Part shown: positions 1 through 64,000 of the stretch, in pieces
Layout of the letters: each line of letters starts with the position of its first letter
How positions within the stretch are numbered: position 1 is the stretch's first letter
From: Arenicellales bacterium
Lineage (GTDB): Bacteria > Pseudomonadota > Gammaproteobacteria > Arenicellales > JAJDZL01
Length of the DNA stretch: 64,000 nucleotides
NCBI GenBank assembly: GCA_965200765.1
Contig: OZ241380.1
Coordinates: 2,022,288 to 2,086,287 of the forward strand
Reading direction: 5' to 3'
The notes under the pieces: generated by a model
The model's input: only the letters and a program-made list of their open reading frames with translations
Database searches by the model: none
Told to the model about the DNA's origin: nothing
Made by a program: the position numbers and the translations under genes

Positions 1-1034
1 GCTGGCGTGCTCGTACCAAGTAACTCTTTTACGTCATTAACAGATATGATAGGATGCGCATAAAGATGATTCAAAACAATGTGACCGTTTCCAACAATAC
101 GGCCGAAATTCTTTGTGAGCAGCGCTTGATGTTCAATGCGTAATGTAAGAATGTCTCTTGCTGTGACAGTGGCTTGCTCACTTACTTCTGCGACACCTCG
201 GAGAAAGAAGCATAACCATTTCTCCCAAGTACTGGCTTCTCGTATAGATTGTAGTTTCTCGTAGTATTCATCACGATTTTGGTTTAGAAAATCTGAAAGG
301 TAAAGAACGGGATGAAGCAAAACTCTATGCTTACATAGCAATAAAGTAATCAGCAGTCTTCCTAACCGTCCATTGCCATCAACAAATGGATGAATCGTTT
401 CGAATTGTGCATGAATCAGGCCGATTTTAATCAAAAGCGGTAATTTGGAATCACCCTGTATAAATTGTTCCAGTTCAAGGAGCTTTTCTTCAACCAATTC
501 AGGCGGTGGTGGAACAAAATCTGCTTCAAAGAGTTTACAATCTTTTGGTCCTATCCAGTTTTGAATTGTTCGAATCTCACCAGGGTTATATTGCGAGCCT
601 CGCACCTCCCGCAACAATCGTTTGTGGATTCCTCGTATTAACTCAACTGAAATAGAAACATTTTCCAGACGTTTTATCCCATAATTCATGGCTTCTATAT
701 ATCGTATAACTTCATCAACATCTTGGCCGGAACTATGTGGTAAAAGAACTTGTGCTTCTGCGGCTAATACATCATGCAACGAACTTCGAATTCCTTCAAT
801 CCTGTTTGAAAGAACCGCTTCTTTCCGAACATACATGAATACAAAATTATTTTCGTCGGGCAAAGTGTGAATAGACCCATCCAATCGTCCCAGAGCTTGG
901 TCAGCTCTGGAAAGCAACTCCTGAAGTTCTTCAGTAAATTCAACAGGAGGAATGGGAGGTAAGGTGGCTGGAATAAACGCCTTGTATCCTTTCGGTTGGT
1001 CTGCGTAATATCCCGCACGTTGCTGGTTGCTCAT
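1..1034 (-). CDS. Fic family protein (3' end runs off the window; absent from the ORF track)
   Basis: Manual translation from ATG at 1034: MSNQQRAGYYADQPKGYKAFIPATLPP...FVFMYVRKEAVLS...HAQFETIHPFVDGNGRLGRL, the canonical Fic motif HPFxDGNGRxxR. The frame is open to base 1. Confidence 0.92.
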   Translation of the reverse strand, partial: MSNQQRAGYYADQPKGYKAFIPATLPPIPPVEFTEELQELLSRADQALGRLDGSIHTLPDENNFVFMYVRKEAVLSNRIEGIRSSLHDVLAAEAQVLLPHSSGQDVDEVIRYIEAMNYGIKRLENVSISVELIRGIHKRLLREVRGSQYNPGEIRTIQNWIGPKDCKLFEADFVPPPPELVEEKLLELEQFIQGDSKLPLLIKIGLIHAQFETIHPFVDGNGRLGRLLITLLLCKHRVLLHPVLYLSDFLNQNRDEYYEKLQSIREASTWEKWLCFFLRGVAEVSEQATVTARDILTLRIEHQALLTKNFGRIVGNGHIVLNHLYAHPIISVNDVKELLGTSTP

Positions 1035-1074
1035 TGTCAAAATTCCAATTTTAACTACAATTCAATTAAGGCTT

Positions 1075-1548
1075 TATTATGGAAGCACACCCGACCCATA
1101 GTAAAGGCTGCCTTCATCATGGAAGCACACCCGACCCATAGTAAAGGCTGCCTTCATCATGGAAGACCATCCGACCCATAGTAAAGGCTGCCTTCATCAT
1201 GGAAGACCATCCGACCCATAGTAAAGGCTGCCTTCATCATGGAAGACCATCCGCTCCATAGTAAAGGCTGCCTTTATCATGGAAGTCCATTCGCTCCATA
1301 GTAAAGGCTGCCTTTATCATGGAAGACCATCCGACCCATAGTAAAGGCTGCCTTCATCATGGCAGTTCATTCGCTCCATAGTAAAGGCTGCCTTCATCAT
1401 GGAAGTTCATCCGCTCCATAGTAAAGGCTGCCTTCATCATGGCAGTTCATCCGCTCCATAGTAAAGGCTGCCTTCATCATGGCAGTTCATCCGCTCCATA
1501 GTAAAGGCTGCCTTCATCATGGCAGTTCATCCGACCCATAGTAAAGGC
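1075..1548. repeat. Non-coding tandem repeat, 40-bp period, about 12 units: 27-bp near-invariant dyad plus 13-bp variable linker
   Basis: CCATAGTAAAGGC starts at 1096, 1136, ... 1536. Core is CCATAGTAAAGGCTGCCTTYATCATGG; linkers range from AAGCACACCCGAC to CAGTTCATCCGCT. Confidence 0.97.
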
Positions 1549-1740
1549 AGGTGTGATCACAGGAGTCCCTCAGCTCAGATACTCATCTTTGCTTGAAACA
1601 TCCTGTCCATTCGACCATCATCCCGTCCCTCCAATCTCAATCCGACACCTGAATTGGAATGATTTTTCCTGTACTCCACTCCAAATATTTTAGAATAAAA
1701 CAGTTTCTGAAATTTTTTCATCAACTGGAATCTTTGAATC

Positions 1741-2652
1741 ATGTGTGGAATTGTAGGCTTGTACATCAAAAATCCGGATTTCGAACATCGCCTGGGCGAG
1801 TTCGTGTCAGACATGCTGATTGAAATGAGTGAACGCGGTCCGGACAGTGCCGGCTTGGCAGTCTATCGTGACCCCGCACCAACCGGCGGCTCAAAGGTGT
1901 CTTTGTATAGTGTACAGGAAAACGAAAACTGGGCCCATCGCGCCGATCAAATCTCCCGGCACTTCGATGCAGAATTCTCCTTCAAGGTGTTTGCCAGCCA
2001 CGCGGTCATGGTCAGCAAAGTACCAGCCCAGCAAGCCGAACAGTGGATGCGCAATGAATGGCCCGAACTGCGGATTATGAGCGTTGGCGAATCCATTGAA
2101 ATTTTCAAGGAAAAAGGCAATCCCAATGATGTCGTGGAAAAATTCAACTTTCGAAGCTTTTCCGGACAACATGCTGTGGCCCATACAAGAATGGCAACAG
2201 AAAGTGCAGTAACAACCGAGCATTCACATCCGTTTTCAACCGGACTGGACTTGTGTCTGGTACATAATGGCTCATTGTCCAACCACAACCAGCTACGGCG
2301 CGAATTGATTCGGGAAGGCCTCAACTTCGAGACTGACAACGACAGTGAAGTGGCCGCCGGATTTTTGACATGGAGATTACGCCAGGGCGAATCTGTAGAA
2401 GAAGCCTTGAACACTTCACTGAAGCACCTCGACGGTTTCTATACATTCGCAGTGGGTTCAAAATCCGGATTTTCTGTATTGCGGGATCCGATTGCCTGCA
2501 AGCCGGCAGTACTGGCCGAAAACGATGACTGGGTCGCCATGGCCTCCGAATACCGCGCCATTGCAAAACTGCCGAATGCCAAGGAAGCGACCAGATGGGA
2601 ACCGGAACCCGAACAGATTTATAGCTGGGACCACCAATCGGAAGTACACTGA
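1741..2652 (+). CDS. glxB: Class II glutamine amidotransferase, N-methylglutamate synthase subunit A (GlxB/MgsA)
   Basis: N-terminal MCGIVG (Ntn Cys), HTRMATES, VHNGSLSN and ETDNDSEV motifs; operon with glxC/glxD. Confidence 0.9.
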   Translation: MCGIVGLYIKNPDFEHRLGEFVSDMLIEMSERGPDSAGLAVYRDPAPTGGSKVSLYSVQENENWAHRADQISRHFDAEFSFKVFASHAVMVSKVPAQQAEQWMRNEWPELRIMSVGESIEIFKEKGNPNDVVEKFNFRSFSGQHAVAHTRMATESAVTTEHSHPFSTGLDLCLVHNGSLSNHNQLRRELIREGLNFETDNDSEVAAGFLTWRLRQGESVEEALNTSLKHLDGFYTFAVGSKSGFSVLRDPIACKPAVLAENDDWVAMASEYRAIAKLPNAKEATRWEPEPEQIYSWDHQSEVH

Positions 2653-3335
2653 TGACCAACCGCCTGGACTTGGCAACGGAATCGCTTCGCCAAGTGAATT
2701 CAACACTTCACAGCCCGAGCGATTGGAAAGAATTTGAGATTATTCACCCGAAAGGTGTTCATTCCTTGGCCGCGGGTCTCAATGCCACAATTCAGGTGAA
2801 TGTTGACGGCCATGTTGGTTATTACTGTGCTGGCATGAACCAGCTCGCAAGCATCAGAATAGACGGAAATGCAGGTCCTGGTCTCGCTGAAAACATGATC
2901 TCCGGGGAAGTCGTGGTAACGGGCAATGCTTCGCAATATGCCGGTGCCTCGGGGCACGGCGGACTTCTGGTGATACATGGCAACGCGAGTTCGCGTTGCG
3001 GTATATCCATGAAAGGCATCGATATCGTCGTCGGTGGTTCCGTTGGGCATTTCAGCGCCTTCATGGCGCAAAAAGGACGATTGGTGATTTGCGGCGACGC
3101 ATCAAACGACTTGGGCGATTCAATCTACGAAGCACAACTGTTTGTGCGTGGCAAGGTAGCCCGGCTCGGTTCGGACTGCATTGAAAAGGAAATGCGGCCG
3201 GAACATCTGGAACAACTTCAAATACTGCTTGACAAAGCAAAGATGAAGTACTCAGCCAAAGAATTTCGCAGATATGGTTCTGCGCGAAAATTGTACAACT
3301 TCAATATAGACAATGCCGATGCCATCACAGGATAA
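2652..3335 (+). CDS. glxC: GXGXG-motif protein, N-methylglutamate synthase subunit B (GlxC/MgsB)
   Basis: Repeated G-x-x-G beta-helix motifs (GHVGYYCAGMN, GNAGPGLAENM, GNASSRCGISMKG); start overlaps the upstream stop. Confidence 0.9.
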   Translation: MTNRLDLATESLRQVNSTLHSPSDWKEFEIIHPKGVHSLAAGLNATIQVNVDGHVGYYCAGMNQLASIRIDGNAGPGLAENMISGEVVVTGNASQYAGASGHGGLLVIHGNASSRCGISMKGIDIVVGGSVGHFSAFMAQKGRLVICGDASNDLGDSIYEAQLFVRGKVARLGSDCIEKEMRPEHLEQLQILLDKAKMKYSAKEFRRYGSARKLYNFNIDNADAITG

Positions 3336-4653
3336 CCCACCCGAATTTGATCCGCGGTCATTGAGACCGTCTGCACTGTTTCCCGAGCACGTTCTGGCGG
3401 AGATTCATCGCGCCGCGGACCAGGGTGTTTACGAAATTCGCGGATTCGGTGCCAAGCGTTCTCTGCCTACATTTGATGATTTGGTATTTTTGGGTGCGTC
3501 CATGTCCCGATACCCCCTTGAAGGCTATCGGGAAAAATGCGATACCGACGTAGAAATCGGTACCCGTTTTGCTCAAAATCCACTGAAACTCGAAATACCG
3601 ATCACCATAGCCGGCATGAGCTTCGGCGCACTGGGTGCAAATGCCAAGGAATCAATTGGACTTGCGGCAACTGCAATGGGTACTAGTACCACTACCGGTG
3701 ATGGCGGCATGACCGACGAAGAACGCAATTCATCGAAAACTCTCATTTATCAGGTGTTGCCTTCTCGCTACGGCCTGAATCCGGACGACATGCGTCGTGC
3801 CGACGCATTGGAAGTCGTTGTCGGACAAGGTGCAAAACCGGGCGGCGGTGGCATGTTGCTGGGGCACAAGATTACCGAGCGAGTTGCAGCCATGCGCACT
3901 TTGCCGACCGGTATTGACCAGCGAAGTGCCTGCAGACATCCTGACTGGACCGGTCCAGATGATTTGGAAATCAAGATTGAAGAGCTGCGTGAAATCACCG
4001 ACTGGAAAATTCCGATTTTGATCAAAATCGGCGCCACTCGGGTTACCTTTGATGTTGCACTGGCAGTCAAAGCCGGTGCCGATGCCATTGTTCTGGACGG
4101 AATGCAAGGCGGCACGGCCGCAACCCAGGATGTTTTTATCGAGCACGTAGGCATTCCCACTCTTCCCGCTGTGCGTCAAGCTGTAGAATCCCTGGCTGAA
4201 CTGAATATGCATCGCAAGGTCCAACTGATTGTTTCCGGCGGCATTCGTACCGGTGCGGATGTAGCCAAGGCCTTGGCACTTGGAGCCGATGCTGTGTCCA
4301 TCGGCAGTGCTGCAATGGTAGCCCTCGGATGCAATCGTCCTGTCTATCCGGATGACTACGGTAAACTGGGAACCGCACCCGGCTACTGCCATCACTGCCA
4401 TACCGGACGTTGTCCTGTGGGCATTACCACGCAGGACCCGGAACTTGAACAACGGTTGAATCCAAAACAGGGTTCGCGATGGCTGAAAAATTACTTGAGT
4501 ACAATGGTACTGGAGTTGCAGACTCTTGCAAGAGCTTGCGGCAAAACACACGTGCTTCATTTGGAACCCGAAGACATGGTCGCATTGACCGTCGAAGCGG
4601 CGGCCATGGCAAAAGTACCATTGGCGGGCACAAGCTGGATTCCCGGCACTTGA
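3313..4653 (+). CDS. glxD: FMN-binding glutamate synthase family protein, N-methylglutamate synthase subunit C (GlxD/MgsC)
   Basis: AGMSFGAL, GQGAKPGGGG, DGMQGGT and CHHCHTGRCPVG Fe-S motif. Confidence 0.92.
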   Translation: MPMPSQDNPPEFDPRSLRPSALFPEHVLAEIHRAADQGVYEIRGFGAKRSLPTFDDLVFLGASMSRYPLEGYREKCDTDVEIGTRFAQNPLKLEIPITIAGMSFGALGANAKESIGLAATAMGTSTTTGDGGMTDEERNSSKTLIYQVLPSRYGLNPDDMRRADALEVVVGQGAKPGGGGMLLGHKITERVAAMRTLPTGIDQRSACRHPDWTGPDDLEIKIEELREITDWKIPILIKIGATRVTFDVALAVKAGADAIVLDGMQGGTAATQDVFIEHVGIPTLPAVRQAVESLAELNMHRKVQLIVSGGIRTGADVAKALALGADAVSIGSAAMVALGCNRPVYPDDYGKLGTAPGYCHHCHTGRCPVGITTQDPELEQRLNPKQGSRWLKNYLSTMVLELQTLARACGKTHVLHLEPEDMVALTVEAAAMAKVPLAGTSWIPGT

Positions 4654-4698
4654 CATGAACAAACAAATATTTTGTACCCGGCTACGAAGGAGGTGAAT

Positions 4699-6000
4699 AT
4701 GACTGCAGATCTCTCGAGAATCGCAACCGAAAAAGGCATTCGATATTTTTTAATCAGCTATGTTGATTTGTTTGGGGGACTACGCGCGAAGTTGGTGCCG
4801 AGTTCTGCCATTGGCGACATGCAAAAAGATGGCGCCGGTTTTGCCGGGTTTGCAACCTGGCTTGACATGACCCCGGCGCATCCTGACATGCTTGCAATTC
4901 CGGATCCGGACAGTTTGATACAACTGCCCTGGAAACCGGAAGTTGGCTGGCTGGCCGGCGATCTGTGGATGGATGGCAAAGAAGTGGAACAATGTCCGCG
5001 CATCGTTCTGAAACGACAATTGGCCCGCTACGCTGAAAGAGGCTATACACTGAAAACCGGAGTTGAATGTGAATACATGCTTCTGACTCCCGATGGACGA
5101 AGCATTTCCGACGATCGCGATGTACAGGAAAAGCCTTGTTATGACCAAACTGCCTTGATGAGACGTTATGACGTCGTCAGCAGTATCTGCGATGCAATGA
5201 TCGAACTGGGCTGGGGTCCGTATCAAAACGATCACGAAGATGCGAACGGACAATTCGAGATGAATTGGGATTACAGTGATGCTTTGATGACTGCCGACCG
5301 GCATGTATTTTTCAAGTTCATGGTGAAAAGCATCGCCGAACAGCATGGTTACCGTGCGACGTTCATGCCGAAACCATTCATGGATCTGACTGGCAACGGT
5401 TGTCATGCGCATGTCTCCGTGTGGGAGCAAGACAATAATGTTTTTCTGGATGAATCAGGAGAATTGGGCTTGTCAAAGATTGCCTATCAATTTCTTGGCG
5501 GTATTGTTTACAGTGCCCGCGCACTATGCTCGCTTTTCAGTCCGACTGTAAACAGTTACAAACGTATTAACGCACCGCGAACCCGTTCCGGTGCATCATG
5601 GTCTCCCAACTCTGTCACTTACACTGGCAACAATCGTACTCACATGATTCGAATACCGGATGCCGGCCGTTTTGAATTGAGATTAATGGATGGTTCTGCA
5701 AACCCGTATTTGATGCAGGCAGGAATCGCGCTGGCGGGAATGGACGGAATGGATAATCATCGCGACCCGGGGAAACGGCTTGACATTGACATGTATGCCA
5801 ATCCCGAGTTGGCCGGCGATGTACAGAAACTGCCGTTGAATCTGATGGATGCCATTCGGGTCACTCGTGACTGGAGTGTGATCCGGGATGCGATTGGTGG
5901 TGAAATTATTGACAGCTACTGCAACATGAAAGAAACAGAGTGGAATAACTACATGTCGCATCTGTCCGAGTGGGAGCGCAACAACACACTGGATTGCTAA
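4699..6000 (+). CDS. gmaS: Type III glutamine synthetase family / gamma-glutamylmethylamide synthetase (GlnT/GmaS)
   Basis: GAGFAGFATWLDMTPAHPD, DHEDANGQFEMN, FMPKPF..TGNGCHAH. AAGGAGG RBS precedes ATG 4699. Adjacent to glxBCD. Confidence 0.88.
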   Translation: MTADLSRIATEKGIRYFLISYVDLFGGLRAKLVPSSAIGDMQKDGAGFAGFATWLDMTPAHPDMLAIPDPDSLIQLPWKPEVGWLAGDLWMDGKEVEQCPRIVLKRQLARYAERGYTLKTGVECEYMLLTPDGRSISDDRDVQEKPCYDQTALMRRYDVVSSICDAMIELGWGPYQNDHEDANGQFEMNWDYSDALMTADRHVFFKFMVKSIAEQHGYRATFMPKPFMDLTGNGCHAHVSVWEQDNNVFLDESGELGLSKIAYQFLGGIVYSARALCSLFSPTVNSYKRINAPRTRSGASWSPNSVTYTGNNRTHMIRIPDAGRFELRLMDGSANPYLMQAGIALAGMDGMDNHRDPGKRLDIDMYANPELAGDVQKLPLNLMDAIRVTRDWSVIRDAIGGEIIDSYCNMKETEWNNYMSHLSEWERNNTLDC

Positions 6001-6169
6001 ATATCAGCAATCATTGATAAACTTGAAATAATAAATTCAGCATGCCAGTACTGGATTTCGTCCGGTACTGGTTTTTTTTCGAGAACAGGTAATTCTCTCC
6101 CAATACAACTACGGGATGCGCGCCTGTGTCGGAAGTGAATATTACACGGAAAGTTCTGGTTTCTCCTTT
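5977..6169. repeat. Left copy of diverged direct repeat: live gmaS 3' end, terminator and decayed anmK 3' end
   Basis: Aligns by eye with 8215..8410 (CGCAACAACACAYTGGATTGCTAAAT...TCTCCCAATACAACT...TTCTCCTTT). Confidence 0.9.
6045..6079 (+). terminator. Rho-independent terminator after gmaS
   Basis: Hairpin CCAGTACTGGA-TTTCG-TCCGGTACTGG followed by T8. Confidence 0.85.
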
Positions 6170-6229
6170 CCAACGGGAAACACTCTAGACCAACATTTTG
6201 CTTGACATTGATTTGAAAATGCGTAGAAT
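6167..6229 (+). promoter_or_regulatory. TTTCC-N4-GGAAA dyad plus sigma70-like promoter of unit 1
   Basis: TTTCCAACGGGAAA at 6167; TTGACA (6202) - 16 nt - TAGAAT (6224). Confidence 0.7.
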
Positions 6230-6260
6230 AATCAAAATTGAGTAACCTTCACAAACAACG

Positions 6261-6521
6261 GTGAATGCAATGAAAGTTTCCCAAGAAGACAGAATCAGAC
6301 TAGGCAATGCTCTTGCAGAAGCAAGGAAGAATGGCATTGGGTATAACAAATGGTTCGATTCTCTGTCCCCTGAAGACCAGAAGATAGAAGACTACCTGGA
6401 TGACGAGTTCTGTATGATGTCCATCAAGCAAACTATCGAGGAAAACGGTGGCGAAATGCCAGATCCTGATAAGAATCCGGAGTTGTTCTTTCCTTGGAAA
6501 CCAAAGGTAAAAAAGCAATAA
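6261..6521 (+). CDS. Small acidic protein, putative antitoxin copy A1 (family not recognised)
   Basis: 86 aa. Stop overlaps the toxin start (TAATG). Paralogs at 7271 and 7779. Confidence 0.7.
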   Translation: MNAMKVSQEDRIRLGNALAEARKNGIGYNKWFDSLSPEDQKIEDYLDDEFCMMSIKQTIEENGGEMPDPDKNPELFFPWKPKVKKQ

Positions 6522-6958
6522 TGGCGAAAAGAGCCCGTCGCAGAAGAAAAGGGAATCAATGGGAAGTCGTAGGAATGCGGAAGAACATTGATGCCATGAT
6601 TGGTAAATTGAATTTGTCTGACGAATTAAGGAACGATCTTCAAGAATTGGTGAAGTCGCTAACGAACAATCCCGACGTAGTGGACGGCAGACGCATCAAG
6701 AAATTTGGAAAGCAAAAGGGCAGGCAATACTGGCGGGCGCGATCGTACGGAGAGTCAGAAAACTATCGAGTGATGTATTATCTCAAGCCATATCGAAAAA
6801 TGATAGTCGTCACTAAGATCGATGATAGAGAAACAGTTTATCAAGGATCATTGAATGAAAAATTCCGAAGAATTCCGATTTTTCGCCAACTGCCTAGTCC
6901 TTTCTTGGCTGATCTGATGCGAATTGATCGACCAAATAGTAGCCGTAGCCTCCACTGA
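6521..6958 (+). CDS. RelE/ParE-superfamily toxin-like protein
   Basis: ATG at 6521 is coupled to A1. NP..IKK..YWRAR..YRVMYYL..IVVTKIDDRETVY resembles the RelE pattern YRxxYxI...VxxIGHRxxVY. Confidence 0.7.
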   Translation: MAKRARRRRKGNQWEVVGMRKNIDAMIGKLNLSDELRNDLQELVKSLTNNPDVVDGRRIKKFGKQKGRQYWRARSYGESENYRVMYYLKPYRKMIVVTKIDDRETVYQGSLNEKFRRIPIFRQLPSPFLADLMRIDRPNSSRSLH

Positions 6959-7178
6959 GGGAGTCAAGCACCTGCTGTACGAAGAACTGAATATTGTCGG
7001 ATCTTGAATGGGGTTAGTCTGGCATGCAAATGACAAAGTACATTAGATTGTGAATTCTTGCACAGGCCGAGTTTATAATATTTTCGAATCCCGAAAAATC
7101 GGGGAAGTAAGACTCTGAGAAGTGGCAGGCACCGGCACGTCTGAAACTCGTAAATCGCTGAAAATTTACTTTAGATTC

Positions 7179-7241
7179 TTTCCAACGAGAAACACTCTAG
7201 ACAAACATCTTGCTTGACATAAATTTGAAAATGCGTAGAAT
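7179..7241 (+). promoter_or_regulatory. Dyad plus sigma70-like promoter of unit 2
   Basis: TTTCCAACGAGAAA at 7179; TTGACA (7214) - 16 nt - TAGAAT (7236). Confidence 0.65.
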
Positions 7242-7270
7242 AATTAATATTCGAGTAACCTTCACAAACA

Positions 7271-7534
7271 ATGGTGAAAACAATGAAAGTTTCCCAAGAA
7301 GACAGAATCAGACTAGGCAATGCACTTGCAGAAGCAGAGAAGAATGGAACCGGATATGATGAATGGTTCGATTCGCTGTCCCCGGAAGACCAGAAGAAAG
7401 AAGACTACCTGGACGACGAATTCTGCATGATGCTCGTCAAGCAAACTATCGAGGAAAACGGTGGCGAAATGCCAGATCCTGATAAGAATCCGGAGTTGTT
7501 CTTTCCTTGGAAACCAAAGGTTAAAAAGAAATAA
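7271..7534 (+). CDS. Putative antitoxin copy A2 (orphan; toxin deleted)
   Basis: 87 aa, near-identical to A1. Stop is followed directly by the post-toxin segment ATGACAAAGTACATTAG. Confidence 0.7.
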   Translation: MVKTMKVSQEDRIRLGNALAEAEKNGTGYDEWFDSLSPEDQKKEDYLDDEFCMMLVKQTIEENGGEMPDPDKNPELFFPWKPKVKKK

Positions 7535-7683
7535 TGACAAAGTACATTAGATTGTGAATTCTTGCACAGGCCGAGTTTGTAATATTTTCGAATCTCGAAA
7601 AATCGGGGAAGTAAGACTCTGAGAAGTGGCAGGCACCGGCACGTCTGAAACTCGTAAATCGCTGGAAAATTGTCTTTAAATAT

Positions 7684-7746
7684 TTTCCAACGGGAAACAC
7701 TCTAGACAAACCCCTTGCTTGACATTAACTTGAAAATGCGTAGAAT
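7684..7746 (+). promoter_or_regulatory. Dyad plus sigma70-like promoter of unit 3
   Basis: TTTCCAACGGGAAA at 7684; TTGACA (7719) - 16 nt - TAGAAT (7741). Confidence 0.65.
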
Positions 7747-7778
7747 AATAACAGACTGAATAACCTTCACAAACAACG

Positions 7779-8027
7779 GTGAATGCAATGAAAGTTTCCC
7801 AAGAAGACAGAATCAGACTAGGCAATGCTCTTGCAGAAGCAAGGAAGAATGGCATTGGGTATAACAAATGGTTCGATTCGCTGTCCCCGGAAGACCAGAA
7901 GAAAGAAGACTACCTGGACGACGAATTCTGCATGATGCTCGTCAAGCAAACTATCGAGGAAAACGGTGGCGAAATGCCAGATCCTGATAAGAATCCGGAG
8001 TTGTTCTTTCCTTGGAAACCAAAGTAA
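7779..8027 (+). CDS. Putative antitoxin copy A3
   Basis: 82 aa. A 1-nt deletion relative to A1 (CCAAAGTAA versus CCAAAGGTAA) gives an earlier stop. Confidence 0.68.
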   Translation: MNAMKVSQEDRIRLGNALAEARKNGIGYNKWFDSLSPEDQKKEDYLDDEFCMMLVKQTIEENGGEMPDPDKNPELFFPWKPK

Positions 8028-8037
8028 AAAAGCAATA

Positions 8038-8118
8038 ATGGCGAAAAGAGCCCGTCGCAGAAGAAAAGGGAATCAATGGGAAGTCGTGGGAATTTTGCGG
8101 GAACTAGAATGGGATTGA
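8038..8118 (+). pseudogene. Truncated RelE-like toxin (first 18 codons, then an internal deletion)
   Basis: MAKRARRRRKGNQWEVVG is identical to the 6521 ORF start, then joins sequence homologous to about 6990-7040. Confidence 0.85.
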
Positions 8119-8214
8119 TCTGGCATGCAAGTGACAAAGTACATTAGATTGTGAATTCTTGCACAGGCCGAGTCTGTAACAATTTCGCCTTGAAATTCTT
8201 TCCAACAGGAAATA

Positions 8215-8410
8215 CGCAACAACACATTGGATTGCTAAATTTCAGCAATGATGTATATTGATGCATTCAAACACTAAATCAATATTTGCCAGTACTCGGA
8301 TTCGTCCGGTACTGGCTTTTTTCATGGATAGGTAATCTCTCCCAATACAACTTTGGAACGCGCACCTGTAACGGAAGGAATATTGCCCGGTAGGTTTTGG
8401 ATTCTCCTTT
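8215..8410. repeat. Right copy of diverged direct repeat: dead gmaS 3' end, terminator and live anmK 3' end
   Basis: CGCAACAACACATTGGATTGCTAA repeats the last gmaS codons (RNNTLDC*). Hairpin GCCAGTAC..GTACTGGC-T6 at 8288-8322. Confidence 0.9.
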
Positions 8411-9428
8411 GTGCCAGCCATGCAAATGCACATGCCTCTACCAGGTCCGGCGGAATGCCAAGTTTTGTTGTGTCATGGACCTGAACATTTGAACCTTCGC
8501 GCAGGTGTTGCATAATTGCCTGGTTCTTCGCGCCACCACCACAAACATAGATCTCATCCACTGCAGGAAGTCTTGCACCGATTTCGAACAAAATAGACTT
8601 TGCGGTAAATTTGGCAAGTGTGCTTTGAACTTCTGACTGTTTGAGTACCAGACCCAGTCTATCCAGTTGTTGTAATAGCCAGTCTATACCGAACTCACGT
8701 GTATCAAGACTTTTCGGTATTGGTCGGGAAAAGTACGGCGCACTCATCAAAATATCCAGGAGTTCTTCATTCGGTTCTGACGACAAAGCCCATTGTCCAT
8801 CAGCATCGTACCGTTGGCCCTTGTGCATGAAGGTCCAAGCATCGCATAAAACATTTCCGGGGCCAGTGTCAAACCCGATTGTGTCCTCGGATTCATTCGA
8901 AGGCAAAAAAGTAACGTTTGAAATCCCGCCGATATTGACAATTGCCCGAGCCTTGTTACGACCTCTGAATACTGCTTGGTGAAATGCAGGTGCCAGAGGC
9001 GCACCCTGCCCACCCGCCAGCATGTCTGCTTCACGAAAATTCGATACAACCGGCAACCCGGTTTGATTGGCAACAACGCTGGCATCACCCAATTGCCAAC
9101 TGAACGACGGCCGGGTTTCCGGACTGTGCAATATGGTCTGACCGTGGCAACCGACGGCATTGATTCCGAAGATTTCATTGCCAGTCATCAATTTGCGAAT
9201 GGATTGGGCATAGAGTTGACCCAGCTCGGCTTCCATTTCACGAGCAAGCTCGGATTCCCGGATGGGAGACTTCAGCAACTCTTTGAGCTTGGCCCGAGTA
9301 TTGTCTGAATAGGGGGTGTACTCGCTACCTAGTACCTGCGGCTGGTTGTTCTGATGAAATGAAACAAGGACAGAATCAATGCCATCCATGCTTGACCCGG
9401 ACATCAGGCCGATATAGCAGGACTCCAT
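8322..9428 (-). CDS. anmK: Anhydro-N-acetylmuramic acid kinase
   Basis: IGLMSGSSMDGID, GCHGQT, GGQGAPL, NIGGISN, GFDTGPGN, CGGGAKN. Confidence 0.96.
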   Translation of the reverse strand: MESCYIGLMSGSSMDGIDSVLVSFHQNNQPQVLGSEYTPYSDNTRAKLKELLKSPIRESELAREMEAELGQLYAQSIRKLMTGNEIFGINAVGCHGQTILHSPETRPSFSWQLGDASVVANQTGLPVVSNFREADMLAGGQGAPLAPAFHQAVFRGRNKARAIVNIGGISNVTFLPSNESEDTIGFDTGPGNVLCDAWTFMHKGQRYDADGQWALSSEPNEELLDILMSAPYFSRPIPKSLDTREFGIDWLLQQLDRLGLVLKQSEVQSTLAKFTAKSILFEIGARLPAVDEIYVCGGGAKNQAIMQHLREGSNVQVHDTTKLGIPPDLVEACAFAWLAQRRIQNLPGNIPSVTGARSKVVLGEITYP

Positions 9429-9451
9429 AGAGACGAATGATTCAGTTGCGG

Positions 9452-11119
9452 CTACTCGGCCGACTTCAATTTCTCCTTGACTTCGGGAGGCGTATACGCA
9501 AGTTTCGGTTGTTCAATCAGATCAAGCATTTTCGAATGATCAGCAACTTGCTGTTCAAATTGCTCTTTGTACTGTTCCGGAATTGGCTTGCCGTTGGGCA
9601 ATGGATAGTTTACCGGGTCGCGATGCTTGCCATTCACGCGGAATTCGTAGTGCAAATGCGGTCCTGTCGACACACCGGTTGATCCGACGTAACCGATGGT
9701 CTGCCCTTGCTCGACTACCTTGCCTACATGAAATTTCTTTGCAAACCGGCTCAAATGAGCATAATAGGTTTCATACTTGCTACCATGCCGGATAACAATC
9801 GTCTTGCCGAATCCGCCTTTCCAACCCATGAACGCAACAATCCCCGCTGCTGTAGAGCGGATTGGGGTTCCTGTTTTCGCTCCGTAATCCACACCTCTGT
9901 GCGGCATCCATTTCTTGTAAATCGGATGAAATCTGCTTTTGCTGAAAACCGATGTAATTCTGGCAAACTCTAGCGGTGCGCGCAAGAAATGTCCACGCAT
10001 GTTTTCGCCATGCTGGTCGTAATATATTGTTCTTCCATAGTTGTCCACATGACGATGCGCATCAAGCACTCCCTTTGCATTTTGATATCTCGCGACAATG
10101 ATGATCGGATCTCCTACACTTGTACCATCAATGTATCCCTGCTTGTAAACAACGCAAAATTCATCGTTCTTTCGTGCTTGTCTGACAAAGTCAATTCTGG
10201 ACGAGAACAGGTCAACAAATGCGAACAGCACCGGCTCCGGGATGCCCGTTTCATAGCCGCTGGTGAACAGGTTGTACTTGACGGTTCCACAAGCACTGTG
10301 GGTTTGATATTCAGGTTGAAGAGTCTTTTGACTGAAATAGTATTGTTCGTCTACACGAAATACCGAGGAGATTTCAAGCGGGCCGGTTTGCAGTTCAACC
10401 TTGGCGAATGATCCGTCCCGATAGGTAGCGATTCTGAGTTCATCCCCGACTTTTAGATTTCGAAACCATTTTTGCTTGGGTGTATTTGCAACTCTGAATG
10501 CATCGATTGCCGGCAAGCCCAGGCGTTGAAATATTCCTGTCAATGAGTCACCCGGTGTCACGTCGCTACTTTTCCAGATCAGCTGGGCTTCGTCTATTTC
10601 TGGCAATGGGTCTTGCTTGTTCTTCGGCTGTATGGAAGGATGTGTCTGTTTCAGAATTGCGCTGAGGGAACCTGCTTCTTCCGCGACAGATGATTCCAGT
10701 AGCATCATTTCGTCGTCCAGATACAAGTACATCAGTACTAGCTTGCTTCTGCGATAGTACTCCATGCCCAGCAAATCGCCGCGGGAATTTCTGGCGACAC
10801 GCAGTTCGTCATTCGGGTGTATCACCTTCAAGTACTTCTTCGCCTTCGGGAATTTGATCATCTCCTTGACCAAATCCATGTCGAGATCGATGCGCTTGAA
10901 AATTCTGCTGAGCGAGTCGCCGGAGTGAACAATTTCGAAAGTCCAGCGGACTTCAGGCAAGATACTTGCCGAGCTACGTCCGGTCAACTCTTCCTGCAAC
11001 GCGGCATCGGTAACAAGAGATGAATTTGCAATGGGCGACACGATGGGCAACACGAACGCAAGCAAAATTGCCATTCGTTTGCCAAATCGATTGATCGTCA
11101 AGTTTTTCTTCACATTCAC
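9452..11119 (-). CDS. M23 family peptidoglycan DD-endopeptidase (OapA/LysM-like N-terminal domains)
   Basis: HRGVDYGA, YYAHL and TGPHLHYEF zinc motifs; upstream of anmK. Confidence 0.92.
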   Translation of the reverse strand: MNVKKNLTINRFGKRMAILLAFVLPIVSPIANSSLVTDAALQEELTGRSSASILPEVRWTFEIVHSGDSLSRIFKRIDLDMDLVKEMIKFPKAKKYLKVIHPNDELRVARNSRGDLLGMEYYRRSKLVLMYLYLDDEMMLLESSVAEEAGSLSAILKQTHPSIQPKNKQDPLPEIDEAQLIWKSSDVTPGDSLTGIFQRLGLPAIDAFRVANTPKQKWFRNLKVGDELRIATYRDGSFAKVELQTGPLEISSVFRVDEQYYFSQKTLQPEYQTHSACGTVKYNLFTSGYETGIPEPVLFAFVDLFSSRIDFVRQARKNDEFCVVYKQGYIDGTSVGDPIIIVARYQNAKGVLDAHRHVDNYGRTIYYDQHGENMRGHFLRAPLEFARITSVFSKSRFHPIYKKWMPHRGVDYGAKTGTPIRSTAAGIVAFMGWKGGFGKTIVIRHGSKYETYYAHLSRFAKKFHVGKVVEQGQTIGYVGSTGVSTGPHLHYEFRVNGKHRDPVNYPLPNGKPIPEQYKEQFEQQVADHSKMLDLIEQPKLAYTPPEVKEKLKSAE

Positions 11120-11810
11120 AGTTGAAAATACCCTCGCCTAGCGTTGAATAAATCGTAGTCGAAAATCAATCGTCCAGTCTGTTGTGTTAGCCGTATATAC
11201 TCAATATACAAATTGAAAACCAAAAGAAAGCCAAATTATACTTGAAATCTGCCTGAATTTCCAAACTTTATCCGCTGTCTTTGAGAAAGACGCGTATTGA
11301 AACGCCATTGCCATGATGGTAGTCACCAAGATCATACTTGGTCCAATACGGCAAGGACCACCGTTCAACCAGGCATGAATTTTGCCCTCTTGTTCTCAAC
11401 TCTGCTGAACTTCTCGACGAAGAATCAACCTGGAATTCGTGTTTTGGTATACAAGAAAAATACTATTCACCTCCCCTTCATCGACTGACTTGATGTCATG
11501 AATCTGCAATGCACAGAAAATTGGCAGTGCCCACAAAGTGAAATGCACAGGATTCAGGACAGACTCTGTAACGCGATACCAGATTAGGCGCACCAACCCT
11601 TGTGCGGTTCGCTACCAAGTCAGGACTGCTCGGTCCAACAGTGCTTCTTGGCAAAAACAACACAAAAATTGGCAAATTTACCGTTTACAGGGGAAATTCA
11701 AGTCTTGTACCCTTGATATTGACAGGTTTAGGCATTGCAACCTTAAATTTGTTACTATAATGTTAAACTGATGTATTCATTTTCACTAACGAGAATTTGT
11801 ATTTTCTCTG

Positions 11811-14291
11811 ATGTACAACAATTTCTTTACACAAGCGCTGGGCGAAAGCAAAACACCGTTTGCTTACCAAGTCGCACTCGCCGAAAAAGAATGGCCTGAT
11901 GCGTTGGTTGCACCCACCGGATTTGGTAAAACCGCTGCAGTCATTCTCGGATGGGCATGGAAGAATGCATCCAGGCAGAAAGTCCCCAGACGACTGATTT
12001 ATTGTTTACCAATGCGTACACTTGTTGACCAGACAGAGCAAAACGCAAAAATTTGGATAGAGCAGCTATGTAAAGCAAATAAGAGTTGGAGATCAAACTT
12101 GCCTGACCCCGACAAAGACATACATGTACTTATGGGCGGTTCGACTGATTCAAAATGGTATGAAAGGCCAGAACGTAAAGCAATTCTCATTGGAACCCAA
12201 GACATGCTGTTGAGCCGTGCTTTGATGCGCGGCTACGCGATGAGTCGATATCGATGGCCAGTTGACTTTGCGTTGCTTCACAACGATACACAATGGGTTT
12301 TCGACGAGGTGCAACTGATGGGGTCAGGGCTTGCCACCTCAGCTCAATTGGAGGGATTTCGCAATAAATGGGGAAACTGCCTTCCTTCTGGAAGTTTGTG
12401 GATCTCGGCAACCCTGGAACCAAGTTGGCTTCACACCTTTGATTTCCAGCGAAAACCTGAAGTCTGGCAATGCCCCGAACAGTTTTCCGAAGACAAAAAG
12501 TCAGCTCGAGTTCGTAAGTTACTCAATGCCCCCAAACCATTGGAAAAATCAGAAATTGCACCTGTAAGTGCCAATAAATCTGACTTGCTTGCTTATGTGA
12601 AGGCCATAGCAAATGAAGCAATTTCGCTCCATAGAGCGAATCAGATGACTCTGGTAATAGTCAATACAGTTGAACGGGCACAAGGAGTTTACAACGAATT
12701 GGTGAAGTGCCATAAAGGTGAAGAACATCATTTGGCACTGATTCACTCTCGATTTCGCCCCGCCGATCGTAGATTGCAAATGGAAAAATTGCCACAACCG
12801 GGACAACAGAAAAATCTGATTGTGGTCTCAACGCAGGCTATTGAGGCAGGGATTGACATGTCGGCATCTGTATTGCTGACAGAAGTGGCACCAATATCAT
12901 CTTTGGTGCAACGTTTTGGACGAGTCAATCGCTACGGGGAATTGAATTCAAAAGGTGGTGGGTTGATTCGCTGGATTGATCTTGTAGGTGCCGCCGAGGA
13001 CAATATAGGGAAAGAAAAACTGTCCGCACCTTACACACTTGAAGAAGTTGAGAGAGGCGGGGAATATATTGGGTCCAAAAATGATGCGTGTCCGTCGCAA
13101 CTTCATCAACCATTATCAACCGATCATTCACATCAATCGGTGATTCGCTCCAAAGACATGCTCGACTTATTTGACACCGATCCGGATTTAACCGGCTTCG
13201 ATGTCGATGTCTCCCCGTTCATTCGTGAAAGTATGGACACTGACATTAGAGTGTTCTGGCGCGATCTGGATTCCAAAGACAAACAAGAAAACCCGGAACC
13301 ACTTCCAACCAGAGAGGAGTTGTGTACGATACCGATCGGACGAGCAAAATCTTGGCTGAACAATGTAAAAAGAAAAGACAAGGACTCTGTATTTCAATTG
13401 AATCCAAGAGCAGGGTCAGCAACCGATACATCGCCTTGGACCCGACTAACAGAAGAACCGTGGCCAGGTATGGTCCTGATGATCAAAAGTTCAGTCGGTG
13501 GATATTCCTCTACAACAGGATTTGATCCGCAACAAAATAAATCAGTCGAATCAATTGAAATCAGTGCAAAAATAAATTCAGCAGTTGATGAACTTTACCA
13601 TTCTGATTCGGATTCTAGAAAGTCTGTGTTCGTCAGCCTTGAAGATCATTTGCAACATGTTGCAAATGAGGCAGAACTTCTGTGCGACGAACTCGAAATT
13701 GTTAATGGTTTTCGCAATCAGATCATTCAGGCATCAGCTTGGCATGATCTGGGCAAGGCACACAAAGAATTTCAATCGCGAATGAAATCAACAAACGAAG
13801 CAGAACATCCGCGCCCCGATAAAATTCTTGCCAAAGCACTCGCATACGCTCCCGATAAAAACAGTAGCCAAAAATACTTCAGACACGAACTTGCATCTGC
13901 ACTGGCCTACTTGTCTCACCACAATTGGACTCGAGAGGCAGATCTCATTGCTTATTTGATAGCGGCGCATCACGGCAAAGTACGTATGAACATTCAGTCA
14001 CTGCCGTCTGAACGATCAACCCAGAGTAGAATCGCTCGCGGTGTGATTGAAGGCGATGAACTGCCTGCATTTGATCTGCCATCAGGGGAATCTTGGAAAC
14101 GGGACAAACTTACTCTGACAATCATGGAGTTGGGAGAACATCCTGAAACTGGCGCAAGTTGGACTGAGCGTACTCAAAAACTACTTGGTGACTATGGGCC
14201 CTTTCAACTCGCGTGGCTCGAAGCGTTAGTACGAATATCTGACTGGCGAGCATCAAAAAAGGAAGAGACTGGAGAATATGAAACAAAATAG
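11811..14291 (+). CDS. cas3: Type I-G (I-U) CRISPR helicase-nuclease Cas3 with C-terminal HD domain
   Basis: APTGFGKT, YCLPMRTL, DEVQ, SATL, HSRF, STQAIEAG, QRFGRVNR; C-terminal WHDLGK and AAHHG. Confidence 0.95.
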   Translation: MYNNFFTQALGESKTPFAYQVALAEKEWPDALVAPTGFGKTAAVILGWAWKNASRQKVPRRLIYCLPMRTLVDQTEQNAKIWIEQLCKANKSWRSNLPDPDKDIHVLMGGSTDSKWYERPERKAILIGTQDMLLSRALMRGYAMSRYRWPVDFALLHNDTQWVFDEVQLMGSGLATSAQLEGFRNKWGNCLPSGSLWISATLEPSWLHTFDFQRKPEVWQCPEQFSEDKKSARVRKLLNAPKPLEKSEIAPVSANKSDLLAYVKAIANEAISLHRANQMTLVIVNTVERAQGVYNELVKCHKGEEHHLALIHSRFRPADRRLQMEKLPQPGQQKNLIVVSTQAIEAGIDMSASVLLTEVAPISSLVQRFGRVNRYGELNSKGGGLIRWIDLVGAAEDNIGKEKLSAPYTLEEVERGGEYIGSKNDACPSQLHQPLSTDHSHQSVIRSKDMLDLFDTDPDLTGFDVDVSPFIRESMDTDIRVFWRDLDSKDKQENPEPLPTREELCTIPIGRAKSWLNNVKRKDKDSVFQLNPRAGSATDTSPWTRLTEEPWPGMVLMIKSSVGGYSSTTGFDPQQNKSVESIEISAKINSAVDELYHSDSDSRKSVFVSLEDHLQHVANEAELLCDELEIVNGFRNQIIQASAWHDLGKAHKEFQSRMKSTNEAEHPRPDKILAKALAYAPDKNSSQKYFRHELASALAYLSHHNWTREADLIAYLIAAHHGKVRMNIQSLPSERSTQSRIARGVIEGDELPAFDLPSGESWKRDKLTLTIMELGEHPETGASWTERTQKLLGDYGPFQLAWLEALVRISDWRASKKEETGEYETK

Positions 14292-16560
14292 TATCCGCAC
14301 GGGTTGTTCATCCAAACCCCTCTTAAGCTATTTGAAAGCCTTGGGTATCTTGCGCCTTGTTTCAAATCCAGAAAACAATGTTAACGAGGTTGCGGCTGAT
14401 AGTCACATCCGAGGTTGGTGGGTTAACCAGCAATTTCATATTAATACTAGTCTCAATAGCGAAGAATTAGTTGAATTTTTTCTCTACAACTATTCTCCAA
14501 GTGCGGTAACTACCCCGTGGAACGGAGGGAGTGGTTTCTACAAAAAAGACAATAAAGAAGCAGTCAGTTCACTCCTGGCTCCATCAATTTCCCCTCGCTT
14601 CAGAACTCTGGCAACTGCTATTGAACAGGCAAATGCTGTGGTAAAGCGACTAGGTTTAGAAGAAGCGCCCAAAAATGGAGGCAAACGTGCGCTCATTGCA
14701 GAGCTTCGCAATACTTTTCCTGATTTCGTACTCGAATGGCTAGACGCTTCACTTGTACTTTCAGGAGACACCCTAAAATTTCCTCAAATTCTCGGAACAG
14801 GAGGCAATGATGGGCGATTGGATTTTACGATTAATTTTCATCAAAGACTCTTGTCAAATGAAAATTCAAATAAATTAAAGGGGCTATTTGATGTTACTAC
14901 CGGCTTGCCGACGAGCGAGGCGAATCGTTTGTTGCGAAACAGCCTTTTCGATGACTGCACCCACGGGTTTCACTCTGTTGCAGTCGGCCAATTTGACCCA
15001 GGTGCGGTCGGTGGTCCCAATGCTATTAGTGAAAGTTTTGATGCGGCTCCCAAGGTTAACCCATGGGACTATGTGTTATCTATTGAAGGAGCAATTATGT
15101 TTGCAGGTGCAGCGACTCGTCGTCATCAAGCTTCAAAAATCTCAGGGGCTAGTTTTCCATTTACTGTACGAATGACTGGTGCTGGTAGTGGCAATGTATC
15201 AAGTTCAGATGAAATTAATGCGCGTGCAGAATTTTGGGCACCGCTTTGGAACCAACCATCTAGTTATAGTGAACTTCGAGGATTGCTTAAAGAGGGTCGT
15301 GCCGTTCTGCAGGAAAAAATTGCTAGTGACGGACTGGATTTCGCTCGCGCCGTGGCAAGTCTTGGAATTAATCGTGGAATTGAGAGTTTTCAAAGATATG
15401 GCTTTGTGATGCTATCAGGGAAAGCTTACTTGGCAACTCCGATCGGTGTTCGAAAAGTTTCATCACCTAGTGCAAATTCAGCAAGTTTAATCGACGACCT
15501 TGATACTGGAGATTGGTTAAATCGTGTGAGTAAACTTGCCAAGGGTGAAAACTCTTCATCTCGCGGAGCGGTGTCCTTTCAGCGTTTGGAAAATGCACTT
15601 TTTGCAATGTCTGAAAAAACCAATTTCTCCCCGCAACCTGTGCAACTTGCGCTTGAAGCGTTAGGTGAGTTAGTAGAATGGCTACAGTATAACAAAGAGG
15701 TTGTTGAAAATAAACAGATGCCGCCGCCGCCTCCACGCTTGTCCAGAGCTTGGCAAAGAATTTGTGACGACAACACACCTGAATTTCGAATTGCAAGTGC
15801 ACTCGCAAGCTTGGGCTGGCAAACACCCAAATCCCGGGAAGCGTCCACTGAAGGTGAACTTCCATCAACAAAGCGTTCAATTCCCATGGCTGCACATGTT
15901 GCACCAGTAGAAATAGGGTCAATTTTCAGGAGATATCGTAGTTGGGATACACAATCTCGATGCTTTCTTAACGTATGGCGTGGAAGTGACCTGGAGTCAA
16001 TTTTAATCAGTGTATTAAATCGCAGACTCGTCGAACAGTCTATAGACAAATCTGAAGTGAAACAGCTGTATGGCTTATCCAAAGTACGGTTATCTGATAT
16101 TGAAGCATTTTTCTCACCAACCTTTGATGATGCACGATGTTTACGTTTACTTGCAGGGCTCGTTTGGACTGAACCAGCAAAGATTTTCAATAAACAAAAA
16201 TTGGATTCTCACAGTAAAGTTGTACCATTTTCTTACGCAGTATTGAAATTGCTGTTCTCTCCAACCGATACTATTCAATATTGCAAGCAAGCAAATCTGC
16301 TACCACCAGATTGCGAAATTCCGATACCAGCAAAGATTATCCCTCGTTTAAGGAGTGGATATATTGATGAGACCATTGAAACAGCACTTCAAAGACTTCG
16401 TGCATCTAATGTACCTACACCATTTCACTCATCAAGAGTTAAACATATAGGTGTCACCGGAAGACGCTTGGCAGCTTCGCTACTAATTCCACTGAATAAC
16501 TTTGAGTCAAAAATATTGCTTCAAAGGGTTTGTGATGTGGAAGAGATACAGAATATTTAG
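14278..16560 (+). CDS. csx17: Type I-G large subunit Cas8g (Csx17)
   Basis: LLSYLKALG, TPWNGGSGFY, LGTGGNDGRLDF, NPWDYVLSIEGA; directly after cas3. Confidence 0.9.
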   Translation: MKQNSIRTGCSSKPLLSYLKALGILRLVSNPENNVNEVAADSHIRGWWVNQQFHINTSLNSEELVEFFLYNYSPSAVTTPWNGGSGFYKKDNKEAVSSLLAPSISPRFRTLATAIEQANAVVKRLGLEEAPKNGGKRALIAELRNTFPDFVLEWLDASLVLSGDTLKFPQILGTGGNDGRLDFTINFHQRLLSNENSNKLKGLFDVTTGLPTSEANRLLRNSLFDDCTHGFHSVAVGQFDPGAVGGPNAISESFDAAPKVNPWDYVLSIEGAIMFAGAATRRHQASKISGASFPFTVRMTGAGSGNVSSSDEINARAEFWAPLWNQPSSYSELRGLLKEGRAVLQEKIASDGLDFARAVASLGINRGIESFQRYGFVMLSGKAYLATPIGVRKVSSPSANSASLIDDLDTGDWLNRVSKLAKGENSSSRGAVSFQRLENALFAMSEKTNFSPQPVQLALEALGELVEWLQYNKEVVENKQMPPPPPRLSRAWQRICDDNTPEFRIASALASLGWQTPKSREASTEGELPSTKRSIPMAAHVAPVEIGSIFRRYRSWDTQSRCFLNVWRGSDLESILISVLNRRLVEQSIDKSEVKQLYGLSKVRLSDIEAFFSPTFDDARCLRLLAGLVWTEPAKIFNKQKLDSHSKVVPFSYAVLKLLFSPTDTIQYCKQANLLPPDCEIPIPAKIIPRLRSGYIDETIETALQRLRASNVPTPFHSSRVKHIGVTGRRLAASLLIPLNNFESKILLQRVCDVEEIQNI

Positions 16561-16589
16561 TTTAATTGTTTCCATTATCCATGGAATAA

Positions 16590-17564
<975 letters not shown>

Positions 17565-17572
17565 ATTTTGCT

Positions 17573-19228
17573 ATGTTTGCTCTGATTTTTAACTTTCACA
17601 CCAGACATTATCACGCAACAAACTGGGGGCAGCATGTCAATGAAGCACTCGTTGCTTGGCCCCCTGAACCATGGAGAATTTTGCGAGCACTCATATCAAG
17701 TTATTGGTGCAAGGGAGGATGTCAGGACTGGTCGGTCGAACAACTTGCTGATTTCGTTGATACTCTTGCAGAGAAGCCACCTCTTTTTTCTTTGCCTAGT
17801 GATCCGATTCATACATCTACACAGCATTACATGCCAGTGGACAAAAATAGAAAATCGCTTATTTTTGATGCCTTTGCTTGTCTTCCCAAAGATGCCCAAA
17901 TTGTTGTTGCGTGGCCTGATGTAAATCTTGATAGTGACACACTAGCTTTGGCAAGTAACCTGGCAACGGGAATTGGCTATCTGGGAAGAGCTGAGAGTTG
18001 GGCGACTTGCGAAGTCTCCTGCGAGTGGGATTTGAAAAATGCCAATTGCACACCAATTGAAAATACAACTCACATAGAAGATGATGAAAATATTGTAAGT
18101 GTAATTGCTCCGAGGTCGCCAAGCAGTTATGACCTTGAAAGAAAAAAATTGATTGAAAATCTCGATTCACAATTAGTACAAGAGTATGAGATGAGTGGGA
18201 AAAAGGCACCGTCAGCTACTGTATTGAATAACAAACGAAAATCTTATTTTGGAGAAACATTACCAAAACGAATAGTCCATGCACTTTCTGTTGACACATC
18301 TTCATACAAAAAGTATGGATGGAGTTATCCCCCAGCTGCACGAAAGGTTTTATACAATCGGCCAGCTTTGTCATCAGTTCCACGAAAAAGTAATATCCCT
18401 ACTTACGACATTTCGGGAAACAAGCATAACTATTCAGTGGCCAGATTTGCACTTGTAGGGCGACCACAACCAAGAATTGAGGATGCAATCAAGATTGGAG
18501 AACTGATGAGATTAGCTACTCTTTCGAAATTTGGATGGCATGAAGACTCGCAAACGAAAAAGCGATCTCCAAAAGCACCGTCTGAGATCTCAGGACGAGG
18601 CGCTGATGGTAAACCACTACAAAATGCAAGCCATACTCATGCTTTCTGGCTTTCGGAAGATTCGGATGATGACGGTTGTATTGATCATATCTCTGTGTAT
18701 GTAGCATCTGGTCTTAGTCCACTGATTCGGATGAAATTGAACCAACTAACAAGATTATGGCTACACAAGGGGGATATTGGTAGTTCGAAGGAAGAGATTG
18801 AGGATAGTGGACACCAAGAATGGCGACTAGCACTTGAAGGATTTGGAGAACCAAAAGACTTTGAAGATATATCCAATATATTTGGCTATGATCGATTCTG
18901 GATAAGTACGACACCATTCTTGGCCACAGGGCATCTGAAAAGAAATTCTGGGTATGAAAAAGAAGTTCGTCGACATCTGAAACTCCGTTCTATTGTTCCA
19001 AATAATCAAGCAGATGAAGTATCCGTAGAGATTCTGAAGTCTATTAATGTCCACGGCACTCAGCGTAATTCATTGCATTTTCATCGCTTTAGGTCCAGAG
19101 GACGAGAAAAACAGCTTGATACTCATGGTGCGTTATTACGATTAGAGTTTCCCGTACCGATACGAGGGCCATTAGCAATCGGGTATGGTTGTCACTTCGG
19201 GCTTGGACTTTTCGTACCTGACAAGTAA
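17573..19228 (+). CDS. csb2: Type I-G Cas5/Cas6 fusion (Csb2)
   Basis: WPPEPWRILRALI, YLGRAESW; C-terminal Cas6 glycine loop GPLAIGYGCHFGLGLF. Confidence 0.92.
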   Translation: MFALIFNFHTRHYHATNWGQHVNEALVAWPPEPWRILRALISSYWCKGGCQDWSVEQLADFVDTLAEKPPLFSLPSDPIHTSTQHYMPVDKNRKSLIFDAFACLPKDAQIVVAWPDVNLDSDTLALASNLATGIGYLGRAESWATCEVSCEWDLKNANCTPIENTTHIEDDENIVSVIAPRSPSSYDLERKKLIENLDSQLVQEYEMSGKKAPSATVLNNKRKSYFGETLPKRIVHALSVDTSSYKKYGWSYPPAARKVLYNRPALSSVPRKSNIPTYDISGNKHNYSVARFALVGRPQPRIEDAIKIGELMRLATLSKFGWHEDSQTKKRSPKAPSEISGRGADGKPLQNASHTHAFWLSEDSDDDGCIDHISVYVASGLSPLIRMKLNQLTRLWLHKGDIGSSKEEIEDSGHQEWRLALEGFGEPKDFEDISNIFGYDRFWISTTPFLATGHLKRNSGYEKEVRRHLKLRSIVPNNQADEVSVEILKSINVHGTQRNSLHFHRFRSRGREKQLDTHGALLRLEFPVPIRGPLAIGYGCHFGLGLFVPDK

Positions 19229-19519
19229 AGGCTATTTGTCTGAATTTAGTTTTCTGTTCAGTGTGAGCAGCGAGATTTTTGAATCGATTCGTATATGCTC
19301 AAGCACCAAGTCGACGGGTGCTCGCAACAGGTAGCTGACCTTTCCATTGCTTGCGGTTGGACAACTAGGCGATCTTATCTTTCCACTCTGCGCTTGGCAT
19401 AAGCCATCCATAATTTCACGATGCTGAGATTTGTAAATATGAAGAAAATTTAATGTTGTTGCAACATTATTTTTATAGTATTATTTTGTGATGATGAATT
19501 CACAACAACCGCGGAGCCA

Positions 19520-21973
19520 ATGAAAAATTTCACGAAACGGTGCTTGATTGCCCATGCAATTGCTTTGCTACTGCTTACGATCAGTGCTTGCGGGGGTGGC
19601 GGAGGCACCACTGTCAATCCGCCCACTACCCCGACGAATCCGCCCACTACACCGACGAATCCGCCCACTACACCAACGGATCCGCCCACTACACCAACGG
19701 ATCCGCCCACTACACCAACGGATCCGCCCACTACACCAACGGATCCGCCCACTACACCAACGGATCCACCCACTGCTCCAACAGCAATCGATATCAGACT
19801 ACGACTACAGAATCAGCCTGAGTTGGAGAAGGTAAATGCCCGTGAGGCATATGAACGGAGATTGAATGGTCAAGGGGTTAGGATTGGCATCCAGGATGAC
19901 TTTGTTGACTTCAAAAATGCCGAGTTTTCTGGAAGAATCAGTTTTGAACAGGCAAGTTTAACCTACTGGATTCCTCCGAGAACTGTGCGGCCTTCGCCCG
20001 GTGCACGAATTATTGTTGTACCAACAGTAAATGATGTTGTATCCAGAGCGCGCCAATTCATCGAAGAAGAAGGTTATCCAAGACTAAACAACTCGGTGTT
20101 CATTAGAGTTGCCAGCGAAGCTTCGTACTATGAAATCCCAGCATTCGGCCAACGAAATATGAACAATGTGATGTTGCGCACGCATGGTACACAAGTTGCA
20201 TCAGTAGCTGCTGGCCGGACGTTGGGGGTAGCACCAGGAGCAACAATTGTGCCACTTGCAACGCCATTGGATTCCGACCTTGAAAACCAACGAGTGCTAG
20301 CAGAAGATTGGCGTGGGACTATTGAAGTGATCAAAAATCCCCCTGTTGACTTCAGCCAAAGTGATATTGCTGGATTTGACCAGCGGGTAGCGGGTCAGCT
20401 CAATGAATTTTATCGCGGCTTCCATGTAATCAACCGGTCTTATGGTCCAACCCTCGGCCCAGAGGCGAGCATAAAAGTAATTTATGACCGACAAGCAAGT
20501 GAGCGAGTCTATGAAGAATGGTTACGGACGAACCTACCCCAATACTACCGGGCATTTACGCAACAATCACTGCCAGACCGAGAAAAAACTGTGATTGTGT
20601 ATGCTGCTGGCAATGATGGACTTCCAGTACCGCATGTTGTCGCCAGCCGTGCACACAGAATCCCCAGTTTGCGCGGACTTCGACTCGCTGTGGTAGGCAT
20701 CGGGTCAAATGGCGTAATTCACTCCAGGTCAAACCGTTGCGGTACTTTACCAGATGATTGGCAAAGCACACGCGATGGTCGTCACTATTGTCTTGCCGCC
20801 CCGTACAGTGTTAATACAACCCACCCTCAAACAGGGGCACGGACTACTGTAGAAGGCACATCATTCTCAGCACCTATGGTGAGCGGCGGCATTGCATTGG
20901 TTCTCCAACAATTCCGTAACCAGTTAACTCCACGCCAAGCAGCATTGCGGGTAGTCAATACTGCAGACAATACTGGAAGATATCGCGACACCAGTATATA
21001 TGGCGCCGGTTTGCTCAACCTTGCGGCGGCAACAAGCCCAATTGGCGAACTCCGCACAGGTACTAAGACAGTACAATCATCTCTTGCTGGCACAACTCTA
21101 CGAACACCCGCGGCTTGGGGAAATGTCGCAAATCGTATGAACGGAATAGAAATTACAGCCTTCGATGACTATAACGCTCCATTTTGGTTTGAACCGAAAC
21201 ATCTCATCAAATTTTCACGAATTTCCGGGCACTCCATTGTTCCGGAAACATATCACACTACCAGTTGGAAATCCGGACCGCTGAATTATCTCAATTGGAC
21301 AAGATTGGACAACACAACACTGCTTGAGTCGAATGAGATGCAATTCGCGACCGGATTCGAAAATTATGATAATGATTCACGCACTGGTATGTTGAATACT
21401 ATGGGTATTTCGATGAAGCCATTCGGAAACAGTATTCGTACTGGTTTTATTACCGAGAACAACAGCAATCATGGTGCCAAGCCTTTCGGAGCATTTGGAA
21501 AAAATGTCAAATCCAACATGGTTTGGATTGAAGGCAGTAAAAATTGGAGATTAAAAAAGAACTCTCGCTGGTCTTTAAGTGCTTCAGGTCTCATCGCACT
21601 GGGCCAACCTCGCTACGAAGCAGGATCAATGTTTGAAGCAAGTGAGTCTATTTATTCTGCCGCAAACTTAGCTTTGGAAAACAAATCTCGCAAGCACCGC
21701 AACCAATTTACAATCAGTCAATCCCTGAGAGCAGAATCTGGGCAAGGAATACTTCGCTATCCTACGGGTCGTACGCCAGAAGGTACGCGACTATACTCAG
21801 AAGGCAGATTTCCGTTGGAACCGGAAGCAAGAGAGATCAAACTTGGTTATAGACATGACAGAACATTAGGGAATGGAATGCTTGCCTTTGAAATTTCGCA
21901 TATCCAAAATGCAGGACATACTCGAGACAATGAAGACACAGCAGTAGGTGTTGCTTTTCGGCTTGTTTGGTGA
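19520..21973 (+). CDS. Secreted S8 (subtilisin-like) serine protease with lipoprotein-type signal, Pro/Thr linker and probable C-terminal beta domain
   Basis: Lipobox ISA-C; catalytic motifs IQDD (D), THGTQVA (H), AAGNDG (N), GTSFSAPMVSG (S); terminal VAFRLVW. Confidence 0.9.
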   Translation: MKNFTKRCLIAHAIALLLLTISACGGGGGTTVNPPTTPTNPPTTPTNPPTTPTDPPTTPTDPPTTPTDPPTTPTDPPTTPTDPPTAPTAIDIRLRLQNQPELEKVNAREAYERRLNGQGVRIGIQDDFVDFKNAEFSGRISFEQASLTYWIPPRTVRPSPGARIIVVPTVNDVVSRARQFIEEEGYPRLNNSVFIRVASEASYYEIPAFGQRNMNNVMLRTHGTQVASVAAGRTLGVAPGATIVPLATPLDSDLENQRVLAEDWRGTIEVIKNPPVDFSQSDIAGFDQRVAGQLNEFYRGFHVINRSYGPTLGPEASIKVIYDRQASERVYEEWLRTNLPQYYRAFTQQSLPDREKTVIVYAAGNDGLPVPHVVASRAHRIPSLRGLRLAVVGIGSNGVIHSRSNRCGTLPDDWQSTRDGRHYCLAAPYSVNTTHPQTGARTTVEGTSFSAPMVSGGIALVLQQFRNQLTPRQAALRVVNTADNTGRYRDTSIYGAGLLNLAAATSPIGELRTGTKTVQSSLAGTTLRTPAAWGNVANRMNGIEITAFDDYNAPFWFEPKHLIKFSRISGHSIVPETYHTTSWKSGPLNYLNWTRLDNTTLLESNEMQFATGFENYDNDSRTGMLNTMGISMKPFGNSIRTGFITENNSNHGAKPFGAFGKNVKSNMVWIEGSKNWRLKKNSRWSLSASGLIALGQPRYEAGSMFEASESIYSAANLALENKSRKHRNQFTISQSLRAESGQGILRYPTGRTPEGTRLYSEGRFPLEPEAREIKLGYRHDRTLGNGMLAFEISHIQNAGHTRDNEDTAVGVAFRLVW
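19616..19783 (+). repeat. In-frame 21-bp VNTR, 8 units, encoding (N/D)PPTTPT
   Basis: RATCCGCCCACTACACCRACG units at 19616, 19637, ... 19763. Confidence 0.97.
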
Positions 21974-22048
21974 AATCGATAAACTTTCTTGTGTTTGCTT
22001 CCAGACATATCGGATTGTCGTACTTATTCAGTTGTCCGCAGTAATAGA

Positions 22049-24248
22049 GGTTCAATGAGGCCGCCGCTGATTAGCGGCGGAAATCCAGCTCGGCAATTGA
22101 CGGACCCGAAACAATCGACTCACTTCAATGAGGCCGCCGCTAATTAGCAGCGGAAATCCCCAGTTTTGCTATCTACTGGCGAGCGAATACCGCTGCTTCA
22201 ATGAGGCCGCCGCTAATTAGCAGCGGAAATTTTTTAGCATCTGCAATTCTTGCCACCGGGCTTTTAAGCTTCAATGAGGCCGCCGCTAATTAGCAGCGGA
22301 AATCCCGCATGGAATCGCGCGGGGGGCGCAACGGCGGCGCTTCAATGAGGCCGCCGCTAATTAGCAGCGGAAATGACTACGTGCAGGTCAGTCGGACCGG
22401 CGACGGCTACGCTTCAATGAGGCCGCCGCTAATTAGCAGCGGAAATATTAATCGCAAGAATGTTGCGGCACTGCGCATAAGAACAGCTTCAATGAGGCCG
22501 CCGCTAATTAGCAGCGGAAATGACGCGGCCAATGACGACGGCAATCTCGTATTCAGCGTGCTTCAATGAGGCCGCCGCTAATTAGCAGCGGAAATTTGCT
22601 TGTATGGCTTTCTGCAGTTAATTTAATTGCATCGCTTCAATGAGGCCGCCGCTAATTAGCAGCGGAAATCCTTATGCTGACTGAATACAAGGCTACCGTT
22701 TTCGAGGCTTCAATGAGGCCGCCGCTAATTAGCAGCGGAAATCCTTTGTGGGTAGAAGATGATTGGGCGGATGATTTAGCTTCAATGAGGCCGCCGCTAA
22801 TTAGCAGCGGAAATCTTTTTTCTTGAACCAGTCCCAATAAGTAACAACAGTTAGCTTCAATGAGGCCGCCGCTAATTAGCAGCGGAAATTTCTGCTATAC
22901 TGGATTCTGTCGGTGGCGGCCTCATTGCTTCAATGAGGCCGCCGCTAATTAGCAGCGGAAATTTCTGCTATACTGGATTCTGTCGGTGGCGGCCTCATTG
23001 CTTCAATGAGGCCGCCGCTAATTAGCAGCGGAAATGTAGCGTTGTCCAGTTCAGTCAATTGTCATCCTCCGCGCTTCAATGAGGCCGCCGCTAATTAGCA
23101 GCGGAAATTTTGATTGCCCCTGATTTGCCGATAGCACTGCGTCTTGCTTCAATGAGGCCGCCGCTAATTAGCAGCGGAAATCAAGCCGTCGTTTTCGTCG
23201 ATGCTCATCGCGGCTTTGCTTCAATGAGGCCGCCGCTAATTAGCAGCGGAAATCTGGCGGCTCTGGCGGAGGCGGTGGACTTAGTGCATCGGCTTCAATG
23301 AGGCCGCCGCTAATTAGCAGCGGAAATTTTTTCTACCTTCCGAGTAAATCGCCTAAATATTTCTTGCTTCAATGAGGCCGCCGCTAATTAATGTCGTCAG
23401 CAGCGGAAATGTCGTCATGCTTGCCTTCCCTTTCGCCGCTGGCCCGGCTTCAATGAGGCCGCCGCTAATTAGCAGCGGAAATGTCGCTGGCCCGGCTTCA
23501 ATGAGGCCGCCGCTAATTCGCAGCGGAAATTCAATCGACTTCGGCTGGCTATCGCTTCAATGAGGCCGCCGCTAATTAGCAGCGGAAATATGTTTTCAGA
23601 AGGTTTGGATGCCATTGTATTTTTTAGCTTCAATGAGGCCGCCGCTAATTAGCAGCGGAAATTATGATCGTTTCGTGCAAGATAACCATGGATACAATGC
23701 TTCAATGAGGCCGCCGCTAATTAGCAGCGGAAATCCAAGCTGCTGCTTGAAACCAATCCTCACATGTTGCAGCTTCAATGAGGCCGCCGCTAATTAGCAG
23801 CGGAAATTCGGCGTATCCTCGCGCGGCGTAGGTTCGGTGACCGAGCAGCTTCAATGAGGCCGCCGCTAATTAGCAGCGGAAATCTGGCATATTCAGATGT
23901 AGGAAGAGATAGAACTCTAGCTTCAATGAGGCCGCCGCTAATTAGCAGCGGAAATTTCCATTGCAATCGATAGCCAAGCGTTTGAAACCTATGCTTCAAT
24001 GAGGCCGCCGCTAATTAGCAGCGGAAATCTGACTGACCTAATGCAGCACTACCTATTTCAAGTTGCTTCAATGAGGCCGCCGCTAATTAGCAGCGGAAAT
24101 AGAATTATGATCAACGCTCAAGAACCGAAAAAAATTGCGCTTCAATGAGGCCGCCGCTAATTAGCAGCGGAAATTCGTTGCAAATGATGAAACGGAAAAA
24201 ATAACAGTCAGCGCTTCAATGAGGCCGCCGCTAATTAGCAGCGGAAAT
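22049..24248 (-). CRISPR. CRISPR array, 31 repeats and 30 spacers; 36-bp repeat ATTTCCGCTGCTAATTAGCGGCGGCCTCATTGAAGC in the transcribed orientation
   Basis: Counted manually. Spacers are 35-40 nt except one of 12 and one of 23. The degenerate repeat at 22049 marks the trailer; the ATTGAAGC 3' end and the leader next to cas2 indicate minus-strand transcription. Confidence 0.98.
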
Positions 24249-24463
24249 AGTCCATATCACAAACCATTGAAACAAAAACGCTTTTTCAAAGACTTGCGAG
24301 ACGTCATCAGATTTACCCGATCAATGACCATCAAACCAAACAACTATACACAATTGTTACTCTTAAATACTTGTTTTCAAAGAACAAACCAAGTTTCGAG
24401 CACTTTCAGGCAATAGAATCACTACCAAAGCACTCGCATTTCTTTCGGCAAGCGTCAAATCCA
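24249..24463 (-). promoter_or_regulatory. CRISPR leader
   Basis: AT-rich non-coding stretch between the cas2 stop and the first perfect repeat. Confidence 0.75.
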
Positions 24464-24757
24464 TCAGACAATAACCGCTTCCCTAGTCGGCTTATTATAC
24501 TCCTTTCCGATGCTTTCAACAAATAATTCCACCTTATCCGCTAACCCCAAATCGAAAATCAATACATGATCCTCCTTTGGATCAATCAACTCTGTGAGAC
24601 GACCGACCATCTGTGCATGTCGACGAGCCGTCAATCGGCATTGAAATACCGACAATTGCACCCATTCGCCATAGCCTTTCACTGAGTTGAAAACCTTCCG
24701 CCAACGCTTCGGGTCGGAAATATCGTATGCAACAATGTACAGTCGTTCTTTAGCCAT
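24464..24757 (-). CDS. cas2: CRISPR-associated endoribonuclease Cas2
   Basis: YIVAYDISDPKRWRKV, WVQLSVFQC. Confidence 0.97.
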   Translation of the reverse strand: MAKERLYIVAYDISDPKRWRKVFNSVKGYGEWVQLSVFQCRLTARRHAQMVGRLTELIDPKEDHVLIFDLGLADKVELFVESIGKEYNKPTREAVIV

Positions 24758-24764
24758 AATTCAG

Positions 24765-26489
24765 TCAACGTGGTAGATAATGAGGATACACTGGAATTTC
24801 GTTCTGCAAGTATCGTGCCAACAATCGAACTTGCACTTCAATGAGCCGGCGCATTGAAACTCGATATCCGAACACCGGGTGCGTAGTCTCTTGTTCAAGA
24901 CGTCGCTCAAAAATTCCAATAAATGATTTTCTGCCACCAGGCTGTAATGAACACGCCGGTCCGTTGAATATAAAGTCTTTGACTTTGATCTCACCGTTGT
25001 TGATCGCTTGAATTACACAAGAATCTGCAACGATTGGACGAAACGGTTCCATCAGATCAAGAGCAAGTGCAGGACGTCCATGCCTCGTACGGTGATAGAG
25101 GCCCATACAAGGGTCCAATCCTGTCACTGAAATTGATACTGAAAATAGTCTGGTGAGCATAGAGTATGCAAGGGATAGCATTGCATTCACAGGGTCAGTC
25201 GGAGGTCTGCGATTACGAGTTTGAAACGAGAAGTTGGCAACTCTGTCGTCTTCGCTGGCTACTAGCAAATTCGGAAAACTGGCGAAGTAAACTGCCGCCG
25301 CCTCTCCTTCTATGCCAAGCAGTATTTGCTCTGAATTTGCCTGCTTTGCTTTTTTCGCCAACGATTTCAAACGAACCAAAGCATCCCTTTTGGTTTTCGA
25401 ATCAACATCACCGCGCCAATTTCGACGTAGCATGGTTCGTGAATTTTGCACCTTCGCTGACACAAGTTCTCTCGAAAATGACAATCTGCGTTTCTCATCG
25501 AATGCAACTTTGAATTGTGCTTCGCGTACAGCAATATTTCCGTTTGCTACTCCTGCTGAATGGCCCAAGTACCAACCACCGGTCGTGAACCAGGCCAAAG
25601 GTATTTCTTGCCTCATGAGTGCGTGTATTGTCGGAGTAGTTATTGAAACCGGTCCAAACAGAGCAACCTGAGAAACCGACAAAATAGGAACCTCTACCTT
25701 GTCGTCTTCGGACTCTACAACCAAGCGTTCACCATCCTTGCGTACTCTGGAACCCGGAGTTTGAACATAGAGAGGCAATGCTGGATCGTCGGAAGGATTC
25801 AAGGGTCGCGGTGGATAGTCTTTGAGAAACATATTCGTTTCGTCCGGCAAACAAATTCCTGCAAGGGAGCATTTGGGACACTTGGGACTATTTTCAAGTG
25901 GTGGGGGACGTTGATTTGACATCGCCATCGCCCGCAAACTTGAAATGGCTGTCAATGTATTGGTACGCAATTCTTCATCCAGCTTGACGGTAACTTTTTC
26001 ACGAGATGCAATATACCAAAGTGCTCCGCTTTCTACCGTAAATCCATTGTCTTCCAGGATCATTGCTTGCGTACACACTTGAACTCTTTCTGGTTCATAT
26101 GCTCCCATGGCTACATGAGGGCGCTTCCCCTTTTTGTAGTCCACAGGCATAACCACCCCTTTCTTGATTTCGATGACATCCATTTTGGCAATAACCCCCA
26201 GCTTTTCTGACGACAGAGTTACAGCCCGAGCCTTGGACATAACATTTTCCAGTTCTTCAGACGAAGGCAACTTGCCTTTACCCCGATCTACTTGAGAATG
26301 AGCAATAGAGCCTTTGACAGTATCGACACTGTCGGCCCACTCTCCTTCAACCCACTCCAGATAGGCCAATCGAGGACAATAAACCCACTCATTTACGATT
26401 CTCGCAGGAATTAAGGGTGAATCTGCTTCAATAGGCGGAGGGGGTAGTGGAAGCGATCGTTGGTGTTTGGGGTTGGCAGAATTATCCAT
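24765..26489 (-). CDS. cas4/cas1: Cas4-Cas1 fusion
   Basis: Cas4: YCPR, VDYKKG, CPKCSLAGIC. Cas1: LGIEGEAAAVYF, DPVNAMLSLAY, LALDLMEPFRP. Confidence 0.95.
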   Translation of the reverse strand: MDNSANPKHQRSLPLPPPPIEADSPLIPARIVNEWVYCPRLAYLEWVEGEWADSVDTVKGSIAHSQVDRGKGKLPSSEELENVMSKARAVTLSSEKLGVIAKMDVIEIKKGVVMPVDYKKGKRPHVAMGAYEPERVQVCTQAMILEDNGFTVESGALWYIASREKVTVKLDEELRTNTLTAISSLRAMAMSNQRPPPLENSPKCPKCSLAGICLPDETNMFLKDYPPRPLNPSDDPALPLYVQTPGSRVRKDGERLVVESEDDKVEVPILSVSQVALFGPVSITTPTIHALMRQEIPLAWFTTGGWYLGHSAGVANGNIAVREAQFKVAFDEKRRLSFSRELVSAKVQNSRTMLRRNWRGDVDSKTKRDALVRLKSLAKKAKQANSEQILLGIEGEAAAVYFASFPNLLVASEDDRVANFSFQTRNRRPPTDPVNAMLSLAYSMLTRLFSVSISVTGLDPCMGLYHRTRHGRPALALDLMEPFRPIVADSCVIQAINNGEIKVKDFIFNGPACSLQPGGRKSFIGIFERRLEQETTHPVFGYRVSMRRLIEVQVRLLARYLQNEIPVYPHYLPR

Positions 26490-26660
26490 TTGATGTCAAA
26501 CTCTAATCCACAGGTAATTGGGGCAGTCTTGAACACTAGCCCGCATCATCACTATGCAAGTCTGTTGATTAAGAATTATCAAATCTTTATTGATATCAAA
26601 GCATTATACTCCATTTGCTTACTTGTATGTACAATTTACAGTCAGTTGTTCAACAAAACT

Positions 26661-27584
26661 TCATTGCCAATTCACGAATTGAAGTCCCTCTTGCTCAGTT
26701 GTCAGTGGATGAACCGTCGGGTGCAAGGCATGCCCCAGAAGCTCGAGACTGTCGACCAAACGGGGTCCGGAACGACTAAAGTAAGCATTTCCGTCAGATA
26801 TGTAAACTTGTCCGTTGCGCACTGCCCGTAACGAATTCCACTCGGCACTGTCACGCAATAAATCAACATCCTGAATACTTCGTTCTACATCAAACCCGCA
26901 TAGCGCAATCAAAATCACATCCGGGTCGCTGGCTTGCAAATCTGCCCATTGAATCGTGGTAGACGGAACATTTGGGTCACCCAGGCAATTTACCCCGCCC
27001 GCGTAGTTCACCAGTTCCGGTGTCCAGTGACCCGCATTGAACAATGGGTACAACCACTCAAGTACAGCTACGCGAGGAAGTTCCTTTTCCGGAATTGTTG
27101 CAGACCGTGCCTGTACTGCTTCAACACGTGCACTTAACTCCAGAACACTGTCTTTTGCTTGATCAAGACAATCCGCAGCTCGACCCAGCAGGATCATCGT
27201 ATCGAATACATCACTTAAAGACGAAGGCTCCAAATTTACAATTTCCGTTGACCCGGGCAATTGGTCAACAGCCGCCTCTACCTCTGAACCGGCAACTGCA
27301 CACACATCACACAATGCCTGCGTAACGATCAAATCCGGTTGCAACTCCTCCAGCACATTCATCTTCAATGAATACAGTGCTTTTTCTGTGGCCAGTTTTT
27401 CCCGTACCAATTCGTCGATCGCCGCACTGGTGTGGCTATTGTCAATCAATGATCGTGTAACTACCGTCAATCCCTGCACCGAAGCAGGATAATCACATTC
27501 GTGCGACACACCAATCAACTGCGAACGCAGGCCAATACTGCAAATGATCTCGGTAGCACTAGGCAATAACGATACGATTTTCAC
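26661..27584 (-). CDS. Cobalamin/Fe-siderophore-type periplasmic binding protein (BtuF-like)
   Basis: KIVSLLPSATEI, GVSHECDYP, FSRSGPRLVDSLE. Confidence 0.85.
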   Translation of the reverse strand: MKIVSLLPSATEIICSIGLRSQLIGVSHECDYPASVQGLTVVTRSLIDNSHTSAAIDELVREKLATEKALYSLKMNVLEELQPDLIVTQALCDVCAVAGSEVEAAVDQLPGSTEIVNLEPSSLSDVFDTMILLGRAADCLDQAKDSVLELSARVEAVQARSATIPEKELPRVAVLEWLYPLFNAGHWTPELVNYAGGVNCLGDPNVPSTTIQWADLQASDPDVILIALCGFDVERSIQDVDLLRDSAEWNSLRAVRNGQVYISDGNAYFSRSGPRLVDSLELLGHALHPTVHPLTTEQEGLQFVNWQ

Positions 27585-27724
27585 TATTTTCTGATCCCCG
27601 GTTGTAAATCCAGTAGTGTAACTGATAGTTATAGCACCTGTCGGTGTTCAAAGTATTATGGTAACCACGTTGAGCATTTGCATAGAAAATCCTCAAGTAT
27701 CATAAGTGCATTTCTGGCTACTAT

Positions 27725-28972
27725 TTGAAACCCGACACCTCAAGGAATTTGAAATTGTCAAATCATTTGGAAGAATCACTCGACCTCATTCGACGTGGCA
27801 CCGACGAGATACTGGTCGAGTCGGAACTCGTTGAACGTTTGAATACCGGCAAAGCTTTGCGTATCAAGGCCGGTTTCGATCCAACCGCGCCTGATCTGCA
27901 TCTGGGCCATATTGTCCTGCTCGAAAAAATGCGCCAGTTTCAGGAAATTGGACATGTAGTGATTTTTTTGATCGGCGATTTTACCGGACGGATTGGCGAC
28001 CCGTCAGGCCGCAGTTCCATCCGTCCGCCCATGACAGACGAAGACATTGAAAACAATGCAACTACCTACAAAGAACAGGTTTTCAAGGTACTGGACGAAG
28101 AAAAAACCGAAATTCGATTCAATTCCGAATGGTTTGGGAAACAGTCAGCTGTGGACATGATCCGGTTGGCCGCACGTCATACTGTAGCCAGAATGCTCGA
28201 GCGGGACGACTTCAAAAAGCGCTACACCAACCAGCAACCGATTGCGATCCACGAATTTCTGTACCCCCTTGTACAGGGATATGATTCCGTGGCACTACAA
28301 TGCGATGTGGAACTCGGCGGCACCGATCAAAAATTCAATCTGCTTGTCGGCCGGGAGTTGCAAAAAGAGTATGGACAATTGCCGCAGATCATTATTACAA
28401 TGCCCTTGCTCGAAGGTTTGGATGGCGTGCAAAAAATGTCGAAGTCACTCAATAACTATATCGGTATCAACGAATCTCCGAAGGAGATTTTCGGAAAAGT
28501 CATGTCTTTGTCAGACGAGTTGATGTGGCGATATTTTGATTTGCTGAGTACGCGGCCAATTGCCCAGCTTCACCAATTGAAAGAACGGGTTCAAGCTGGA
28601 GAAAATCCGCGCGATATCAAATTTCTGCTCGCAAGTGAACTGGTGGAACGGTTCCATTCAAAAAATGATGCCGAAGAAGCTCAGTCCGGATTTATTGCGC
28701 AATTTCAACAAGGCGAAATTCCGGATGATCTGGAAAAGAAGGAAATTCATGCTTCCGGCGAGGGCATGGCACTTGCCAATGTACTGAAAGAATCAGGCTT
28801 GACTGCAAGCACCTCCGAATCCTATCGCATGGCCAAGCAAGGCGCAGTCAGGATTGATGGTGAACGCGTCAGCGATGCTTCAGTAAAACTTCCTGTTGGC
28901 GCATCGCATGTAATTCGCGTGGGCAAACGAAGGATTGCAGAAATTCAAATTGTTCAGCAAGTAGAATCATAG
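27725..28972 (+). CDS. tyrS: Tyrosine--tRNA ligase
   Basis: [23 protein letters not shown]-terminal S4 domain. Confidence 0.97.
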
Positions 28973-28973
28973 C

Positions 28974-29735
28974 TCAGTCTTTCTTTCCGAAGCTCCCAAC
29001 CCGGACTGCGGTCTCGGGATCCAGAAATGTTCGAACAGTCGCTTCTGTTTCAACTTTCAACGCACCTTCAACATCCATGTATCCGGCGCGATTAATTGCT
29101 CGCTTGAGATCTGTGACCGCAGTTCGCGGCAATGCCGCAATATCCACTGCCAACTGATTTGCAACTTCAAAAACATTCTGATTTGGGACTACTTTCCAGG
29201 CCAGTCCCATTTCAAGTGCTTCGTTTGCGGTGAATTGCGTTCCTAGCATCATCAAATCCCGCGCTTTCACCAATCCTACCATTCTGGTCAGTAACGTGGT
29301 TACACCGCCAGTCGGAAACATTCCCCACTTTGTCTCAGGGAAAAAACATTTCGTATCTTCCGCGAATACCGAAAAATCACAGTTAATCGCCCATTCCAAT
29401 CCGCCACCGACAGCCCACCCATGAATTGCACCGACAACAACCTTGTCTCCAAGCACAAGGTATCGACTGACATTCTGGATTAGTTCAATGTACGACTTTG
29501 CGACCTCTTTGTTTTTCGACTGACTTTCATACTCTTTCAGGTCATCGCCTGAACAAAATGAACTTCCTGTTCCGCGCAAAACAATTGCACCAACCTCCTT
29601 GTTTCGATTCGCCTGCTCCAGCGCGTCACACAAATCAATCAGCAATTCTTCATTCAGTGCATTCAACCGCTCTGGCCGATTCAGAGTCAGCGTGCACACC
29701 CCATCACTGATTTTCATCAAAACTGTTCCTGGCAT
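28974..29735 (-). CDS. Enoyl-CoA hydratase/isomerase family protein
   Basis: LTLNRPERLNA, FCSGDDL, GWAVGGG. Confidence 0.9.
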   Translation of the reverse strand: MPGTVLMKISDGVCTLTLNRPERLNALNEELLIDLCDALEQANRNKEVGAIVLRGTGSSFCSGDDLKEYESQSKNKEVAKSYIELIQNVSRYLVLGDKVVVGAIHGWAVGGGLEWAINCDFSVFAEDTKCFFPETKWGMFPTGGVTTLLTRMVGLVKARDLMMLGTQFTANEALEMGLAWKVVPNQNVFEVANQLAVDIAALPRTAVTDLKRAINRAGYMDVEGALKVETEATVRTFLDPETAVRVGSFGKKD

Positions 29736-29739
29736 GAAT

Positions 29740-31074
29740 TCAATCCTCCCGAATGAGTCTCTTCGTTTTCCCTTCTGTTCTGGGCATGGAACGGGAAGCC
29801 AAAAGTGTGACAGAGGCCGTAGCGCGTAAATTTGCCTTTAGATTTCTTTCAATCATTTCTCCAAGTTCTGGCGAAGCCTTGTAATCGTCAGCCAGTTCAA
29901 CCTCAACCGGTAAACGATTATAAGGACCCGGGCCTTTCAGACGAATTCGATATTCTCCGGACAATTCCTTGAAACGATTCAAAACTCCAGCCACCGCCGA
30001 GGGAAACACATTGACCCCGCGGATTACGACCATGTCGTCACTTCGCCCCAGAATTCGAAAACGCGTTGCAGTTCGACCACACTCGCAGACACCCGTACCC
30101 GTGATCAAGGCCACGTCTCCCGTTCGATAACGTACCACCGGTTGCGCATTACGAATTAAATTTGTCAACACCAATTCTCCTTTTTCACCTTCGCACCACG
30201 GCCTTGCCTGCTCGCTTATCGGATCAATTATTTCCGGGTACAACACATCCTGACCCAGAAAGTGCAGATCTGTTGTCACTTCGCACTGCGATGCAAAATT
30301 ACAGAAAACATCGGACATTCCATAGTTCGCATTACGTACCTTGAACCCCCACACTGCTTCCAGATTGTCGCGAAACGACTGATTGTCCAGTGCCGCCTCA
30401 CCACCAAACAAACCCAATCCCAATCCCAGATCCGAAGGCTTGGTTGCTGGAAATTTCTCGGCGATTGTCTGTTCAATGACAGCCGGGTACGATGGCGTAC
30501 ATTGTATTGCCGCAACATCCAGGTCAAGCAATGTTCGGACCAGGAGCTCCGTGTTCCCGATTCCAAATGGAATAACAGTTGCTCCGGCAGCTTCAAGACA
30601 AAGGTGGTCGGTGAAACCGCCCATCCACATCTGATAATTCAGGCAATGAATTACCATGTCACCAGGCTTGAGACCCGCGGCAACATGCGACCGCGCACCT
30701 ACTTGTGCCATGATTTCAGAATCCAGTTTCGTCAAACCGAAGTTGATTGACTGACCGGTTGTACCGGATGAGCGATGCAGTCGAATGACTTGGTCCGGCT
30801 CGATTGCCAGGAAGTCACCAAACGGCGGATGATTTTCCTGGGAGTCACGAAGCATCACTTTGGTGCAAAGCGGCAAGTGTGAAATGTCTTCAAGTCGCTC
30901 CGGCGGGGACTGTCCATTCCACAACCTTTGGAATAGTGCAGAATTGCGGAACACATACGTACTTTGTTTTTTCCAGAAGTGCTGACGAACTTCTGCCAAC
31001 CGCTTCGGCGGGAGAAATTCCCCGTTTGAAGGTACTATTGTTGAACCGATATGCATGTCTCCAACCATTTTCAA
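29740..31074 (-). CDS. Phenylacetate-CoA ligase family (PaaK-like) protein
   Basis: HRSSGTTG, YGMSD, RYRTGD, GRSDDM..RGVNVFP. Confidence 0.88.
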   Translation of the reverse strand: MKMVGDMHIGSTIVPSNGEFLPPKRLAEVRQHFWKKQSTYVFRNSALFQRLWNGQSPPERLEDISHLPLCTKVMLRDSQENHPPFGDFLAIEPDQVIRLHRSSGTTGQSINFGLTKLDSEIMAQVGARSHVAAGLKPGDMVIHCLNYQMWMGGFTDHLCLEAAGATVIPFGIGNTELLVRTLLDLDVAAIQCTPSYPAVIEQTIAEKFPATKPSDLGLGLGLFGGEAALDNQSFRDNLEAVWGFKVRNANYGMSDVFCNFASQCEVTTDLHFLGQDVLYPEIIDPISEQARPWCEGEKGELVLTNLIRNAQPVVRYRTGDVALITGTGVCECGRTATRFRILGRSDDMVVIRGVNVFPSAVAGVLNRFKELSGEYRIRLKGPGPYNRLPVEVELADDYKASPELGEMIERNLKANLRATASVTLLASRSMPRTEGKTKRLIRED

Positions 31075-31143
31075 TCCAGCTTCTACAAATATTCACAATA
31101 CAGAGCTGTTGAATCCTGATAATGCAACAATGCCGCGGCCAGC

Positions 31144-32394
31144 TTAACAATCCCGTAAAAATATACCGGCGCGCAACTTGGGGTCAAACCAGGTAGACTT
31201 TGGCGGCATGACTTGACCGGCATCTGCTACTCGTTTCAGTTCTTCCATTGTAGTTTGATAGCAGGCGAAACCCAATCGCCAGCCATCCTGGTGAGAGTTC
31301 AGCAAACCTTGCATGCCTGAAGCACCGGGCAAAAAACGGATGCGCTCATCAAGTCGAGCATCATGGACCCCCAGTATCGGCCCTAATATTTCATCGTGAA
31401 GAATCGAGATATCCAATGACTGCACTGGATCGTCTGAAACCATCTGTTTTGGCAAATTCAACTGATATGGTTTTTCATCCAGCAACATTGTGATTTCTCT
31501 GGCGCGAACCGGAAGCAACTGGTCATCCGTCTTCTCGCGACGTTCTGTGACTTCTATACCGCGGGACTTCAATGCAGAAATCAACTCTGATTCGCTCAAA
31601 CCGTTCAAGTCACGTACACATCTGAAATATGGCATTATCCTGAGCTGGTCTTCAGGAAACAACGCCACAAACAATTGATTGTAACTGGCTGTCAAGTCGT
31701 CGTTTCCTGATTGCGCAGAATCCAACTGGGCATATCGAATACTGGATTCGCAACGATGATGCCCGTCTGTCAAATAGGTTTCTTCAATCTGACCGAATTC
31801 TTCTTCCAGTTGACGTTCCATCTGCTCATTATTGATTCTCCAGACCGTCTGCACAACTTCATCCCATGCAGAAAACTGCAGATATGGATCTGAATCCATG
31901 ACTTCGCGCACAACCGAATTAATGCCCTCTCTCGGTTCATATCCGACACACACCGGGCTTGAAGTTACTCCGACGAATTCATGGTAACTAGTCAGCATGT
32001 TTTCTTTTTCCACTTGCGTATGCTCATGCTTTTTCAAAAGTTGTTCAACATAGTCTCTCAAGGGAATGTTTGCGATTAAACCAACCTGCTGGTGTGAACC
32101 GATTTGAAGTTCGTAAAGATAATAGCCGGGAGTCTTGGCTTTGACGAATGCCCCCTTGTCGTGCAACTGCGTCAGGGAGGACAAGTTGTGCTTCAAGATT
32201 TCATTGAGCGACGGCGGTTGCTTGTCAGTAGCAAACTCATCCAACGTTCGCATGACATTGACGTAATTGCCCGGATGCTGTTCGGCAAATGTTCGCCGCT
32301 CCTGCGGATGCATTGCATCATAGGCAGGAGTCACTACGGCCCTGGCATGTTCGGGATGCACAAGATAACCGTTGAATTTGATTAACTTGGGCAT
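31144..32394 (-). CDS. DUF1015 family protein
   Basis: KHEHT, YLTDGHHR, MPPKSTWFDPK; downstream of serC. Confidence 0.88.
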   Translation of the reverse strand: MPKLIKFNGYLVHPEHARAVVTPAYDAMHPQERRTFAEQHPGNYVNVMRTLDEFATDKQPPSLNEILKHNLSSLTQLHDKGAFVKAKTPGYYLYELQIGSHQQVGLIANIPLRDYVEQLLKKHEHTQVEKENMLTSYHEFVGVTSSPVCVGYEPREGINSVVREVMDSDPYLQFSAWDEVVQTVWRINNEQMERQLEEEFGQIEETYLTDGHHRCESSIRYAQLDSAQSGNDDLTASYNQLFVALFPEDQLRIMPYFRCVRDLNGLSESELISALKSRGIEVTERREKTDDQLLPVRAREITMLLDEKPYQLNLPKQMVSDDPVQSLDISILHDEILGPILGVHDARLDERIRFLPGASGMQGLLNSHQDGWRLGFACYQTTMEELKRVADAGQVMPPKSTWFDPKLRAGIFLRDC

Positions 32395-32430
32395 CTGTAT
32401 TTCTCTCTGAAATCAATCGTGAGCTTTGAC

Positions 32431-33516
32431 TCAGGAATGAGTTGATTGAAAATGTGCCATGAATTGCACAAGAGTTTCCACACCGGCAATTGGCATCGCA
32501 TTGTAGATACTCGCGCGAATACCGCCGACACTTCGATGACCTTCCAAATTCACCATTCCTTCTTTGGCAGCATCGGCGAAAAACTTGGACTCTAATCCTT
32601 CATTCGGCAATGTGAATACTACATTCATTTTTGACCGGCTGGCCTGGTCAACCGGACTATGGTAGAAACCATCGCTTTTTTCAATGGCCTCATAAAGAAT
32701 TCCCGTCTTTTTCTGTGCGGCTGCTTCCATGGCCGGAACACCGCCATTTGCTTTGATCCACTTCAGTATCTTGCCAGTTACATAGATTGAAAATATCGGT
32801 GGTGTATTGAACAACGAATTCCCTTCCAAATGCACGCGGTAGTCAAGATACGTCGGCAAATTATTGTCAATCGCTTCCACCACAGAAGTTCGAACGGCAA
32901 CCACTGCCATTCCTGACGGACCCAAATTCTTCTGAACACCACCGTAGGTAAGATCGATTCGATCCCACGGCACTGATTTGCTGCAATAATCCGAAGACAT
33001 GTCAACCACAAGCGGAACACCCACATCCGGCAGATCCTTGAACTGGATTCCGCCAATTGTTTCGTTTGATGTTACATGCAGATAACGGGTGTTTGGCTGC
33101 AATTTAATTTCATCATCACCGGGCATGCGGGTAAATTTTTTGTCGGAACCATCCCATGCAACATAAGTATCGCCATAAATTGAACCGTCAGCAATCGCCA
33201 GTGCCGCCCAATGCCCCGAATTGATAAATCCGGCCTTGTTTGAGTCGCTCAGCAGATTCATCGCGGTCATGGCAAACTGCAAAGTCGCACCGCCCTGGAT
33301 GAACATCACTGCAAATTCGTCCGGAATTTCCAGCAGTTCTCTCATCAAACCGATTGCTTCAGCGTGCACATCACCAAACGTCTTGCCGCGATGACTCATT
33401 TCCACCATCGACAAGCCGGACTGCTTGTAATCAACCAGTTCACGTTGTGTCTCCTCAAGAACTTCAAGTGGCAGTGTGCAGGGTCCGGGAGAAAAATTAA
33501 ATTTTCGTTGAGTCAT
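32431..33516 (-). CDS. serC: Phosphoserine aminotransferase
   Basis: NFSPGP, SNETIGG, DMSS, QKNLGP, NTPP, GHRSVGGIRASIYNA. Confidence 0.96.
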   Translation of the reverse strand: MTQRKFNFSPGPCTLPLEVLEETQRELVDYKQSGLSMVEMSHRGKTFGDVHAEAIGLMRELLEIPDEFAVMFIQGGATLQFAMTAMNLLSDSNKAGFINSGHWAALAIADGSIYGDTYVAWDGSDKKFTRMPGDDEIKLQPNTRYLHVTSNETIGGIQFKDLPDVGVPLVVDMSSDYCSKSVPWDRIDLTYGGVQKNLGPSGMAVVAVRTSVVEAIDNNLPTYLDYRVHLEGNSLFNTPPIFSIYVTGKILKWIKANGGVPAMEAAAQKKTGILYEAIEKSDGFYHSPVDQASRSKMNVVFTLPNEGLESKFFADAAKEGMVNLEGHRSVGGIRASIYNAMPIAGVETLVQFMAHFQSTHS

Positions 33517-33535
33517 AATTTTGTTCCTATGGGTG

Positions 33536-34498
33536 TCACAAATTTACACAATTAAACATTTTTCCTTCTTTCAGCGCCTCAATCAAGGTAACAACTTCTT
33601 CAGCAACCGCGTTTTGCGCTTGCGCGGTTGAAGCACCAATATGATGGGTACCATAAACGTTCGGATGTTGCGCCAATCGGGAAACAAATTCATCTTTGGA
33701 TGCTGCCGGCTCATTTGCATAGACATCCAGCCCGGCGCGTATCCCTTTCGTATCCAATGCATCCAATAACGCATCTTCGTCCACTACCTCTCCTCGCGAT
33801 GTGTTCAACAGAATCGCACCTTCTTTCATTTGCGCCAGAAATTCCTTGTTCACCAAATTCCGGGTGCTGGCGGCACCGGGTACATGAAATGAAACAATAT
33901 CACACTTGCTCGCCATTTCAAGCAAATCGACAACCGCCGTAACACCGAGTGATTCCAGTATTAGTTTTTGTACATCTGATCGCCCGGGCTTTTCAATCAT
34001 GTACAACTGCAGTCCAAAAGCATGGGCACGCTCGGCAACTGCCATGCCAACCACCCCCATACCGACAATTCCCATGCGTTGTCCATATAGACCACGTGAA
34101 TTCGCGTACCTCCCCTTGTTCCAGCGACCACTTCTCAACTCTGCCACGTTGTCGGGTATTTTCCGGTCAATTGCAATCAGCAAACCCATTGTAAGTTCGG
34201 CGACGGCGATGGCATTCTTGCCCGGAATATTGCAAACCGGAATCTCCTTTTCAGCTGCACACGCTTTGTCAATGGTATTGGTGCCGCTACCGGCACGAAT
34301 GATTAATTTCAACTGATCCGCTGCTTCAATGGTTGCTGCTTCTACGCGCGTGCTTCGTACCACCAGAACATCATTACCAGAAATTCTCTCAGACAAGCTA
34401 TCGCTACTCAGATCAGGGGCGTATTCGCATGTATGCCCGAGCCCCTGCAACTGCTCCAATTGTTCAGCCGGAAATTTGTCCGCCATCAAAATATTCAA
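33536..34498 (-). CDS. serA: D-3-phosphoglycerate dehydrogenase-like D-2-hydroxyacid dehydrogenase
   Basis: RAGSGTNTID, GIVGMGVVG, NTSRG, HHIGAST; short form without an ACT domain. Confidence 0.8.
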   Translation of the reverse strand: MNILMADKFPAEQLEQLQGLGHTCEYAPDLSSDSLSERISGNDVLVVRSTRVEAATIEAADQLKLIIRAGSGTNTIDKACAAEKEIPVCNIPGKNAIAVAELTMGLLIAIDRKIPDNVAELRSGRWNKGRYANSRGLYGQRMGIVGMGVVGMAVAERAHAFGLQLYMIEKPGRSDVQKLILESLGVTAVVDLLEMASKCDIVSFHVPGAASTRNLVNKEFLAQMKEGAILLNTSRGEVVDEDALLDALDTKGIRAGLDVYANEPAASKDEFVSRLAQHPNVYGTHHIGASTAQAQNAVAEEVVTLIEALKEGKMFNCVNL

Positions 34499-34538
34499 TA
34501 TCTCTCCTGTCTCGGTACTCTGGTTAGGTCATCAGAAT

Positions 34539-34568
34539 AAAAAAAGAGAGCCGTCGGAGCGGCCCTCC
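34539..34568 (-). terminator. Rho-independent terminator after the methyltransferase gene
   Basis: Minus strand GAGGGCCG-CTCCGA-CGGCTCTC followed by T7. Confidence 0.7.
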
Positions 34569-34628
34569 TGCAAATCTCATATCAATATTAAACGAAATCA
34601 GAAATTTAATCAAAAACAATTTGTGAAT

Positions 34629-35393
34629 TTACGGTTTGACACCGTAAAAATGCGTCGGCCGAAGTTCGCCGGCATCAACTACCTTGAGCTTTGCGGAGGA
34701 GCTTTCAAATCTTTGCCGGGCCCGTTCTTCGCCAACAATTTCAACGAACGCTTCTCTGTTCTTGCCTGTAACCATGTCAATCTCGTCCCTGACTGCCTGC
34801 TGATACCATTTGTTGCGATCTCTCGTTGAGACACTTGCGAACCCTGCGTTTTCCAGCATTTGTCTTAAGTCGGATGCGGAGATGAAGGTGAAATCCAAAT
34901 TGTTAATCTTCAGCCAGTGTTCCATCAGTTTCGACTGCTTTTTCCTTTCATGGCCTAGCCAGTCACTACCGGCCACTGCGCCACCACTTTTCAATACCCG
35001 ATAGATTTCGTTGAATATGAACTGCTTGTCCTTGATATGAATAATTGAATCCTTTGAAAATACAATATCGAATGACTGGTCATCAAACTCCAGAACGTCC
35101 CTGTCAACCAGTTTATAGTCAATGCACTCTCCCAAATTTTCGACTTCTGCGTCGCTCCGCGCCCTTTCCAGCAAATGCGATTCCACATCAATTCCTGTTA
35201 CATGTGCGGCACCATGCTTTTTGACTAGCAAGCGATCAATCCCGCCAATGCCACACCCGATATCAAGAACCCGTTTGTTGTTCAAGCTTGTGGGTTCAAG
35301 GATCAATGCAACTTCCGCTGGTCCGCCGGGCGACAGAAACCCCTTTCCCCAAAGCCATTCCAGTCCGGTTACAAATTGATTGTTGTAGGCCAT
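34629..35393 (-). CDS. SAM-dependent methyltransferase, phosphoethanolamine/sarcosine N-methyltransferase-like
   Basis: VLDIGCGIGG motif I; N-terminal WLWGKGFLSPGG; FSKDSIIH. Confidence 0.8.
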   Translation of the reverse strand: MAYNNQFVTGLEWLWGKGFLSPGGPAEVALILEPTSLNNKRVLDIGCGIGGIDRLLVKKHGAAHVTGIDVESHLLERARSDAEVENLGECIDYKLVDRDVLEFDDQSFDIVFSKDSIIHIKDKQFIFNEIYRVLKSGGAVAGSDWLGHERKKQSKLMEHWLKINNLDFTFISASDLRQMLENAGFASVSTRDRNKWYQQAVRDEIDMVTGKNREAFVEIVGEERARQRFESSSAKLKVVDAGELRPTHFYGVKP

Positions 35394-35624
35394 GAATCAA
35401 TACGGTGCAAGTCGGGAAATCTTGAGTACATATCTTGTGGTATCAAAGTATCGATTTTATCACTGAGATACGAGTGATTCCGGCCAGAACTGCCATTTCT
35501 CAATTGAACGGGAAATGAACAGAACTTTCCCATGATTGTTGCCCATATTGAAATATTTTTACAATTCTATGCCACTCTCATTTAATATAGAAGGAGTACA
35601 TGTGATAAAGGATTTGAACAAATC

Positions 35625-36083
35625 ATGAACCAAAGGGAATTTGAAAAAAAATACAGTGACGAGGACTTTTGCCTGAAAACTCTGGAAGCGGTTCACTGGC
35701 CGGATGGGCCAATATGCCCGAGATGCGGCGCTGTGGACCGAGCAGGACGCATTGCGACCCGTCCGCGTGTGCTTAACTGTCTGGAATGTCACGGACAGTT
35801 CTCGGTCACAGTGGGTACTTTGATGCAAAGAAGCCACCTGTCTTTGCGCGTCTGGTTCTTGGCCACCTATATGATGATGACTTTGCCCCGGCAAATTACT
35901 ATCAATGAATTCAAAGAACCACTTGGTATTCCGTACAAAACGACTTGGCACTTGCTCAGGCGGTTGCGCATTATGCTCAATGACAAAAGTAGCATATTGT
36001 CGAAATTTGTCAAATATGCAAATATACCGAGACTGAAGAATCCGCCAATGCTGAATGTAACGGAAAGGAAATGGCAACGCTAG
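35625..36083 (+). mobile_element. IS1595-family transposase N-terminal fragment (zinc ribbon plus HTH, no DDE domain)
   Basis: WPDGPICPRCG...CLECHGQFSVTVGT...SHLSLRVWF...YKTTW. Confidence 0.8.
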
Positions 36084-36152
36084 TGCCGATACGATCTGGC
36101 GACGCGGTTTCCCTTCCTTCTTTTTTGTTTCTTCATTAACTGCGCAACTCTA

Positions 36153-37043
36153 TTGAACTCAAGACTACAGCACCAGATTGACTCTGGAAATTTTGTTATT
36201 ACTTGTGAACTGACACCGCCAAAGGGCACTGACCTTTCACGGCTGTTCGCAACCGCGGAGTCCCTCAAGGACTATGTTCACGCATTCAACCTGACGGATT
36301 CTCATGCTGCCCGAATGGCGATTGATCCAACTGCAGTTGCACATCTGCTCCTGGATCGCGGTATTGAACCCATTGTTCAGATGACGTCCCGCGACAAAAA
36401 TCGAATCGCTCTGCAGTCCGGCATGCTTGGCGCGGCCGCACTCGGTGTTCCGAACCTTGTTTTCATGGGCGGTGATCCACCCAAGAACGGCGATCATCCG
36501 GATGCCAAGCCAGTATTCGACTTGTTTGCCTCGCAACTGCTTGACGCGGCCAATGCGTTGCGGTCAGGCACCGATCTAACTGGCAACAATTTGAACGGTA
36601 CACCAAATTTCTGTATTGGTGCAGTCGTCAATCCCGGTGCAACCAACCTGGAAGGCGAAATCGAAAACATGCACCGAAAAATTGAATCAGGCGCAGCGTT
36701 TCTTCAAACTCAGGCGGTTTATGATGCCGAAGCGTTCACCCACTTCCTGAGCAAGGCAGGTGATGTATCAGTCCCCATTCTGGCCGGTATCATTCCAATC
36801 AAATCCACAAAAATGGCGAAATACATGAATGAGCGTGTCCCGGGAATTACGGTTCCGGAAAATTTGATTCAGCAGATTGCCGACGCAGAGGGGGATTCTG
36901 AACGAGTGAAAGAGACTAGTATTTCCATTGCGGCCAACACCATTCGGGACGTTCACTCAGCGAGTGGCGGATTGCACATTATGGCAATTGGCTGGGAAGA
37001 CAAAATTCCCGCAATTCTGGAGCAGGCTGAAGTTCGGATTTAG
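36153..37043 (+). CDS. metF: Methylenetetrahydrofolate reductase family protein
   Basis: ELTPPKG, SRDKNRIALQS, GGDPP, KIESGA.FLQTQ. Confidence 0.82.
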   Translation: MNSRLQHQIDSGNFVITCELTPPKGTDLSRLFATAESLKDYVHAFNLTDSHAARMAIDPTAVAHLLLDRGIEPIVQMTSRDKNRIALQSGMLGAAALGVPNLVFMGGDPPKNGDHPDAKPVFDLFASQLLDAANALRSGTDLTGNNLNGTPNFCIGAVVNPGATNLEGEIENMHRKIESGAAFLQTQAVYDAEAFTHFLSKAGDVSVPILAGIIPIKSTKMAKYMNERVPGITVPENLIQQIADAEGDSERVKETSISIAANTIRDVHSASGGLHIMAIGWEDKIPAILEQAEVRI

Positions 37044-37154
37044 CTTCGCTTGTATGACTGCTCAGGACGGTTCGCCTGTGTAGTCAGGAAAATGATTCCC
37101 GTTCAGAACTCGGTTCAAACCCGTCCGTGGACAAAACGGTTGGCGAATTTCCGA

Positions 37155-37766
37155 TTAGTTGCCAAGATCCTTGGAAAACGTTGCCTCATTGCTGGCCGCA
37201 ACCAACCACTGCCACAGATAATCCGCAAAACTGCGTCTGACGAAAACATCAAACTCGGTTTGTTCATCACTGCGGTTGAGAACGGTGACACCAACTCTTG
37301 CAAGTACGGTTTGAACGCAATCACCCGGCTTGAAGTTTCTTGGATGAAGGTCGAACACAATTCCACGGTTCAGAAGTGCAATCGTATTTGACCCGATAAA
37401 ACGCAACGCAGTCAATCCGCTGGATTGCTCGGTCCAAGTTGCAAACTTTCCGCGAAATAAATCGTTCAATGTTCGCTCAGTGCGACCCGTATCTGGTTCC
37501 TCGACAATGAGCAACCACTCATCAGGCCCAAGCCAGGCGCAAGTCGCTTGATCTGACGAAGTGAATGTGTTCGCAGTGTTGGGCAGTTGAAGTTGAAACT
37601 CGTCAAGAAACCCTTGACGAATGTTTGTTTCATCCGGCGGGATTCGCAAGTTGAAATAGCCGTTGAACATCTGCTCGGTTATCGTCAGATCACGTACCTG
37701 AATTTCAGGTGCGCCCGTAGCTTCATTTCCGTTAAGGGGGGTATGTCGAATCACCTGTTCAGACAT
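37155..37766 (-). CDS. soxG: Heterotetrameric sarcosine oxidase / N-methylglutamate dehydrogenase gamma subunit
   Basis: WLGPDEWL, FDLHP, RRSFADYL; ATG 37766 overlaps the soxA stop. Confidence 0.9.
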   Translation of the reverse strand: MSEQVIRHTPLNGNEATGAPEIQVRDLTITEQMFNGYFNLRIPPDETNIRQGFLDEFQLQLPNTANTFTSSDQATCAWLGPDEWLLIVEEPDTGRTERTLNDLFRGKFATWTEQSSGLTALRFIGSNTIALLNRGIVFDLHPRNFKPGDCVQTVLARVGVTVLNRSDEQTEFDVFVRRSFADYLWQWLVAASNEATFSKDLGN

Positions 37767-40761
37767 TTTGCCGTTCTCCCTCCGGGTCATAGAAAATCGG
37801 ACTTCTAATGGTTGCAGGAACAGTTTCCCCGGAAATGAGTCTGGAAAAAATCCTTGTACCCATACGTGACCGACCACCTTTCACAACCGCCAGTGCAATG
37901 GATCTTTGCAAGTTTTCGCTCCAGTAGCTCGAAGTTACATGACCAATCATCGGTATCGGGAAACTGCTGGCACTTTCATCCTCAATCAACTGAGCACCTT
38001 CGGGCAGTACAAATTTCGGGTCTTCGGTTTCAAGCCCTACGAGTTGTTTTCGGTTATTCCGAATACAGTCCGAACGAAACAGTGACCGTTTGCCCAGAAA
38101 ATCCTTCTTCTTGGACACAATCCAGTTCATGCCAAGATCGACGGGTGTTACGGAGCCATCCGTATCCTGTCCTACAATAATGAATCCTTTTTCTGCACGT
38201 AGCACATGCATCGTTTCGGTGCCGTACGGCGTGATTCCGAATTGTTGCCCGCAACGATACACTTCTTCCCATACATGCAGTGCGTAGTTTGCCGGAACAT
38301 TGATTTCGTAGGAAAGCTCGCCGGCAAAACTGACACGGAATATTCGGACCGCGACTCCTGCACACTGTGCTTCGCGAAACGACATGAACGAAAAGTCAGA
38401 ATTGGAAGTATCCAGACCGGAGGTGCATTGATTCAACAATTCTCTGGCTTTTGGTCCGGCAATGGAAATGACCGCCCATTGATCGGTAACTGACGTAAAA
38501 TACACCTTCATTTCCGGCCACTCGGTTTGTCGCCATTGTTCCATCCATGCAAGGACGTGCGCAGCACCGCCGGTAGTCGTTGTCATATAGTAATGATTGT
38601 CAGCCAGCTTGGCCGACACACCGTCGTCCATTACCATTCCATCCTCGCCAAGCATCAGTCCGTATCGACAAGCACCGACTTGTAACGTATTCCAGGCATT
38701 TGTATAAATTCGATTCAGAAATTCTGTCGCATCCGGGCCGTACACTTCAATTTTCCCGAGTGTTGAAGCATCCAGAATGCCAACCTGTTTTCGAACTGCC
38801 ACGCACTCCCGATTCACCGCTTGCTGCATTGACTCGCCTGATTTTGGATAGAACCAGGGACGTTTCCATTGACCGACATTTTCAAATTCTGCGCCTTGGC
38901 TTACATGCCACTCGTGCATCGCAGTTTTTCGAATCGGATCGTAGAGTTGCGGACCCAGTTCCATACCCGCCAATGCACCGAAGGGTACCGGTGTATACAT
39001 GGGTCGAAAGGTTGTTGTTCCCGTATCGGCCGGACTTTGATTCAGGGTTTGCGCCAGTATCGCCATGCCGTTGATATTGCCCAACTTGCCTTGGTCGGTA
39101 CCAAAGCCAAGCGCGGTGTATCTCTTGACATGTTCAATTGACTGATACCCTTCCCTCGCCGCCAGCAATATGTCATCCGCGCTGGTGTCATTTTGAAAAT
39201 CGACAAATCGTTTTGCCGCCGTACGCTTTCTGTCTTTGGATACCTGCCAAAGTGGATAAATCGTCTCCAGCGTATCAGAGTTTTCGGGCAACCCTTTCGG
39301 TTCGGAAAATTCAGGCGGAGCCATTCCAGCTTTCGACACCGCGAACGCACCTGCTTCGTATCCGTCCCGAATTGCATTTGTCAAGTTGAAAACCGAGTTT
39401 GCGGCACCGGCGGAACGCTCGTCTTGAACTGCCATTCCGGGTACAAGGCTGGCGATTGTGTCGTTGTATTTGGCCTTTCCGCCAGACTGCCCGTGGAGGT
39501 GAATAGCTGGACTGAATCCGCCGGACATAATCAGCAAGTTGCACCTTACCAACTTGCTTGTTCCGGGAATTCTTACCCCATCTTTCAACTGTGCGATCTG
39601 GACACCGCGGACTCTCTTGGGGCCCGTGACATCAACCACTACACTTTCTGAATATACGTTGATCCCGTTGTCTTTCAGGAAGTCAGGCCAGCGACCGCCT
39701 GGTGCAGGGCGCGGGTCAACCAAAGCTTCAACTTTACCGCCGGCTTCCAGAAATTCCTCAACCACTGGATATGCCAAATCGTTGTTTGTGAATACAACTG
39801 CCCGATTGCCCGGCATCACCGCGTAGCGATTGATATAAGTGGATACCGCGGACGATAGCATTACACCCGGTATATCGTTGTTGCCAAAAACCAGTGGTCG
39901 TTCAATCGCGCCCGTTGCCAGCACTACCTGCTTGGCACGAACTCGCCAAACTCTTTGGCGAACCTGATTTTTAGGAGACTCTTTCAAGTGATCGGTTACC
40001 CGCTCATTCATCACCAGAAAATTTTGGTCATAGTAGCCGGCAACAGTGCAACGCGGCAACAAGGTGACTTCCGGGTGTTTTACCAATTCAGCAAGACTGT
40101 CAGTCAACCACTGCTGAGTTTCTTTATCCTTTGATTTCAGTAATCCGCCACCCAATTCCGCCTGTTCATCTGCCAATATGACTCGTGCACCAGACTGCGC
40201 CGCAACCAGTGCCGCGGAAATTCCGGCGGGTCCGCCCCCGGCAATCAAAACATCACACCAAGCATTGATTTTCTCGTAGCGATCAGGATCTGGTTTCGTA
40301 TTTACCACACCAAATCCGGCCGCCTTTCTGATCCAGCGCTCATAAAACGACCAGAATCTTTGGGGGTGCATAAATGTCTTGTAATAGAAACCCGCCGGAA
40401 AAAATGCAGAAAACAAGCCAAGTACAGACAGCATGTCAAACGATGGACTCGGCCAGCAATTTACGCTGTATACTTTCAGGCCTTCATGGATTTCTACCTG
40501 TGTAGCGCGCAAATTCGGTGTGGAATACGCACCATCGCCAACTTGCAACAATGCGTTCGGTTCTTCTGCACCAGCACCCACTATGCCGCGCGGACGGTGA
40601 TACTTGAAACTTCTTGCAACCAAATGAACATCGTTGGCCAACAACCCTGATGCAACAGTGTCGCCCTCATATCCCTGACAGGATTTTCCATTGAAATAAA
40701 AGGTGACTACTTTTCGTCGATCAATTCTTCCGCCGACTGGCAACCGGTTTTTCTGACTCAT
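37759..40761 (-). CDS. soxA: Sarcosine oxidase / NMG dehydrogenase alpha subunit
   Basis: RSFKYHRPRG, GGGPAG, KRYTALGFGTDQGK, GcvT-like C-terminal half. Confidence 0.95.
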   Translation of the reverse strand: MSQKNRLPVGGRIDRRKVVTFYFNGKSCQGYEGDTVASGLLANDVHLVARSFKYHRPRGIVGAGAEEPNALLQVGDGAYSTPNLRATQVEIHEGLKVYSVNCWPSPSFDMLSVLGLFSAFFPAGFYYKTFMHPQRFWSFYERWIRKAAGFGVVNTKPDPDRYEKINAWCDVLIAGGGPAGISAALVAAQSGARVILADEQAELGGGLLKSKDKETQQWLTDSLAELVKHPEVTLLPRCTVAGYYDQNFLVMNERVTDHLKESPKNQVRQRVWRVRAKQVVLATGAIERPLVFGNNDIPGVMLSSAVSTYINRYAVMPGNRAVVFTNNDLAYPVVEEFLEAGGKVEALVDPRPAPGGRWPDFLKDNGINVYSESVVVDVTGPKRVRGVQIAQLKDGVRIPGTSKLVRCNLLIMSGGFSPAIHLHGQSGGKAKYNDTIASLVPGMAVQDERSAGAANSVFNLTNAIRDGYEAGAFAVSKAGMAPPEFSEPKGLPENSDTLETIYPLWQVSKDRKRTAAKRFVDFQNDTSADDILLAAREGYQSIEHVKRYTALGFGTDQGKLGNINGMAILAQTLNQSPADTGTTTFRPMYTPVPFGALAGMELGPQLYDPIRKTAMHEWHVSQGAEFENVGQWKRPWFYPKSGESMQQAVNRECVAVRKQVGILDASTLGKIEVYGPDATEFLNRIYTNAWNTLQVGACRYGLMLGEDGMVMDDGVSAKLADNHYYMTTTTGGAAHVLAWMEQWRQTEWPEMKVYFTSVTDQWAVISIAGPKARELLNQCTSGLDTSNSDFSFMSFREAQCAGVAVRIFRVSFAGELSYEINVPANYALHVWEEVYRCGQQFGITPYGTETMHVLRAEKGFIIVGQDTDGSVTPVDLGMNWIVSKKKDFLGKRSLFRSDCIRNNRKQLVGLETEDPKFVLPEGAQLIEDESASSFPIPMIGHVTSSYWSENLQRSIALAVVKGGRSRMGTRIFSRLISGETVPATIRSPIFYDPEGERQNV

Positions 40762-41039
40762 TCCGACTCTCCGGGTTTCGGGTCAGCTGGCTTGTAGAAA
40801 TTGTTGAACTTGTACGACACAGTATCGCGTTCGGCATTGAACCATTGGCGGCACCCCGCGGTATGGCACCACTGTTCGCGATACTTGCCCTTGGTATTCT
40901 TGCGCATGAACAAATAGTCGGCCCACTCGGCATCCGTCATCTCTTCAGAATTTGTTGGTCGAGTGATGTGGGCTTCGCCGCCGTAGGAAAATTCAGTTTG
41001 ATCGCGGTACCCGCACCAGGGACATTTAATGAGCAACAT
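40758..41039 (-). CDS. soxD: Sarcosine oxidase / NMG dehydrogenase delta subunit
   Basis: CPWCG..EF.YGGEAH, WCHTAGCRQWF. Confidence 0.95.
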   Translation of the reverse strand: MLLIKCPWCGYRDQTEFSYGGEAHITRPTNSEEMTDAEWADYLFMRKNTKGKYREQWCHTAGCRQWFNAERDTVSYKFNNFYKPADPKPGESE

Positions 41040-41050
41040 GTCACCAACCT

Positions 41051-42301
41051 CTAGTGCGCAACACCGGCCGCACCGTGCTCGTCAATCAATGCACCAGTGG
41101 TGAAGCGTTCCAATCCGAAAGGTGCGTTTAATTCATGCGGCTCATCGCGTGCAATGGTATGAGCAAAAACCCAGCCGGAACCGGGGGTTGCTTTGAATCC
41201 GCCAGTACCCCAGCCGCAATTGAAATACAGTCCTTTCACGGGCATCTTGCCGATAATCGGACACGCATCCGGGCAAACATCCACAATACCACCCCACTGT
41301 CGCAACATGCGAACGCGGCTAAATGCTGGGAAAAGCTCAACAATTGCTGCTATATTGCCTTCTATTGTCGAGAAACTTCCTCTTTGTCCATATCCCGCGT
41401 AAGAATCAATACCGGCACCAATGACCAGTTCACCTTTATCAGACTGGCTAATGTATCCGTGAACCGCGTTTGACATCACTACGGTATGCAACACTGGCTT
41501 GACCGGTTCAGAAACAAGTGCCTGCAGTGGATGACTTTCAATCGGCAAGCGCATATCTGCCAGATCGGCAATCACACTGGAATGACCGGCCGCAACCACG
41601 CCGATTTTCGGTGCTGCCATGTAACCACGGGTGGTCTCGACACCTTGTACTGCACCGTTTTTTCTGCGGAATCCGATGACTTCGCAATTTTGTATGATGT
41701 CCACACCTTTGGAATCCGCCGCCCGTGCAAACCCCCACGCAACTGCATCGTGCCGCGCTACCCCGCCGCGAGGTTGAAATGAAGCACCCAGTACCGGATG
41801 GCGCGCATCTGAAGAAGTATTCATCAGGGGTACGATTTTGCGAATTTGCTCAGGCGTAAGTACTTCACTGTCAATGCCGTTGAGTTGATTCGCGTTGGAA
41901 CGCCGGTAGATGTCCCGCATGTCTTGCAAGGTGTGCCCTAGATTCATGACACCTCGCTGACTAAACATTACGTTGTAGTTCAGTTCCTGTGAAAGTCCTT
42001 CCCAAAGCTTCATGGACTTTTCATACAGATGGGCGGCTTCATCCCACAAGTAGTTCGAGCGAACTATAGTTGTATTACGACCAGTATTGCCGCCGCCAAT
42101 CCAGCCTTTTTCCAGGACTGCCACATTGGTGATTTGGTGCTCGGCAGCAAGATAGTAGGCGGTCGCCAGACCATGCCCTCCCCCGCCGACAATAATGGCG
42201 TCGTAGGCAGCTTTCGGTTCCGGATCGCGCCATGCCCGCGGCCACTTGGCGTGACCGCTCATCGCATGCCGTACGAGGCTAAAGATTGAGTACTTGGTCA
42301 T
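41051..42301 (-). CDS. soxB: Sarcosine oxidase / NMG dehydrogenase beta subunit
   Basis: [33 protein letters not shown]. Confidence 0.95.
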
Positions 42302-42339
42302 GTTTCGGCCAGTCGTTGTTCAAGGGACTAGCCGAAGCA

Positions 42340-43590
42340 TTAGCGATAGACCGGGAAGCGAGCACACAACTCCTTGACTCTGCCCTTGACTTCTTCGATT
42401 TTGGATTTGTTTTCGATATCGTCAAGAATATCGCACATCCAACCCACCAATTCTGCCATTTCTGCTTCCTTGAAACCTCGCGTTGTCGATGCCGGAGAAC
42501 CGATTCGCAACCCGCTGGTAACGAACGGAGACTTGGGATCGTTTGGCACAGTGTTCTTGTTGACGGTAATGTATGCGTCTCCCAACGCCGTAGCCGCATC
42601 TTTGCCAGTAATGCCTTTATCAACTAGATCCAGCAAGAACAGATGGCTATCGGTACCGCCCGAAACCACCTTGTAGCCCCGCTTCAGGAATGCGTCTGCC
42701 ATAGCTCTCGCATTGTCCAGAACCTGTTGCTGGTAGACTTTGAAATCGGGTTCCAATGCCTCTTTGAAAGCGACCGCCTTGCCCGCGATCACATGCATCA
42801 TCGGGCCGCCTTGTCCACCGGGAAATACAGAAGAGTTCAGTTTCTTTTCAACTACTTCGTTCGCACGCGCCAGTATCATGCCGCCGCGAGGACCTCGCAA
42901 GGTCTTGTGCGTGGTGGTGGTTGTCACATCTGCGATGGGCACGGGGTTCGGGTAAAGTCCGGCTGCCACAATACCAGCGATGTGCGCCATATCCACGAAA
43001 AGATAGGCACCGTGCTTGTCGCTGATTTCCCGAAACCGCTCCCAATCCATCACGCGGGAGTATGCAGAAAACCCGGCAACAATCATCTTGGGCTTGTGCT
43101 GCGCCGCCAGTTCTTCCAGCTGGTCATAGTCCAAAATTCCGTCATCATCCACACCGTACTGGACAGAGTTGTAAATTTTGCCGGAAAAATTGACTTTGGA
43201 ACCATGCGTCAGATGTCCGCCGTGGTCCAAACTCATACCCAAAATGGTATCGTGCGGTTCAAGCAATGCCATGTAAACTGCCGAATTTGCTTGAGACCCA
43301 GAATGCGGCTGAACATTGACAAAGGCGGCATCAAACAATTTCTTTGCGCGTTCTATGGCCAGCGTTTCAGCAACATCCACAAACTCGCATCCGCCATAGT
43401 AACGTTTTCCGGGGTACCCTTCCGCGTATTTGTTTGTAAGGACAGACCCTTGGGCTTCCAGTACTCTGGGACTGGTATAGTTTTCGGAAGCAATCAGTTC
43501 TACATGCTCTTCCTGGCGTATTTGTTCATTGCGAACTGCTTCCCACAACTGCTCGTCATAGCCAGCGATGGTATCAGACTGTGTAAACAT
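42340..43590 (-). CDS. glyA: Serine hydroxymethyltransferase
   Basis: [36 protein letters not shown]. Confidence 0.98.
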
Positions 43591-43815
43591 TTCGAGACTC
43601 CTTTGTCAAGTTAATTTCAAGCGATTTGCTTGCTACGATTATCAATCAAATGCCTTGAAAAATTTTACTCTACTGGCGAGTGTATCGTCAGTAAAATAAC
43701 GGGTTACAAGGTTTCAAATTTTCAAGACAACCATTTTGTCGCTTCAAGTTGGCATCAAACTTGTGTGAACCGCATATAATCCTATGAATTGCAAAACACC
43801 GGAAATACGAATCCA

Positions 43816-44139
43816 ATGACTGTTCAATCCCAAATCGAGAACACTTTGAACAACTCTCTAGACCCTCACTTTCTCAATGTGGTCAATGAAAGCGGTATGC
43901 ACAATGTGCCGCCAAACTCGGAGACACATTTCAAAGTGGTGGCTGTATCTGAAGAATTCAATGGCAAAACCCTTGTCGCTCGCCATCGACTTGTCAATCA
44001 ACTCCTGGCAGAACAAATCGCCGGGCCGGTTCACGCATTGTCACTGCATACTTTGACACCGGATGAATGGAAAAATCACCCCGATTCAGTACCGGATTCA
44101 CCGCTGTGTCTCGGCGGTTCCAAGAAGGAGTCCAAATAG
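43816..44139 (+). CDS. bolA: BolA family protein
   Basis: NESGMH, HFKVV.VS..F.GK..VARHR, HAL.LHT.TP. Confidence 0.92.
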   Translation: MTVQSQIENTLNNSLDPHFLNVVNESGMHNVPPNSETHFKVVAVSEEFNGKTLVARHRLVNQLLAEQIAGPVHALSLHTLTPDEWKNHPDSVPDSPLCLGGSKKESK

Positions 44140-44190
44140 CGGTTCCTCCTGGACCATTCAGCGACCATCAACGTCGGAGTGCATAAAGTA

Positions 44191-45180
44191 TCACTGGTAA
44201 AAATTGATTACAGCAGATCCATTAATCCTGCCAACCCTGAGGTCTTCGATCGCTGTGTTGGCCTGTTCCAACTCATACAAGTGAACTTCACTACGAACCG
44301 GTATAGCCGCCGCGACCCTTAGAAATTCCTCGCCGTCGCGGCGAGTTAGATTCGCGACAGAAACAACCTTCCGTTCACCCCACAGCAACTCATAGGGAAA
44401 TGCCGGGATTTCGCTCATGTGTATGCCAGCACAAACCACAACTCCACCTTTGCGGACCATTCGGAGCGCAATCGGTACCAGACTACCAACCGGTGCGAAA
44501 ATGATTGCAGCATCCAGCATTTGCGGCGGTGTTTGACTTGAACTTCCTGCCCACTTTGCACCAAGTTGACGAGCAAACTCCTGTCCCTTAGAGTCGTCTT
44601 CTCGCGTAAACGCGAATACATCGCGATTTTCATATACCGCGACTTGAACCAGCAAATGTGCCGCTGCCCCAAAACCGAAAAAGCCGATGGACTTGACGTT
44701 GCCAACCATTCTGTACGAGCGGTAGCCAATCAGACCTGCACACAGAAGCGGTGCGGCTTGCACAGCAGAAAACTGACCCGGCAAAGGAAAGCAAAACTGC
44801 TCGTCCACAGTGCAATACTCGGCAAACCCGCCATTTCTGTGATATCCGGTAAATTCTGCTGAATCACACAAATTTTCCTGGTCATTCAAACAGTAGCCGC
44901 AAGTTCCACAAGTTTGACCCAACCATGGAATTCCGACTCTTTGCCCGACGGTGAATGAACTGTTGTTATTTGTACAGCTAGCGACTTCGCCGACTATTTG
45001 ATGTCCGGGAATTAACGGCAATTCTGTTTCAGGTAAGTCACCATCAATAATATGAAGGTCCGTTCGACAGATACCACATGTGAAAACCTTTACCAGAAGC
45101 TCTCCTGCCTTCGGTACTGGCTTGGAAACTTCTACGATATCCAAGGGTTGTCTGATTTTCCTGAGTAATGCGGCGCGCAT
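44191..45180 (-). CDS. Zinc-dependent alcohol dehydrogenase family protein
   Basis: CGICRTDLH, PGHQIVG, CGTCGYC...C, CAGLIGYR. Confidence 0.92.
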   Translation of the reverse strand: MRAALLRKIRQPLDIVEVSKPVPKAGELLVKVFTCGICRTDLHIIDGDLPETELPLIPGHQIVGEVASCTNNNSSFTVGQRVGIPWLGQTCGTCGYCLNDQENLCDSAEFTGYHRNGGFAEYCTVDEQFCFPLPGQFSAVQAAPLLCAGLIGYRSYRMVGNVKSIGFFGFGAAAHLLVQVAVYENRDVFAFTREDDSKGQEFARQLGAKWAGSSSQTPPQMLDAAIIFAPVGSLVPIALRMVRKGGVVVCAGIHMSEIPAFPYELLWGERKVVSVANLTRRDGEEFLRVAAAIPVRSEVHLYELEQANTAIEDLRVGRINGSAVINFYQ

Positions 45181-45232
45181 GGCAAGAACTACATGGTGCA
45201 GATGTTGCCCAACAAGTTCAATAGAATTTCAC

Positions 45233-45679
45233 CTACTCCATCGGCCTTCTGCGAATAATTTGATGAACAAGAACAGTCATTACTTTTTCAGACCTTTGGT
45301 TGACCATTGCACAAAACACATCCACATACCCACGGTCGGTTCTTGAACTCGACTCGCGTACACCGACCACTTCTGCTTCAACATGCAAGGTATCTCCAGG
45401 TCGCACCGGCAACAACCAGCGAAGTTCATCCATGCCCGGCGAACCCATGCCCTGCTTGAGGTAGCCGTCTTGAATATACATACGAAAAGCAAGCGCCATT
45501 GTTTGAAAGCCACTTGCGATCAATCCTTTGTACTGACTTTTTTCTGATGCCTCAACATCAATGTGGAATGGTTGCGGGTCATACTGCAACGCAAACCTGA
45601 CAATCTCGCTTTCAGTAAAGGTTACACCGGAAGTCACAAACTTGTCACCCTCTTTGAATTCTTCAAAATACATGTTCAA
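45233..45679 (-). CDS. MaoC family dehydratase
   Basis: FALQYDPQPFHID, LIASGFQT, PVRPGDTL. Confidence 0.9.
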   Translation of the reverse strand: MNMYFEEFKEGDKFVTSGVTFTESEIVRFALQYDPQPFHIDVEASEKSQYKGLIASGFQTMALAFRMYIQDGYLKQGMGSPGMDELRWLLPVRPGDTLHVEAEVVGVRESSSRTDRGYVDVFCAMVNQRSEKVMTVLVHQIIRRRPME

Positions 45680-45918
45680 TTCCCTTGATTACTGGTTTGG
45701 ATTGGATGTAGCACCTCGAAGGCACCTGTGAACGGTTGTTGTAAAATCATACTCGACATTCCACGCACGACTGTGTATACTACTCATTTGTTTCATTTGG
45801 ACACCTCCTGAGTGAATTTTTATGAATACGATATTGTACAATCCCTAGGAAGATGTCCCTTCTTGCACCCTAAGCATTGATTTTTAACACCTTAAGCGGG
45901 AATCAAGGAGTATACACA

Positions 45919-46131
45919 ATGAAAAGAAAACCTGTAGTTTCAAGAAATATCCGGACCATAGGCTATGAAGAGTCAACTCAAACACTGGAAATCGAGTTCT
46001 TGAATAGTTTTATTTTCCAATACTATAATGTTCCACAGATCATTTACAGTGAAATGATGAAAGCCGAATCCAAGGGTAAATTCTTACATTTCTACATAGA
46101 AAATGCTTACCCGTATTCACGGGTTGGATAA
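45919..46131 (+). CDS. KTSC domain protein 1
   Basis: V.SRNIRTIGY....TLEIEF....QYYNVP...Y..MM.A.SKGKF; AAGGAG RBS. Confidence 0.92.
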   Translation: MKRKPVVSRNIRTIGYEESTQTLEIEFLNSFIFQYYNVPQIIYSEMMKAESKGKFLHFYIENAYPYSRVG

Positions 46132-46183
46132 ACGCCTATTTTCCTGATTCATTTTATCACAGACCACTGTGAACTGGATAATT

Positions 46184-47739
46184 GGTCGGCCCTGAAAAAC
46201 CCTGTTTCAGGGAGTTTTCAGGCAGATTGGCAATATCTCTGGAAAGCGAGAAACGACATTGTTTTTTCCAGCCCGAAGCAAGAAAATAGTCGCCGCAAAA
46301 AATCGGCACAAATAATCCTGATTTTCTTCAGGATTATGCGCATGTTGTGCCCCGCACAACTCAGCATCGCATTCATCTGGTCGCCTTCGGTGCCTTTCAG
46401 GTAATTCCGCCCCATCAGTCCGTCGTTCTTGAGGTGCCCGATCACCGGCTCAATCGCTTGCCGTCGCTTGAGCAGACGCTTCAGCTGTGCATTCACGCCG
46501 CGCTTTTGACCGGAAATGAAAACCTGTGAATCCGTCACGCCGTGACCGCGATAGCCACGGTCCACGAACACTTGTTCCGGCTTGGTTCCAGTAATACGCT
46601 CAACCTGGTCAAGCTGGGCCGACAGCGTATGACCATCATACGGATTGCCCGGAAACGCCCGACCGCCCAGCACGAAATTGCTTCGATTGGTCACCGCAAT
46701 CCCCACTTTCACACCGAATTCGTAGCGCTTGTGAACCTTGCCCTTGCTGATGCACTCCACCTCCGGTGCATGTGCACTGTACACCTTGTTCTTGCTGGTT
46801 CTCTCTTGTGTCATCACACGTTTGGCCAGCTCCAGCTCCGACTCCAGATGCGATTCCGCCAACTGCTGAACACAAGGATTCGCAATCTGGTCGATCTTTC
46901 TCTCCACATCACGCGCCACACGACCCAAAATCGTGCGCAATTTCTTCACCTCCCCCTTCATCCGCTTCATTTGACGCGCATGCGCATAGCGATTCACCTT
47001 GAAAAGTCGCTTCGGACCCACTCGCACATAGCTTTGGCGAAGTTTCAAACCCGCGGCACGTGCTTTCTTCACCAAACGCTCGCGTACCCGATTCAGCAAT
47101 TTCGCATCGGTCGGATACGTCACCGCCTTTTCCTGCACCGTGGTATCCACCGTCACACGCTTCAAGTCGCTTTTCTTCAACGCACCGGTCGCCATTCCAG
47201 CGGTCACCGTCGACTTCAAGATCAGCTCGCATCCCGATTCGCCGATCCGGTGGCGAAACCGGGACAGACTGCTCGTATCCAGCTGCGACTCCTGCTGAAA
47301 ATGCGTTTCACCGCAAAAATACTGCGCATACGGACTGTCCAGCCACCATTCAACAATTTCTTCATCCGACAAGCCGCGGGTATGCTTGAGCAGCAGCAGA
47401 CCCACCATCATTCGTATCGGAAGACCGGGACGACCATTGTCCGGGCAATACAGTTCTCCGAAATGATTCTCGAACATTTCCCAAGGAATCTGCTCGGCCA
47501 GCTTTACCAGCGGATGGTCAGGCCGACAGGCGTAGTCCAGGGCAATGCGAAACATTTCACTTTGATGCAGCGACTTGGGCTTGTGCGGGGTCATTTTTTC
47601 TCCTGGATATTGCAAGAAATCAAGCAGTGATTATACAATTCCTTGCAATTTCATGCTTGCTTTTTCGCACTTTCTTGAATTGATTCTTCAATCAAATCAA
47701 ATCGTTGTACAACCCAAAATGGGTTTTTCATGGCCGACT
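46184..47739 (-). mobile_element. IS5-family insertion sequence (transposase ORF 46218..47615)
   Basis: VDTTVQEKAV, CISKGK, FVDRGYRG, RQAIEPVIGHLK. Terminal IRs GTCGGCC(C/A)TGAAAAACCC at 46185-46202 and 47721-47738 (17/18 match). TAATTG on both flanks (AATT-core target duplication). Confidence 0.96.
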
Positions 47740-48200
47740 AATTGGGGGCTTGTTTATTTCTTGGCTTTGTAAGTCTAAATCTTTAAGTATTTGATTCTAT
47801 TACAGTTCACTTAGAAAGCAAGGCTCCGCGAACATGATTGTCAGTCGTCTCCAGACAATCCAGTATCCACTTGCCAAGTTTTTCACCAGAGTTAACGAAA
47901 CTTTGCACGGCACCTTCATACCATTGGACCGGCAGACGGTTGTCGGATTCTTCACGCAGTCGTACAACATCTCACAAGCTGCTCCTGCGAACCATTCAAT
48001 CAGCGTTCACACTGCTGGCGAAAGATTTTGATGACAACAGAACTGATCCGAAGGCAAAAGCTGTACCTCAGCACACCAGAGAACCATTCCAAACTATACA
48101 GGTTACCAAGTGTATTGCCAGACTACAGCCTCGAACTCCCCAATTTCCCACTGCCCTAGTAGTCTATGTCTCAATGCATCATTCAGAGAAAAACAACAGA

Positions 48201-48575
48201 CCTGTCTACCGTACGAATATTAGCGTTTTCGCGATTCGGTTAACCAATCCAGTTGACCGCGAGAGAATCAAAGGAACATTTCCGGACGGGCTTTTAACCT
48301 TGCTAGACGCCTTGCCAATTCTTCGCACAGGCGAAGTTATTGTTATGGGAGAAGCTTCCAAGTTACCCATGCGCTACCGAGTAACATTGCCACCAACGCT
48401 TCTTCAACCAAAAAGTCTTGACCCTGATGTATCCAAAAATTGGGCTCTTGACCGTAAACCCGAAGAAGGTTATGATAGAGTGATAGCTTCGTGGCATGCA
48501 CAGGATTCACGTACTGTTGCGAAGGAAACCATAATTGAACAAAAAACTACAACCAACAAATATGAAAATGAATAG
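48201..48575 (+). pseudogene. C-terminal remnant of a HerA/DUF87-type ATPase
   Basis: VFAIRLTNPVDRERIKGTFPD...LPILRTGEVIVMGEA.KLP...DPDVSK.W. The Walker A-containing N-terminus is absent and the upstream part of the ORF is not homologous. Confidence 0.7.
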
Positions 48576-48584
48576 GTGTACATT

Positions 48585-48797
48585 ATGCAAAACACCCCTC
48601 TATCTGAATCACGACTTCGTTCATTTGGCTATGATCAGCCAAACCGGACTCTAGAACTTGTGTTTTTGAATGGTAAAATTTACCAGTACTACGCTGTTCC
48701 AGAGAACTTGTACAATGATATGGAAAAAGCTGAATGCACAAGTAAGTTCTTCCATTTATACATAAAAAATGTCTACGCTTTTGCACGAGTAAAATAA
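48585..48797 (+). CDS. KTSC domain protein 2
   Basis: SRLRSFGYD....TLELVF.NG.IYQYY.VPE.LY; starts 9 nt after the HerA remnant stop. Confidence 0.88.
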   Translation: MQNTPLSESRLRSFGYDQPNRTLELVFLNGKIYQYYAVPENLYNDMEKAECTSKFFHLYIKNVYAFARVK

Positions 48798-49634
48798 ACA
48801 TTTTTTTGGTTCCTTGTTTTGCAGAACACTGCGAATTGGATTGTATCGCACTCGCAAACATCCCGACTTGGTCAATCCAAGTATATAACCCCTTTCAATT
48901 GAGCGGTGACACCTGTTCGAATCGAACATGCAACATGGCCCATTAACAAACAACCCGTACTTGTTCAAACGAATCAGTTCTGTGTTTACAGGTGTTCTGC
49001 GTTGCAACAACCATACGATATCCCACAGATCTCTAGCTTTGATTCTTTTTCGATGAGGGACAGCAACAAGCTTGTCTGTGAGTATTTCTGTTTCCGATGA
49101 ACTCTTGTAAAGCATAGTGTTGTAACCGTCTGGCAGAACACCGTAATGTGCCTGGACCAGCCTATACTCAACATCGTAAGTTGGAAATTTGGCTACATCT
49201 ATATGAATTCGCTGAGAATCAGTCCTGCCTCGCCCTCCATGAGTGTAAACAATAATTTTCCAAGTAAGTGCCACGTGACCAGAAAACGTTGAATCTCCAT
49301 CGAATTGCTTTGGACTTCTCGTTTCGACCTCCAAACCATAACGCTTTCCTATGTATCGCTCGGCTTCAATAAGTAGTTTGTCGAACCTTTTGTTGTCAAA
49401 ATTGGCACCGACATGAAAATCCAAATCTTCGCTATACCGGGTTGAACCGTGGCAATATCTCAAGCATGAGCCCCCGATAAATGTATGGTCAGGAGTCAAC
49501 AACCGCTTGTTTTGAAACAGAAACAGAAGGTCGTAGTGAATAAGTTCATTCTCAATCACTCGTCGAACTCTGGCCAATTCAGGTCTTTGGCTGACTACGA
49601 TGTTTGCCAGTTCAGACAGGCTACTTGGTTTCAT
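48756..49634 (-). CDS. abiEii: AbiEii-type nucleotidyltransferase toxin (C-terminus probably truncated or replaced)
   Basis: FIGGSCLRYCHGSTRYSEDLDF, TDKLVA..HR..IKARDLWD. Confidence 0.85.
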   Translation of the reverse strand: MKPSSLSELANIVVSQRPELARVRRVIENELIHYDLLFLFQNKRLLTPDHTFIGGSCLRYCHGSTRYSEDLDFHVGANFDNKRFDKLLIEAERYIGKRYGLEVETRSPKQFDGDSTFSGHVALTWKIIVYTHGGRGRTDSQRIHIDVAKFPTYDVEYRLVQAHYGVLPDGYNTMLYKSSSETEILTDKLVAVPHRKRIKARDLWDIVWLLQRRTPVNTELIRLNKYGLFVNGPCCMFDSNRCHRSIERGYILGLTKSGCLRVRYNPIRSVLQNKEPKKCLFYSCKSVDIFYV

Positions 49635-50175
49635 TGATGACCTCCTCGTAGTTTTCCATGTTTACTAGCCCTAAGTTACGCCTTACGCGTCTCAGGTCGG
49701 ACAAAGCCAATTGTGGTGTGGCGACTCGCAGTGGGCGCTCATGCTCAAAATAAGTACCGAGCAAAATCTCAGACTCACTTCGATTCGTATGGGTAAACTC
49801 AATCGCTCCATCTTCCATACGGTAGATTTGGCTTCGTCCAGTGGTCATTACAGTAAGGTAGGTTAGCGTTTGCTGGCTAATAATGCTGTATTGCGACAAT
49901 GCAGTTTCCAGACTGACGTAAGAAAGATGACCGATTCTTAAAGCAACTGCAATTGCTTCATGCCTGAAAACGCATCGTCGGAATTCACGACGATACACAT
50001 AAACACCTCGGCAAACCCGCTGGAGCACATTGTTCTTTACCGCACGCTCAATGGTCTTCTTGAGTGTATTCTCCGATTCTTCTGGAAAATATGCTCTAAG
50101 CATACCGATTGAAAATGCCGATATCCCGTGTGTACCCAACAGGTCAAGCCGTTCTGCAAACTCGTTGTATTTCAT
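49621..50175 (-). CDS. abiEi: AbiEi-type type IV antitoxin / transcriptional regulator
   Basis: wHTH LQRVCRGVY, SYVSLETALSQYSIISQ, ATPQLALSD; overlaps the abiEii start. Confidence 0.85.
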   Translation of the reverse strand: MKYNEFAERLDLLGTHGISAFSIGMLRAYFPEESENTLKKTIERAVKNNVLQRVCRGVYVYRREFRRCVFRHEAIAVALRIGHLSYVSLETALSQYSIISQQTLTYLTVMTTGRSQIYRMEDGAIEFTHTNRSESEILLGTYFEHERPLRVATPQLALSDLRRVRRNLGLVNMENYEEVINETK

Positions 50176-50989
50176 GGTTTGTATTGTCCAATGGTCCCAC
50201 TTTCAATCTTTGGGTTGGTTCACCTCAGTTCAAGTCGAAATATATACAGAAAGTATATATAATATTATCTGAATTGTAAAGCAAATTCATGCCGTGTGTA
50301 CTATCCCACTGACAAAATGGTTCTCTTGATTCTTCAATTTCCTCTGTCTTGTCAATGTAGTTCACAGGATTTACAACGCGATTGTGGCTCAAATTCCAAG
50401 TGATTGCAGTATCCACCCGGTGAAAGCAGCTGCCGTGTAGGCAGGATAACAGGACACACCGGCAAACTGCATTCCATGCTGTCCATTTACTTCGAGAAAG
50501 GTGCCAGATTCTGAAGTACTGGTACCCGTCGGAGGAATTGAGACTGTGACGCACACAGTGTTCGGTTGTTGGTTCCATCGTAGAATTACTGTCCAAACGG
50601 GGTCAATATACATTCAACAGAAAGGACTCATTCCTAAACGCACGCAAAAAGAGAATGTCTTCTAGTGTATCATTTTCAATATTCGTTCAGCCATGAACTC
50701 GGTTGTCAAGCACTCAGTTGATGCCTTTTCATTGCCAAAATTTATGAGCACATGCGGTCGTAATAAGGAAGAGTTTATTAAAATTTTCAAATTAACAGAA
50801 TATTAATCAGAACGTTTGGCGAGTCTAAATGACGAGTTGAAACTTCCAACCATAACGACAAGTTCTCTGAATGTGGCATTACAAAGTGAATTTCATTTGT
50901 AGAAGGAACTATACGGGTTGTCAACTGGGCAAAAAAACAACCATAGAATTTACTTATTGAATTAAAGGCACATTTGATCACAGACTAGC

Positions 50990-51287
50990 GGGAAGATGGT
51001 CTTGTCAACCAAATTAATACAAGAAGCATTGTGTTAAGAATGCGCGAAGAAAAGCAACGCGGGCAGTTTATCTTTTCAACTCAAAATTTTCACATTTTTC
51101 AGTTTTATGAGATGCTGATTTAACATGCGAACTTAGCACACCTGTCAGAATCGAGTACAATGGGGAACAAAATCGAGAAGAGCATCTGGATTCACTTGAC
51201 GATGTAGCAGTATTTGTACTGGTTGAGCAGATTCTGGAAGTTGACAAGGATGCGTTTGAGTGGAGGCGCAAAAAATACGGATTCTAA
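50990..51287 (+). pseudogene. Frameshifted C-terminal remnant of a TrlF-like / ABC-type AAA ATPase (absent from the ORF track)
   Basis: Manual translation: EDGLVNQINTRSIVLRMREEKQRGQFIFSTQN (fs) DADL...SLDDVAVFVLVEQILEVDKDAFEWRRKKYGF*, resembling EDDLDN...REEK.RRQFIF.THN...GDAE...LEGG..AF..R..KYGF. Confidence 0.6.
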
Positions 51288-51289
51288 TT

Positions 51290-52594
51290 ATGAACTTACA
51301 AAATCGAACTGAAGTCACCGAGTTGATTGTCAATGGTGAAAACTCTTACGTTGAATTCGAGCGAGACGATTTGCAACAAGAAAGACTGTGCATGGAGTTT
51401 GCAGCGCTTATGAATATGAACGGAGGTTATATTCTGCTTGGCGTTGAGCACGATGGAGCAGTTTCAGGTTTAACTCGCAACCCTGGTAAAGCTGAGGAAT
51501 GGGTTATGGAAGTAGCCCGAACGGGCGTAAATCCGGCAATTTCCCCAAAATGGCATTCGCTTGAATGGGAACCAGGGAAATTTATAGGAATAATTTCATT
51601 GCCCTCGAATGCCCCCAACAAGCCATACCAAGCAAAATGTGATTCTGTCTGGATCTCACCAGTTCGTGTTGGCACAAAAACTCGTCAAGCAACCCGTGAA
51701 GAATCATTAAGACTATATGTGCAAGGAGGTCTAATTGAGTACGAACGCATGCTTGCACATAACGCAGGCTTGGAAGATTTGGATAGGAAACGACTTGTAA
51801 ACTATTATCGAAATGTAAAGCAGCAAGAAATATTTGCTGAGGACGAAATTGAGCAGTGGGAGAACTTATTACGAAATTCCGGGTTTATCTGCGAAAACGA
51901 TGGAAATTTGGTTCCGAGTGCTGCGGGAATGCTACTTTTCGGTAAAAATCCAAAACGCTATTTTCCTCAAACCGGGATAACTGCTGTTGCCTATGTAGGA
52001 ACTGAAAAAGACTATGATGCAAGAGGCAGCGCTTACATCAGCGGTCCGCTCGTTTCATTGTTTCAGTCCACGGAACCACTATCAATGCAAAACCACCCCT
52101 CAATTCAGCGACAGTTTTCAGATCCACTCTCAATTGTCGAAACGGGAATAATTGACAATGCGGTCAATTTCGTGCATCGGTCAATAAATGTTAATACCTT
52201 TATCGACAGTGAAGGACGATGCAAAGAAAAATGGGACTATCCTTTTCAAGCCGTGCGTGAGGCGATCATAAACGCAGTAACTCATCGCGAATATGCATTC
52301 CAAGGCACTGATATCGAATTATCTATCTATTCTGATCGAATAGAAATCATTTCTCCGGGGCATTTGCCGAATGCAGTAACTGTGGAAAAAATAAGACGCG
52401 GTTATCGGTCTGTGCGAAACAAAATCATTAAGGAAGTGTTGCGAGACTATCGATATATCGAAGCAAAAGGCATGGGTGTGCCTCAAAAAATTATCAAGGA
52501 AATGCGTGAACACAATGGAACTGAGGTTGATCTGATTAATAAGGACGACAGATTTACAGTTCGATTGTGGAGGCTACCGAATGGGGCGAAGTAG
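51290..52594 (+). CDS. AlbA_2 (Schlafen-like) domain plus HATPase_c_4/RecG-C domain protein
   Basis: GENSYVEF, AALMNMNGGYILLGVEHDG, REAIINAVTHREY, EIISPG.LP, RN..I..VL, EAKGMG. Confidence 0.88.
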   Translation: MNLQNRTEVTELIVNGENSYVEFERDDLQQERLCMEFAALMNMNGGYILLGVEHDGAVSGLTRNPGKAEEWVMEVARTGVNPAISPKWHSLEWEPGKFIGIISLPSNAPNKPYQAKCDSVWISPVRVGTKTRQATREESLRLYVQGGLIEYERMLAHNAGLEDLDRKRLVNYYRNVKQQEIFAEDEIEQWENLLRNSGFICENDGNLVPSAAGMLLFGKNPKRYFPQTGITAVAYVGTEKDYDARGSAYISGPLVSLFQSTEPLSMQNHPSIQRQFSDPLSIVETGIIDNAVNFVHRSINVNTFIDSEGRCKEKWDYPFQAVREAIINAVTHREYAFQGTDIELSIYSDRIEIISPGHLPNAVTVEKIRRGYRSVRNKIIKEVLRDYRYIEAKGMGVPQKIIKEMREHNGTEVDLINKDDRFTVRLWRLPNGAK

Positions 52595-52669
52595 GTTTAA
52601 TAGCATGGGAGTTCGATTGAATTTCTTTTCCTTTGCCTTGGGTACCTGCCGACTTCTCAGCAATCACCC

Positions 52670-52915
52670 CGGCCTTGTTTCGACCACACCCTCCACCTAT
52701 ATCAGCGACTTCGACAACCTATGACCATAGTACAGATTACCCAGCTCCGATTGGTTACCGCGATCCCCCACCATCACACCGAGTCGCAACGCTTGCGCAC
52801 CTTGCCCTTGCTAATGCACCCAGTTTCCGACACATGCATACTTATAAAACTTGTTCTTGTCGGTTTTCTTCTGCGAATGCACACGCTTGCACCAGTACCA
52901 ACTCAAGTTTGAGCT
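52670..52915 (-). pseudogene. Decayed IS5 transposase fragment homologous to the 46184 element
   Basis: Minus-strand frames give KRVHSQKKTDKNKFY..CISKGKVRKR..GIAVTNRS..GNLYYGHRLS versus intact KRVMTQERTSKNKVY..CISKGKVHKR..GIAVTNRS..GNPYDGHTLS. Confidence 0.85.
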
Positions 52916-52982
52916 CAAAGTCAAGAATCATCCTCAGCTTCTTCACTTGGGTGTTCATCCGCGTCAACTTTGGAGCGGAGAA

Positions 52983-53201
52983 TTATCTGACTCGCGAAAA
53001 TGAATAGACGTACCTGATATGCTCGCGAAAATAATTTTCTTTTACACCTGATTGCATTAACTGCTCGTACAGTTCTTCAGGGACATTGTAAAACTGATAT
53101 GCAGCTTCATTCGAGAACACGACTTCAAGTGTTTGCGACTTCGCACTGTATCCAATAGCAGAAATTATGGAGGCGGCACGTGAGGAATTGTTCATATTCA
53201 A
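52983..53201 (-). CDS. KTSC domain protein 3
   Basis: SIISAIGY....TLEVVF....YQFYNVPEELY..LM. Confidence 0.88.
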   Translation of the reverse strand: MNMNNSSRAASIISAIGYSAKSQTLEVVFSNEAAYQFYNVPEELYEQLMQSGVKENYFREHIRYVYSFSRVR

Positions 53202-53248
53202 TTAATCTTGCTTGTAAGTGTCCACTATTAGTTGAAGTACACCCGAAG

Positions 53249-53461
53249 CTATCCAACACGGGTATACGAATAGCCGTATCTAATGTAAACGTGGAAGAAC
53301 TTCCCTTTAGAACCTGCATTCATCAGGTGGTCAAAGATGTTACCAGGTACATTGTAGTACTGATACACACCACCTCCACGAAATTCAATTTCCAGAGTTT
53401 CAGTTTTGGGTTCATATCCGACAGAATAGAGGTTTGATGAACTTACAAATTGTCGTTTCAT
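53249..53461 (-). CDS. KTSC domain protein 4
   Basis: VSSSNLYSVGY....TLEIEF.GG.VYQYYNVP...LMNA.SKGKFF; GGAG RBS. Confidence 0.93.
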   Translation of the reverse strand: MKRQFVSSSNLYSVGYEPKTETLEIEFRGGGVYQYYNVPGNIFDHLMNAGSKGKFFHVYIRYGYSYTRVG

Positions 53462-53677
53462 ACTCGATTCTCCATGTATGTGTTTTCAAATTATTGTTTT
53501 AGATGGAACTCTGCCACTCAGTACGAAATCCAATTTTTCAGACAGTACTCTGCTATACTCTTGGTTTCTGCTAAATGTTTTCTACAGCATTCTAACAGAT
53601 TCCCGGATACTTTCTCGTACACAATTGCAAGTGTAAGCTTTGGAAATGACACCATTAATTTATCAATTTGTACAACT

Positions 53678-54559
53678 ATGAAAATCTTGAATATAGGACA
53701 TCGCGGTGCAAGAGGCTTGCTCCCGGAAAACACCATTCCGGCATTTTCAAAAGCAATGGAATTGGGAGTGGACTACATTGAACTTGACGTCGGCGTGACA
53801 AAAGATACGATTGTAGTGATTCATCACGACTACCAACTCAATCCCGACACTACCCGAAATGAGCGTGGACAATACCTGACAGGCGATCTGCCAGCAATCC
53901 GAGATTTGACCGTTTCTGAATTGCAACGCTATGACGTTGGACGCATTAATCCTTCTTCAGATTATTTCCAGGAAATTCGTTCTCAACAGCCGATGGACGG
54001 ATGCCGAATACCCACTTTAACTGATGTTGCCCAACTCCTCAATGAGTCAGAGTCCAGCACAAAACTGCTGATTGAAGTAAAGTCCGCACGGAACAATCCG
54101 GGATTGACATATGATTCTGTTGAGTTGGCAGTCAGAGTCGCTGATGAAATCAAGGCTCTCAAACTTGCATCGCGCGTCGTCATTCAATCCTTTGACTGGC
54201 AAGTATTGCGAACTGTCAAAGAGTGTATAAAAAAGATCAAAGTCTGGCACCTAACCTGTGAACGCCCGGACTACAACACGGTGGACGACTCAAAAAGGGG
54301 GTTGTGGACAGGAACTGCAATGAGTGCTTGCCAAAACTCGGTTCCAAAAATGGTGAAAGCAAATGGTGGAACACATTGGGGATGCAATATTGCCGCGCTG
54401 TCACTCGACCGAATTGAAGAAGCCCGGGAACTGGGCTTAAAGGTGTGCGCGTGGACCGCAAATGAACCAGAAGAATTTGAGTTTCTGGTAAAAGCCGGTG
54501 TATTTGGAATCGTTACAGACTATCCGGACCGCCTTGCGGAATTTCTCGCACAGTTTTGA
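53678..54559 (+). CDS. Glycerophosphodiester phosphodiesterase
   Basis: GHRGARGLLPENT, ELDV, HHD, IEVK, QSFD, WTAN, GIVTDYP. Confidence 0.93.
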   Translation: MKILNIGHRGARGLLPENTIPAFSKAMELGVDYIELDVGVTKDTIVVIHHDYQLNPDTTRNERGQYLTGDLPAIRDLTVSELQRYDVGRINPSSDYFQEIRSQQPMDGCRIPTLTDVAQLLNESESSTKLLIEVKSARNNPGLTYDSVELAVRVADEIKALKLASRVVIQSFDWQVLRTVKECIKKIKVWHLTCERPDYNTVDDSKRGLWTGTAMSACQNSVPKMVKANGGTHWGCNIAALSLDRIEEARELGLKVCAWTANEPEEFEFLVKAGVFGIVTDYPDRLAEFLAQF

Positions 54560-55085
54560 CAAGTCGGCCTTGCTCCTTGCTGGTGACAATAAAATCGGCG
54601 ATGGATTCAGGGGAATTGATATCCAACTTGACAATATCAAGTTCAATTGACTCCGGCGCATCGGTGGCAACGGCAATGACATGCTTGTCCTTCACGGCCA
54701 GCAACGGACGTTTCAAGCCGCCGCGATGCACTTCAATTTTTGGAAATGGTTCGTGCTTCAATCCTTCCACAATTACCAGATCAAGACTGCGATTTATGTA
54801 GTAGCCCAACAGTTCGTCAAGGTCGGGTTCTTCTTCACCCCCTCGTTCCAGCACCAGTGCAATTCGTTGTTTGGAACCAATCAGCACTTGCTCGGCCCCG
54901 GCCTGTCTCAATTCGTAACTGTCCTTGCCTGGAGTGTCGACATTGAAACTGTGATGCGCATGCTTGATGACACCGATTCTGAATCCCTTGCGATTCAGGT
55001 TTGCTATGACCTGGGCAGCCAGCGTCGTTTTTCCTGTACCGCTGAATGCAGCGAAGCCAACAACATCAAGCTCGATTGTTTTCAT
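54513..55085 (-). CDS. mobB: Molybdopterin-guanine dinucleotide biosynthesis protein B
   Basis: SGTGKTTL, IKHAHH, GKDS, VEGLK. Confidence 0.93.
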   Translation of the reverse strand: MKTIELDVVGFAAFSGTGKTTLAAQVIANLNRKGFRIGVIKHAHHSFNVDTPGKDSYELRQAGAEQVLIGSKQRIALVLERGGEEEPDLDELLGYYINRSLDLVIVEGLKHEPFPKIEVHRGGLKRPLLAVKDKHVIAVATDAPESIELDIVKLDINSPESIADFIVTSKEQGRLVKTVREIPQGGPDSL

Positions 55086-55692
55086 TCGATTTCATGCGAC
55101 TTTCGGCCGCATCTCGCTCCTCAGGCGTGTTTACATTGACAAAGTTGTCCGACAATTCAGAACAATCCGCCATGACATACGCATGACGAATAAACCAAAG
55201 ATCGATTTTTCGCCCTCCCGACTCCAGAAATGAAGTCAGATCGCTTCGCAACTTGCTCTGTACCGCCATAAATGTAGGTTGAGATCGGTCGCCATCGTGT
55301 GCCACAACAATTTCAACTCCGTCAGTGGCAGCCTTTGCCATAGTCTCTACATAGCGGGAGCTCAGAAACGGGCAATCGCACGGAACTGTAATGACCCACG
55401 GCAAACTGGTTTTCTTCATGGCGCTTGCCAGCCCGGCCAACGGGCCAAGAAAACCCTCCATTTCATCTTTGACAATCTCGCAACCCAGCGATTCGTACGA
55501 TTGGTAATTTCGATTTGCACTGATCAAAACTTCGGCAACTTGCGGTCGAAGCAGATCTACAGTGATTCCGCACATCGTGCGGCCATGTATTTCGATCAAA
55601 CCCTTGTCCACACCGCCCATACGACGCGCCAATCCCCCGGCAAGCACCAAACCGGCTACATCTTTATATTTTCCTGTACTGTCTCGCTTCAT
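55066..55692 (-). CDS. mobA: Molybdenum cofactor guanylyltransferase
   Basis: LAGGLARRMGG.DKG, GPLAG, VPCDCPF, NVNTP. Confidence 0.95.
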   Translation of the reverse strand: MKRDSTGKYKDVAGLVLAGGLARRMGGVDKGLIEIHGRTMCGITVDLLRPQVAEVLISANRNYQSYESLGCEIVKDEMEGFLGPLAGLASAMKKTSLPWVITVPCDCPFLSSRYVETMAKAATDGVEIVVAHDGDRSQPTFMAVQSKLRSDLTSFLESGGRKIDLWFIRHAYVMADCSELSDNFVNVNTPEERDAAESRMKSNENNRA

Positions 55693-56363
55693 TGCACACC
55701 TGCATCAATGCTGGAAATTCGACCCTTGTCAATTTCAATCACCCGATCGCAATTCGACAAATTTTCCAATTCATGGCTTGCAATATACACAGCAATTCCT
55801 TCTAGTCTCAGTTTATCAATCAACTGATAGGTTTGATCCCGGGCCGCACGGTCCATGTTGGCAGTCGGTTCATCCAGTAGCAAAGCCTGTGGCTTCAGGA
55901 TTCTGGCGCGAGTCAACGCAACTCGTTGCTTTTCACCACCAGACAACTCACGTGCATTCCTGTCGACCAGATGACTCAGTCCAGCCCATTGCAATGCATC
56001 TGTCACTGCCGTTTGCGTTTCACTTCTTGAGGTTCCGCCAACCCGTAGTCCATAGGCTACATTTTCAAATACGCTTCGATCAAACAAATACGGGGACTGG
56101 TGCAGATAAACAGTTTGCCTGCGCAAGTCACTGCCGGCCTGACGCAACGGTACCTCCACACCTTTGATAATCACCTGTCCGACATCAGGAACGAGCAAAC
56201 CGGCAATGACTTTCAGCAACGTGCTTTTTCCGGCACCATTTTTACCGCGCAACAAAATGAATTTCCCTTGTTCGATTGCGAAGTGGTCAATGTCCAGTAT
56301 GGTACGGTCGCCATTGTGAAACTTGACTCCCCGAATTTCAATCAGTGATTGCGACGAATTCAT
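55689..56363 (-). CDS. tupC: Tungstate ABC transporter ATP-binding protein
   Basis: GKNGAGKST, LSGGEKQR, LLLDEPT. Confidence 0.8.
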   Translation of the reverse strand: MNSSQSLIEIRGVKFHNGDRTILDIDHFAIEQGKFILLRGKNGAGKSTLLKVIAGLLVPDVGQVIIKGVEVPLRQAGSDLRRQTVYLHQSPYLFDRSVFENVAYGLRVGGTSRSETQTAVTDALQWAGLSHLVDRNARELSGGEKQRVALTRARILKPQALLLDEPTANMDRAARDQTYQLIDKLRLEGIAVYIASHELENLSNCDRVIEIDKGRISSIDAGVQ

Positions 56364-56380
56364 GTTTTGGTTTGCCTCGC

Positions 56381-57085
56381 TCAGTAGCTGGCCCGATCGC
56401 GTCCGCGAAAAGCTGAAACAGTAAAATTCAGAAGCAATGCCAGAAAAATCAGTACCGCGCCCAAGGCAATGCCCTGTTCAAAGTCCCCTTTGGAAGTTTC
56501 CAGCGCGATGGCAGTCGGAATGTTCCGAGTATGGTGCAAGATGTTTCCGCCAACCATGATCGAACATCCTACTTCGGATACCACCCGACCAAAGCCGGTT
56601 ACGATTGCAGCGATCAATCCAAAACGAACTTCCCGGATGATTGTGAACATTGCACGGGCGGTGTTTGCACCCAAGGTTCGAGCCGTTTCCCAAGCAACCA
56701 GATCAATGCTGCGCAAGGACACATGAATCATGGCAACCAGAATGGGAAATGCCAGAATCATTTGTCCGATAATCATGGCAGTCTGTGTGAAAAGCAATCG
56801 CCAACCGCCGAACGGGCCAGCATTGTACAGCATGATGTACAGGAGCAAGCCAACAACGACCGCCGGCAACGCTACCATGGAATTGACGATTGTAATCAGC
56901 ATTCGTCGTCCCGGAAAGTTGCCGTAAGCAAGCGCAAACGCGACAATCACGGCGAACGGTGTGATGAACAAAATGGCGCGAAATGAAACCAGAAAGGAAA
57001 TACCAATAATTTCCCACAATTCGCGGTCGCCGGAAAACAGCAGCTTGAAGGCGTTGATACTCGCCTGAATCAGACTGTCTTCCAA
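56381..57085 (-). CDS. tupB: Tungstate ABC transporter permease
   Basis: LPAVVVGL, GRVVSEVG..MVGGNI...TR...TAIALETSKG. Confidence 0.85.
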   Translation of the reverse strand: MEDSLIQASINAFKLLFSGDRELWEIIGISFLVSFRAILFITPFAVIVAFALAYGNFPGRRMLITIVNSMVALPAVVVGLLLYIMLYNAGPFGGWRLLFTQTAMIIGQMILAFPILVAMIHVSLRSIDLVAWETARTLGANTARAMFTIIREVRFGLIAAIVTGFGRVVSEVGCSIMVGGNILHHTRNIPTAIALETSKGDFEQGIALGAVLIFLALLLNFTVSAFRGRDRASY

Positions 57086-57145
57086 TGAACACCTTTAATT
57101 TTGACAATTGAATGTTGCATTGTTGCAAACCAACCTGCGCAACGA

Positions 57146-57988
57146 CTATTGCTCGCTACTGGCGACCGGATAGAACAACGTTTCACCACCAATCTTGTAA
57201 TTGGCAATCAATTCCCTGGCCTGTGGAGACTGTAGCCACTCTACCAGCAAGCCCGCACTTTCATAATTCACATTCGAGTGCTTTTCCGGACTGACTGCGA
57301 TCGCTGAATACACATTCCGGCCATCGCTTGCACCTTCCAGCAACAGTTTCAGTGACAACAACCGATTTTTGGTAAACAACCAGGTGCCTTTGTCGGACAT
57401 TGTGTATGCACCGAGTTGATCGGCGATTTGCAACGCTTTGCCCATTCCCTGCCCCACTTCGCGGTACCAAGTGCCATCCGGAACAATGCCTGCATCTTCC
57501 CACAACGACAACTCTTTTTTGTGTGTACCGGAATCATCGCCGCGCGAAATGAACAAGGCACCGGCCGCGGAAACTTTCGTCAACGCGCCACCCAGCCCAT
57601 CGCCGGACTCAATACCTGCCGAATTGTCACCAGGGCCGACAATCACGAATTCGTTATACATCACTTCATTTCTGGAAACCCCGAATCCTTCCTCGATCAA
57701 CTTCAACTCGGCCTCCCTCGCATGCACCAGTATTACATCCACATCGCCGCTTCTTGCATGGTTCAGCGCCCGGCCTGTTCCGCCAACAATCGTATGCACA
57801 GCAATTCCGTAGATCTGCTCGAACACCGGCAACAGTTGCCGAAGCAGTCCGGAATTGTCCGTGCTCGTCGTAGTGGCCAGGCGTATTACATTATCCTGTG
57901 CAACCGCAGTCCACGCAGTCGCATTGAGAGCAAGGAATATGCCAGCAAGCAAGATTGATTTGCGTTTCAAATTCAAATTTCGTGTCAA
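57146..57988 (-). CDS. tupA: Tungstate ABC transporter substrate-binding protein
   Basis: TupA signature ATTTSTDNSGLL; SRGDDSGTH.KE. Confidence 0.88.
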   Translation of the reverse strand: MTRNLNLKRKSILLAGIFLALNATAWTAVAQDNVIRLATTTSTDNSGLLRQLLPVFEQIYGIAVHTIVGGTGRALNHARSGDVDVILVHAREAELKLIEEGFGVSRNEVMYNEFVIVGPGDNSAGIESGDGLGGALTKVSAAGALFISRGDDSGTHKKELSLWEDAGIVPDGTWYREVGQGMGKALQIADQLGAYTMSDKGTWLFTKNRLLSLKLLLEGASDGRNVYSAIAVSPEKHSNVNYESAGLLVEWLQSPQARELIANYKIGGETLFYPVASSEQ

Positions 57989-58289
57989 TCCGGTATTTTC
58001 GAATGAATGATGCTACCTGTGCCAGCGCCGGTATTTGCTTTCTGAATGTTGCTGTCGTTCGTCTCGGATGCACAGAAAATTCAGTTTTCACGCACAAATG
58101 CACAACGGTATGTACAATGATAATATTGGGGTATGCAAACTGATGATCGAATTTTCACAGGTACAGATTCCCAATATAATCGGCTATTAGTGTATATTAT
58201 TAGATTCCGCCTTCAATGAAGTTTGGCAATTTTGTCATTTCATTGCTGTAAAACAGGTTATTATGAACTGGAACGGTATCTGGTAGAAA

Positions 58290-58664
58290 ATGCTTACATT
58301 GGCTCACAGCGTCAACGGACCGACGCGTATTCTGATTACGCAGTCCATTGTAGTGGTTGCGTGTACAGCTTTTGCATCCGTCTTCGGGATGACGCACATG
58401 TACTCTGCAATTCTGGGTGGAGTTGCCTGCATCGTTCCGAATGCTTATGCGATCTGGCGAGCATTTGCCAGCGGTCGAAGCAGTTCGGATTCGGGTGTGG
58501 TTGGATTGATGTTGCGCGCAGAAGTGGCAAAGTTTGTCCTCACCGGATTGTTGTTCGCCCTGATTTTTGCAACCATTCCCGAGGTGGAGCCAGTGACTTT
58601 GCTGCTGGTATTCACAGTCGCAATGTTTGCTGGCTGGATTGAAGCCGGATTACGCTTAAACTGA
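58290..58664 (+). CDS. atpI: ATP synthase protein I
   Basis: Four hydrophobic segments, AEVAKF; first gene of the atp operon. Confidence 0.8.
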   Translation: MLTLAHSVNGPTRILITQSIVVVACTAFASVFGMTHMYSAILGGVACIVPNAYAIWRAFASGRSSSDSGVVGLMLRAEVAKFVLTGLLFALIFATIPEVEPVTLLLVFTVAMFAGWIEAGLRLN

Positions 58665-58683
58665 ACCATAGAGACGATATTGA

Positions 58684-59529
<846 letters not shown>

Positions 59530-59579
59530 ACTATTAACCAATGTTCATTACACTCGAAAGCTAGTTCGGAGAAGATATT

Positions 59580-59810
59580 ATGGAAGCAGCGGTGTTATTC
59601 GTCGCAGGAGCAGTATTGCTAGGTCTGGGAGCTGTGGGAGCGGCAGTAGGTATCGGTATTCTGGCGGCCCGGTTTATCGAGGCAATTGCTCGTCAACCGG
59701 AGCTGTTGCCGATGCTGCGCGTTCAATTCTTTATTATGATGGGGCTTGTCGATGCAGTTCCAATGATCGGTGTCGGTATTGCTTTCTATATATTGTTCGC
59801 GGTCGCGTGA
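59580..59810 (+). CDS. atpE: ATP synthase F0 subunit c
   Basis: ARQPE loop; VDAVP with the proton-binding Asp. Confidence 0.95.
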
Positions 59811-59863
59811 CAAGTCAGCAATTGTTTATCGACTTGTCCAGGATCTGTGTGAGGTAACGACTC

Positions 59864-60334
59864 ATGAATATTAATGCAACCCTTATTGGTCAGACGATTA
59901 CTTTCATAATTTTCGTCTGGTTCTGTATGAAATTCATCTGGCCGCCGATTATGAATGCGCTGGAAGAACGGCGCAAGACCATCGCAGATGGGCTTGCGGC
60001 CGCCGAAGAAGGACAACGCAATCGGGAAAAGAGCGAGCAAGATGCGGCAGAAATCATCGAGCAAGCCAAGGCGCAAGCTCAGGAAATCATCAATCGGGCT
60101 GAGAATCGTGGCAAGGAAATGGTGGAAGAGTCCAAAAATGACGCCAAGGTTGAAGGCGAGCGAATGCTGGCCACCGCGCAGGCCGATATTGAACTCGAAA
60201 GCAATCGCGCTCGCGAAGCACTTCGGCAACAGCTGGCACAACTGGCGGTCGAAGGTGCGCGGCAAATTCTTGGCAAAGAAGTTGATCCGCAAGTACATGA
60301 CAAAATGTTGTCCGATCTGGCAAAGAACCTGTAA
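59864..60334 (+). CDS. atpF: ATP synthase F0 subunit b
   Basis: [24 protein letters not shown]. Confidence 0.97.
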
Positions 60335-60339
60335 CCGGA

Positions 60340-60885
60340 TTGCTGAAAGTGGCTGACCTGTCCAACATTGCCCGTCCTTATGCTCAAGCCATCTTTGCAT
60401 TGGCATACGAAGCCGGCGAACTGGAGCATTGGTCCAAATCTCTGAATTTGCTGCAAGAAATTGTTGGCAACCCCGATATGGAAAAGGTTGTCAACGACCC
60501 GCGCATTACCCGAGTGCAAGTCCGGGACCTGGTACTGGAACTCGGCGGCGATGCCTTTTCGGAACCAGTGAAAAATCTGATTCGACTGGTGGCACAGAAT
60601 CGACGCTGGAACGTAGTACCGTCCATCACCCGACTGTATGAACAGTTGCGTGCTGAATCCGAAGGCATTGTCGAAGCAGAACTGGAAACCGCATTCCCGG
60701 TAAGCCCGGAACAATCCGAGTTGGTTTCAAATGCTCTGGAGAATGCATTGGGACAGAAAATTCGATTGCACAGCCGCGTCAATCAGGATCTGATCGGCGG
60801 CGCCGTGATTCGGGCCGGGGACTGGGTAATTGACGGATCGATTCAAGCACGGTTGGCAAAGTTGGCCACCACACTCGGCGTATAA
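60340..60885 (+). CDS. atpH: ATP synthase F1 subunit delta
   Basis: IARPYAQA, LIGG..IRAGD.VIDGS. Confidence 0.96.
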   Translation: MLKVADLSNIARPYAQAIFALAYEAGELEHWSKSLNLLQEIVGNPDMEKVVNDPRITRVQVRDLVLELGGDAFSEPVKNLIRLVAQNRRWNVVPSITRLYEQLRAESEGIVEAELETAFPVSPEQSELVSNALENALGQKIRLHSRVNQDLIGGAVIRAGDWVIDGSIQARLAKLATTLGV

Positions 60886-60943
60886 GCCTGTTTTAACTAA
60901 TGTACCATAGAACTGCCATTCTTAAACCAAGAGGAAATACCCA

Positions 60944-62491
60944 ATGGCAATGCAATTAAACCCGTCTGAAATTAGTGAACTGATCAAAGCCAAACTTGTT
61001 GATTTCGATGCGACGGCGCAAGCGCGTAGCGAAGGCACAGTCGTACTGCTGACGGACGGTATCGTTCGAGTTCATGGACTGGCAGATGCCCTGCAAGGTG
61101 AAATGCTGGAATTTCCCGGCGATACCTTCGGGCTGGCATTGAATCTGGAACAGGATTCAGTCGGCGCCGTGATTCTCGGCGACTACGAACATATTACTGA
61201 AGGAGATACGGTTCGTTGTACCGGACGAATTCTTGAAGTGCCCACCGGGGCTGGTCTTTTGGGTCGTGTCGTTGACTCCTTGGGGCGACCGATTGACGGC
61301 AAGGGTCCTGTTGACTTCGCGGCCAGCGCACCCATAGAAAAAGTAGCGCCGGGAGTGATTACCCGACAATCGGTATCGGAACCCGTGCAAACCGGCCTGA
61401 AATCAATCGACTCGATGGTGCCAATCGGGCGTGGACAACGGGAATTGATTATTGGAGACCGTCAAACCGGCAAGACGGCACTGGCAATCGATACTATCAT
61501 CAATCAAAAGGGTACCGGCATCAAGTGCATCTATGTCGCTATCGGCCAAAAGATTTCAAGTATCGCCAATGTCGTCAGAAAACTTGAAGAACATGGTGCA
61601 CTGGAGCACACCATTATTGTTTCTGCTTCGGCCGCAGAAAGTGCCGCCATGCAGTATATTGCTCCCTATTCGGGTTGCACGATGGGCGAGTATTTTCGCG
61701 ACCGCGGCGAAGATGCACTGGTCATTTATGACGATTTGACCAAGCAGGCGTGGGCCTATCGCCAAATATCCCTGCTACTGCGACGCCCGCCGGGTCGGGA
61801 AGCCTATCCCGGCGATGTTTTCTATTTGCATTCAAGACTGCTGGAACGCGCCGCACGGATCAATGCTGAATATGTTGAATCCCTGACCAACGGTGAAGTC
61901 AAGGGCCAAACCGGTTCGCTGACTGCACTGCCCGTAATTGAAACTCAGGCCGGAGACGTGTCAGCATTCGTGCCTACTAACGTAATTTCAATTACCGACG
62001 GTCAGATTTATCTGGAAAGCGATTTGTTCAACGCCAACATTCGACCGGCGATCAATGCAGGCTTGTCCGTATCCCGGGTAGGCGGAGCGGCTCAAACGCC
62101 AATCATCAAGAAAATCGGCGGCGGTATTCGACTGGCACTTGCACAGTATCGCGAACTTGCGGCGTTTTCACAATTTGCCTCGGATCTGGATGAGGCGACC
62201 AGAAAGCAACTGGAACGAGGCGAGCGGGTAACCGAAGTGATGAAGCAAGCCCAATATGAACCCATGTCAGTTGCAGCGATGGCATTTTCCCTGTTTGCTG
62301 TGAACGAAGGCTATCTGGACGATGTTGATATCAAAAAAGTTGTTCCTTTCGAGCAATCCATGCAGGCTCATTTGCGCTCCAGCCATGGAAAATTGCTGGA
62401 TGAAATCAATAAAAACCCGGATTACAACGACGAAGTTGTTGCCAAGATGAAAGCGGCAATGGACGATTTTGTCAAAAACGGTTCCTGGTAG
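60944..62491 (+). CDS. atpA: ATP synthase F1 subunit alpha
   Basis: [29 protein letters not shown]. Confidence 0.99.
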
Positions 62492-62533
62492 AAAGCAGAA
62501 TAACATCATTACTTCAAGCATCACGAACTAGCA

Positions 62534-63397
62534 ATGTCAGTTGCAAAAGAAATTCGCACCAAAATTCGGAGTATTGAAAATACTCAGAAAATCACTTCGG
62601 CCATGGAAATGGTTGCAGCCAGCAAAATGCGCCGCGCACAGGATCGCATGCATGCGGCACGCCCGTACGCAGAAATCATCACTACGGTGGTCTCGCACAT
62701 GAAGCATGGAACGCTGGAATACAAGCATCCGTTTGTGGTGGACCGCGAACCTTCTGTAGTCGGCTACATCGTGATCAGCACCGACAGAGGTCTGTGCGGC
62801 GGTTTGAACATCAATCTGTTTCGCTCTGTTGTAGATGCAATTGCTGACTGGGACAGCAAGGGAATAAAACTTGAAGTTGGTGCGATCGGCAAGAAAGCAT
62901 TGGGGTTTTTCAGAGGATTTGGTGCCAACGTGGTCTGCGAAACCTCGCAACTGGGTGACGCACCAACAATCACTGACTTGATAGGTGCTGTAAAAGTCAT
63001 GCTGGATGCCTACTATGACAACCGAATTGACCGGTTGTACTTGGCAAGCAATCGATTCGTCAACACCATGACCCAGCAACCGGTCATCGAACAATTGATT
63101 CCGATTCATATACCGAAACCGATTGAAGTGCTCGCACACCATTGGGACTACATATACGAACCGGAATCCACAGGAGTCGTCAATGCGCTCATGGAGCGCT
63201 ATGTAGAGTCAGTCGTATATCGCGGGGTTATTGAAAACAACGCCTGCGAACAGTCGGCAAGAATGGTGGCCATGAAAGCTGCAACCGACAATGCCGGCAA
63301 CTTGATTGACGAACTGAACCTGATTTACAACAAGGCGCGGCAGGCCGCGATCACCCAGGAGATTTCTGAAATCGTTGGTGGTGCAGATGCAGTCTGA
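62534..63397 (+). CDS. atpG: ATP synthase F1 subunit gamma
   Basis: [31 protein letters not shown]. Confidence 0.98.
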
Positions 63398-63429
63398 TGC
63401 ACTGAAACAAATGAACATCAATTCCATGA

Positions 63430-64000
<571 letters not shown>

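Follow-up and report, generated by a model that had tools for sequence, protein, structure and literature searches.

Two Fic proteins are known to bind their own promoters. CccR of Yersinia pseudotuberculosis (PDB 7XUX) represses its own promoter and requires dimerization to do so, acting at an operator of two inverted 10-bp boxes, AGATAATCAT-N26-ATGATAATCT, which are located near the -35 and -10 elements (PMC9755527). SoFic of Shewanella oneidensis (MloA, SO_4266; PDB 3EQX and 9TCH), catalogued by PADLOC as a single-gene anti-phage system, binds in a sequence-specific manner, as a dimer and not as a monomer, to the 100-bp stretch that precedes its own start codon, the sites themselves being left undefined by the authors (bioRxiv 10.64898/2026.07.09.737422). 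In this enzyme, dimerization and DNA binding control catalysis, and they do so also in CbFic2, where binding to DNA induces both dimerization and activity (PMC10628234). The Sofic system of Escherichia coli includes, in addition, a small antitoxin-type partner gene, AS1 (PMC12249575). Autoregulatory control of the kind discussed below is known, whereas the amplification of the controlling site to between twelve and seventeen copies is unusual; a literature search found no report of Fic enzymes with operator arrays that are phased or amplified.

A tandem array upstream of a Fic gene

The window analysed here is a stretch of 64,000 nucleotides from the genome of a bacterium of the order Arenicellales (contig OZ241380.1). 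Close to its left edge, twelve non-coding 40-bp units are arranged head to tail between a Fic gene and a divergent gene for a GlxB-like class II glutamine amidotransferase (Table 1). Tandem Repeats Finder delimits the array at 1072-1548, with a period of 40, 11.9 copies, 94% matches, no indels and a score of 695. Each unit is composed of two inverted 13-bp half-sites, or arms, with the consensus CCATnnTAAAGGC. A 27-bp dyad, CCATAGTAAAGGCTGCCTTYATCATGG, recurs 11 times at exact 40-bp steps, where 100 shuffles give an expectation of zero, and a lone half-site is found at each end of the array (GGCTTTATTATGG at 1070-1082 and CCATAGTAAAGGC at 1536-1548). The pairing of half-sites can be read in two ways, either across the free 13-bp spacer or abutting across 1 nt. 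As the array opens with one arm and closes with the other, it comprises twelve complete units of arm, 13-bp spacer and arm, joined by 1 nt, and this is as valid a description as eleven dyads plus two halves. The dyad had originally been taken as the unit; its eleven exact copies are present, but the functional unit may instead be a pair of arms facing each other across the 13-bp linker, because both the array ends and the Planctomycetota relatives described below also point to arms separated by a linker of this kind.

The arms and linkers differ markedly in how they vary. Within the dyad a single position is variable, being C or T, with T in two of the 11 copies. Amongst the 11 inner units, at least nine substitution events have occurred in the 13 linker columns compared with one in the other 27 (binomial p = 2.9e-4). 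Distance between linkers increases with the separation of their units (Spearman 0.60, permutation p = 0.0005), so that neighbours are most alike. The half-sites contain the stop codons TAG-TAA and TGA-TGA, a period of 40 is not divisible by three, and no open reading frame touching the array exceeds 61 aa, for which reasons the array is regarded as non-coding. The original prediction, made from the letters of the sequence, had anticipated twelve 40-bp units, a dyad with one variable position, a left-to-right gradient in the linkers, an absence of coding potential and a location beside Fic and divergent from glxB, and all of these stand. The last half-site stops 35 nt short of the Fic ATG (1034, minus strand) and the glxB-like start (1741, plus strand) is 192 bp past the opposite end of the array. 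The count of 12 out of 13 possible pairs, including G-U, on the Fic-sense strand was likewise reproduced, the other strand forming 11-12 of 13.

Some 60 bp past the distal end of the array, at 1606-1628, GTCCATTCGACCATCATCC resembles a linker followed by the start of an arm and may, from this resemblance, be a decayed extra unit. The window also contains two further types of repeat. CRISPR-like arrays at 22268-23530, with a 36-nt repeat (GCTTCAATGAGGCCGCCGCTAATTAGCAGCGGAAAT) and periods of 72-73, are unrelated to the Fic array. A 21-bp tandem repeat at 19617-19782 (7.9 copies) is coding and specifies PPTTPT(D/N) heptads in an 817-aa protein (ORF 19520-21973), where they directly follow a lipoprotein-like signal.

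Table 1. Features of the Fic locus and its paralog (window coordinates unless indicated)
Feature	Position	Strand	Basis or remarks
Fic gene, ATG at 1034, running off the left edge of the window; 392-394 aa in the genome	1..1034	-	ORF and domain searches
Leader between array and start codon	1035..1068	-	Conserved with the congener; partly with the paralog (AGTTAAAATTGGAA..ACAATG)
Array of twelve 40-bp units	1069..1548	-	Fic-sense unit: GCCTTTACTATGG, 13-nt linker, CCATGATGAAGGC, 1-nt junction
Fic-proximal unit 12, second arm degenerated to CCATAATAAAGCC	1069..1108	-	Consensus scan
Promoter-like hexamers of unit 12	TTTACT 1105-1100; 18-nt spacer; CATAAT 1081-1076	-	Consensus scan, 9/12 matches
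27-bp dyads, n = 11, 0 mismatches	starts 1096, 1136 ... 1496; span 1096..1522	.	Exact matches
glxB-like class II glutamine amidotransferase gene	1741..2652	+	Divergent from the array
Second Fic paralog and its array	G000:C1:435600-438770 (outside the window)		72-86% identity

The Fic protein

The portion of the Fic gene contained in the window lacks the last ~50 residues, which form part of the winged helix. Pfam searches with the protein identify Fic_N and Fic domains and a MarR_2-like stretch at residues 320-363, and the PADLOC model for SoFic matches it with E = 1.2e-112. Its sequence matches in the PDB are SoFic, over residues 27-382, and CccR (E = 8.6e-15). SNRIEG, the inhibitory motif of class II, and the catalytic motif HPFVDGNGRLGR are both present. 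An AlphaFold model was built on the full-length ortholog of a congener, which is 93% identical. This model (pLDDT 90.7) ends in a C-terminal domain with a helix-strand-helix-helix-wing topology and superposes best on 7cb8, a Fic protein of Mycobacterium marinum, and on SoFic (TM 0.77-0.84), followed by CccR (7xux), which is distant (TM about 0.56-0.61), and Coxiella CbFic2 (8cil). On the strength of these matches and of the predicted fold, the gene product is a SoFic-type class II Fic enzyme with a C-terminal winged helix, which, together with an N-terminal dimerization helix, is the domain composition of a Fic-wHTH autoregulator.

Linkage of the array to Fic genes

The whole genome (3.29 Mb, one contig) was searched for the dyad, which was found only in this array and, with three mismatches, in one other place. 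The second place is a diverged array of about 6-8 units, with a 40/80-bp period, that precedes a second Fic paralog. The linkers of the paralog array are unrelated to those of the main array, whilst the arms are kept. At codon 243 the paralog itself is interrupted by a 1.55-kb IS5-like element, which encodes a 458-aa DDE transposase, is present in five copies in the genome and is flanked here by a TACTTA-like target duplication. Amongst 40 related genomes, the dyad is found in only one, that of a congener represented by an Arenicellales MAG, where the orthologous Fic gene (93% identity) lies behind 17 units in which two unit types alternate with an 80-bp period. When metagenome contigs were scanned for exact copies of the dyad, there were no matches. 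Across the genome and its relatives, the dyad is tied to Fic loci only, namely those described here, at the paralog and in the congener. Lone half-sites elsewhere in the genome number 3 and 8, compared with about 4 expected by chance, and a genome-wide search for a broader regulon marked by half-sites found none above this level.

The only homology between the two congeners is in the array, in the Fic gene and in the roughly 125 bp that follow the gene on its 3' side. The gene beyond the congener array is malate-synthase-like rather than glxB, and the array begins about 35 bp past the stop codon of a co-oriented upstream gene. The array therefore belongs to the Fic gene and not to glxB, given that the congener keeps array and Fic together in another context and that the paralog and more distant relatives carry arrays of their own. 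Likewise, as the outer neighbour of the congener array is a different gene, the glxB-like gene is a neighbour in this genome only and lies outside the array-Fic module. Half of the congener units carry uncompensated changes in both arms, such that the arms are complementary at 7/13 positions for the pair flanking the 13-bp linker and at 9/13 for the 1-nt pair. It follows that some of the units may be less than good sites.

The ~125 bp that follow the Fic stop codon, to the left of the window, are kept between both congeners (L013:1380-1500 and L014:1380-1500). They contain a short GC stem and a possible ORF of 22-27 aa (M-HEFKAALCAKLKV...). When an AS1-like gene was sought 3' of Fic, this ORF, of doubtful conservation, was the sole candidate. 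The stretch could represent either a terminator or, by analogy with AS1 in E. coli Sofic, a small partner gene.

A 40-bp phasing across the family

Fic homologues were gathered from the order, from species genomes and from metagenomes, giving about 90 homologous loci. Relatives at 54-62% identity, belonging to other phyla, possess the same box in 1.5-4 units (3.5 in L015, 4 in L016, 2 in L051 from Fibrobacteria and 1.5 in L069), and all four keep the 13-nt arms, 13-nt linker and 1-nt junction. Averaged over seven loci with locus weighting, the information content per position is 1.39 and 1.00 bits in the two arms and 0.43 bits in the linker. Substitutions in relatives are thus concentrated in the linker rather than spread evenly over the unit, as the selection on the dyad that had been suggested at the outset would require.

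The phasing of these sites extends well beyond loci with the same box. Inverted repeats upstream of Fic genes exceed every one of 20 shuffles in 35 of 53 loci, and inverted 9-mers 15-29 bp apart are enriched 10- to 15-fold over shuffles in 69 non-redundant loci. A scan of periods from 15 to 100 bp shows that repeats cluster at 40 bp (13 loci) and 80 bp (9 loci), across several phyla and unrelated box sequences, whilst the set of metagenome loci gives periods of 40, 41, 82 and 70. Distant homologues combine unrelated boxes with the same grammar, and other lineages have palindromes of their own. At Planctomycetota loci, TTATTCCA and TGGAATAA are separated by 16 nt and repeat in 40-bp phase. Four loci of this group and of related metagenome contigs (L045, L046, L074 and L075) have six TTATTCCA...TGGAATAA palindromes within the 250 bp upstream of fic, with spacers alternating between 16 nt and 6-7 nt in about 40-bp phase, an alternation that suggests two binding geometries for one protein.

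The promoter of SoFic can be compared directly, using the sequence given in Table S2 of the preprint. Three direct copies of ATGTCGAT, at 192, 231 and 271, succeed one another there at steps of 39 and 40 bp, and two further copies, at 162 and 242, are inverted. These boxes follow the same alternating, 40-bp-phased grammar and are candidate SoFic half-sites that are absent from the preprint's own description. SoFic resembles the protein and locus studied here in domain order, fold and 40-bp box grammar, but differs in having three direct and two inverted boxes of another sequence (ATGTCGAT) in place of twelve near-identical units.

Site and gene are inherited together, and the sequence of the former shifts with the protein lineage, as the operator of a Fic-wHTH protein would be expected to do. 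Loci grouped by box also differ in the residues of the recognition helix, although this covariation is confounded by phylogeny. Arrays of more than about 6 units are confined to this genus amongst the roughly 90 loci, and high copy number may consequently carry no function of its own.

A candidate self-operator

The array is best explained as a tandemly amplified promoter and operator that serves autorepression by a SoFic-type Fic enzyme, an explanation we regard as probable. The half-sites contain a -35-like TTTACT and a -10-like CATGAT or CATAAT, 18 nt apart. Inner units have CATGAT in the -10-like position and the gene-adjacent unit has CATAAT. In the paralog, the proximal units have TATAAT and CAAAAT whereas the inner units are without a usable -10, and an improved -10-like hexamer is also seen in the proximal units of the congener. 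The Fic-proximal unit is thus, by consensus match, the probable working promoter. Inverted half-sites that stand 35 nt upstream of the ATG and overlap hexamers recognized as promoter-like by their consensus have the placement of an operator.

In the proposed mechanism, the Fic protein would dimerize through its N-terminal helix and the dimer would dock its two C-terminal winged-helix domains on a pair of half-sites. The natural unit under this explanation would be arm, 13-bp spacer and arm. One dimer could span the arms either across the 13-nt linker, with 26 bp from centre to centre, or across the 1-nt junction, with 14 bp; both geometries of arm pair are present in relatives. Occupation of the proximal unit, which has the best -10, would block RNA polymerase, and the AMP-transferase would in this way limit its own expression. 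The eleven further units may allow cooperative, high-capacity binding, which would tighten repression and act as a buffer that titrates the protein. The array would have grown by unequal recombination or slippage, a process that would also explain the gradient of linker variants.

Comparison with described operators supports this proposal in kind and sets the locus apart in its extent. CccR, like the protein encoded here, couples a Fic domain to a C-terminal DNA-binding domain and exerts dimeric self-repression through inverted boxes placed on the -35 and -10 elements. Its right-hand box, ATGATAATCT, agrees with the core of the arm, ATGATAAAGG, at 7/10 positions and in the same inward orientation, a similarity that may be due to chance. 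Unlike the array, the CccR operator is a single 46-bp element, with 10-bp boxes 26 bp apart and no phasing; moreover, the CccR dimer is described as back-to-back and different from that of SoFic, and the protein studied here is only a distant relative (E and TM values above). Iterated operators and centromere-like arrays bound by small dimers, for example those of ParR-parC and AbiEi (PMC3985639), likewise have many phased short sites; they load many dimers cooperatively and autoregulate the adjacent operon, as is proposed here. However, partition and AbiE genes are absent from this locus, and here the binding domain is fused to an enzyme.

The original prediction had left a choice between a protein-binding array, in the form of an operator, iteron or centromere, and a multi-hairpin RNA. 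The operator option is now well supported, since the array travels with Fic, its arms are conserved over its linkers, the protein has a winged-helix domain and two relatives bind their own promoters. The iteron and centromere options have found no support, and the RNA option is disfavoured for reasons given below.

Alternative explanations

The first alternative accepts a real operator but assigns no role to its multiplication. A neutral minisatellite would have expanded from an ancestor of 1.5-4 units, leaving the extra copies idle, and the uniformity of the arms would reflect recent homogenization. The 94% likeness of the units, a gradient between neighbouring linkers that is typical of local duplication, a copy number that differs between congeners (12 vs 17) and the lack of any other lineage with more than about 6 units amongst about 90 loci are all consistent with such an expansion. 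Nevertheless, substitutions within the array avoid the arms (p = 2.9e-4, above), multi-copy 40-bp phasing is found family-wide, and the genus has three separate multi-copy arrays, one of which lies at a diverged paralog and has kept its arms amongst unrelated linkers. The existence of these three arrays indicates that the multi-copy state is old and maintained, and neutral expansion is considered rather unlikely.

A second proposal would give the copy number a more elaborate purpose. The strict 40-bp phasing, which is shared across phyla, and its extension here to 12-17 units could reflect polymerization of SoFic-type dimers along the array into a nucleoprotein filament. Such a depot, of some two dozen DNA-bound dimeric toxin molecules, would set the threshold for release or activation of the AMP-transferase under phage attack. 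This extension is viewed as unlikely.

A third explanation places the function in RNA. Transcription in the Fic sense would produce a structured leader or a separate repeat RNA, acting in the manner of a type III antitoxin or as a translational regulator. In the type III toxin-antitoxin systems ToxIN, CptIN and TenpIN, the repeats constitute an RNA antitoxin that is cut by a ToxN-type endoribonuclease, and a terminator precedes the toxin gene. The locus shares with these systems a tandem run of direct repeats, of about 36-45 nt, that directly precedes a gene for a toxin or for abortive infection and has the same orientation as that gene. Furthermore, in this genome the Fic-sense RNA is better folded than its shuffles (z = -3.8 and -5.2), each hairpin having 12/13 pairs, and the inner units would yield repeat-containing transcripts were they to fire as promoters. 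In relatives, these folding properties decay or change strand. The better-pairing strand flips in the congener, where the sense strand forms 10/13 pairs (z = -1.8) and the antisense strand 11-12/13 (z = -2.7), and the changes in the congener arms are uncompensated. In the paralog and L016, pairing falls to 6-10/13 even though the sequence of each arm is kept. It is this flip in strand preference, coupled with the decay of pairing, that disfavours an RNA function, which is judged quite improbable. The arms are, in addition, 16 nt apart in Planctomycetota and 21-22 nt apart in the SoFic promoter, a poor geometry for hairpins, and a search of window positions 1-3000 at a permissive E-value gave no Rfam match. 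A consensus scan recovered neither a terminator separating the array from the gene nor a promoter beyond the far end of the array. The toxin does not belong to the ToxN-like RNases and, being a class II Fic, has an inhibitory helix of its own.

Membership of a type III toxin-antitoxin system was rejected on related grounds. The gene encodes a Fic AMP-transferase and not an endoribonuclease of the ToxN/AbiQ type, no terminator is found at 1034-1070 and no Fic-sense promoter lies distal to the array. Compensatory changes on one strand are absent from the congener, the paralog and L016; conservation tracks the DNA half-sites over RNA pairing. Terminator-like matches within the array, with 5-bp stems and poor T tails, were judged to be artefacts of the dyad.

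It is very unlikely that the array serves some other protein or process, such as a nucleoid or partition protein, an iteron origin, the recombination site of a mobile module, a roadblock or an insulator. The array, Fic and about 125 bp 3' do have different surroundings in each congener, as a mobile module would, and the position of the congener array, about 35 bp past a co-oriented gene, would suit some of these roles; however, the module has no rep, par, integrase or transposase gene beside it, genomic half-sites are at chance level (3 and 8 vs about 4 expected) and the box sequence shifts with the Fic lineage across phyla, which makes the Fic protein itself the likely partner. Known classes of repeat were also rejected: the 13-nt linkers are variants of one another and not the unique spacers of about 26-72 bp of a CRISPR array; dispersed repeats of the REP/BIME or MITE type are at odds with a dyad confined to two Fic loci and half-sites at chance level; and an iteron origin or partition centromere would have rep or par genes beside it, whereas the array is flanked by Fic and an amidotransferase gene in this genome and has a malate-synthase-like neighbour in the congener.

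Implications for SoFic systems

SoFic is a widespread single-gene anti-phage system, and a self-operator of the kind proposed here touches on the question of how such a system is silenced and triggered. Together with its relatives, the locus yields a readable half-site, CCATnnTAAAGGC, and a rule that applies across the family: inverted boxes lie in 40-bp phase, which also agrees with the SoFic promoter fragment already published. Unit numbers of 1.5, 2, 4, about 7, 12 and 17 form a natural series that offers a handle on how the number of sites relates to repression, toxin buffering and defence. If many copies matter, DNA occupancy would be linked to the control of a toxic enzyme.

What the first reader, a model, noticed from the sequence alone, without database searches (positions are those of the whole stretch)
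6167..8212. Tandemly triplicated toxin-antitoxin unit that kept three antitoxins and three promoters but only one toxin
Seen: three units of 1012, 505 and 515 bp each carry the same TTGACA-N16-TAGAAT promoter and small ORF. The RelE-like gene is intact in unit 1. It is removed entirely in unit 2 (junction at AATG microhomology) and cut to 18 codons in unit 3 by a different deletion. Inference: two independent toxin losses with antitoxin retention suggest selection for antitoxin excess, for example anti-addiction against incoming elements or detoxification after amplification.
Basis: partly seen in the sequence, partly recalled or inferred. Interest (0 to 1): 0.65.

Follow-up and report, generated by a model that had tools for sequence, protein, structure and literature searches.

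The report
Toxin-antitoxin array with spare antitoxin genes
A rare RelE-like toxin-antitoxin gene pair in a marine-type gammaproteobacterium has been copied into a short tandem array in which only one copy keeps the toxin, and the spare antitoxin genes look preserved by selection; it extends a known theme and is not a new kind of system.

Summary
Three tandem units (1012, 505, 515 bp) each carry a near-consensus promoter and an 83/79-aa acidic ORF, and only unit 1 keeps the 145-aa basic ORF. The same locus appears in six other assemblies of sister strains, so it is not an assembly artefact.

The 145-aa protein is a very divergent RelE/ParE-superfamily member. All signals are weak but point the same way. 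Its partner has no detectable sequence or fold relative. The whole family is confined to this Arenicellales lineage.

The claim of two independent toxin losses is not shown. Eight of ten toxin-less units across strains share one ~416-bp deletion junction. The stub-less form (window unit 2, also in L119) spans that deletion and may be a nested 93-bp trim. An independent loss does exist in a sister lineage, whose arrays sit after nuoM and carry a different deletion that was also propagated.

Orphan antitoxin genes are under purifying selection (pN/pS 0.15; dN/dS 0.08-0.22 at dS up to 0.48). Their promoters and presumed toxin-binding tail are conserved.

Most likely they act as extra templates that lower the toxin:antitoxin synthesis ratio. 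Anti-addiction has no support, because no homologue was found on plasmids or phages. The array lies inside an old duplication of the convergent gmaS/anmK gene ends.

The parts
4672..6000 (+). Glutamine-synthetase-like gene. It is probably gmaS, because it follows GATase / 227-aa / Glu_synthase genes. It is intact and uses the left copy of the duplicated segment for its last 7 codons.
   Evidence: Pfam Gln-synt_C E = 1.9e-90. Upstream gene context in L111/L112. The gmaS name is inferred from context.
5977..6169 (.). Left copy of the duplicated flank. It holds the last 24 nt of the GS-like gene, the bidirectional terminator, and a pseudo-copy of the anmK 3' end (6094-6169).
   Evidence: Direct repeat with 8215-8410, 85% identity.
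6044..6072 (+). Intrinsic terminator hairpin between the convergent genes. It has a decayed second copy at about 8288-8316.
   Evidence: 13-pair stem plus T run. Repeat family D8.
6167..6183 (.). Boundary motif copy 1, TTTCCAACGGGAAACAC. The other copies are at 7179-7195, 7684-7700 and 8199-8214.
   Evidence: (family D5). In L111 and L114 the leftmost copy is replaced by a longer anmK'|GS' junction.
6170..7181 (+). Unit 1, the complete unit: promoter, antitoxin, toxin and spacer.
6202..6229 (+). Promoter P1, TTGACA-N16-TAGAAT.
   Evidence: 11/12 match.
6270..6521 (+). A1, the 83-aa acidic antitoxin candidate (pI 4.8). It is predicted as three helices plus a disordered tail.
   Evidence: No Pfam, NCBIfam, PHROG, PDB or BFVD relative.
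6521..6958 (+). T, the 145-aa basic protein (pI 10.6). It is a divergent RelE/ParE-superfamily toxin candidate with an Arg-rich N-terminus and a conserved ~40-aa C-terminal extension.
7087..7168 (.). 82-bp spacer segment present in units 1 and 2 but absent from unit 3 in the four assemblies with three units. It contains a 49-bp piece (7118-7166) of a short repeat family found elsewhere in the genome.
7182..7686 (+). Unit 2, toxin-less and without a stub. The junction is AATAA|TGACAAAG.
   Evidence: The same junction occurs in L119 unit 2.
7214..7241 (+). Promoter P2.
7283..7534 (+). A2, an orphan antitoxin gene of 83 aa.
7687..8201 (+). Unit 3, toxin-less, with an 18-codon toxin stub. It lacks the 82-bp spacer segment.
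7719..7746 (+). Promoter P3.
7788..8027 (+). A3, an orphan antitoxin gene of 79 aa. A 1-nt deletion gives an earlier stop. The same 79-aa form is the toxin-paired copy in L120 and L121.
8038..8118 (+). Toxin remnant. It has 18 homologous codons and then reads out of context (26-aa ORF). The equivalent stubs in L111 unit 3 and L112 unit 2 carry a stop at codon 8, so the remnant is decaying.
8215..8410 (.). Right copy of the duplicated flank. It holds a pseudo-copy of the last 24 nt of the GS-like gene (8215-8238), the decayed terminator copy, and the true anmK 3' end.
8322..9428 (-). anmK (anhydro-N-acetylmuramic acid kinase), intact.
   Evidence: Pfam AnmK E = 1.2e-118.

Best explanation
This is a lineage-restricted type II toxin-antitoxin module. 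It pairs a basic, very divergent RelE/ParE-superfamily toxin (T, 145 aa) with a new acidic three-helix antitoxin (A, 83 aa). The two genes are translationally coupled and driven by a near-consensus sigma-70 promoter.

The module lies inside an old duplication of the 3' ends of the convergent gmaS-like and anmK genes (~316 bp in its longest surviving form), so both host genes stay intact. The unit was amplified in place by unequal recombination.

One microhomology deletion of ~416 bp removed T from one unit. That toxin-less unit was then propagated, and in some strains it was trimmed by a further 93 bp. Units keep exchanging sequence by gene conversion.

The orphan A genes, each with its own promoter, are maintained by purifying selection. 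Most likely (inferred, not shown) they are extra templates for the same antitoxin. T would then be made from one promoter and A from three. This lowers the T:A synthesis ratio, keeps the resident toxin neutralised or raises its activation threshold, and lets copy number tune that ratio.

Shown here: the anatomy, conservation across strains, the shared deletion junction, selection on the orphans, and an independent recurrence in a sister lineage. Inferred: toxicity, A-T binding, autoregulation and the dosage effect.
For: Anatomy:
- Units, promoters and ORFs.

Toxin-antitoxin features:
- The A stop and T start overlap as TAATG.
- pI is 4.8 for A and 10.6 for T.
- A is predicted as three helices plus a disordered C-tail, pLDDT 81.

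RelE/ParE affinity of T:
- PHROG 1213 'RelE-like toxin' gives E = 9.7e-4 for T, 1.2e-5 for the own-genome paralogue T', and 3.4e-6 for P0018.
- P0018 is found by the T profile at E = 7.5e-5. It passes Pfam ParE_toxin at 34.2 bits against a cut-off of 23.
- The natural PDB hits by profile are mostly RelE/YoeB-type: RelG Rv2866 0.0023, aRelE 0.053, YoeB 0.065, RelE 0.28-2. At E 0.24-0.58 there are also DUF4365, cofilin/ADF and cohesin hits, and the best-scoring hits overall are designed repeat proteins (5.3e-4).
- hhalign to E. coli RelE gives E = 6.9e-4 (probability 27%, 32 columns). It puts Y82-R83 on Y60-R61, R103 on R81 and Y107 on Y87.

Real and conserved:
- The same locus occurs in L111, L112, L119, L120, L121 and L114. 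Flanks of L111 and L112 are ~97% identical to the window. T is intact (145 aa) in all seven assemblies.
- 8 of 10 toxin-less units share one junction.

Selection on A:
- Pairwise dN/dS is 0.07-0.44.
- Orphans alone show 21 synonymous versus 14 nonsynonymous variants, pN/pS 0.15, P = 8.4e-8.
- Coding sequence is 14% variable, against 33% upstream and 23% in the spacer.
- Residues 54-76 are almost invariant in all copies.

Sister lineage (90% nucleotide identity in the nuo operon):
- Arrays lie after nuoM with a different, shared toxin deletion.
- Orphan-orphan dN/dS is 0.08-0.22 at dS 0.28-0.48.

Flank duplication and ancestral long junction.
Against: - No direct hit of T reaches a curated threshold. 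Pfam Gp49 gives E = 0.12 and NCBIfam gives nothing.
- The AlphaFold model of T is poor (pLDDT 52) and its fold search was meaningless.
- A has no recognisable DNA-binding domain and no relatives, so its antitoxin role rests on context.
- Gene conversion with the toxin-paired copy could keep the orphans intact without direct selection on them.
- One orphan (L119 unit 3, a 5x-coverage contig) carries a frameshift.
- If A autorepresses all three promoters, total A may not rise much.
- No expression data could be obtained.
- T itself shows only moderate constraint, dN/dS 0.41-0.54.
Confidence: 0.55

Rival explanations
1. Neutral by-product. A selfish toxin-antitoxin unit was amplified by unequal crossing-over. 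Toxin copies are free to decay. The orphan antitoxin genes have no role of their own and stay intact only because gene conversion from the essential, toxin-paired copy keeps overwriting them.
For: - Antitoxin variants are distributed as a mosaic, and antitoxin types swap between paired and orphan positions among strains. This shows frequent conversion or recombination.
- The toxin stubs are decaying: a stop at codon 8 in two units and a GTG start in L113.
- One orphan is frameshifted in L119.
- Copy number varies between 2 and 3 units.
Against: - In the sister lineage two adjacent orphans differ by dS 0.48, so they are not homogenised, yet dN/dS is 0.16.
- All ten orphan units examined keep a promoter. 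Nine match TTGACA-N16-TA[GT]AAT and L119 unit 2 has TTGACG. Nine of the ten keep an open frame.
- Toxin-less units were propagated in two independent lineages.
Confidence: 0.2
2. Anti-addiction or immunity. The orphan antitoxins neutralise related toxins brought in by plasmids, phages or other mobile elements, or protect against loss of such elements.
For: - The idea is established for orphan antitoxins in general, as a hypothesis (PMC7192599, PMC7354431).
- The family is mobile within the lineage. Homologous arrays sit at different loci in genomes about 90% identical.
- Two divergent paralogous pairs exist in the same genome.
Against: - No relative of A was found in PLSDB plasmids, INPHARED phages or IMG/VR.
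- None was found in 35 other genomes of the family or 400 of the class.
- The orphans share an almost invariant presumed toxin-binding tail with the paired copy. They do not diversify towards other toxins.
- The paralogous pairs differ completely in that tail.
Confidence: 0.12
3. It is not a toxin-antitoxin system. The small acidic protein is a regulator or chaperone with its own function, which would explain why it is amplified. The 145-aa protein is a non-toxic RelE-fold accessory protein.
For: - A has no similarity to any known antitoxin.
- T matches RelE/ParE only weakly and carries unusual N- and C-terminal extensions.
Against: - The two-gene architecture, TAATG coupling and charge complementarity fit a toxin-antitoxin pair.
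- Three paralogous A-T pairs always occur together.
- The equivalents of RelE R61, R81 and Y87 are conserved.
- Only T is ever deleted, never A, in two lineages.
Confidence: 0.1
4. Assembly artefact: the repeats are a mis-assembly of one unit.
For: Many short-read contigs of this family break inside the array.
Against: - Seven assemblies from several samples show the array with unit-specific substitutions. Three of them are differently covered contigs of one metagenome assembly (13x, 22.6x, 5x).
- Units differ from each other by 5-10%, which is not how collapsed or expanded repeats look.
Confidence: 0.02

Closest known systems
RelBE / ParDE-type type II toxin-antitoxin modules (RelE/ParE superfamily; Pfam PF05016 ParE_toxin, PF05973 Gp49/HigB-like)
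   Same: - The antitoxin gene lies upstream and is translationally coupled to a small basic toxin.
- There is a sigma-70 promoter in front.
- The toxin core shows the beta-alpha-alpha-beta3 order and the YR...R..VY signature, aligned with RelE R61, R81 and Y87.
- The antitoxin is acidic with a disordered C-tail.
   Different: - The toxin is far below family thresholds and is linked only transitively.
- It has an Arg-rich N-terminal 18 residues and a conserved ~40-aa C-terminal extension.
- The antitoxin has no RHH, HTH, AbrB or Phd domain and no detectable relatives.
- The family is confined to one Arenicellales lineage.
Orphan (solitary) antitoxins and the anti-addiction model (surveyed in Klebsiella, PMC7192599; reviewed in PMC7354431)
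   Same: Antitoxin genes persist after their toxin has been lost. The toxin gene is the partner that decays.
   Different: - Here the orphans sit in tandem right next to the intact cognate pair.
- Each has its own strong promoter.
- They share one deletion junction, were propagated as units, and show purifying selection.
- No mobile-element-borne toxin is known for them to counter.
Arrays of orphan immunity genes in polymorphic-toxin systems (CDI, Rhs and T6SS orphan or acquired immunity clusters)
   Same: There are tandem arrays in which protective genes outnumber toxin genes. The arrays are built by recombination between repeated modules.
   Different: - Those toxins are domains of large delivered proteins, and the immunity gene follows the toxin.
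- Here the toxin is a free-standing 145-aa protein with no delivery domain.
- Here the protector gene precedes it.
Toxin-antitoxin cassettes in chromosomal integron arrays (for example Vibrio superintegrons)
   Same: Promoter-bearing toxin-antitoxin units sit in a repeated array with a recurring boundary motif.
   Different: - There are no attC-type inverted repeats.
- There is no integron integrase nearby.
- The units are paralogues of each other, not unrelated cassettes.

Membership tests
Type II toxin-antitoxin system, RelE/ParE superfamily | The toxin belongs to the RelE/ParE sequence or fold superfamily. | tested here: met
   The feature is met only weakly and partly transitively.
- PHROG 1213 'RelE-like toxin': E = 9.7e-4 for T, 1.2e-5 for T', 3.4e-6 for P0018.
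- P0018, hit by the T profile at 7.5e-5, passes Pfam PF05016 at 34.2 bits against a cut-off of 23.
- PDB profile hits are mostly RelG, aRelE, YoeB and RelE (E 0.002-2), alongside designed repeat proteins and a few unrelated hits at E 0.24-0.58.
- hhalign to RelE gives E = 6.9e-4, probability 27%.
- The direct Pfam hit is below threshold (Gp49 E = 0.12).
- The structure model is too poor to test the fold.
Type II toxin-antitoxin system, RelE/ParE superfamily | A two-gene operon with a small antitoxin upstream, overlapping or coupled to the toxin, and with its own promoter. | tested here: met
   The TAATG overlap is at 6519-6523. The promoter scores 11/12 at 6202-6229. The same layout is seen in two divergent paralogous pairs and in all relatives.
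Type II toxin-antitoxin system, RelE/ParE superfamily | The antitoxin carries a known DNA-binding fold (RHH, HTH, AbrB, Phd/YefM) plus a disordered toxin-binding region. | tested here: not met
   A disordered C-tail is predicted. The three-helix N-terminal part matches no Pfam, NCBIfam or PHROG family and no PDB or BFVD fold.
Type II toxin-antitoxin system, RelE/ParE superfamily | RelE-type catalytic or ribosome-contact residues are present (E. coli RelE R61, R81, Y87). | tested here: inconclusive
   The alignment places invariant R83 on R61, and near-invariant R103 and Y107 on R81 and Y87. However, the alignment covers only 32 columns at low probability.
Type II toxin-antitoxin system, RelE/ParE superfamily | The toxin arrests growth, and the antitoxin binds and neutralises it. 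| not testable with these tools
   This needs expression and rescue assays.
Anti-addiction module (chromosomal antitoxin against a toxin carried on a mobile element) | A homologous toxin-antitoxin pair exists on plasmids, phages or other incoming elements. | tested here: not met
   No relative of A was found in PLSDB, INPHARED or IMG/VR. Mobile elements of Arenicellales are poorly sampled, so absence is weak evidence.
Integron gene-cassette array | attC recombination sites (imperfect inverted repeats) bound each cassette, and an integron integrase lies nearby. | tested here: not met
   No inverted repeats were found in 5000-9500. The neighbouring genes are Fic, mgs-like, GS-like, anmK, an M23 peptidase and Cas3, with no integrase.
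Orphan immunity arrays of polymorphic toxin systems | The toxin is a C-terminal domain of a large delivered protein, and the immunity gene lies downstream. | tested here: not met
   T is a free-standing 145-aa ORF and A lies upstream of it.

The most novel reading that the evidence does not exclude
Antitoxin-only units are a selected, recombination-adjustable 'ratio rheostat'. Arrays of this family would gain and lose complete and toxin-less units by unequal crossing-over. A lineage could then heritably and reversibly tune how easily its RelE-like toxin is released, for example in phage defence or stress arrest. The tuning would be carried out by an antitoxin of a previously unseen fold. That toxin-less units arose independently and were propagated in two lineages would then be convergent evolution of this tuning device.
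Probability: 0.18. Interest if true: 0.65.

Novelty: new variant of a known kind. Interest (0 to 1): 0.45.

Why it matters
Orphan antitoxins are common in genomes, but their role is rarely testable. Usually one cannot tell a decaying remnant from a selected gene. This locus offers several things together:
- the cognate pair and its orphans side by side;
- a dated series of events (flank duplication, insertion, amplification, toxin deletion, propagation, trimming);
- seven assemblies of the locus for comparison;
- an independent replicate of toxin loss in a sister lineage.

The data favour selection on the spare antitoxin genes. That makes the gene-dosage, or ratio-control, view of toxin-antitoxin regulation directly testable with a small set of constructs. 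The locus also adds a toxin-antitoxin family whose antitoxin has no known relative, and a very divergent RelE/ParE toxin with unusual terminal extensions. It does not reveal a new kind of system.

Tried and rejected
- **Integron-like cassette array.** Rejected because there are no attC-type inverted repeats and no integrase.
- **Unit ends derived from the flanking genes.** Local alignments of the unit 5' and 3' ends against the GS-like and anmK ends score no better than shuffles. Only the 17-nt boundary motif resembles the anmK'|GS' junction. Whether that motif is a collapsed junction or the element's own end remains open.
- **IS or MITE carrying the unit.** The 49-bp piece shared with five other genomic sites belongs to a repeat of only ~170-300 bp with no transposase.
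- **Structure route for the toxin.** The AlphaFold model has pLDDT 52, and the Foldseek hits (polo-box domains and others) are meaningless.
- **Structure route for the antitoxin.** The model is good (pLDDT 81), but there is no match in PDB or BFVD.
- **Wider relatives.** Scans of GTDB genome contigs and JGI metagenome contigs found none. Thirty-five other genomes of the family and 400 of the class had none. The 5.8-billion-protein search found only nine clusters, all from this lineage.
- **Rfam.** Nothing was found in 5800-8600.
- **Empty-site comparison.** The only same-genus genome shares no detectable DNA similarity at this locus.
Full report
**1. What is there**

The window is part of a closed 3.29-Mb genome. 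The closest anmK relatives are Arenicellales (Gammaproteobacteria) MAGs, at no more than 58% amino-acid identity.

Between a glutamine-synthetase-like gene (4672-6000, +) and the convergent anmK (8322-9428, -) lie three tandem units:
- unit 1, 6170-7181 (1012 bp);
- unit 2, 7182-7686 (505 bp);
- unit 3, 7687-8201 (515 bp).

The glutamine-synthetase-like gene has Pfam Gln-synt_C and follows GATase, a 227-aa gene and Glu_synthase. It is therefore probably gmaS, which is an inference from context.

Each unit starts with TTGACA-N16-TAGAAT, an 11/12 match to consensus and the three best sites in the region. Each then has an ORF of 83 aa (A1, A2) or 79 aa (A3).

Only unit 1 continues into a 145-aa ORF, T (6521-6958). 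Its ATG overlaps the A1 stop as TAATG.

Unit 2 lacks 509 bp between two AATG copies. Unit 3 keeps 18 codons of T and lacks ~416 bp between two GAAT copies.

**2. Not an artefact, and conserved**

Exact-protein look-ups recovered the same locus in six other assemblies from several samples and two projects:

| Assembly | Notes |
|---|---|
| L112 | 776-kb contig, 22.6x |
| L111 | 411-kb contig, 13x |
| L119 | 46-kb contig, 5x |
| L120 | 33 kb |
| L121 | contig ends inside the array |
| L114 | 2.3 kb, ends in unit 1 |

- L111, L112 and L119 come from one metagenome assembly.
- The flanks of L111 and L112 are ~97% identical to the window.
- T is intact (145 aa) and sits in unit 1 in all seven assemblies.
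- It is followed by two toxin-less units in the window, L111, L112 and L119, and by one in L120.
- Units within an array differ by 5-10%, which argues against mis-assembly.

**3. What the proteins are**

*The toxin candidate T.* T is basic (pI 10.6) and A is acidic (pI 4.8). T has no significant direct Pfam or NCBIfam match; the best is Gp49/HigB-like at E = 0.12. Several weak signals nevertheless point the same way:
- PHROG 1213 'RelE-like toxin' matches T (9.7e-4), the own-genome paralogue T' (1.2e-5) and the remote relative P0018 (3.4e-6).
- P0018 was found with the T profile in 1.8 billion representatives at 7.5e-5. It passes Pfam ParE_toxin at 34.2 bits against a cut-off of 23.
- A profile of T and its remote relatives (alignment A4) hits mostly RelE-type chains among natural PDB proteins. 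These are RelG Rv2866 at 0.0023, archaeal RelE at 0.053, YoeB at 0.065 and RelE at 0.28-2, always at the homologous C-terminal strands. The best-scoring hits overall are designed repeat proteins (5.3e-4, taken as spurious). DUF4365, cofilin/ADF and cohesin chains also appear at E 0.24-0.58.
It aligns invariant Y82-R83 with Y60-R61, R103 with R81 and Y107 with Y87.

The AlphaFold model of T shows the expected strand-helix-helix-strands order but has pLDDT 52, so its fold search was useless.

T also has an Arg-rich N-terminus (MAKRARRRRK) and a ~40-aa C-terminal extension that is conserved across the family.

*The antitoxin candidate A.* A is predicted with good confidence (pLDDT 81) as three helices plus a disordered tail. 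It has no relative in any sequence library or in PDB or BFVD.

*Distribution of the family.*
- There are 9 clusters for T and 9 for A among 5.8 billion proteins.
- There are 9 hits in 1.8 billion representatives.
- The family is absent from 35 other genomes of the taxonomic family, 400 of the class, the GTDB contig scan, JGI metagenomes, plasmids, phages and IMG/VR.
- The genome has two further divergent A-T pairs, ~27% identical for T and ~38% for A. One lies between tRNA-Pro and tRNA-His, the other after a 466-aa gene that looks TolC-like by eye and was not scanned.
- These pairs share the A core motif WFDSLSPEDQ.IE..LDDEFC but not the C-terminal tail. This is the usual pattern of a conserved N-terminal domain and a toxin-specific tail.

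I conclude that this is a type II toxin-antitoxin module of the RelE/ParE superfamily with a new antitoxin family. Toxicity and binding remain inferred.

**4. History of the array**

*Flank duplication.*
- The array is bracketed by a direct duplication of the convergent gene ends, 5977-6169 versus 8215-8410, at 85% identity.
- It comprises the last 24 nt of the GS-like gene, the bidirectional terminator and ~76-88 nt of the anmK 3' end.
- The GS-like gene uses the left copy and anmK uses the right copy, so both genes are intact.
- In L111 and L114 the left junction is longer. The anmK pseudo-fragment runs 52 nt further and is joined to a 39-nt fragment of the GS-like gene (positions -91 to -52 from its stop), which then abuts unit 1.
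- This is the signature of a ~316-bp tandem duplication, or an equivalent Campbell-type event. The array is inserted in the second GS' fragment, where 27 nt are missing.
- The two copies are 85-86% identical, whereas orthologous copies between strains are 95-97% identical. The duplication is therefore much older than the strain split.

*Boundary motif.*
- The motif TTTCCAACGGGAAACAC appears at all four unit boundaries.
- It may be a collapsed version of the anmK'|GS' junction, or it may be the unit's own end.
- Apart from this motif, the unit ends show no homology to the flanks. I leave the question open.

*Toxin deletions.*
- Alignment of all units shows that 8 of 10 toxin-less units across the seven assemblies have the identical junction GTCGTGGGAAT|TTTG. 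This indicates one deletion that was then propagated by duplication or conversion.
- The stub-less junction of window unit 2 recurs in L119 unit 2.
- That junction encloses the ~416-bp deletion and differs from it by exactly 93 bp.
- At the same array position, L112 and L111 have the stub form.
- A nested trim is therefore somewhat more likely than an independent loss.
- Antitoxin types swap between paired and orphan positions among strains. For example, the ERNGTGYDEW type is orphan in the window but paired in L119, L120, L121 and L114. Recombination therefore blurs orthology.
- 'Two independent losses in this array' is not demonstrated.

**5. An independent replicate**

Contig L009 is 90% identical to this genome across the nuo operon. 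It carries an array of the same family directly after nuoM, in the order A+T, A+deleted T, A+T, A....

Its toxin-less unit, and those of L113 (two in a row), L115 and L116, all share a different, two-part deletion that keeps ~31 toxin codons.

Toxin loss with antitoxin retention has therefore arisen at least twice in the family. Each time the toxin-less unit was propagated.

**6. Are the orphans selected?**

Within the window's lineage:
- Pairwise dN/dS among antitoxin copies is 0.07-0.44.
- Variable sites by codon position are 10, 5 and 17.
- Coding sequence is 14% variable, against 33% upstream and 23% in the spacer.
- Among nine intact orphan copies there are 21 synonymous and 14 nonsynonymous variants. 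The neutral expectation is 81% nonsynonymous. This gives pN/pS 0.15, binomial P = 8.4e-8.

In the sister lineage:
- Orphan-orphan comparisons give dN/dS 0.08-0.22 at dS 0.28-0.48.
- That is too diverged for recency or homogenisation to explain the intact frames.

All ten orphan units examined keep a promoter. Nine match TTGACA-N16-TA[GT]AAT, and L119 unit 2 has TTGACG. The presumed toxin-binding tail (residues 54-76) is almost invariant in all copies.

Counter-evidence:
- Gene conversion is clearly active.
- One orphan in a 5x contig is frameshifted.
- The toxin stubs decay.
- T itself is under moderate constraint, dN/dS 0.41-0.54.

**7. Mechanism**

The best-supported reading is that the orphans supply the same antitoxin from extra promoters. 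T is then synthesised from one template and A from three. This keeps the resident toxin neutralised or raises its activation threshold. Unequal recombination can change the ratio, as 2 and 3 units are both seen.

This is inference from anatomy, selection and the invariant tail. No expression or binding data exist.

The anti-addiction reading lacks any known incoming homologue and is not favoured by the invariant tail. Pure neutral decay is disfavoured by the selection data. A reading in which this is not a toxin-antitoxin system is disfavoured because only T is ever deleted, and because A and T co-occur in three paralogous pairs.

**8. Comparison with what is known, and verdict**

Orphan antitoxins and the anti-addiction hypothesis are well known (PMC7192599, PMC7354431). 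RelE/ParE modules are the commonest toxin-antitoxin type.

What is unusual here:
- the tandem, promoter-bearing orphans lie beside their cognate pair;
- they are selected and they recur across lineages;
- the antitoxin family is unrecognised;
- the insertion sits in a duplicated convergent-gene junction.

I rate this a new variant of a known kind, of moderate interest.

Noticed in passing
window 1072-1548; L111 2404-3200; L112 2539-3055: A 40-bp-period tandem array lies between the Fic gene and the mgs-like/gmaS-like gene cluster. It differs in length between sister strains: about 477 bp in the window, ~517 bp in L112 and ~797 bp in L111 (self-hits). It is therefore copy-number polymorphic.
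   Followed up: partly
window 7118-7166 and 7622-7670; G000 C1 near 536460, 2155887, 2445409, 3185925, 3202905: The spacers of units 1 and 2 contain a 49-bp piece (GAAGTGGCAGGCACCGGCACGTCTGAAACTCG...). It belongs to a short repeat family (~170-300 bp, no long ORF shared) scattered in the genome. Unit 3 lacks the 82-bp segment that holds it in the four assemblies with three units.
   Followed up: partly
G000 C1 61320-61869 (L020 2821-3667): A divergent paralogous A'-T' pair sits between tRNA-Pro and tRNA-His. The T' ORF has no stop before the tRNA-His gene and reads through it, giving a 199-aa ORF. The same 199-aa form exists in a relative (P0020).
   Followed up: partly
G000 C1 2396928-2397480 (L021 2887-3568): A second divergent A''-T'' pair lies downstream of a 466-aa ORF that looks like a TolC-type outer-membrane efflux gene (by eye, not scanned). 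About 900 bp further on, an ORF translation contains GTATSETR, which resembles the spacer repeat of the main array.
   Followed up: no
L009 8029-8240; G000 C1 about 1913400 (minus strand): The position right after nuoM is variable in this group. L009 carries the toxin-antitoxin array there, while the window's genome has an 827-aa open frame (stop to stop; the likely ORF starts MPIQENAL...) instead of nuoN directly.
   Followed up: no
L119 6305-6545: The third antitoxin copy of strain L119 has a 1-nt insertion exactly where the R19 (AGG) and E19 (GAG) variants differ, which causes a frameshift. It is either a real pseudogene or an error in a 5x-coverage contig.
   Followed up: partly
window about 11800-14900 (L112 13414-16465): A Cas3 (HD plus helicase) gene, followed by a large gene with no Pfam hit, lies just beyond the M23 peptidase gene. 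The array therefore sits about 3-4 kb from a Cas3 gene.
   Followed up: no

What the first reader, a model, noticed from the sequence alone, without database searches (positions are those of the whole stretch)
22890..22999. Spacer whose 12-nt seed matches the array's own repeat next to a TTC PAM: candidate self-directed regulatory guide
Seen: on the transcribed (minus) strand this spacer reads AATGAGGCCGCC-ACCGACAGAATCCAGTATAGCAGAA. The first 12 nt equal repeat positions 6-17 on the plus strand (GCTTC-AATGAGGCCGCC-GCT). The three bases 5' of that match are TTC in all 31 repeats. Established: characterised type I-G systems (Geobacter, Thioalkalivibrio) use a 5'-TTN PAM. Short-complementarity guides (CreA/CreR in type I-B, scaRNA in type II) repress transcription without cleavage. 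Inference: the spacer was taken from a same-family repeat, such as another array, a phage mini-array or a solitary-repeat RNA anti-CRISPR. Cascade loaded with it would find PAM plus a 12-bp seed at every repeat, which could autoregulate the array or prime adaptation.
Basis: partly seen in the sequence, partly recalled or inferred. Interest (0 to 1): 0.85.

Follow-up and report, generated by a model that had tools for sequence, protein, structure and literature searches.

The report
Spacer captured from a CRISPR-repeat mimic
One duplicated spacer in an active type I-G CRISPR array starts with 12 bases copied from the repeat family itself, most likely because it was taken from a foreign, probably viral, CRISPR-RNA mimic rather than because it regulates its own array.

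Summary
The spacer at 22890-22926, exactly duplicated at 22963-22999, begins on the transcribed minus strand with AATGAGGCCGCC. That equals plus-strand repeat positions 6-17, and TTC precedes it in all 31 repeats. The locus is a complete type I-G system.

This is not chance. The longest exact repeat match in 289 other spacers carrying this repeat is 8 nt.

It recurs. Six more I-G arrays of the same repeat family hold spacers that start right after the repeat's TTC. In four of them the rest of the spacer is a recognisable variant repeat that is absent from the host genome.

The non-repeat tail of our spacer is about 73% identical to the 5' region of an intergenic crRNA-like gene on a viral contig. 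That gene reads TATACT, an 18-nt linker, the handle, a 37-nt guide, then a partial repeat with a hairpin.

Best reading: an ordinary TTC-selected immune spacer against a foreign repeat mimic. The 12-nt self-match is a by-product.

The autoregulation idea has no support. Ten close relatives lack the spacer, it has no promoter target, and it is predicted to trap its own 5' handle in a 13-bp hairpin.

The parts
22049..24248 (-). Type I-G CRISPR array: 31 repeats of 36 nt and 30 spacers. The trailer is at the low-coordinate end.
   Evidence: The terminal repeats at 22049 and 22122 are degenerate. Relatives show the same polarity.
22890..22926 (-). Spacer of interest, copy A. The crRNA sense is AATGAGGCCGCC-ACCGACAGAATCCAGTATAGCAGAA.
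   Evidence: It has a 12-nt exact match to repeat positions 6-17.
22963..22999 (-). Spacer of interest, copy B. It is an exact duplicate; the whole 73-nt repeat-spacer unit is duplicated.
   Evidence: (family D2, 100% identity).
22915..22943 (.). Junction palindrome 1. The arms are 22915-22927 and 22931-22943 (13 bp) and the loop is CTT. On the RNA it pairs the 3' arm of the Csb2 hairpin, the CCTC linker and the 5' handle with the first 12 nt of the spacer.
   Evidence: sequence. In one search the alternative hairpin pairs have probability 0.96-1.0 and the canonical stem 0-0.08.
22988..23016 (.). Junction palindrome 2: the same structure at the duplicated unit.
24249..24463 (-). Leader, with a promoter-like site at 24380-24353 on the minus strand.
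   Evidence: The leader start is identical in other strains (loose ends, where every array begins 215 nt after cas2).
24464..24757 (-). cas2
   Evidence: TIGR01573, PF09827.
24765..26489 (-). cas4g/cas1g fusion. This is the adaptation enzyme that selects the TTC (5'-GAA-3' on the overhang) PAM.
   Evidence: NF049935, 752.7 bits against a cut-off of 560. PAM handling is described in PMC10504553.
11811..14291 (+). cas3g
   Evidence: TIGR02621, 758.8 bits.
14278..16560 (+). cas8g/csx17
   Evidence: TIGR04113, 603.7 bits.
16590..17564 (+). cas7g/csb1
17573..19228 (+). csb2 (Cas5-Cas6 fusion, the pre-crRNA nuclease)
   Evidence: TIGR02165. Function is described in PMC9638904.

Best explanation
The spacer is an ordinary adaptive-immunity spacer. 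Cas4g/Cas1g-Cas2 took it from foreign DNA that carried a CRISPR-repeat-like unit of the same I-G repeat family.

Mechanism. The antisense strand of every repeat of this family reads GC-TTC-AATGAGGCC.... The 8-nt crRNA handle ATTGAAGC therefore contains the complement (GAA) of the I-G PAM. Any foreign copy of the handle region is a ready-made protospacer that starts at AATGAGG.

Likely source. It was probably a promoter-driven crRNA-like gene (mini-array, Cracr or SRU type) on a phage or plasmid. Its first pseudo-repeat keeps only the handle-proximal ~17 nt and is preceded by a TATACT -10 box. That explains 12 nt of repeat followed by a non-repeat tail.

Consequences. The 12-nt identity to the host's own repeats is a passive result of the shared handle region. 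It is tolerated because 12 nt plus a PAM is too little for Cas3 recruitment (inferred). On the pre-crRNA it creates a 13-bp hairpin that probably lowers maturation of this crRNA. The repeat-spacer unit was later duplicated by array recombination or slippage.

Shown: the anatomy, the recurrence, the foreign origin of the variant repeats, and the existence of viral family units.
Inferred: the exact source, tolerance, and impaired processing.
For: (1) The locus is a complete type I-G system with the published repeat geometry.

(2) The I-G PAM is TTN, and specifically 5'-GAA-3' on the overhang strand. The PAM end is integrated at the spacer side, so it lies next to the upstream repeat's handle, as seen here.

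(3) Scans for the junction palindrome found six further cases in five arrays. They are L079, L080 (twice), L081, L082 and L083. G036, G037 and G038 carry Cas4g/Cas1g directly upstream of these arrays.

(4) In four of the six, the remainder of the spacer is a variant repeat. One example is AATGAGGCCGCAGCA-ACGGG-CTGCGGAAAAC against the host's ...-TATCA-....

(5) A register-agnostic survey found one more case in the same register (L080 #57). It found no antisense cases in other registers.

(6) The two variant repeats searched for (the sources of L080 #25 and L079 #77) occur in their host genomes only as the spacer itself.

(7) IMG/VR viral contigs carry mini-arrays and solitary units of this family, with divergent hairpins but the same handle. 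These are L049, L050, L037/L040/L062 and L077.

(8) L110 lies in a viral-contig intergenic region. It reads TATACT, an 18-nt linker, GGCCTCATTGAAGC, a 37-nt guide, then TTTTCC and a 7-bp-stem hairpin.

(9) Our spacer is 27/37 identical to L110's antisense strand. The linker, which was not part of the search pattern, aligns with p of about 0.005. The L083 spacer has the same TATAC motif at nearly the same distance.

(10) The host lineage's array is active: only the oldest spacer is shared among relatives.
Against: The exact protospacer was not found in any of these:
- IMG/VR
- JGI metagenome contigs
- phage and plasmid collections
- the host's own genome or its relatives' genomes
- Logan runs

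The source and its PAM are therefore inferred, not seen.

A single IMG/VR hit to the 20-base TATACT...handle pattern is about what chance predicts (roughly one). The L110 link rests on features outside the pattern.

The junction-palindrome scans were fixed to one register, so the cases they found are ascertainment-biased towards that register.

The tails of L082 and L083 are not clearly repeat-like and have only 10-nt arms.

No RNA data exist for this strain.
Confidence: 0.72

Rival explanations
1. Self-directed regulatory or priming guide. Cascade loaded with this crRNA binds TTC plus the 12-bp seed in all 31 repeats. It thereby represses array transcription or primes adaptation.
For: PAM plus a 12-nt contiguous seed is present at all 31 repeats and nowhere else in the genome. 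crRNA-like RNAs with partial complementarity are known to repress without cleavage: CreA, CreR and scaRNA. The unit is present in two copies.
Against: - The spacer is absent from ten arrays of strains with identical Cas2, and none of their 261 spacers is similar. Known regulatory guides are conserved, stand-alone and have degenerate repeats.
- The sites lie inside the transcribed body of the array, not at a promoter.
- The predicted 13-bp hairpin sequesters the handle and the upstream Csb2 hairpin.
- The same kind of spacer in other arrays is simply a copy of a foreign repeat.
- There are no self-derived spacers that would suggest priming on the chromosome, although such spacers would be counter-selected anyway.
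Confidence: 0.07
2. Local replication or repair artefact. An intrastrand template switch (quasi-palindrome conversion or snap-back synthesis) copied the start of the adjacent repeat in inverted form onto the end of an unrelated spacer.
For: The structure is a perfect 13-bp palindrome with a 3-nt loop exactly at the junction. The same array shows other templated or slippage lesions: an 8-nt templated insertion in repeat 19, a 12-nt deletion-derivative spacer, and unit duplications. The tail is not itself repeat-like.
Against: - The spacer length is a normal 37 nt.
- In four other arrays the inverted part continues into a variant repeat that differs from the adjacent one, which local copying cannot produce.
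- In L081, L082 and L083 the match stops exactly at the end of the family-conserved module (10 nt). That is expected for foreign family members but not for local copying.
- The tail resembles a viral crRNA-like gene.
Confidence: 0.06
3. Pure coincidence. An ordinary protospacer, for example a coding sequence for F-N-E-A-A-T, happens to begin with the 12-mer after a TTC PAM.
For: The 16-mer CTTCAATGAGGCCGCC occurs in 48 IMG/VR loci, about the chance expectation, and many look like coding sequence (TTC AAT GAG GCC GCC reads as FNEAA). Across a scan of very many arrays, rare coincidences will be picked up.
Against: - The chance is 6e-8 per spacer.
- The empirical maximum in 289 other spacers is 8 nt.
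- The unbiased rate of true repeat-derived spacers in the family is about 1e-3, orders of magnitude above chance.
- The tail is similar to L110.
Confidence: 0.03
4. The source was a rearranged or truncated repeat in a chromosomal or plasmid CRISPR array of another strain, not a dedicated MGE crRNA-like gene.
For: Four of the other cases look like full variant repeats, which could come from any foreign array. Truncated and rearranged repeats exist even in this array.
Against: The TATACT-linker-handle architecture is shared with L110 and with the L083 spacer. This points to a specific element type rather than a random truncation.
Confidence: 0.12

Closest known systems
Canonical type I-G (formerly I-U) adaptation and interference (Geobacter sulfurreducens, Methanosarcina barkeri, Thioalkalivibrio sulfidiphilus)
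   Same: The gene set matches: cas3g, cas8g, cas7g, csb2, cas4/1 and cas2. The repeat is 36 nt with a 7-bp stem, then 4 nt, then an 8-nt handle. The PAM is TTN (GAA on the overhang), and the PAM end is integrated next to the upstream repeat.
   Different: The protospacer lay inside a repeat-like sequence, so the seed of the crRNA is identical to part of the host's own repeat.
MGE-borne CRISPR mimics: viral mini-arrays (Medvedeva 2019, PMC6858448), solitary repeat units/Racrs (Camara-Wilpert 2023, PMC10651486), and viral crlRNAs/Cracrs (bioRxiv 10.1101/2024.10.29.618823)
   Same: The inferred source, and the viral units L110, L049, L050, L040 and L077, are repeat-like units on viral contigs. 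They lie outside cas loci. Some have a degenerate first pseudo-repeat and a promoter-like box just upstream.
   Different: The published Cracr survey lists V-A, I-F, I-E, I-C and I-B, not I-G. The window holds not the mimic but a host spacer directed against one. I did not find host spacers against mimics described in the papers read.
CreA/CreR crRNA-like regulators (type I-B CreTA; Shmakov 2023; PMC9458426)
   Same: A guide has only partial (about 12 nt, PAM-proximal) complementarity to host DNA next to a valid PAM.
   Different: Those regulators are stand-alone, have degenerate repeats, are conserved with the locus and target a promoter. This spacer has perfect repeats, sits mid-array, is strain-specific and matches only the array's repeats.
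Self-targeting spacers
   Same: There is sequence identity between a spacer and the host chromosome next to a PAM.
   Different: Only 12 of 37 nt match, so this is partial targeting repeated 31 times. It arises from shared repeat ancestry, not from acquisition of host DNA.

Membership tests
Type I-G CRISPR-Cas locus | Signature genes cas3g, cas8g/csx17, cas7g/csb1, csb2 and the cas4/cas1 fusion, plus cas2 | tested here: met
   All score above the NCBIfam cut-offs, for example NF049935 at 752.7 against 560 and TIGR04113 at 603.7 against 150.
Type I-G CRISPR-Cas locus | 36-nt repeat with a hairpin. Csb2 cuts 4 nt 3' of a 7-bp stem and leaves an 8-nt 5' handle. | tested here: met
   The repeat read on the minus strand is ATTT-CCGCTGC-TAATTA-GCGGCGG-CCTC-ATTGAAGC. 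The geometry matches PMC9638904. Cleavage itself was not assayed.
Ordinary immune spacer | Flanked by intact repeats inside a leader-polarised array, with length in the array's range | tested here: met
   The spacer is 37 nt and the lineage range is 35-40. Both flanking repeats are perfect.
Ordinary immune spacer | A matching protospacer in foreign DNA flanked by the system's PAM | tested here: inconclusive
   No exact protospacer was found. The closest match is a 27/37 homologue on viral contig L110, preceded by TTC.
crRNA-like regulatory RNA (CreA/CreR/crlRNA) | Stand-alone unit outside the main array, with degenerate pseudo-repeats | tested here: not met
   It sits mid-array between two perfect repeats. 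The window holds no stand-alone degenerate repeat, apart from a weak cas1-internal match.
crRNA-like regulatory RNA (CreA/CreR/crlRNA) | PAM-proximal partial match to the promoter of a cas or toxin gene | tested here: not met
   Sites with TTN plus a seed of 9 nt or more exist only in the 31 repeats, and nowhere else in the genome.
crRNA-like regulatory RNA (CreA/CreR/crlRNA) | Conserved together with the cas locus among related strains | tested here: not met
   It is absent from ten loci with identical Cas2, covering 261 other spacers.
MGE-borne crRNA mimic (as the SOURCE of the spacer) | Repeat-like unit with a conserved handle, located on a virus or plasmid outside a cas locus | tested here: inconclusive
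   This is met for the homologue L110 and for L049, L050, L040 and L077 on IMG/VR contigs. The actual source molecule was not found.
MGE-borne crRNA mimic (as the SOURCE of the spacer) | Expressed as a small RNA that loads into, or inhibits, host Cas proteins | not testable with these tools
   Only a -10-like TATACT (TGC-TATACT in our spacer's source) lies 20-22 nt upstream of the handle.

The most novel reading that the evidence does not exclude
Hosts with type I-G systems may recurrently immunise themselves against MGE-borne crRNA mimics (mini-arrays, Racr- or Cracr-like genes) at the one site the mimic cannot change. The PAM complement (GAA) and the first seed bases lie inside the 8-nt handle that the mimic needs in order to load into Cascade. 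Escape mutations would therefore destroy the mimic.

The cost is a crRNA whose seed matches every host repeat and which hairpins with its own handle. That such spacers are tolerated sets a natural upper bound on what I-G Cascade treats as non-target: 12-15 contiguous PAM-proximal bases, and up to 25/31 with a 5-nt central block mismatched.

A further, less likely extension is that these spacers have a secondary effect on array transcription or processing.
Probability: 0.2. Interest if true: 0.75.

Novelty: new member of a known kind. Interest (0 to 1): 0.45.

Why it matters
The spacer itself is ordinary immune memory, so the proposed self-regulatory guide should be downgraded. Following it up gave three useful results.

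1. Repeat-derived spacers form a recurrent class in this I-G repeat family, at roughly 0.1-1% of spacers. All antisense cases start at the TTC embedded in the handle. This is in-genome evidence for the TTC PAM and for traffic of foreign CRISPR-like DNA.

2. Viral contigs carry mini-arrays, solitary units and a promoter-driven single-guide crRNA-like gene of the I-G family. The latest viral crlRNA survey does not list this subtype.

3. Hosts appear to target these mimics. This gives a testable anti-anti-CRISPR idea, and natural data on how much PAM-proximal self-complementarity I-G Cascade tolerates.

Tried and rejected
Searches for the exact protospacer all failed:
- the whole spacer against the phage and plasmid collections (only chance-level hits)
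- two tail segments against IMG/VR
- a 22-mer against JGI metagenome contigs
- the host's own genome, allowing up to 6-8 mismatches
- Logan runs, which hold only the repeat and leader of other strains, with no RNA data

The direct PAM determination failed. About 215 of the lineage's 279 pooled spacers (the first 7,990 of 10,354 nt) found nothing in the phage collection. A shorter set (4,074 nt) found nothing in 36 family genomes. No spacer of the window's own array matched the genome.

The same repeat was not found in the 36 genomes of the taxonomic family.

Variant source repeats of three other cases were not found in IMG/VR.

The TATACT...handle pattern was not found in 401 genomes of the class.

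I tested whether the spacer came from the host's own array and then mutated. I rejected this: beyond 12 nt, identity to the repeat is 5/19, which is random.

I tested whether a second array in the genome could be the source. I rejected this: the only other array is a type II-C-like array with an unrelated repeat.

I checked whether viral guides (L110, L040, L049, L050) have PAM+seed sites in the host I-G locus. Only chance-level 9-mers turned up elsewhere.

Flanks of L081 and L083 held housekeeping genes, not cas genes. The subtype of the L079, L080 and L081 arrays was instead confirmed by a genome search. The subtype of the L082 and L083 arrays (metagenome contigs) was not confirmed.
Full report
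**What is there.** The window holds a complete type I-G CRISPR-Cas locus.
- On the plus strand: cas3g (11811-14291), cas8g/csx17 (14278-16560), cas7g (16590-17564) and csb2 (17573-19228).
- On the minus strand: cas4g/cas1g (24765-26489) and cas2 (24464-24757).
- All score above curated cut-offs (Pfam).
- Between the two gene groups lie an S8 subtilase gene and a 31-repeat array at 22049-24248.

**Orientation.** The array is transcribed on the minus strand. Several lines agree.
- The two repeats at the low-coordinate end are degenerate.
- A 215-nt leader separates the array from cas2. Ten related loci have the same leader and degenerate last repeats ending GATCC or GAACC.
- The only promoter-like site lies on the minus strand in the leader.
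- Read on the minus strand, the repeat is ATTT-CCGCTGC-TAATTA-GCGGCGG-CCTC-ATTGAAGC. This is the 7-bp stem, 4 nt and 8-nt handle reported for Csb2 processing in T. sulfidiphilus (PMC9638904).

- The spacer at 22890-22926, repeated exactly at 22963-22999, reads AATGAGGCCGCC-ACCGACAGAATCCAGTATAGCAGAA in crRNA sense.
- The first 12 nt equal plus-strand repeat positions 6-17.
- TTCAATGAGGCCGCC is exact in all 31 repeats and occurs nowhere else in the 3.29-Mb genome.
- Together with the last base of the repeat, it forms a perfect 13-bp inverted repeat with a 3-nt loop across the junction.
- It is not chance. The figure is 4^-12 per spacer. The other spacers of the array match the repeat by at most 7 nt. 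The 261 unique spacers from ten strains with identical Cas2 and the same repeat match by at most 8 nt, never at the spacer start.

**PAM logic.**
- I-G systems use TTN (Almendros 2019, cited in PMC9638904).
- Biochemically, Cas4 recognises 5'-GAA-3' on the 3' overhang. The PAM end is joined at the spacer side, which places it next to the handle of the upstream repeat in the final array (PMC10504553).
- The strand whose 3' end was joined to the plus-strand repeat start here ends ...GGCGGCCTCATT. In the source it would have continued GAA if the source was a family repeat (...CATT|GAAGC).

**Recurrence.** I scanned one genome per species, and then the JGI metagenome contigs, for the junction palindrome GGCCTCATTNCTTCAATGAGGCC.
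- This found six further cases in five arrays: L079 and L080 (twice), both Vicinamibacterales MAGs; L081, an alphaproteobacterial MAG; and L082 and L083, metagenome contigs.
- The three genomes carry Cas4g/Cas1g directly upstream of these arrays.
- In four cases the rest of the spacer is clearly a variant repeat. L080 #25 is AATGAGGCCGCAGCA-ACGGG-CTGCGGAAAAC, while the host repeat has TATCA in the loop. L079 #77 is 25/31 identical to its host repeat, with the differences clustered in the loop.
- The two variant repeats searched for (the sources of L080 #25 and L079 #77) are not present elsewhere in their genomes.
- A register-agnostic alignment of about 1,000 spacers found one more case in the same register (L080 #57). 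It found no antisense case in another register.
- L079 also has two spacers that resemble a repeat in sense orientation.
- Spacers copied from foreign family repeats, starting right after the handle's TTC, are therefore a real class at roughly 0.1-1% of spacers.
- Caveat: the palindrome scans were fixed to that register. Only the additional case and the absence of other registers are unbiased.

**Where our tail comes from.** The 25-nt tail is not repeat-like. It has no second stem arm and no GGAAAT end.
- IMG/VR contigs carry units of this family: a three-repeat mini-array with divergent hairpins plus a solo unit (L049); a repeat-guide-degenerate-repeat unit on three contigs (L037, L040, L062); a two-repeat unit (L050); and a solo unit (L077).
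- In sense orientation our source reads TGC-TATACT-N16-GGCCTCATT(GAAGC). The L083 spacer's source reads TATACT-N14-GGCCTCATT.
- The last viral scan, TATACTN{12,18}GGCCTCATTGAAGC, returned one locus, L110, on a 47.5-kb viral contig.
- One hit is about what chance predicts for 20 fixed bases, so the hit alone proves nothing. Its other features do.
- L110 lies in a 140-nt intergenic gap, antisense to its neighbours. One neighbour matches a phage protein family.
- After the handle come exactly 37 nt, then TTTTCC plus a 7-bp-stem hairpin, which is the 5' part of a family repeat. It is therefore a promoter-psiR1(handle only)-guide-psiR2 crRNA-like gene.
- Our spacer is 27/37 identical to L110's antisense strand. 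The linker, which was not in the search pattern, aligns with shuffle p of about 0.005.
- A strongly degenerate first pseudo-repeat is typical of crRNA-like genes (PMC9458426).
- Viral crlRNAs are known for V-A, I-F, I-E, I-C and I-B, but are not listed for I-G.

**Why the regulatory reading is weak.**
- Relatives with identical Cas2 share only the oldest spacer with this array. The array therefore turns over fast, and this spacer is a recent, strain-specific acquisition, followed by about 17 newer ones.
- It is flanked by perfect repeats, unlike CreA/CreR-type guides.
- Its only PAM+seed sites are the repeats themselves, not a promoter.
- RNA folding predicts that the junction hairpin wins outright over the Csb2 hairpin of the upstream repeat. 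R+S folds at -30.7 kcal/mol, against -13.3 for the repeat alone. The alternative pairs have probability 0.96-1.0 and the canonical stem 0-0.08.
- That hairpin buries the cleavage site and the handle. Co-transcriptional binding of Csb2 could still rescue some processing.
- No RNA data exist for the strain.
- Binding of Cascade to a 12-bp seed was not testable here.

**Verdict.** Origin from a same-family repeat-like element is supported, most likely an MGE-borne crRNA mimic. Autoregulation or priming is unsupported. The spacer is a normal member of a known kind. Its interest lies in the class it reveals and in the idea that hosts hit crRNA mimics at their indispensable handle.

Noticed in passing
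L110:3873-4013 (IMGVR_UViG_3300015206_000003): An intergenic single-guide crRNA-like gene of the I-G repeat family on a viral contig. It reads TATACT, an 18-nt linker, GGCCTCATTGAAGC, a 37-nt guide (AACGAAATGATTGCAGCGCGCGGTGGCACAGGCTCAC), then TTTTCC and a 7-bp hairpin. Its target is unknown. I-G is not among the subtypes listed for viral crlRNAs.
   Followed up: partly
L049:688-1450; L040:3460-3570 (also L037, L062); L050:1627-1735; L077:5273-5308: Viral contigs carry mini-arrays and solitary units of the same family. The handle (TTCAATGAGGCC on the antisense strand) is conserved but every repeat has a different hairpin. L049 has three divergent repeats spaced 71 and 74 nt apart, plus a solo unit.
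   Followed up: partly
window 23366-23553: Other array lesions. Repeat 19 carries an 8-nt insertion (ATGTCGTC) templated from the repeat/spacer border 12 nt downstream. The next unit holds a 12-nt spacer that is an internal-deletion derivative of the preceding 36-nt spacer. The following spacer is only 23 nt, and repeat 21 has one substitution.
   Followed up: partly
window 19520-21973 (+): An 817-aa S8 subtilase gene sits between csb2 and the trailer end of the array. Eight of the ten related loci, those long enough to reach it, hold a subtilase gene at the same place (793-831 aa where complete). It may be an accessory gene of this I-G locus.
   Followed up: no
window 24824-24850 (inside cas4g/cas1g, minus strand): A repeat-like stretch lies near the 3' end of cas1. 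Its minus strand reads GTTTCAATGCGCCGGCTCATTGAAGT, with CTCATTGAAG identical to the repeat. It may be chance: about 0.1 such matches are expected per window.
   Followed up: no
own genome C1:2974384-2977758 (outside the window): The genome holds a second CRISPR locus. It has about 31 units of a 36-nt repeat (GTTGTCATAGCACCGCTTTTCCCCAAGTGTTATAAT) with 30-nt spacers, next to a cas1-like gene. It looks like type II-C and is unrelated to the I-G repeat.
   Followed up: partly
L079 spacers #86 and #91; G036 array (L106/L107): L079 has spacers that resemble a family repeat in SENSE orientation. #91 (CTTCCGCGGCCCCTGGCCGCGGCCTCATTGAACCC) looks like a foreign terminal repeat. G036 carries about 320 repeats in one array, including three repeat-derived spacers and a broken repeat that lacks CTCATT.
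   Followed up: partly
G037:C1:1-13400 (L108): Array segments of the same repeat alternate in orientation at the start of this MAG chromosome: 63-435 minus, 557-1661 plus, 1725-13391 minus. This is either an inversion inside an array or an assembly artefact.
   Followed up: no
L084, L086, L087, L090 between tyrS and the periplasmic-binding-protein gene: Several relatives carry an HTH_3/Peptidase_M78 (ImmA/IrrE-like) gene with an Inhibitor_I42 domain next to the I-G adaptation genes. In this window tyrS (27725-28972) directly follows. This is a variable islet beside the cas locus.
   Followed up: no

What the first reader, a model, noticed from the sequence alone, without database searches (positions are those of the whole stretch)
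22914..23017. Repeat-spacer junction folds into a perfect 13-bp hairpin that would hide the crRNA 5' handle
Seen: GGCGGCCTCATTG-CTT-CAATGAGGCCGCC occurs twice (about 22915-22943 and 22988-23016). Inference: in the pre-crRNA this GC-rich stem competes with the native 8-bp repeat stem (CCGCTGCT/AGCGGCGG). It also sequesters the ATTGAAGC handle and the seed, so Csb2 processing at two repeats may be blocked. This could act as a safety lock on a self-matching guide. The alternative is that the spacer arose by fold-back template switching.
Basis: partly seen in the sequence, partly recalled or inferred. Interest (0 to 1): 0.6.

Follow-up and report, generated by a model that had tools for sequence, protein, structure and literature searches.

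The report
CRISPR spacer that folds onto its repeat
Two identical neighbouring spacers in a type I-G CRISPR array begin with a 12-base inverted copy of the repeat's tail, so the transcript should fold over the cutting site; this looks like an accident of spacer uptake that disables the guides, not an evolved safety lock.

Summary
The window holds an intact type I-G CRISPR-Cas locus. Its array (22049-24248) has 31 repeats and is transcribed from the minus strand. Spacers 18 and 19 from the leader are identical. Each starts with 12 nt that are the reverse complement of repeat nt 20-31, giving a 13-bp, 3-nt-loop hairpin with the upstream repeat.

Folding favours this hairpin (-25.9 against -13.3 kcal/mol for the native stem). 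Even if the native stem survives, an 8-bp helix still covers the Csb2 cleavage site.

The inverted 12-mer lies exactly where a spacer taken from the opposite strand of a repeat, next to its TTC (type I-G PAM TTN), would begin. It equals the 7 nt between the repeat stem and GAA, which is the type I-G prespacer overhang length, plus 5 nt of stem. The hairpin and the "self-match" are therefore one fact seen twice.

My best reading is a spacer that entered by the normal PAM-guided route from DNA carrying repeat-tail sequence, and was later duplicated by slippage. It probably yields poorly processed guides. I found no support for a selected lock: no conservation could be shown, and a 12-nt match should not need one.

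Two further cases in metagenomes and one on a plasmid may be chance. The origin remains unresolved. This scan also noted the same stretch separately as a possible regulatory guide.

The parts
11811..19228 (+). Type I-G interference genes: cas3g (11811-14291), cas8g/csx17 (14278-16560), cas7g/csb1 (16590-17564), csb2 (17573-19228)
   Evidence: NCBIfam matches far above the curated cut-offs and full length on the profiles
24464..26489 (-). Adaptation genes: cas4g/cas1g fusion (24765-26489) and cas2 (24464-24757)
   Evidence: NF049935 at 752.7 bits and TIGR01573
24249..24463 (-). Leader, with one sigma-70-like site at 24380-24353 on the minus strand
   Evidence: Lies between cas2 and the first repeat. 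Promoter-like site. L027 shows the same order: cas4/1, cas2, leader, array
22049..24248 (-). CRISPR array: 31 repeats of 36 nt and 30 spacers, with a degenerate last repeat at 22049-22084
   Evidence: Repeat = 8-bp stem + CCTC + 8-nt handle ATTGAAGC, the type I-G layout described in PMC9638904
23000..23035 (-). Repeat 18, whose 3' part (nt 20-36) pairs with spacer 18
22963..22999 (-). Spacer 18 (37 nt). Its first 12 nt (22988-22999) are the inverted copy of repeat nt 20-31
22927..22962 (-). Repeat 19, whose 3' part pairs with spacer 19
22890..22926 (-). Spacer 19, identical to spacer 18. Inverted 12-mer at 22915-22926
22988..23016 (.). 29-bp palindrome (13-bp arms, 3-nt centre) across the repeat 18 / spacer 18 junction
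   Evidence: as single-stranded DNA, MFE -17.7 / -18.1 kcal/mol for the 48-nt segments holding it
22915..22943 (.). Second copy of the palindrome, at the repeat 19 / spacer 19 junction
23036..23072 (-). Spacer 17. Its 3' end depends on cleavage and hairpin formation in repeat 18, so it is expected to suffer collaterally
   Evidence: Inference and from Csb2 staying bound to the 3' hairpin (PMC9638904)

Best explanation
This is an ordinary-length (37-nt) spacer whose PAM-proximal 12 nt copy the opposite strand of a type I-G repeat tail, in exact PAM register. It most likely entered through the normal Cas4/1-Cas2 route from DNA that carried repeat-tail sequence. My preferred variant is that the array's own repeat supplied the PAM end. 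The repeat's transcript-sense strand reads stem, 7 nt (CCTCATT), GAA, which mimics the PAM end of a type I-G prespacer (duplex, 7-nt 3' overhang, GAA). The tail would be joined to a foreign fragment through 5 nt of microhomology (GGCGG), cut by Cas4 just 5' of GAA, and integrated. The less preferred variant is a protospacer on a rearranged array or on a mobile element that carries a repeat-like unit. The repeat-spacer unit was later duplicated in tandem by slippage or unequal recombination between repeats. In the pre-crRNA the spacer start must pair with the upstream repeat. Either the 13-bp hairpin replaces the native stem, or the native stem persists next to an 8-bp helix. Both conformers put the Csb2 scissile bond (C28|A29) inside a duplex. 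Guides 18 and 19, and the 3' end of guide 17, are therefore probably matured poorly. The hairpin is a by-product, not a selected device. Shown: the sequence anatomy, the PAM register, the folding energies and the locus type. Inferred: the route of origin, the processing defect and the lack of function.
For: The locus is an intact type I-G system. In the reverse complement of the repeat, the 12-mer directly follows TTC. The type I-G PAM is TTN and TTC licenses interference (PMC6547450). Type I-G prespacers have a 22-bp duplex and 7-nt overhangs. Cas4 cuts just 5' of GAA, and spacer-side integration needs 6-8 nt (PMC10504553). All 22 sampled type I-G repeat variants have stem, 7 nt, then GAA. 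The spacer has the modal length of 37 nt. Chance is about 1.2e-7 per spacer, and other spacers have at most 7 nt complementary to the repeat. Energies: native stem -13.3, junction hairpin -25.9, native plus 8-bp helix -23.0, MFE -30.7 kcal/mol. The helix forms once 4-7 nt of spacer are transcribed. Native-stem probability is 0.03 and cleavage-site accessibility 0.001, against 0.82 or more and 0.26-0.97 in 21 of the other 27 units folded. Csb2 cuts 4 nt 3' of the stem and binds the hairpin, not the handle (PMC9638904). The same array carries other slippage and rearrangement scars in units 10-13.
Against: No source was found for the remaining 25 nt, in the genome, phages, plasmids or IMG/VR, so the origin is not demonstrated. 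I found no report of a repeat acting as PAM-end donor. That step needs single-stranded repeat DNA and a joining reaction that I only infer. The two metagenomic cases (10 nt each) came from a search that demanded 9 nt. The 14-nt tail I scanned for is shared by most gammaproteobacterial type I-G arrays, so they may be chance. No further case appeared among 549 unique spacers. No RNA data exist, and Csb2 bound during transcription might still cleave. Spacers 14, 24 and 27 also disturb the native stem in silico, so such models over-predict defects.
Confidence: 0.6

Rival explanations
1. Replicative fold-back or quasi-palindrome template switch after a normal acquisition. While copying the junction, the nascent strand folded back on the repeat tail (closing pair G32:C36, loop AAG). 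It copied nt 31 back to nt 20 until the repeat stem stopped it, then returned to its template.
For: The palindrome has the 3-nt centre typical of snap-back priming. The copy ends inside the repeat stem, at the G:T wobble. The array shows other templated scars, namely a 9-nt copied insertion in repeat 13 and an internal deletion in spacer 11.
Against: Priming would rest on one base pair, or four if the old spacer began AAT. The switch back needs homology that a replaced 9-12 nt stretch would not have. The spacer kept exactly the modal length. This model gives no reason for the exact PAM register or for the 7-nt geometry.
Confidence: 0.12
2. Coincidence. This is a normal spacer from foreign DNA whose protospacer happens to start with AATGAGGCCGCC after a TTC.
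For: TTC plus the 12-mer occurs in 111 IMG/VR stretches, most with no repeat-like context, so such protospacers exist. The scan looked at very many spacers. The 10-nt metagenome cases are compatible with chance.
Against: The probability is about 1.2e-7 per spacer and about 3e-6 for this array. I estimate it stays below a few per cent after allowing for roughly 1e5 spacers in the whole scan. None of the 83 viral matches read (in the 80 listed stretches) continues like the spacer; the best is 13 of 25.
Confidence: 0.08
3. Selected function. Either the hairpin is a lock that keeps a self-matching guide from maturing, or the guide is a CreA/CreR-like regulator. Its 12-nt PAM-flanked seed would seat Cascade on every repeat of its own array without cleavage, with the hairpin tuning how much guide is made.
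For: A 12-nt seed plus TTC is present at all 31 repeats. From my own knowledge, 10-12 nt is the range used by natural regulatory crRNA-like RNAs. A plasmid type I-G remnant without adaptation genes keeps a single spacer that also starts with an interrupted inverted tail. A conserved inhibitory leader-repeat hairpin is known in type VI systems (PMC13187072).
Against: The hairpin follows automatically from the self-match, so it is not independent evidence. The spacer sits mid-array like any old spacer (position 18-19 of 30). It was not found in 60 relatives or in arrays sharing the repeat tail. A lock that also harms guide 17 is costly. Lock and regulator are mutually contradictory. Such spacers are very rare, with none found unselected among 549.
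Confidence: 0.07

Closest known systems
Type I-G (formerly I-U) CRISPR-Cas arrays and Csb2 processing (Thioalkalivibrio sulfidiphilus, PMC9638904; Geobacter sulfurreducens, PMC6547450; Methanosarcina barkeri, PMC10504553)
   Same: Same gene set: cas3g, cas8g, cas7g, csb2, cas4/1 fusion and cas2. Same repeat layout: 36 nt with a stem, 4 nt, then an 8-nt ATTGAAGC handle. Spacers of 36-38 nt. A TTC lies next to the inverted 12-mer.
   Different: Two spacers carry an inverted copy of the repeat tail at their PAM end. I found no description of that for this or any other subtype.
Leader-repeat inhibitory hairpin of type VI CRISPR-Cas13 arrays (PMC13187072)
   Same: An RNA hairpin sequesters part of a repeat, and there it was shown to block binding and processing by the Cas nuclease. 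This is the same physical principle as predicted here.
   Different: [quoted passage not shown] Here the partner is a spacer, the feature is private to one array, and nothing has been tested.
Spacer-dependent misfolding of CRISPR transcripts (spacer effects on crRNA abundance in type I-B, PMC3479195; GC-rich spacers impairing neighbouring guides in Cas12a arrays, PMC8478413)
   Same: Individual spacers change the processing of their own and neighbouring guides through RNA structure.
   Different: Those effects come from fortuitous partial pairing. Here the pairing is a perfect 13 bp, created by a copy of the repeat itself.
Virus-borne mini-arrays and solitary repeat-like units (known from the literature as viral mini-CRISPR arrays and RNA anti-CRISPRs; cited from my own knowledge)
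   Same: IMG/VR contigs carry units with the same type I-G tail GGCGGCCTCATTGAAG next to varied stems. A spacer taken beside the TTC of such a unit would start with the same 12-mer.
   Different: A spacer from such a unit should contain the unit's stem-loop. The 25-nt tails of the window, L027 and L028 spacers hold no such hairpin (and inspection).
CreA/CreR-type crRNA-like regulators of type I systems (cited from my own knowledge)
   Same: A short PAM-flanked seed match that would allow Cascade binding without Cas3 cleavage.
   Different: Those are stand-alone, conserved genes with degenerate repeats that target a promoter. Here an ordinary array member matches the repeats themselves.

Membership tests
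Type I-G CRISPR-Cas locus | Signature genes cas3g, cas8g/csx17, csb1/cas7g, csb2 and the cas4g/cas1g fusion | tested here: met
   All match the subtype-specific NCBIfam models above cut-off
Type I-G CRISPR-Cas locus | 36-nt repeat with a stem, a 4-nt linker and an 8-nt ATTGAA(A/G)C handle, with the array downstream of cas2 and a leader | tested here: met
   Same order in L027. Layout as in PMC9638904
Evolved inhibitory hairpin (as in the type VI leader-repeat hairpin) | Conserved across related arrays | tested here: not met
   No such spacer in 60 relatives, in 5 genomes sharing the repeat tail, or in 13 further type I-G arrays.
Evolved inhibitory hairpin (as in the type VI leader-repeat hairpin) | Blocks nuclease binding or cleavage | not testable with these tools
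   Only thermodynamic prediction is available
CreA/CreR-like regulatory guide | PAM-flanked partial match of about 10-12 nt to a DNA target | tested here: met
   TTC plus 12 nt at all 31 repeats
CreA/CreR-like regulatory guide | Stand-alone conserved gene that targets a promoter | tested here: not met
   It is an internal member of a 30-spacer array, the target is the repeat, and no conservation was found
Spacer derived from a repeat-like unit on a mobile element | The spacer continues as the reverse complement of that unit's stem-loop | tested here: not met
   No stem-loop and no significant likeness to any sampled repeat beyond nt 12. No match to viral units
Quasi-palindrome template-switch mutation | A pre-existing imperfect palindrome converted to a perfect one, with an ancestral allele visible in relatives | not testable with these tools
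   No second strain could be read

The most novel reading that the evidence does not exclude
Type I-G repeats carry a built-in mimic of a prespacer's PAM end (stem, 7 nt, GAA). Cas4/1-Cas2 would occasionally use it, creating a so far undescribed class of chimeric spacers that begin with the inverted repeat tail and silence themselves by folding onto the upstream repeat. A stronger version is that some such guides are kept, because their 10-12-nt PAM-flanked seed seats Cascade on the array's own repeats as a self-regulator.
Probability: 0.2. Interest if true: 0.65.

Novelty: new variant of a known kind. Interest (0 to 1): 0.35.

Why it matters
If the origin is as proposed, it exposes a failure mode of Cas4-dependent adaptation, in which the array's own repeat is mistaken for the PAM end of a prespacer. 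It also gives a simple sequence signature, an inverted 7-nt tail plus a few stem bases at the spacer start, that can be counted in any adaptation data set. It offers a natural test case for how much RNA structure Csb2 tolerates at its unusual cleavage site, 4 nt outside the stem. It also shows that a single spacer can disable its neighbours. If it is chance or a one-off replication error, it is a curiosity with no wider consequence.

Tried and rejected
1. Self-targeting. The 25-nt remainder of the spacer and all other spacers have no match elsewhere in the 3.29-Mb genome.

2. Protospacer search. Searches of phages, plasmids and IMG/VR with the odd spacer, the whole array, spacers 1-3, and the L027 and L028 spacer tails found nothing. 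The PAM of this particular system therefore could not be derived directly.

3. Spacer as the reverse complement of a whole variant repeat. Tail alignments are not significant after multiple testing.

4. A continuum of shorter inverted runs. None was found: in-register runs are 0-3 nt in 549 unique spacers, apart from the two cases selected by the search.

5. Recurrence as proof. I first read the two metagenome hits as significant. I withdrew that reading after finding that the scanned 14-mer is the common tail of gammaproteobacterial type I-G repeats.

6. Same-species arrays.

7. Intrinsic terminator role. There is no U-tract after the hairpin.

8. Sequencing or assembly artefact. This is unlikely for a 12-nt inversion inside a clean 73-bp unit, but it cannot be tested here.

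Full report
**Locus and orientation**

[quoted passage not shown] On the + strand lie cas3g, cas8g/csx17, cas7g/csb1 and csb2 (11811-19228). On the minus strand lie the cas4g/cas1g fusion and cas2 (24464-26489). All match the subtype-specific models far above cut-off.

Between them lies an array of 31 repeats and 30 spacers at 22049-24248. Four observations show that the crRNA is the minus strand:
- cas4/1, cas2, a 215-nt leader and then the array follow each other on that strand. An independent metagenomic type I-G locus, L027, has the same order.
- The only promoter-like site lies in the leader on the minus strand.
- The degenerate repeats are at the far end.
- In this sense the repeat reads 8-bp stem, CCTC, ATTGAAGC. 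This is the layout for which Csb2 was shown to cut 4 nt 3' of the stem and leave an 8-nt handle (PMC9638904).

**The observation**

Spacers 18 and 19 counted from the leader are identical 37-mers. Together with their repeats they form a perfect 73-bp tandem duplication.

Their first 12 nt, AATGAGGCCGCC, are the reverse complement of repeat nt 20-31. With the natural G32:C36 pair this gives 13 bp around the loop AAG.

No other spacer of the array has more than 7 nt complementary to the repeat. Markov models trained on type I-G spacers give about 1.2e-7 for this 12-mer at a spacer start. The 12-mer is absent from the rest of the genome.

**What the RNA should do**

- Energies: the native stem is worth -13.3 kcal/mol and the junction hairpin -25.9. 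The native stem together with a non-competing 8-bp helix (CCUCAUUG/CAAUGAGG) is worth -23.0. The MFE of repeat plus spacer is -30.7.
- Ensemble: for units 18 and 19 the native stem has probability 0.03 and the cleavage site is unpaired with probability 0.001. In 21 of the other 27 units folded these values are 0.82 or more and 0.26-0.97.
- Timing: folding of growing transcripts shows the junction helix forming as soon as 4-7 nt of spacer are out.

Even if Csb2 holds the native stem, the scissile bond C28|A29 lies in a helix stacked on that stem.

Csb2 stays bound to the 3' hairpin of each guide. Guide 17 needs repeat 18 to be intact and cleaved, so it should suffer as well. All of this is prediction. 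Spacers 14, 24 and 27 also disturb the stem in silico, which shows that such models over-predict defects.

**Hairpin and self-match are one fact**

In the reverse complement of the repeat, the 12-mer is directly preceded by TTC. The type I-G PAM is TTN, and TTC licenses interference (PMC6547450). The spacer therefore looks exactly like one taken from the opposite strand of a repeat.

Any such spacer must be complementary to the upstream repeat in the transcript. The hairpin needs no selection to explain it, and it is not independent evidence for a lock.

From what is known of other type I systems (my own knowledge), a 12-nt seed match should not recruit Cas3, so there is nothing to lock.

**Geometry**

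Type I-G prespacers have a 22-bp duplex and 7-nt 3' overhangs. Cas4 cuts just 5' of GAA on the PAM strand, and spacer-side integration needs overhangs of 6-8 nt (PMC10504553).

The repeat's transcript-sense strand reads stem (ending at G24), CCTCATT (7 nt), then GAA. All 22 type I-G repeat variants I sampled share this spacing. The inverted 12-mer is these 7 nt plus 5 nt of stem base.

This suggests that the PAM end of a prespacer was supplied by, or copied from, a repeat through a few bases of microhomology, then trimmed by Cas4 and integrated. That would explain both the exact junction and the normal spacer length. This step is inference. I found no paper describing it.

**Alternatives for the origin**

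(a) A protospacer on DNA that already carried a partial repeat. IMG/VR contigs do hold mini-arrays and solitary repeat-like units with the same tail and varied stems. Examples are one 47-kb contig with at least five units (L091 and L098) and the two-repeat mini-array in L102. A host attacked by such an element would gain such spacers at a useful rate. However, the 25-nt remainder of the spacer contains no stem-loop and resembles no sampled repeat. No source was found anywhere.

(b) A replicative fold-back. This fits the 3-nt centre and the stop inside the stem. It needs priming on one to four base pairs and a return without homology, and it does not explain the PAM register or the preserved length.

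(c) Chance. This is small for this array but not nil across a scan of this size.

**Recurrence**

A metagenome scan for the repeat tail followed by 9 inverted bases found two independent type I-G arrays, L027 and L028. They have different stems, and in each one spacer starts with 10 inverted bases (7 plus 3 stem bases).

I cannot call this significant. Sampling 400 genomes of the class showed that 24 carry Cas4g/1g. That tally includes three unpublished genomes, G104, G206 and G360, which I did not fetch and on which no claim rests. Twelve of 13 fetched arrays end in the very 14-mer I scanned for. The number of spacers scanned is therefore large and unknown, and I estimate the expected chance hits at roughly 0.04 to 4.

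Among 549 unique spacers the in-register run is 0-3 nt, apart from those two.

A plasmid of Methylomagnum ishizawai carries a type I-G remnant without adaptation genes. Its two-repeat mini-array has a single spacer that starts AAT-CCA-GAGGCCGC, which is the inverted tail with a 3-nt bulge. This is suggestive but not decisive.

**Duplication**

Identical neighbouring units are most simply explained by slippage or unequal crossing-over between repeats. The 29-bp palindromes fold well as single-stranded DNA (about -18 kcal/mol) and may have promoted it. The same array carries other such scars in units 10-13.

**Limits**

The identical Cas2 is encoded on 21 contigs in public assemblies. The most direct test, the state of this spacer in sister strains, therefore could not be run.

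**Verdict**

The anatomy is real and the predicted misfolding is strong. The safety-lock reading is not supported. The most likely story is an aberrant, self-silencing spacer made in PAM register from repeat-tail DNA and then duplicated. The exact route of origin remains open.

Noticed in passing
window 23483-23530: Spacer 11 is only 12 nt. It equals spacer 12 (23411-23446) with a 24-nt internal deletion, so units 11-12 are a second tandem unit duplication, later damaged. Repeat 11 also has a T-to-G change in its loop.
   Followed up: partly
window 23366-23410: Repeat 13 is 45 nt. A 9-nt insertion (GACGACATT in crRNA sense) at the stem-loop boundary copies the end of spacer 12 plus the first 3 nt of the repeat. 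It looks like a templated insertion of unknown mechanism.
   Followed up: no
window 23531-23553: Spacer 10 is only 23 nt, which is truncated compared with the usual 35-40 nt.
   Followed up: no
window 19520-21973: An 817-aa subtilase-like serine protease gene sits between csb2 and the trailer end of the array (weak mycosin and autotransporter-peptidase matches). Its relation to the CRISPR locus is unknown.
   Followed up: no
L091 392-406; L098 690-704, 1267-1281, 1338-1352 and about 1409 (IMGVR_UViG_3300031911_000008); L102 1629-1714: Viral contigs carry solitary repeat-like units and mini-arrays. They share the type I-G repeat tail GGCGGCCTCATTGAAG, or CCGGCCTCATTGAAGC in the unit near L098 1409, but each has a different stem. 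One 47-kb contig has at least five. They are candidates for viral mini-arrays or RNA anti-CRISPR decoys aimed at type I-G.
   Followed up: partly
L051 1464-1597 (NZ_AP019784.1, about 207.06-207.19 kb): Methylomagnum ishizawai plasmid pRS11DPr1 has a type I-G remnant (cas7u, csb2, cas3'') with no annotated cas1, cas2 or cas4 in the 20 kb examined. Its two-repeat mini-array has one spacer that starts with the inverted repeat tail interrupted by CCA. It is annotated inside a hypothetical protein gene.
   Followed up: partly
L023, spacer 12 of the array (Pseudomonadales MAG OY761612.1): A 'spacer' that reads like the array's own repeat in direct orientation with a 16-nt insert in the loop (starts CCGCCG, ends CGCGGGCGGCGGCCT). 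This is another sign that repeat-derived DNA can end up as a spacer.
   Followed up: no
L028 10654-10727 and 11812-11885: Two spacers 16 units apart differ at only three positions, as if the same protospacer was sampled twice from diverged targets.
   Followed up: no
L033-L047 and L015-L028: Almost all sampled gammaproteobacterial type I-G repeats share the last 14 nt (GGCCTCATTGAAGC), while the stem sequence varies freely with compensating changes. All keep exactly 7 nt between the stem and GAA.
   Followed up: partly
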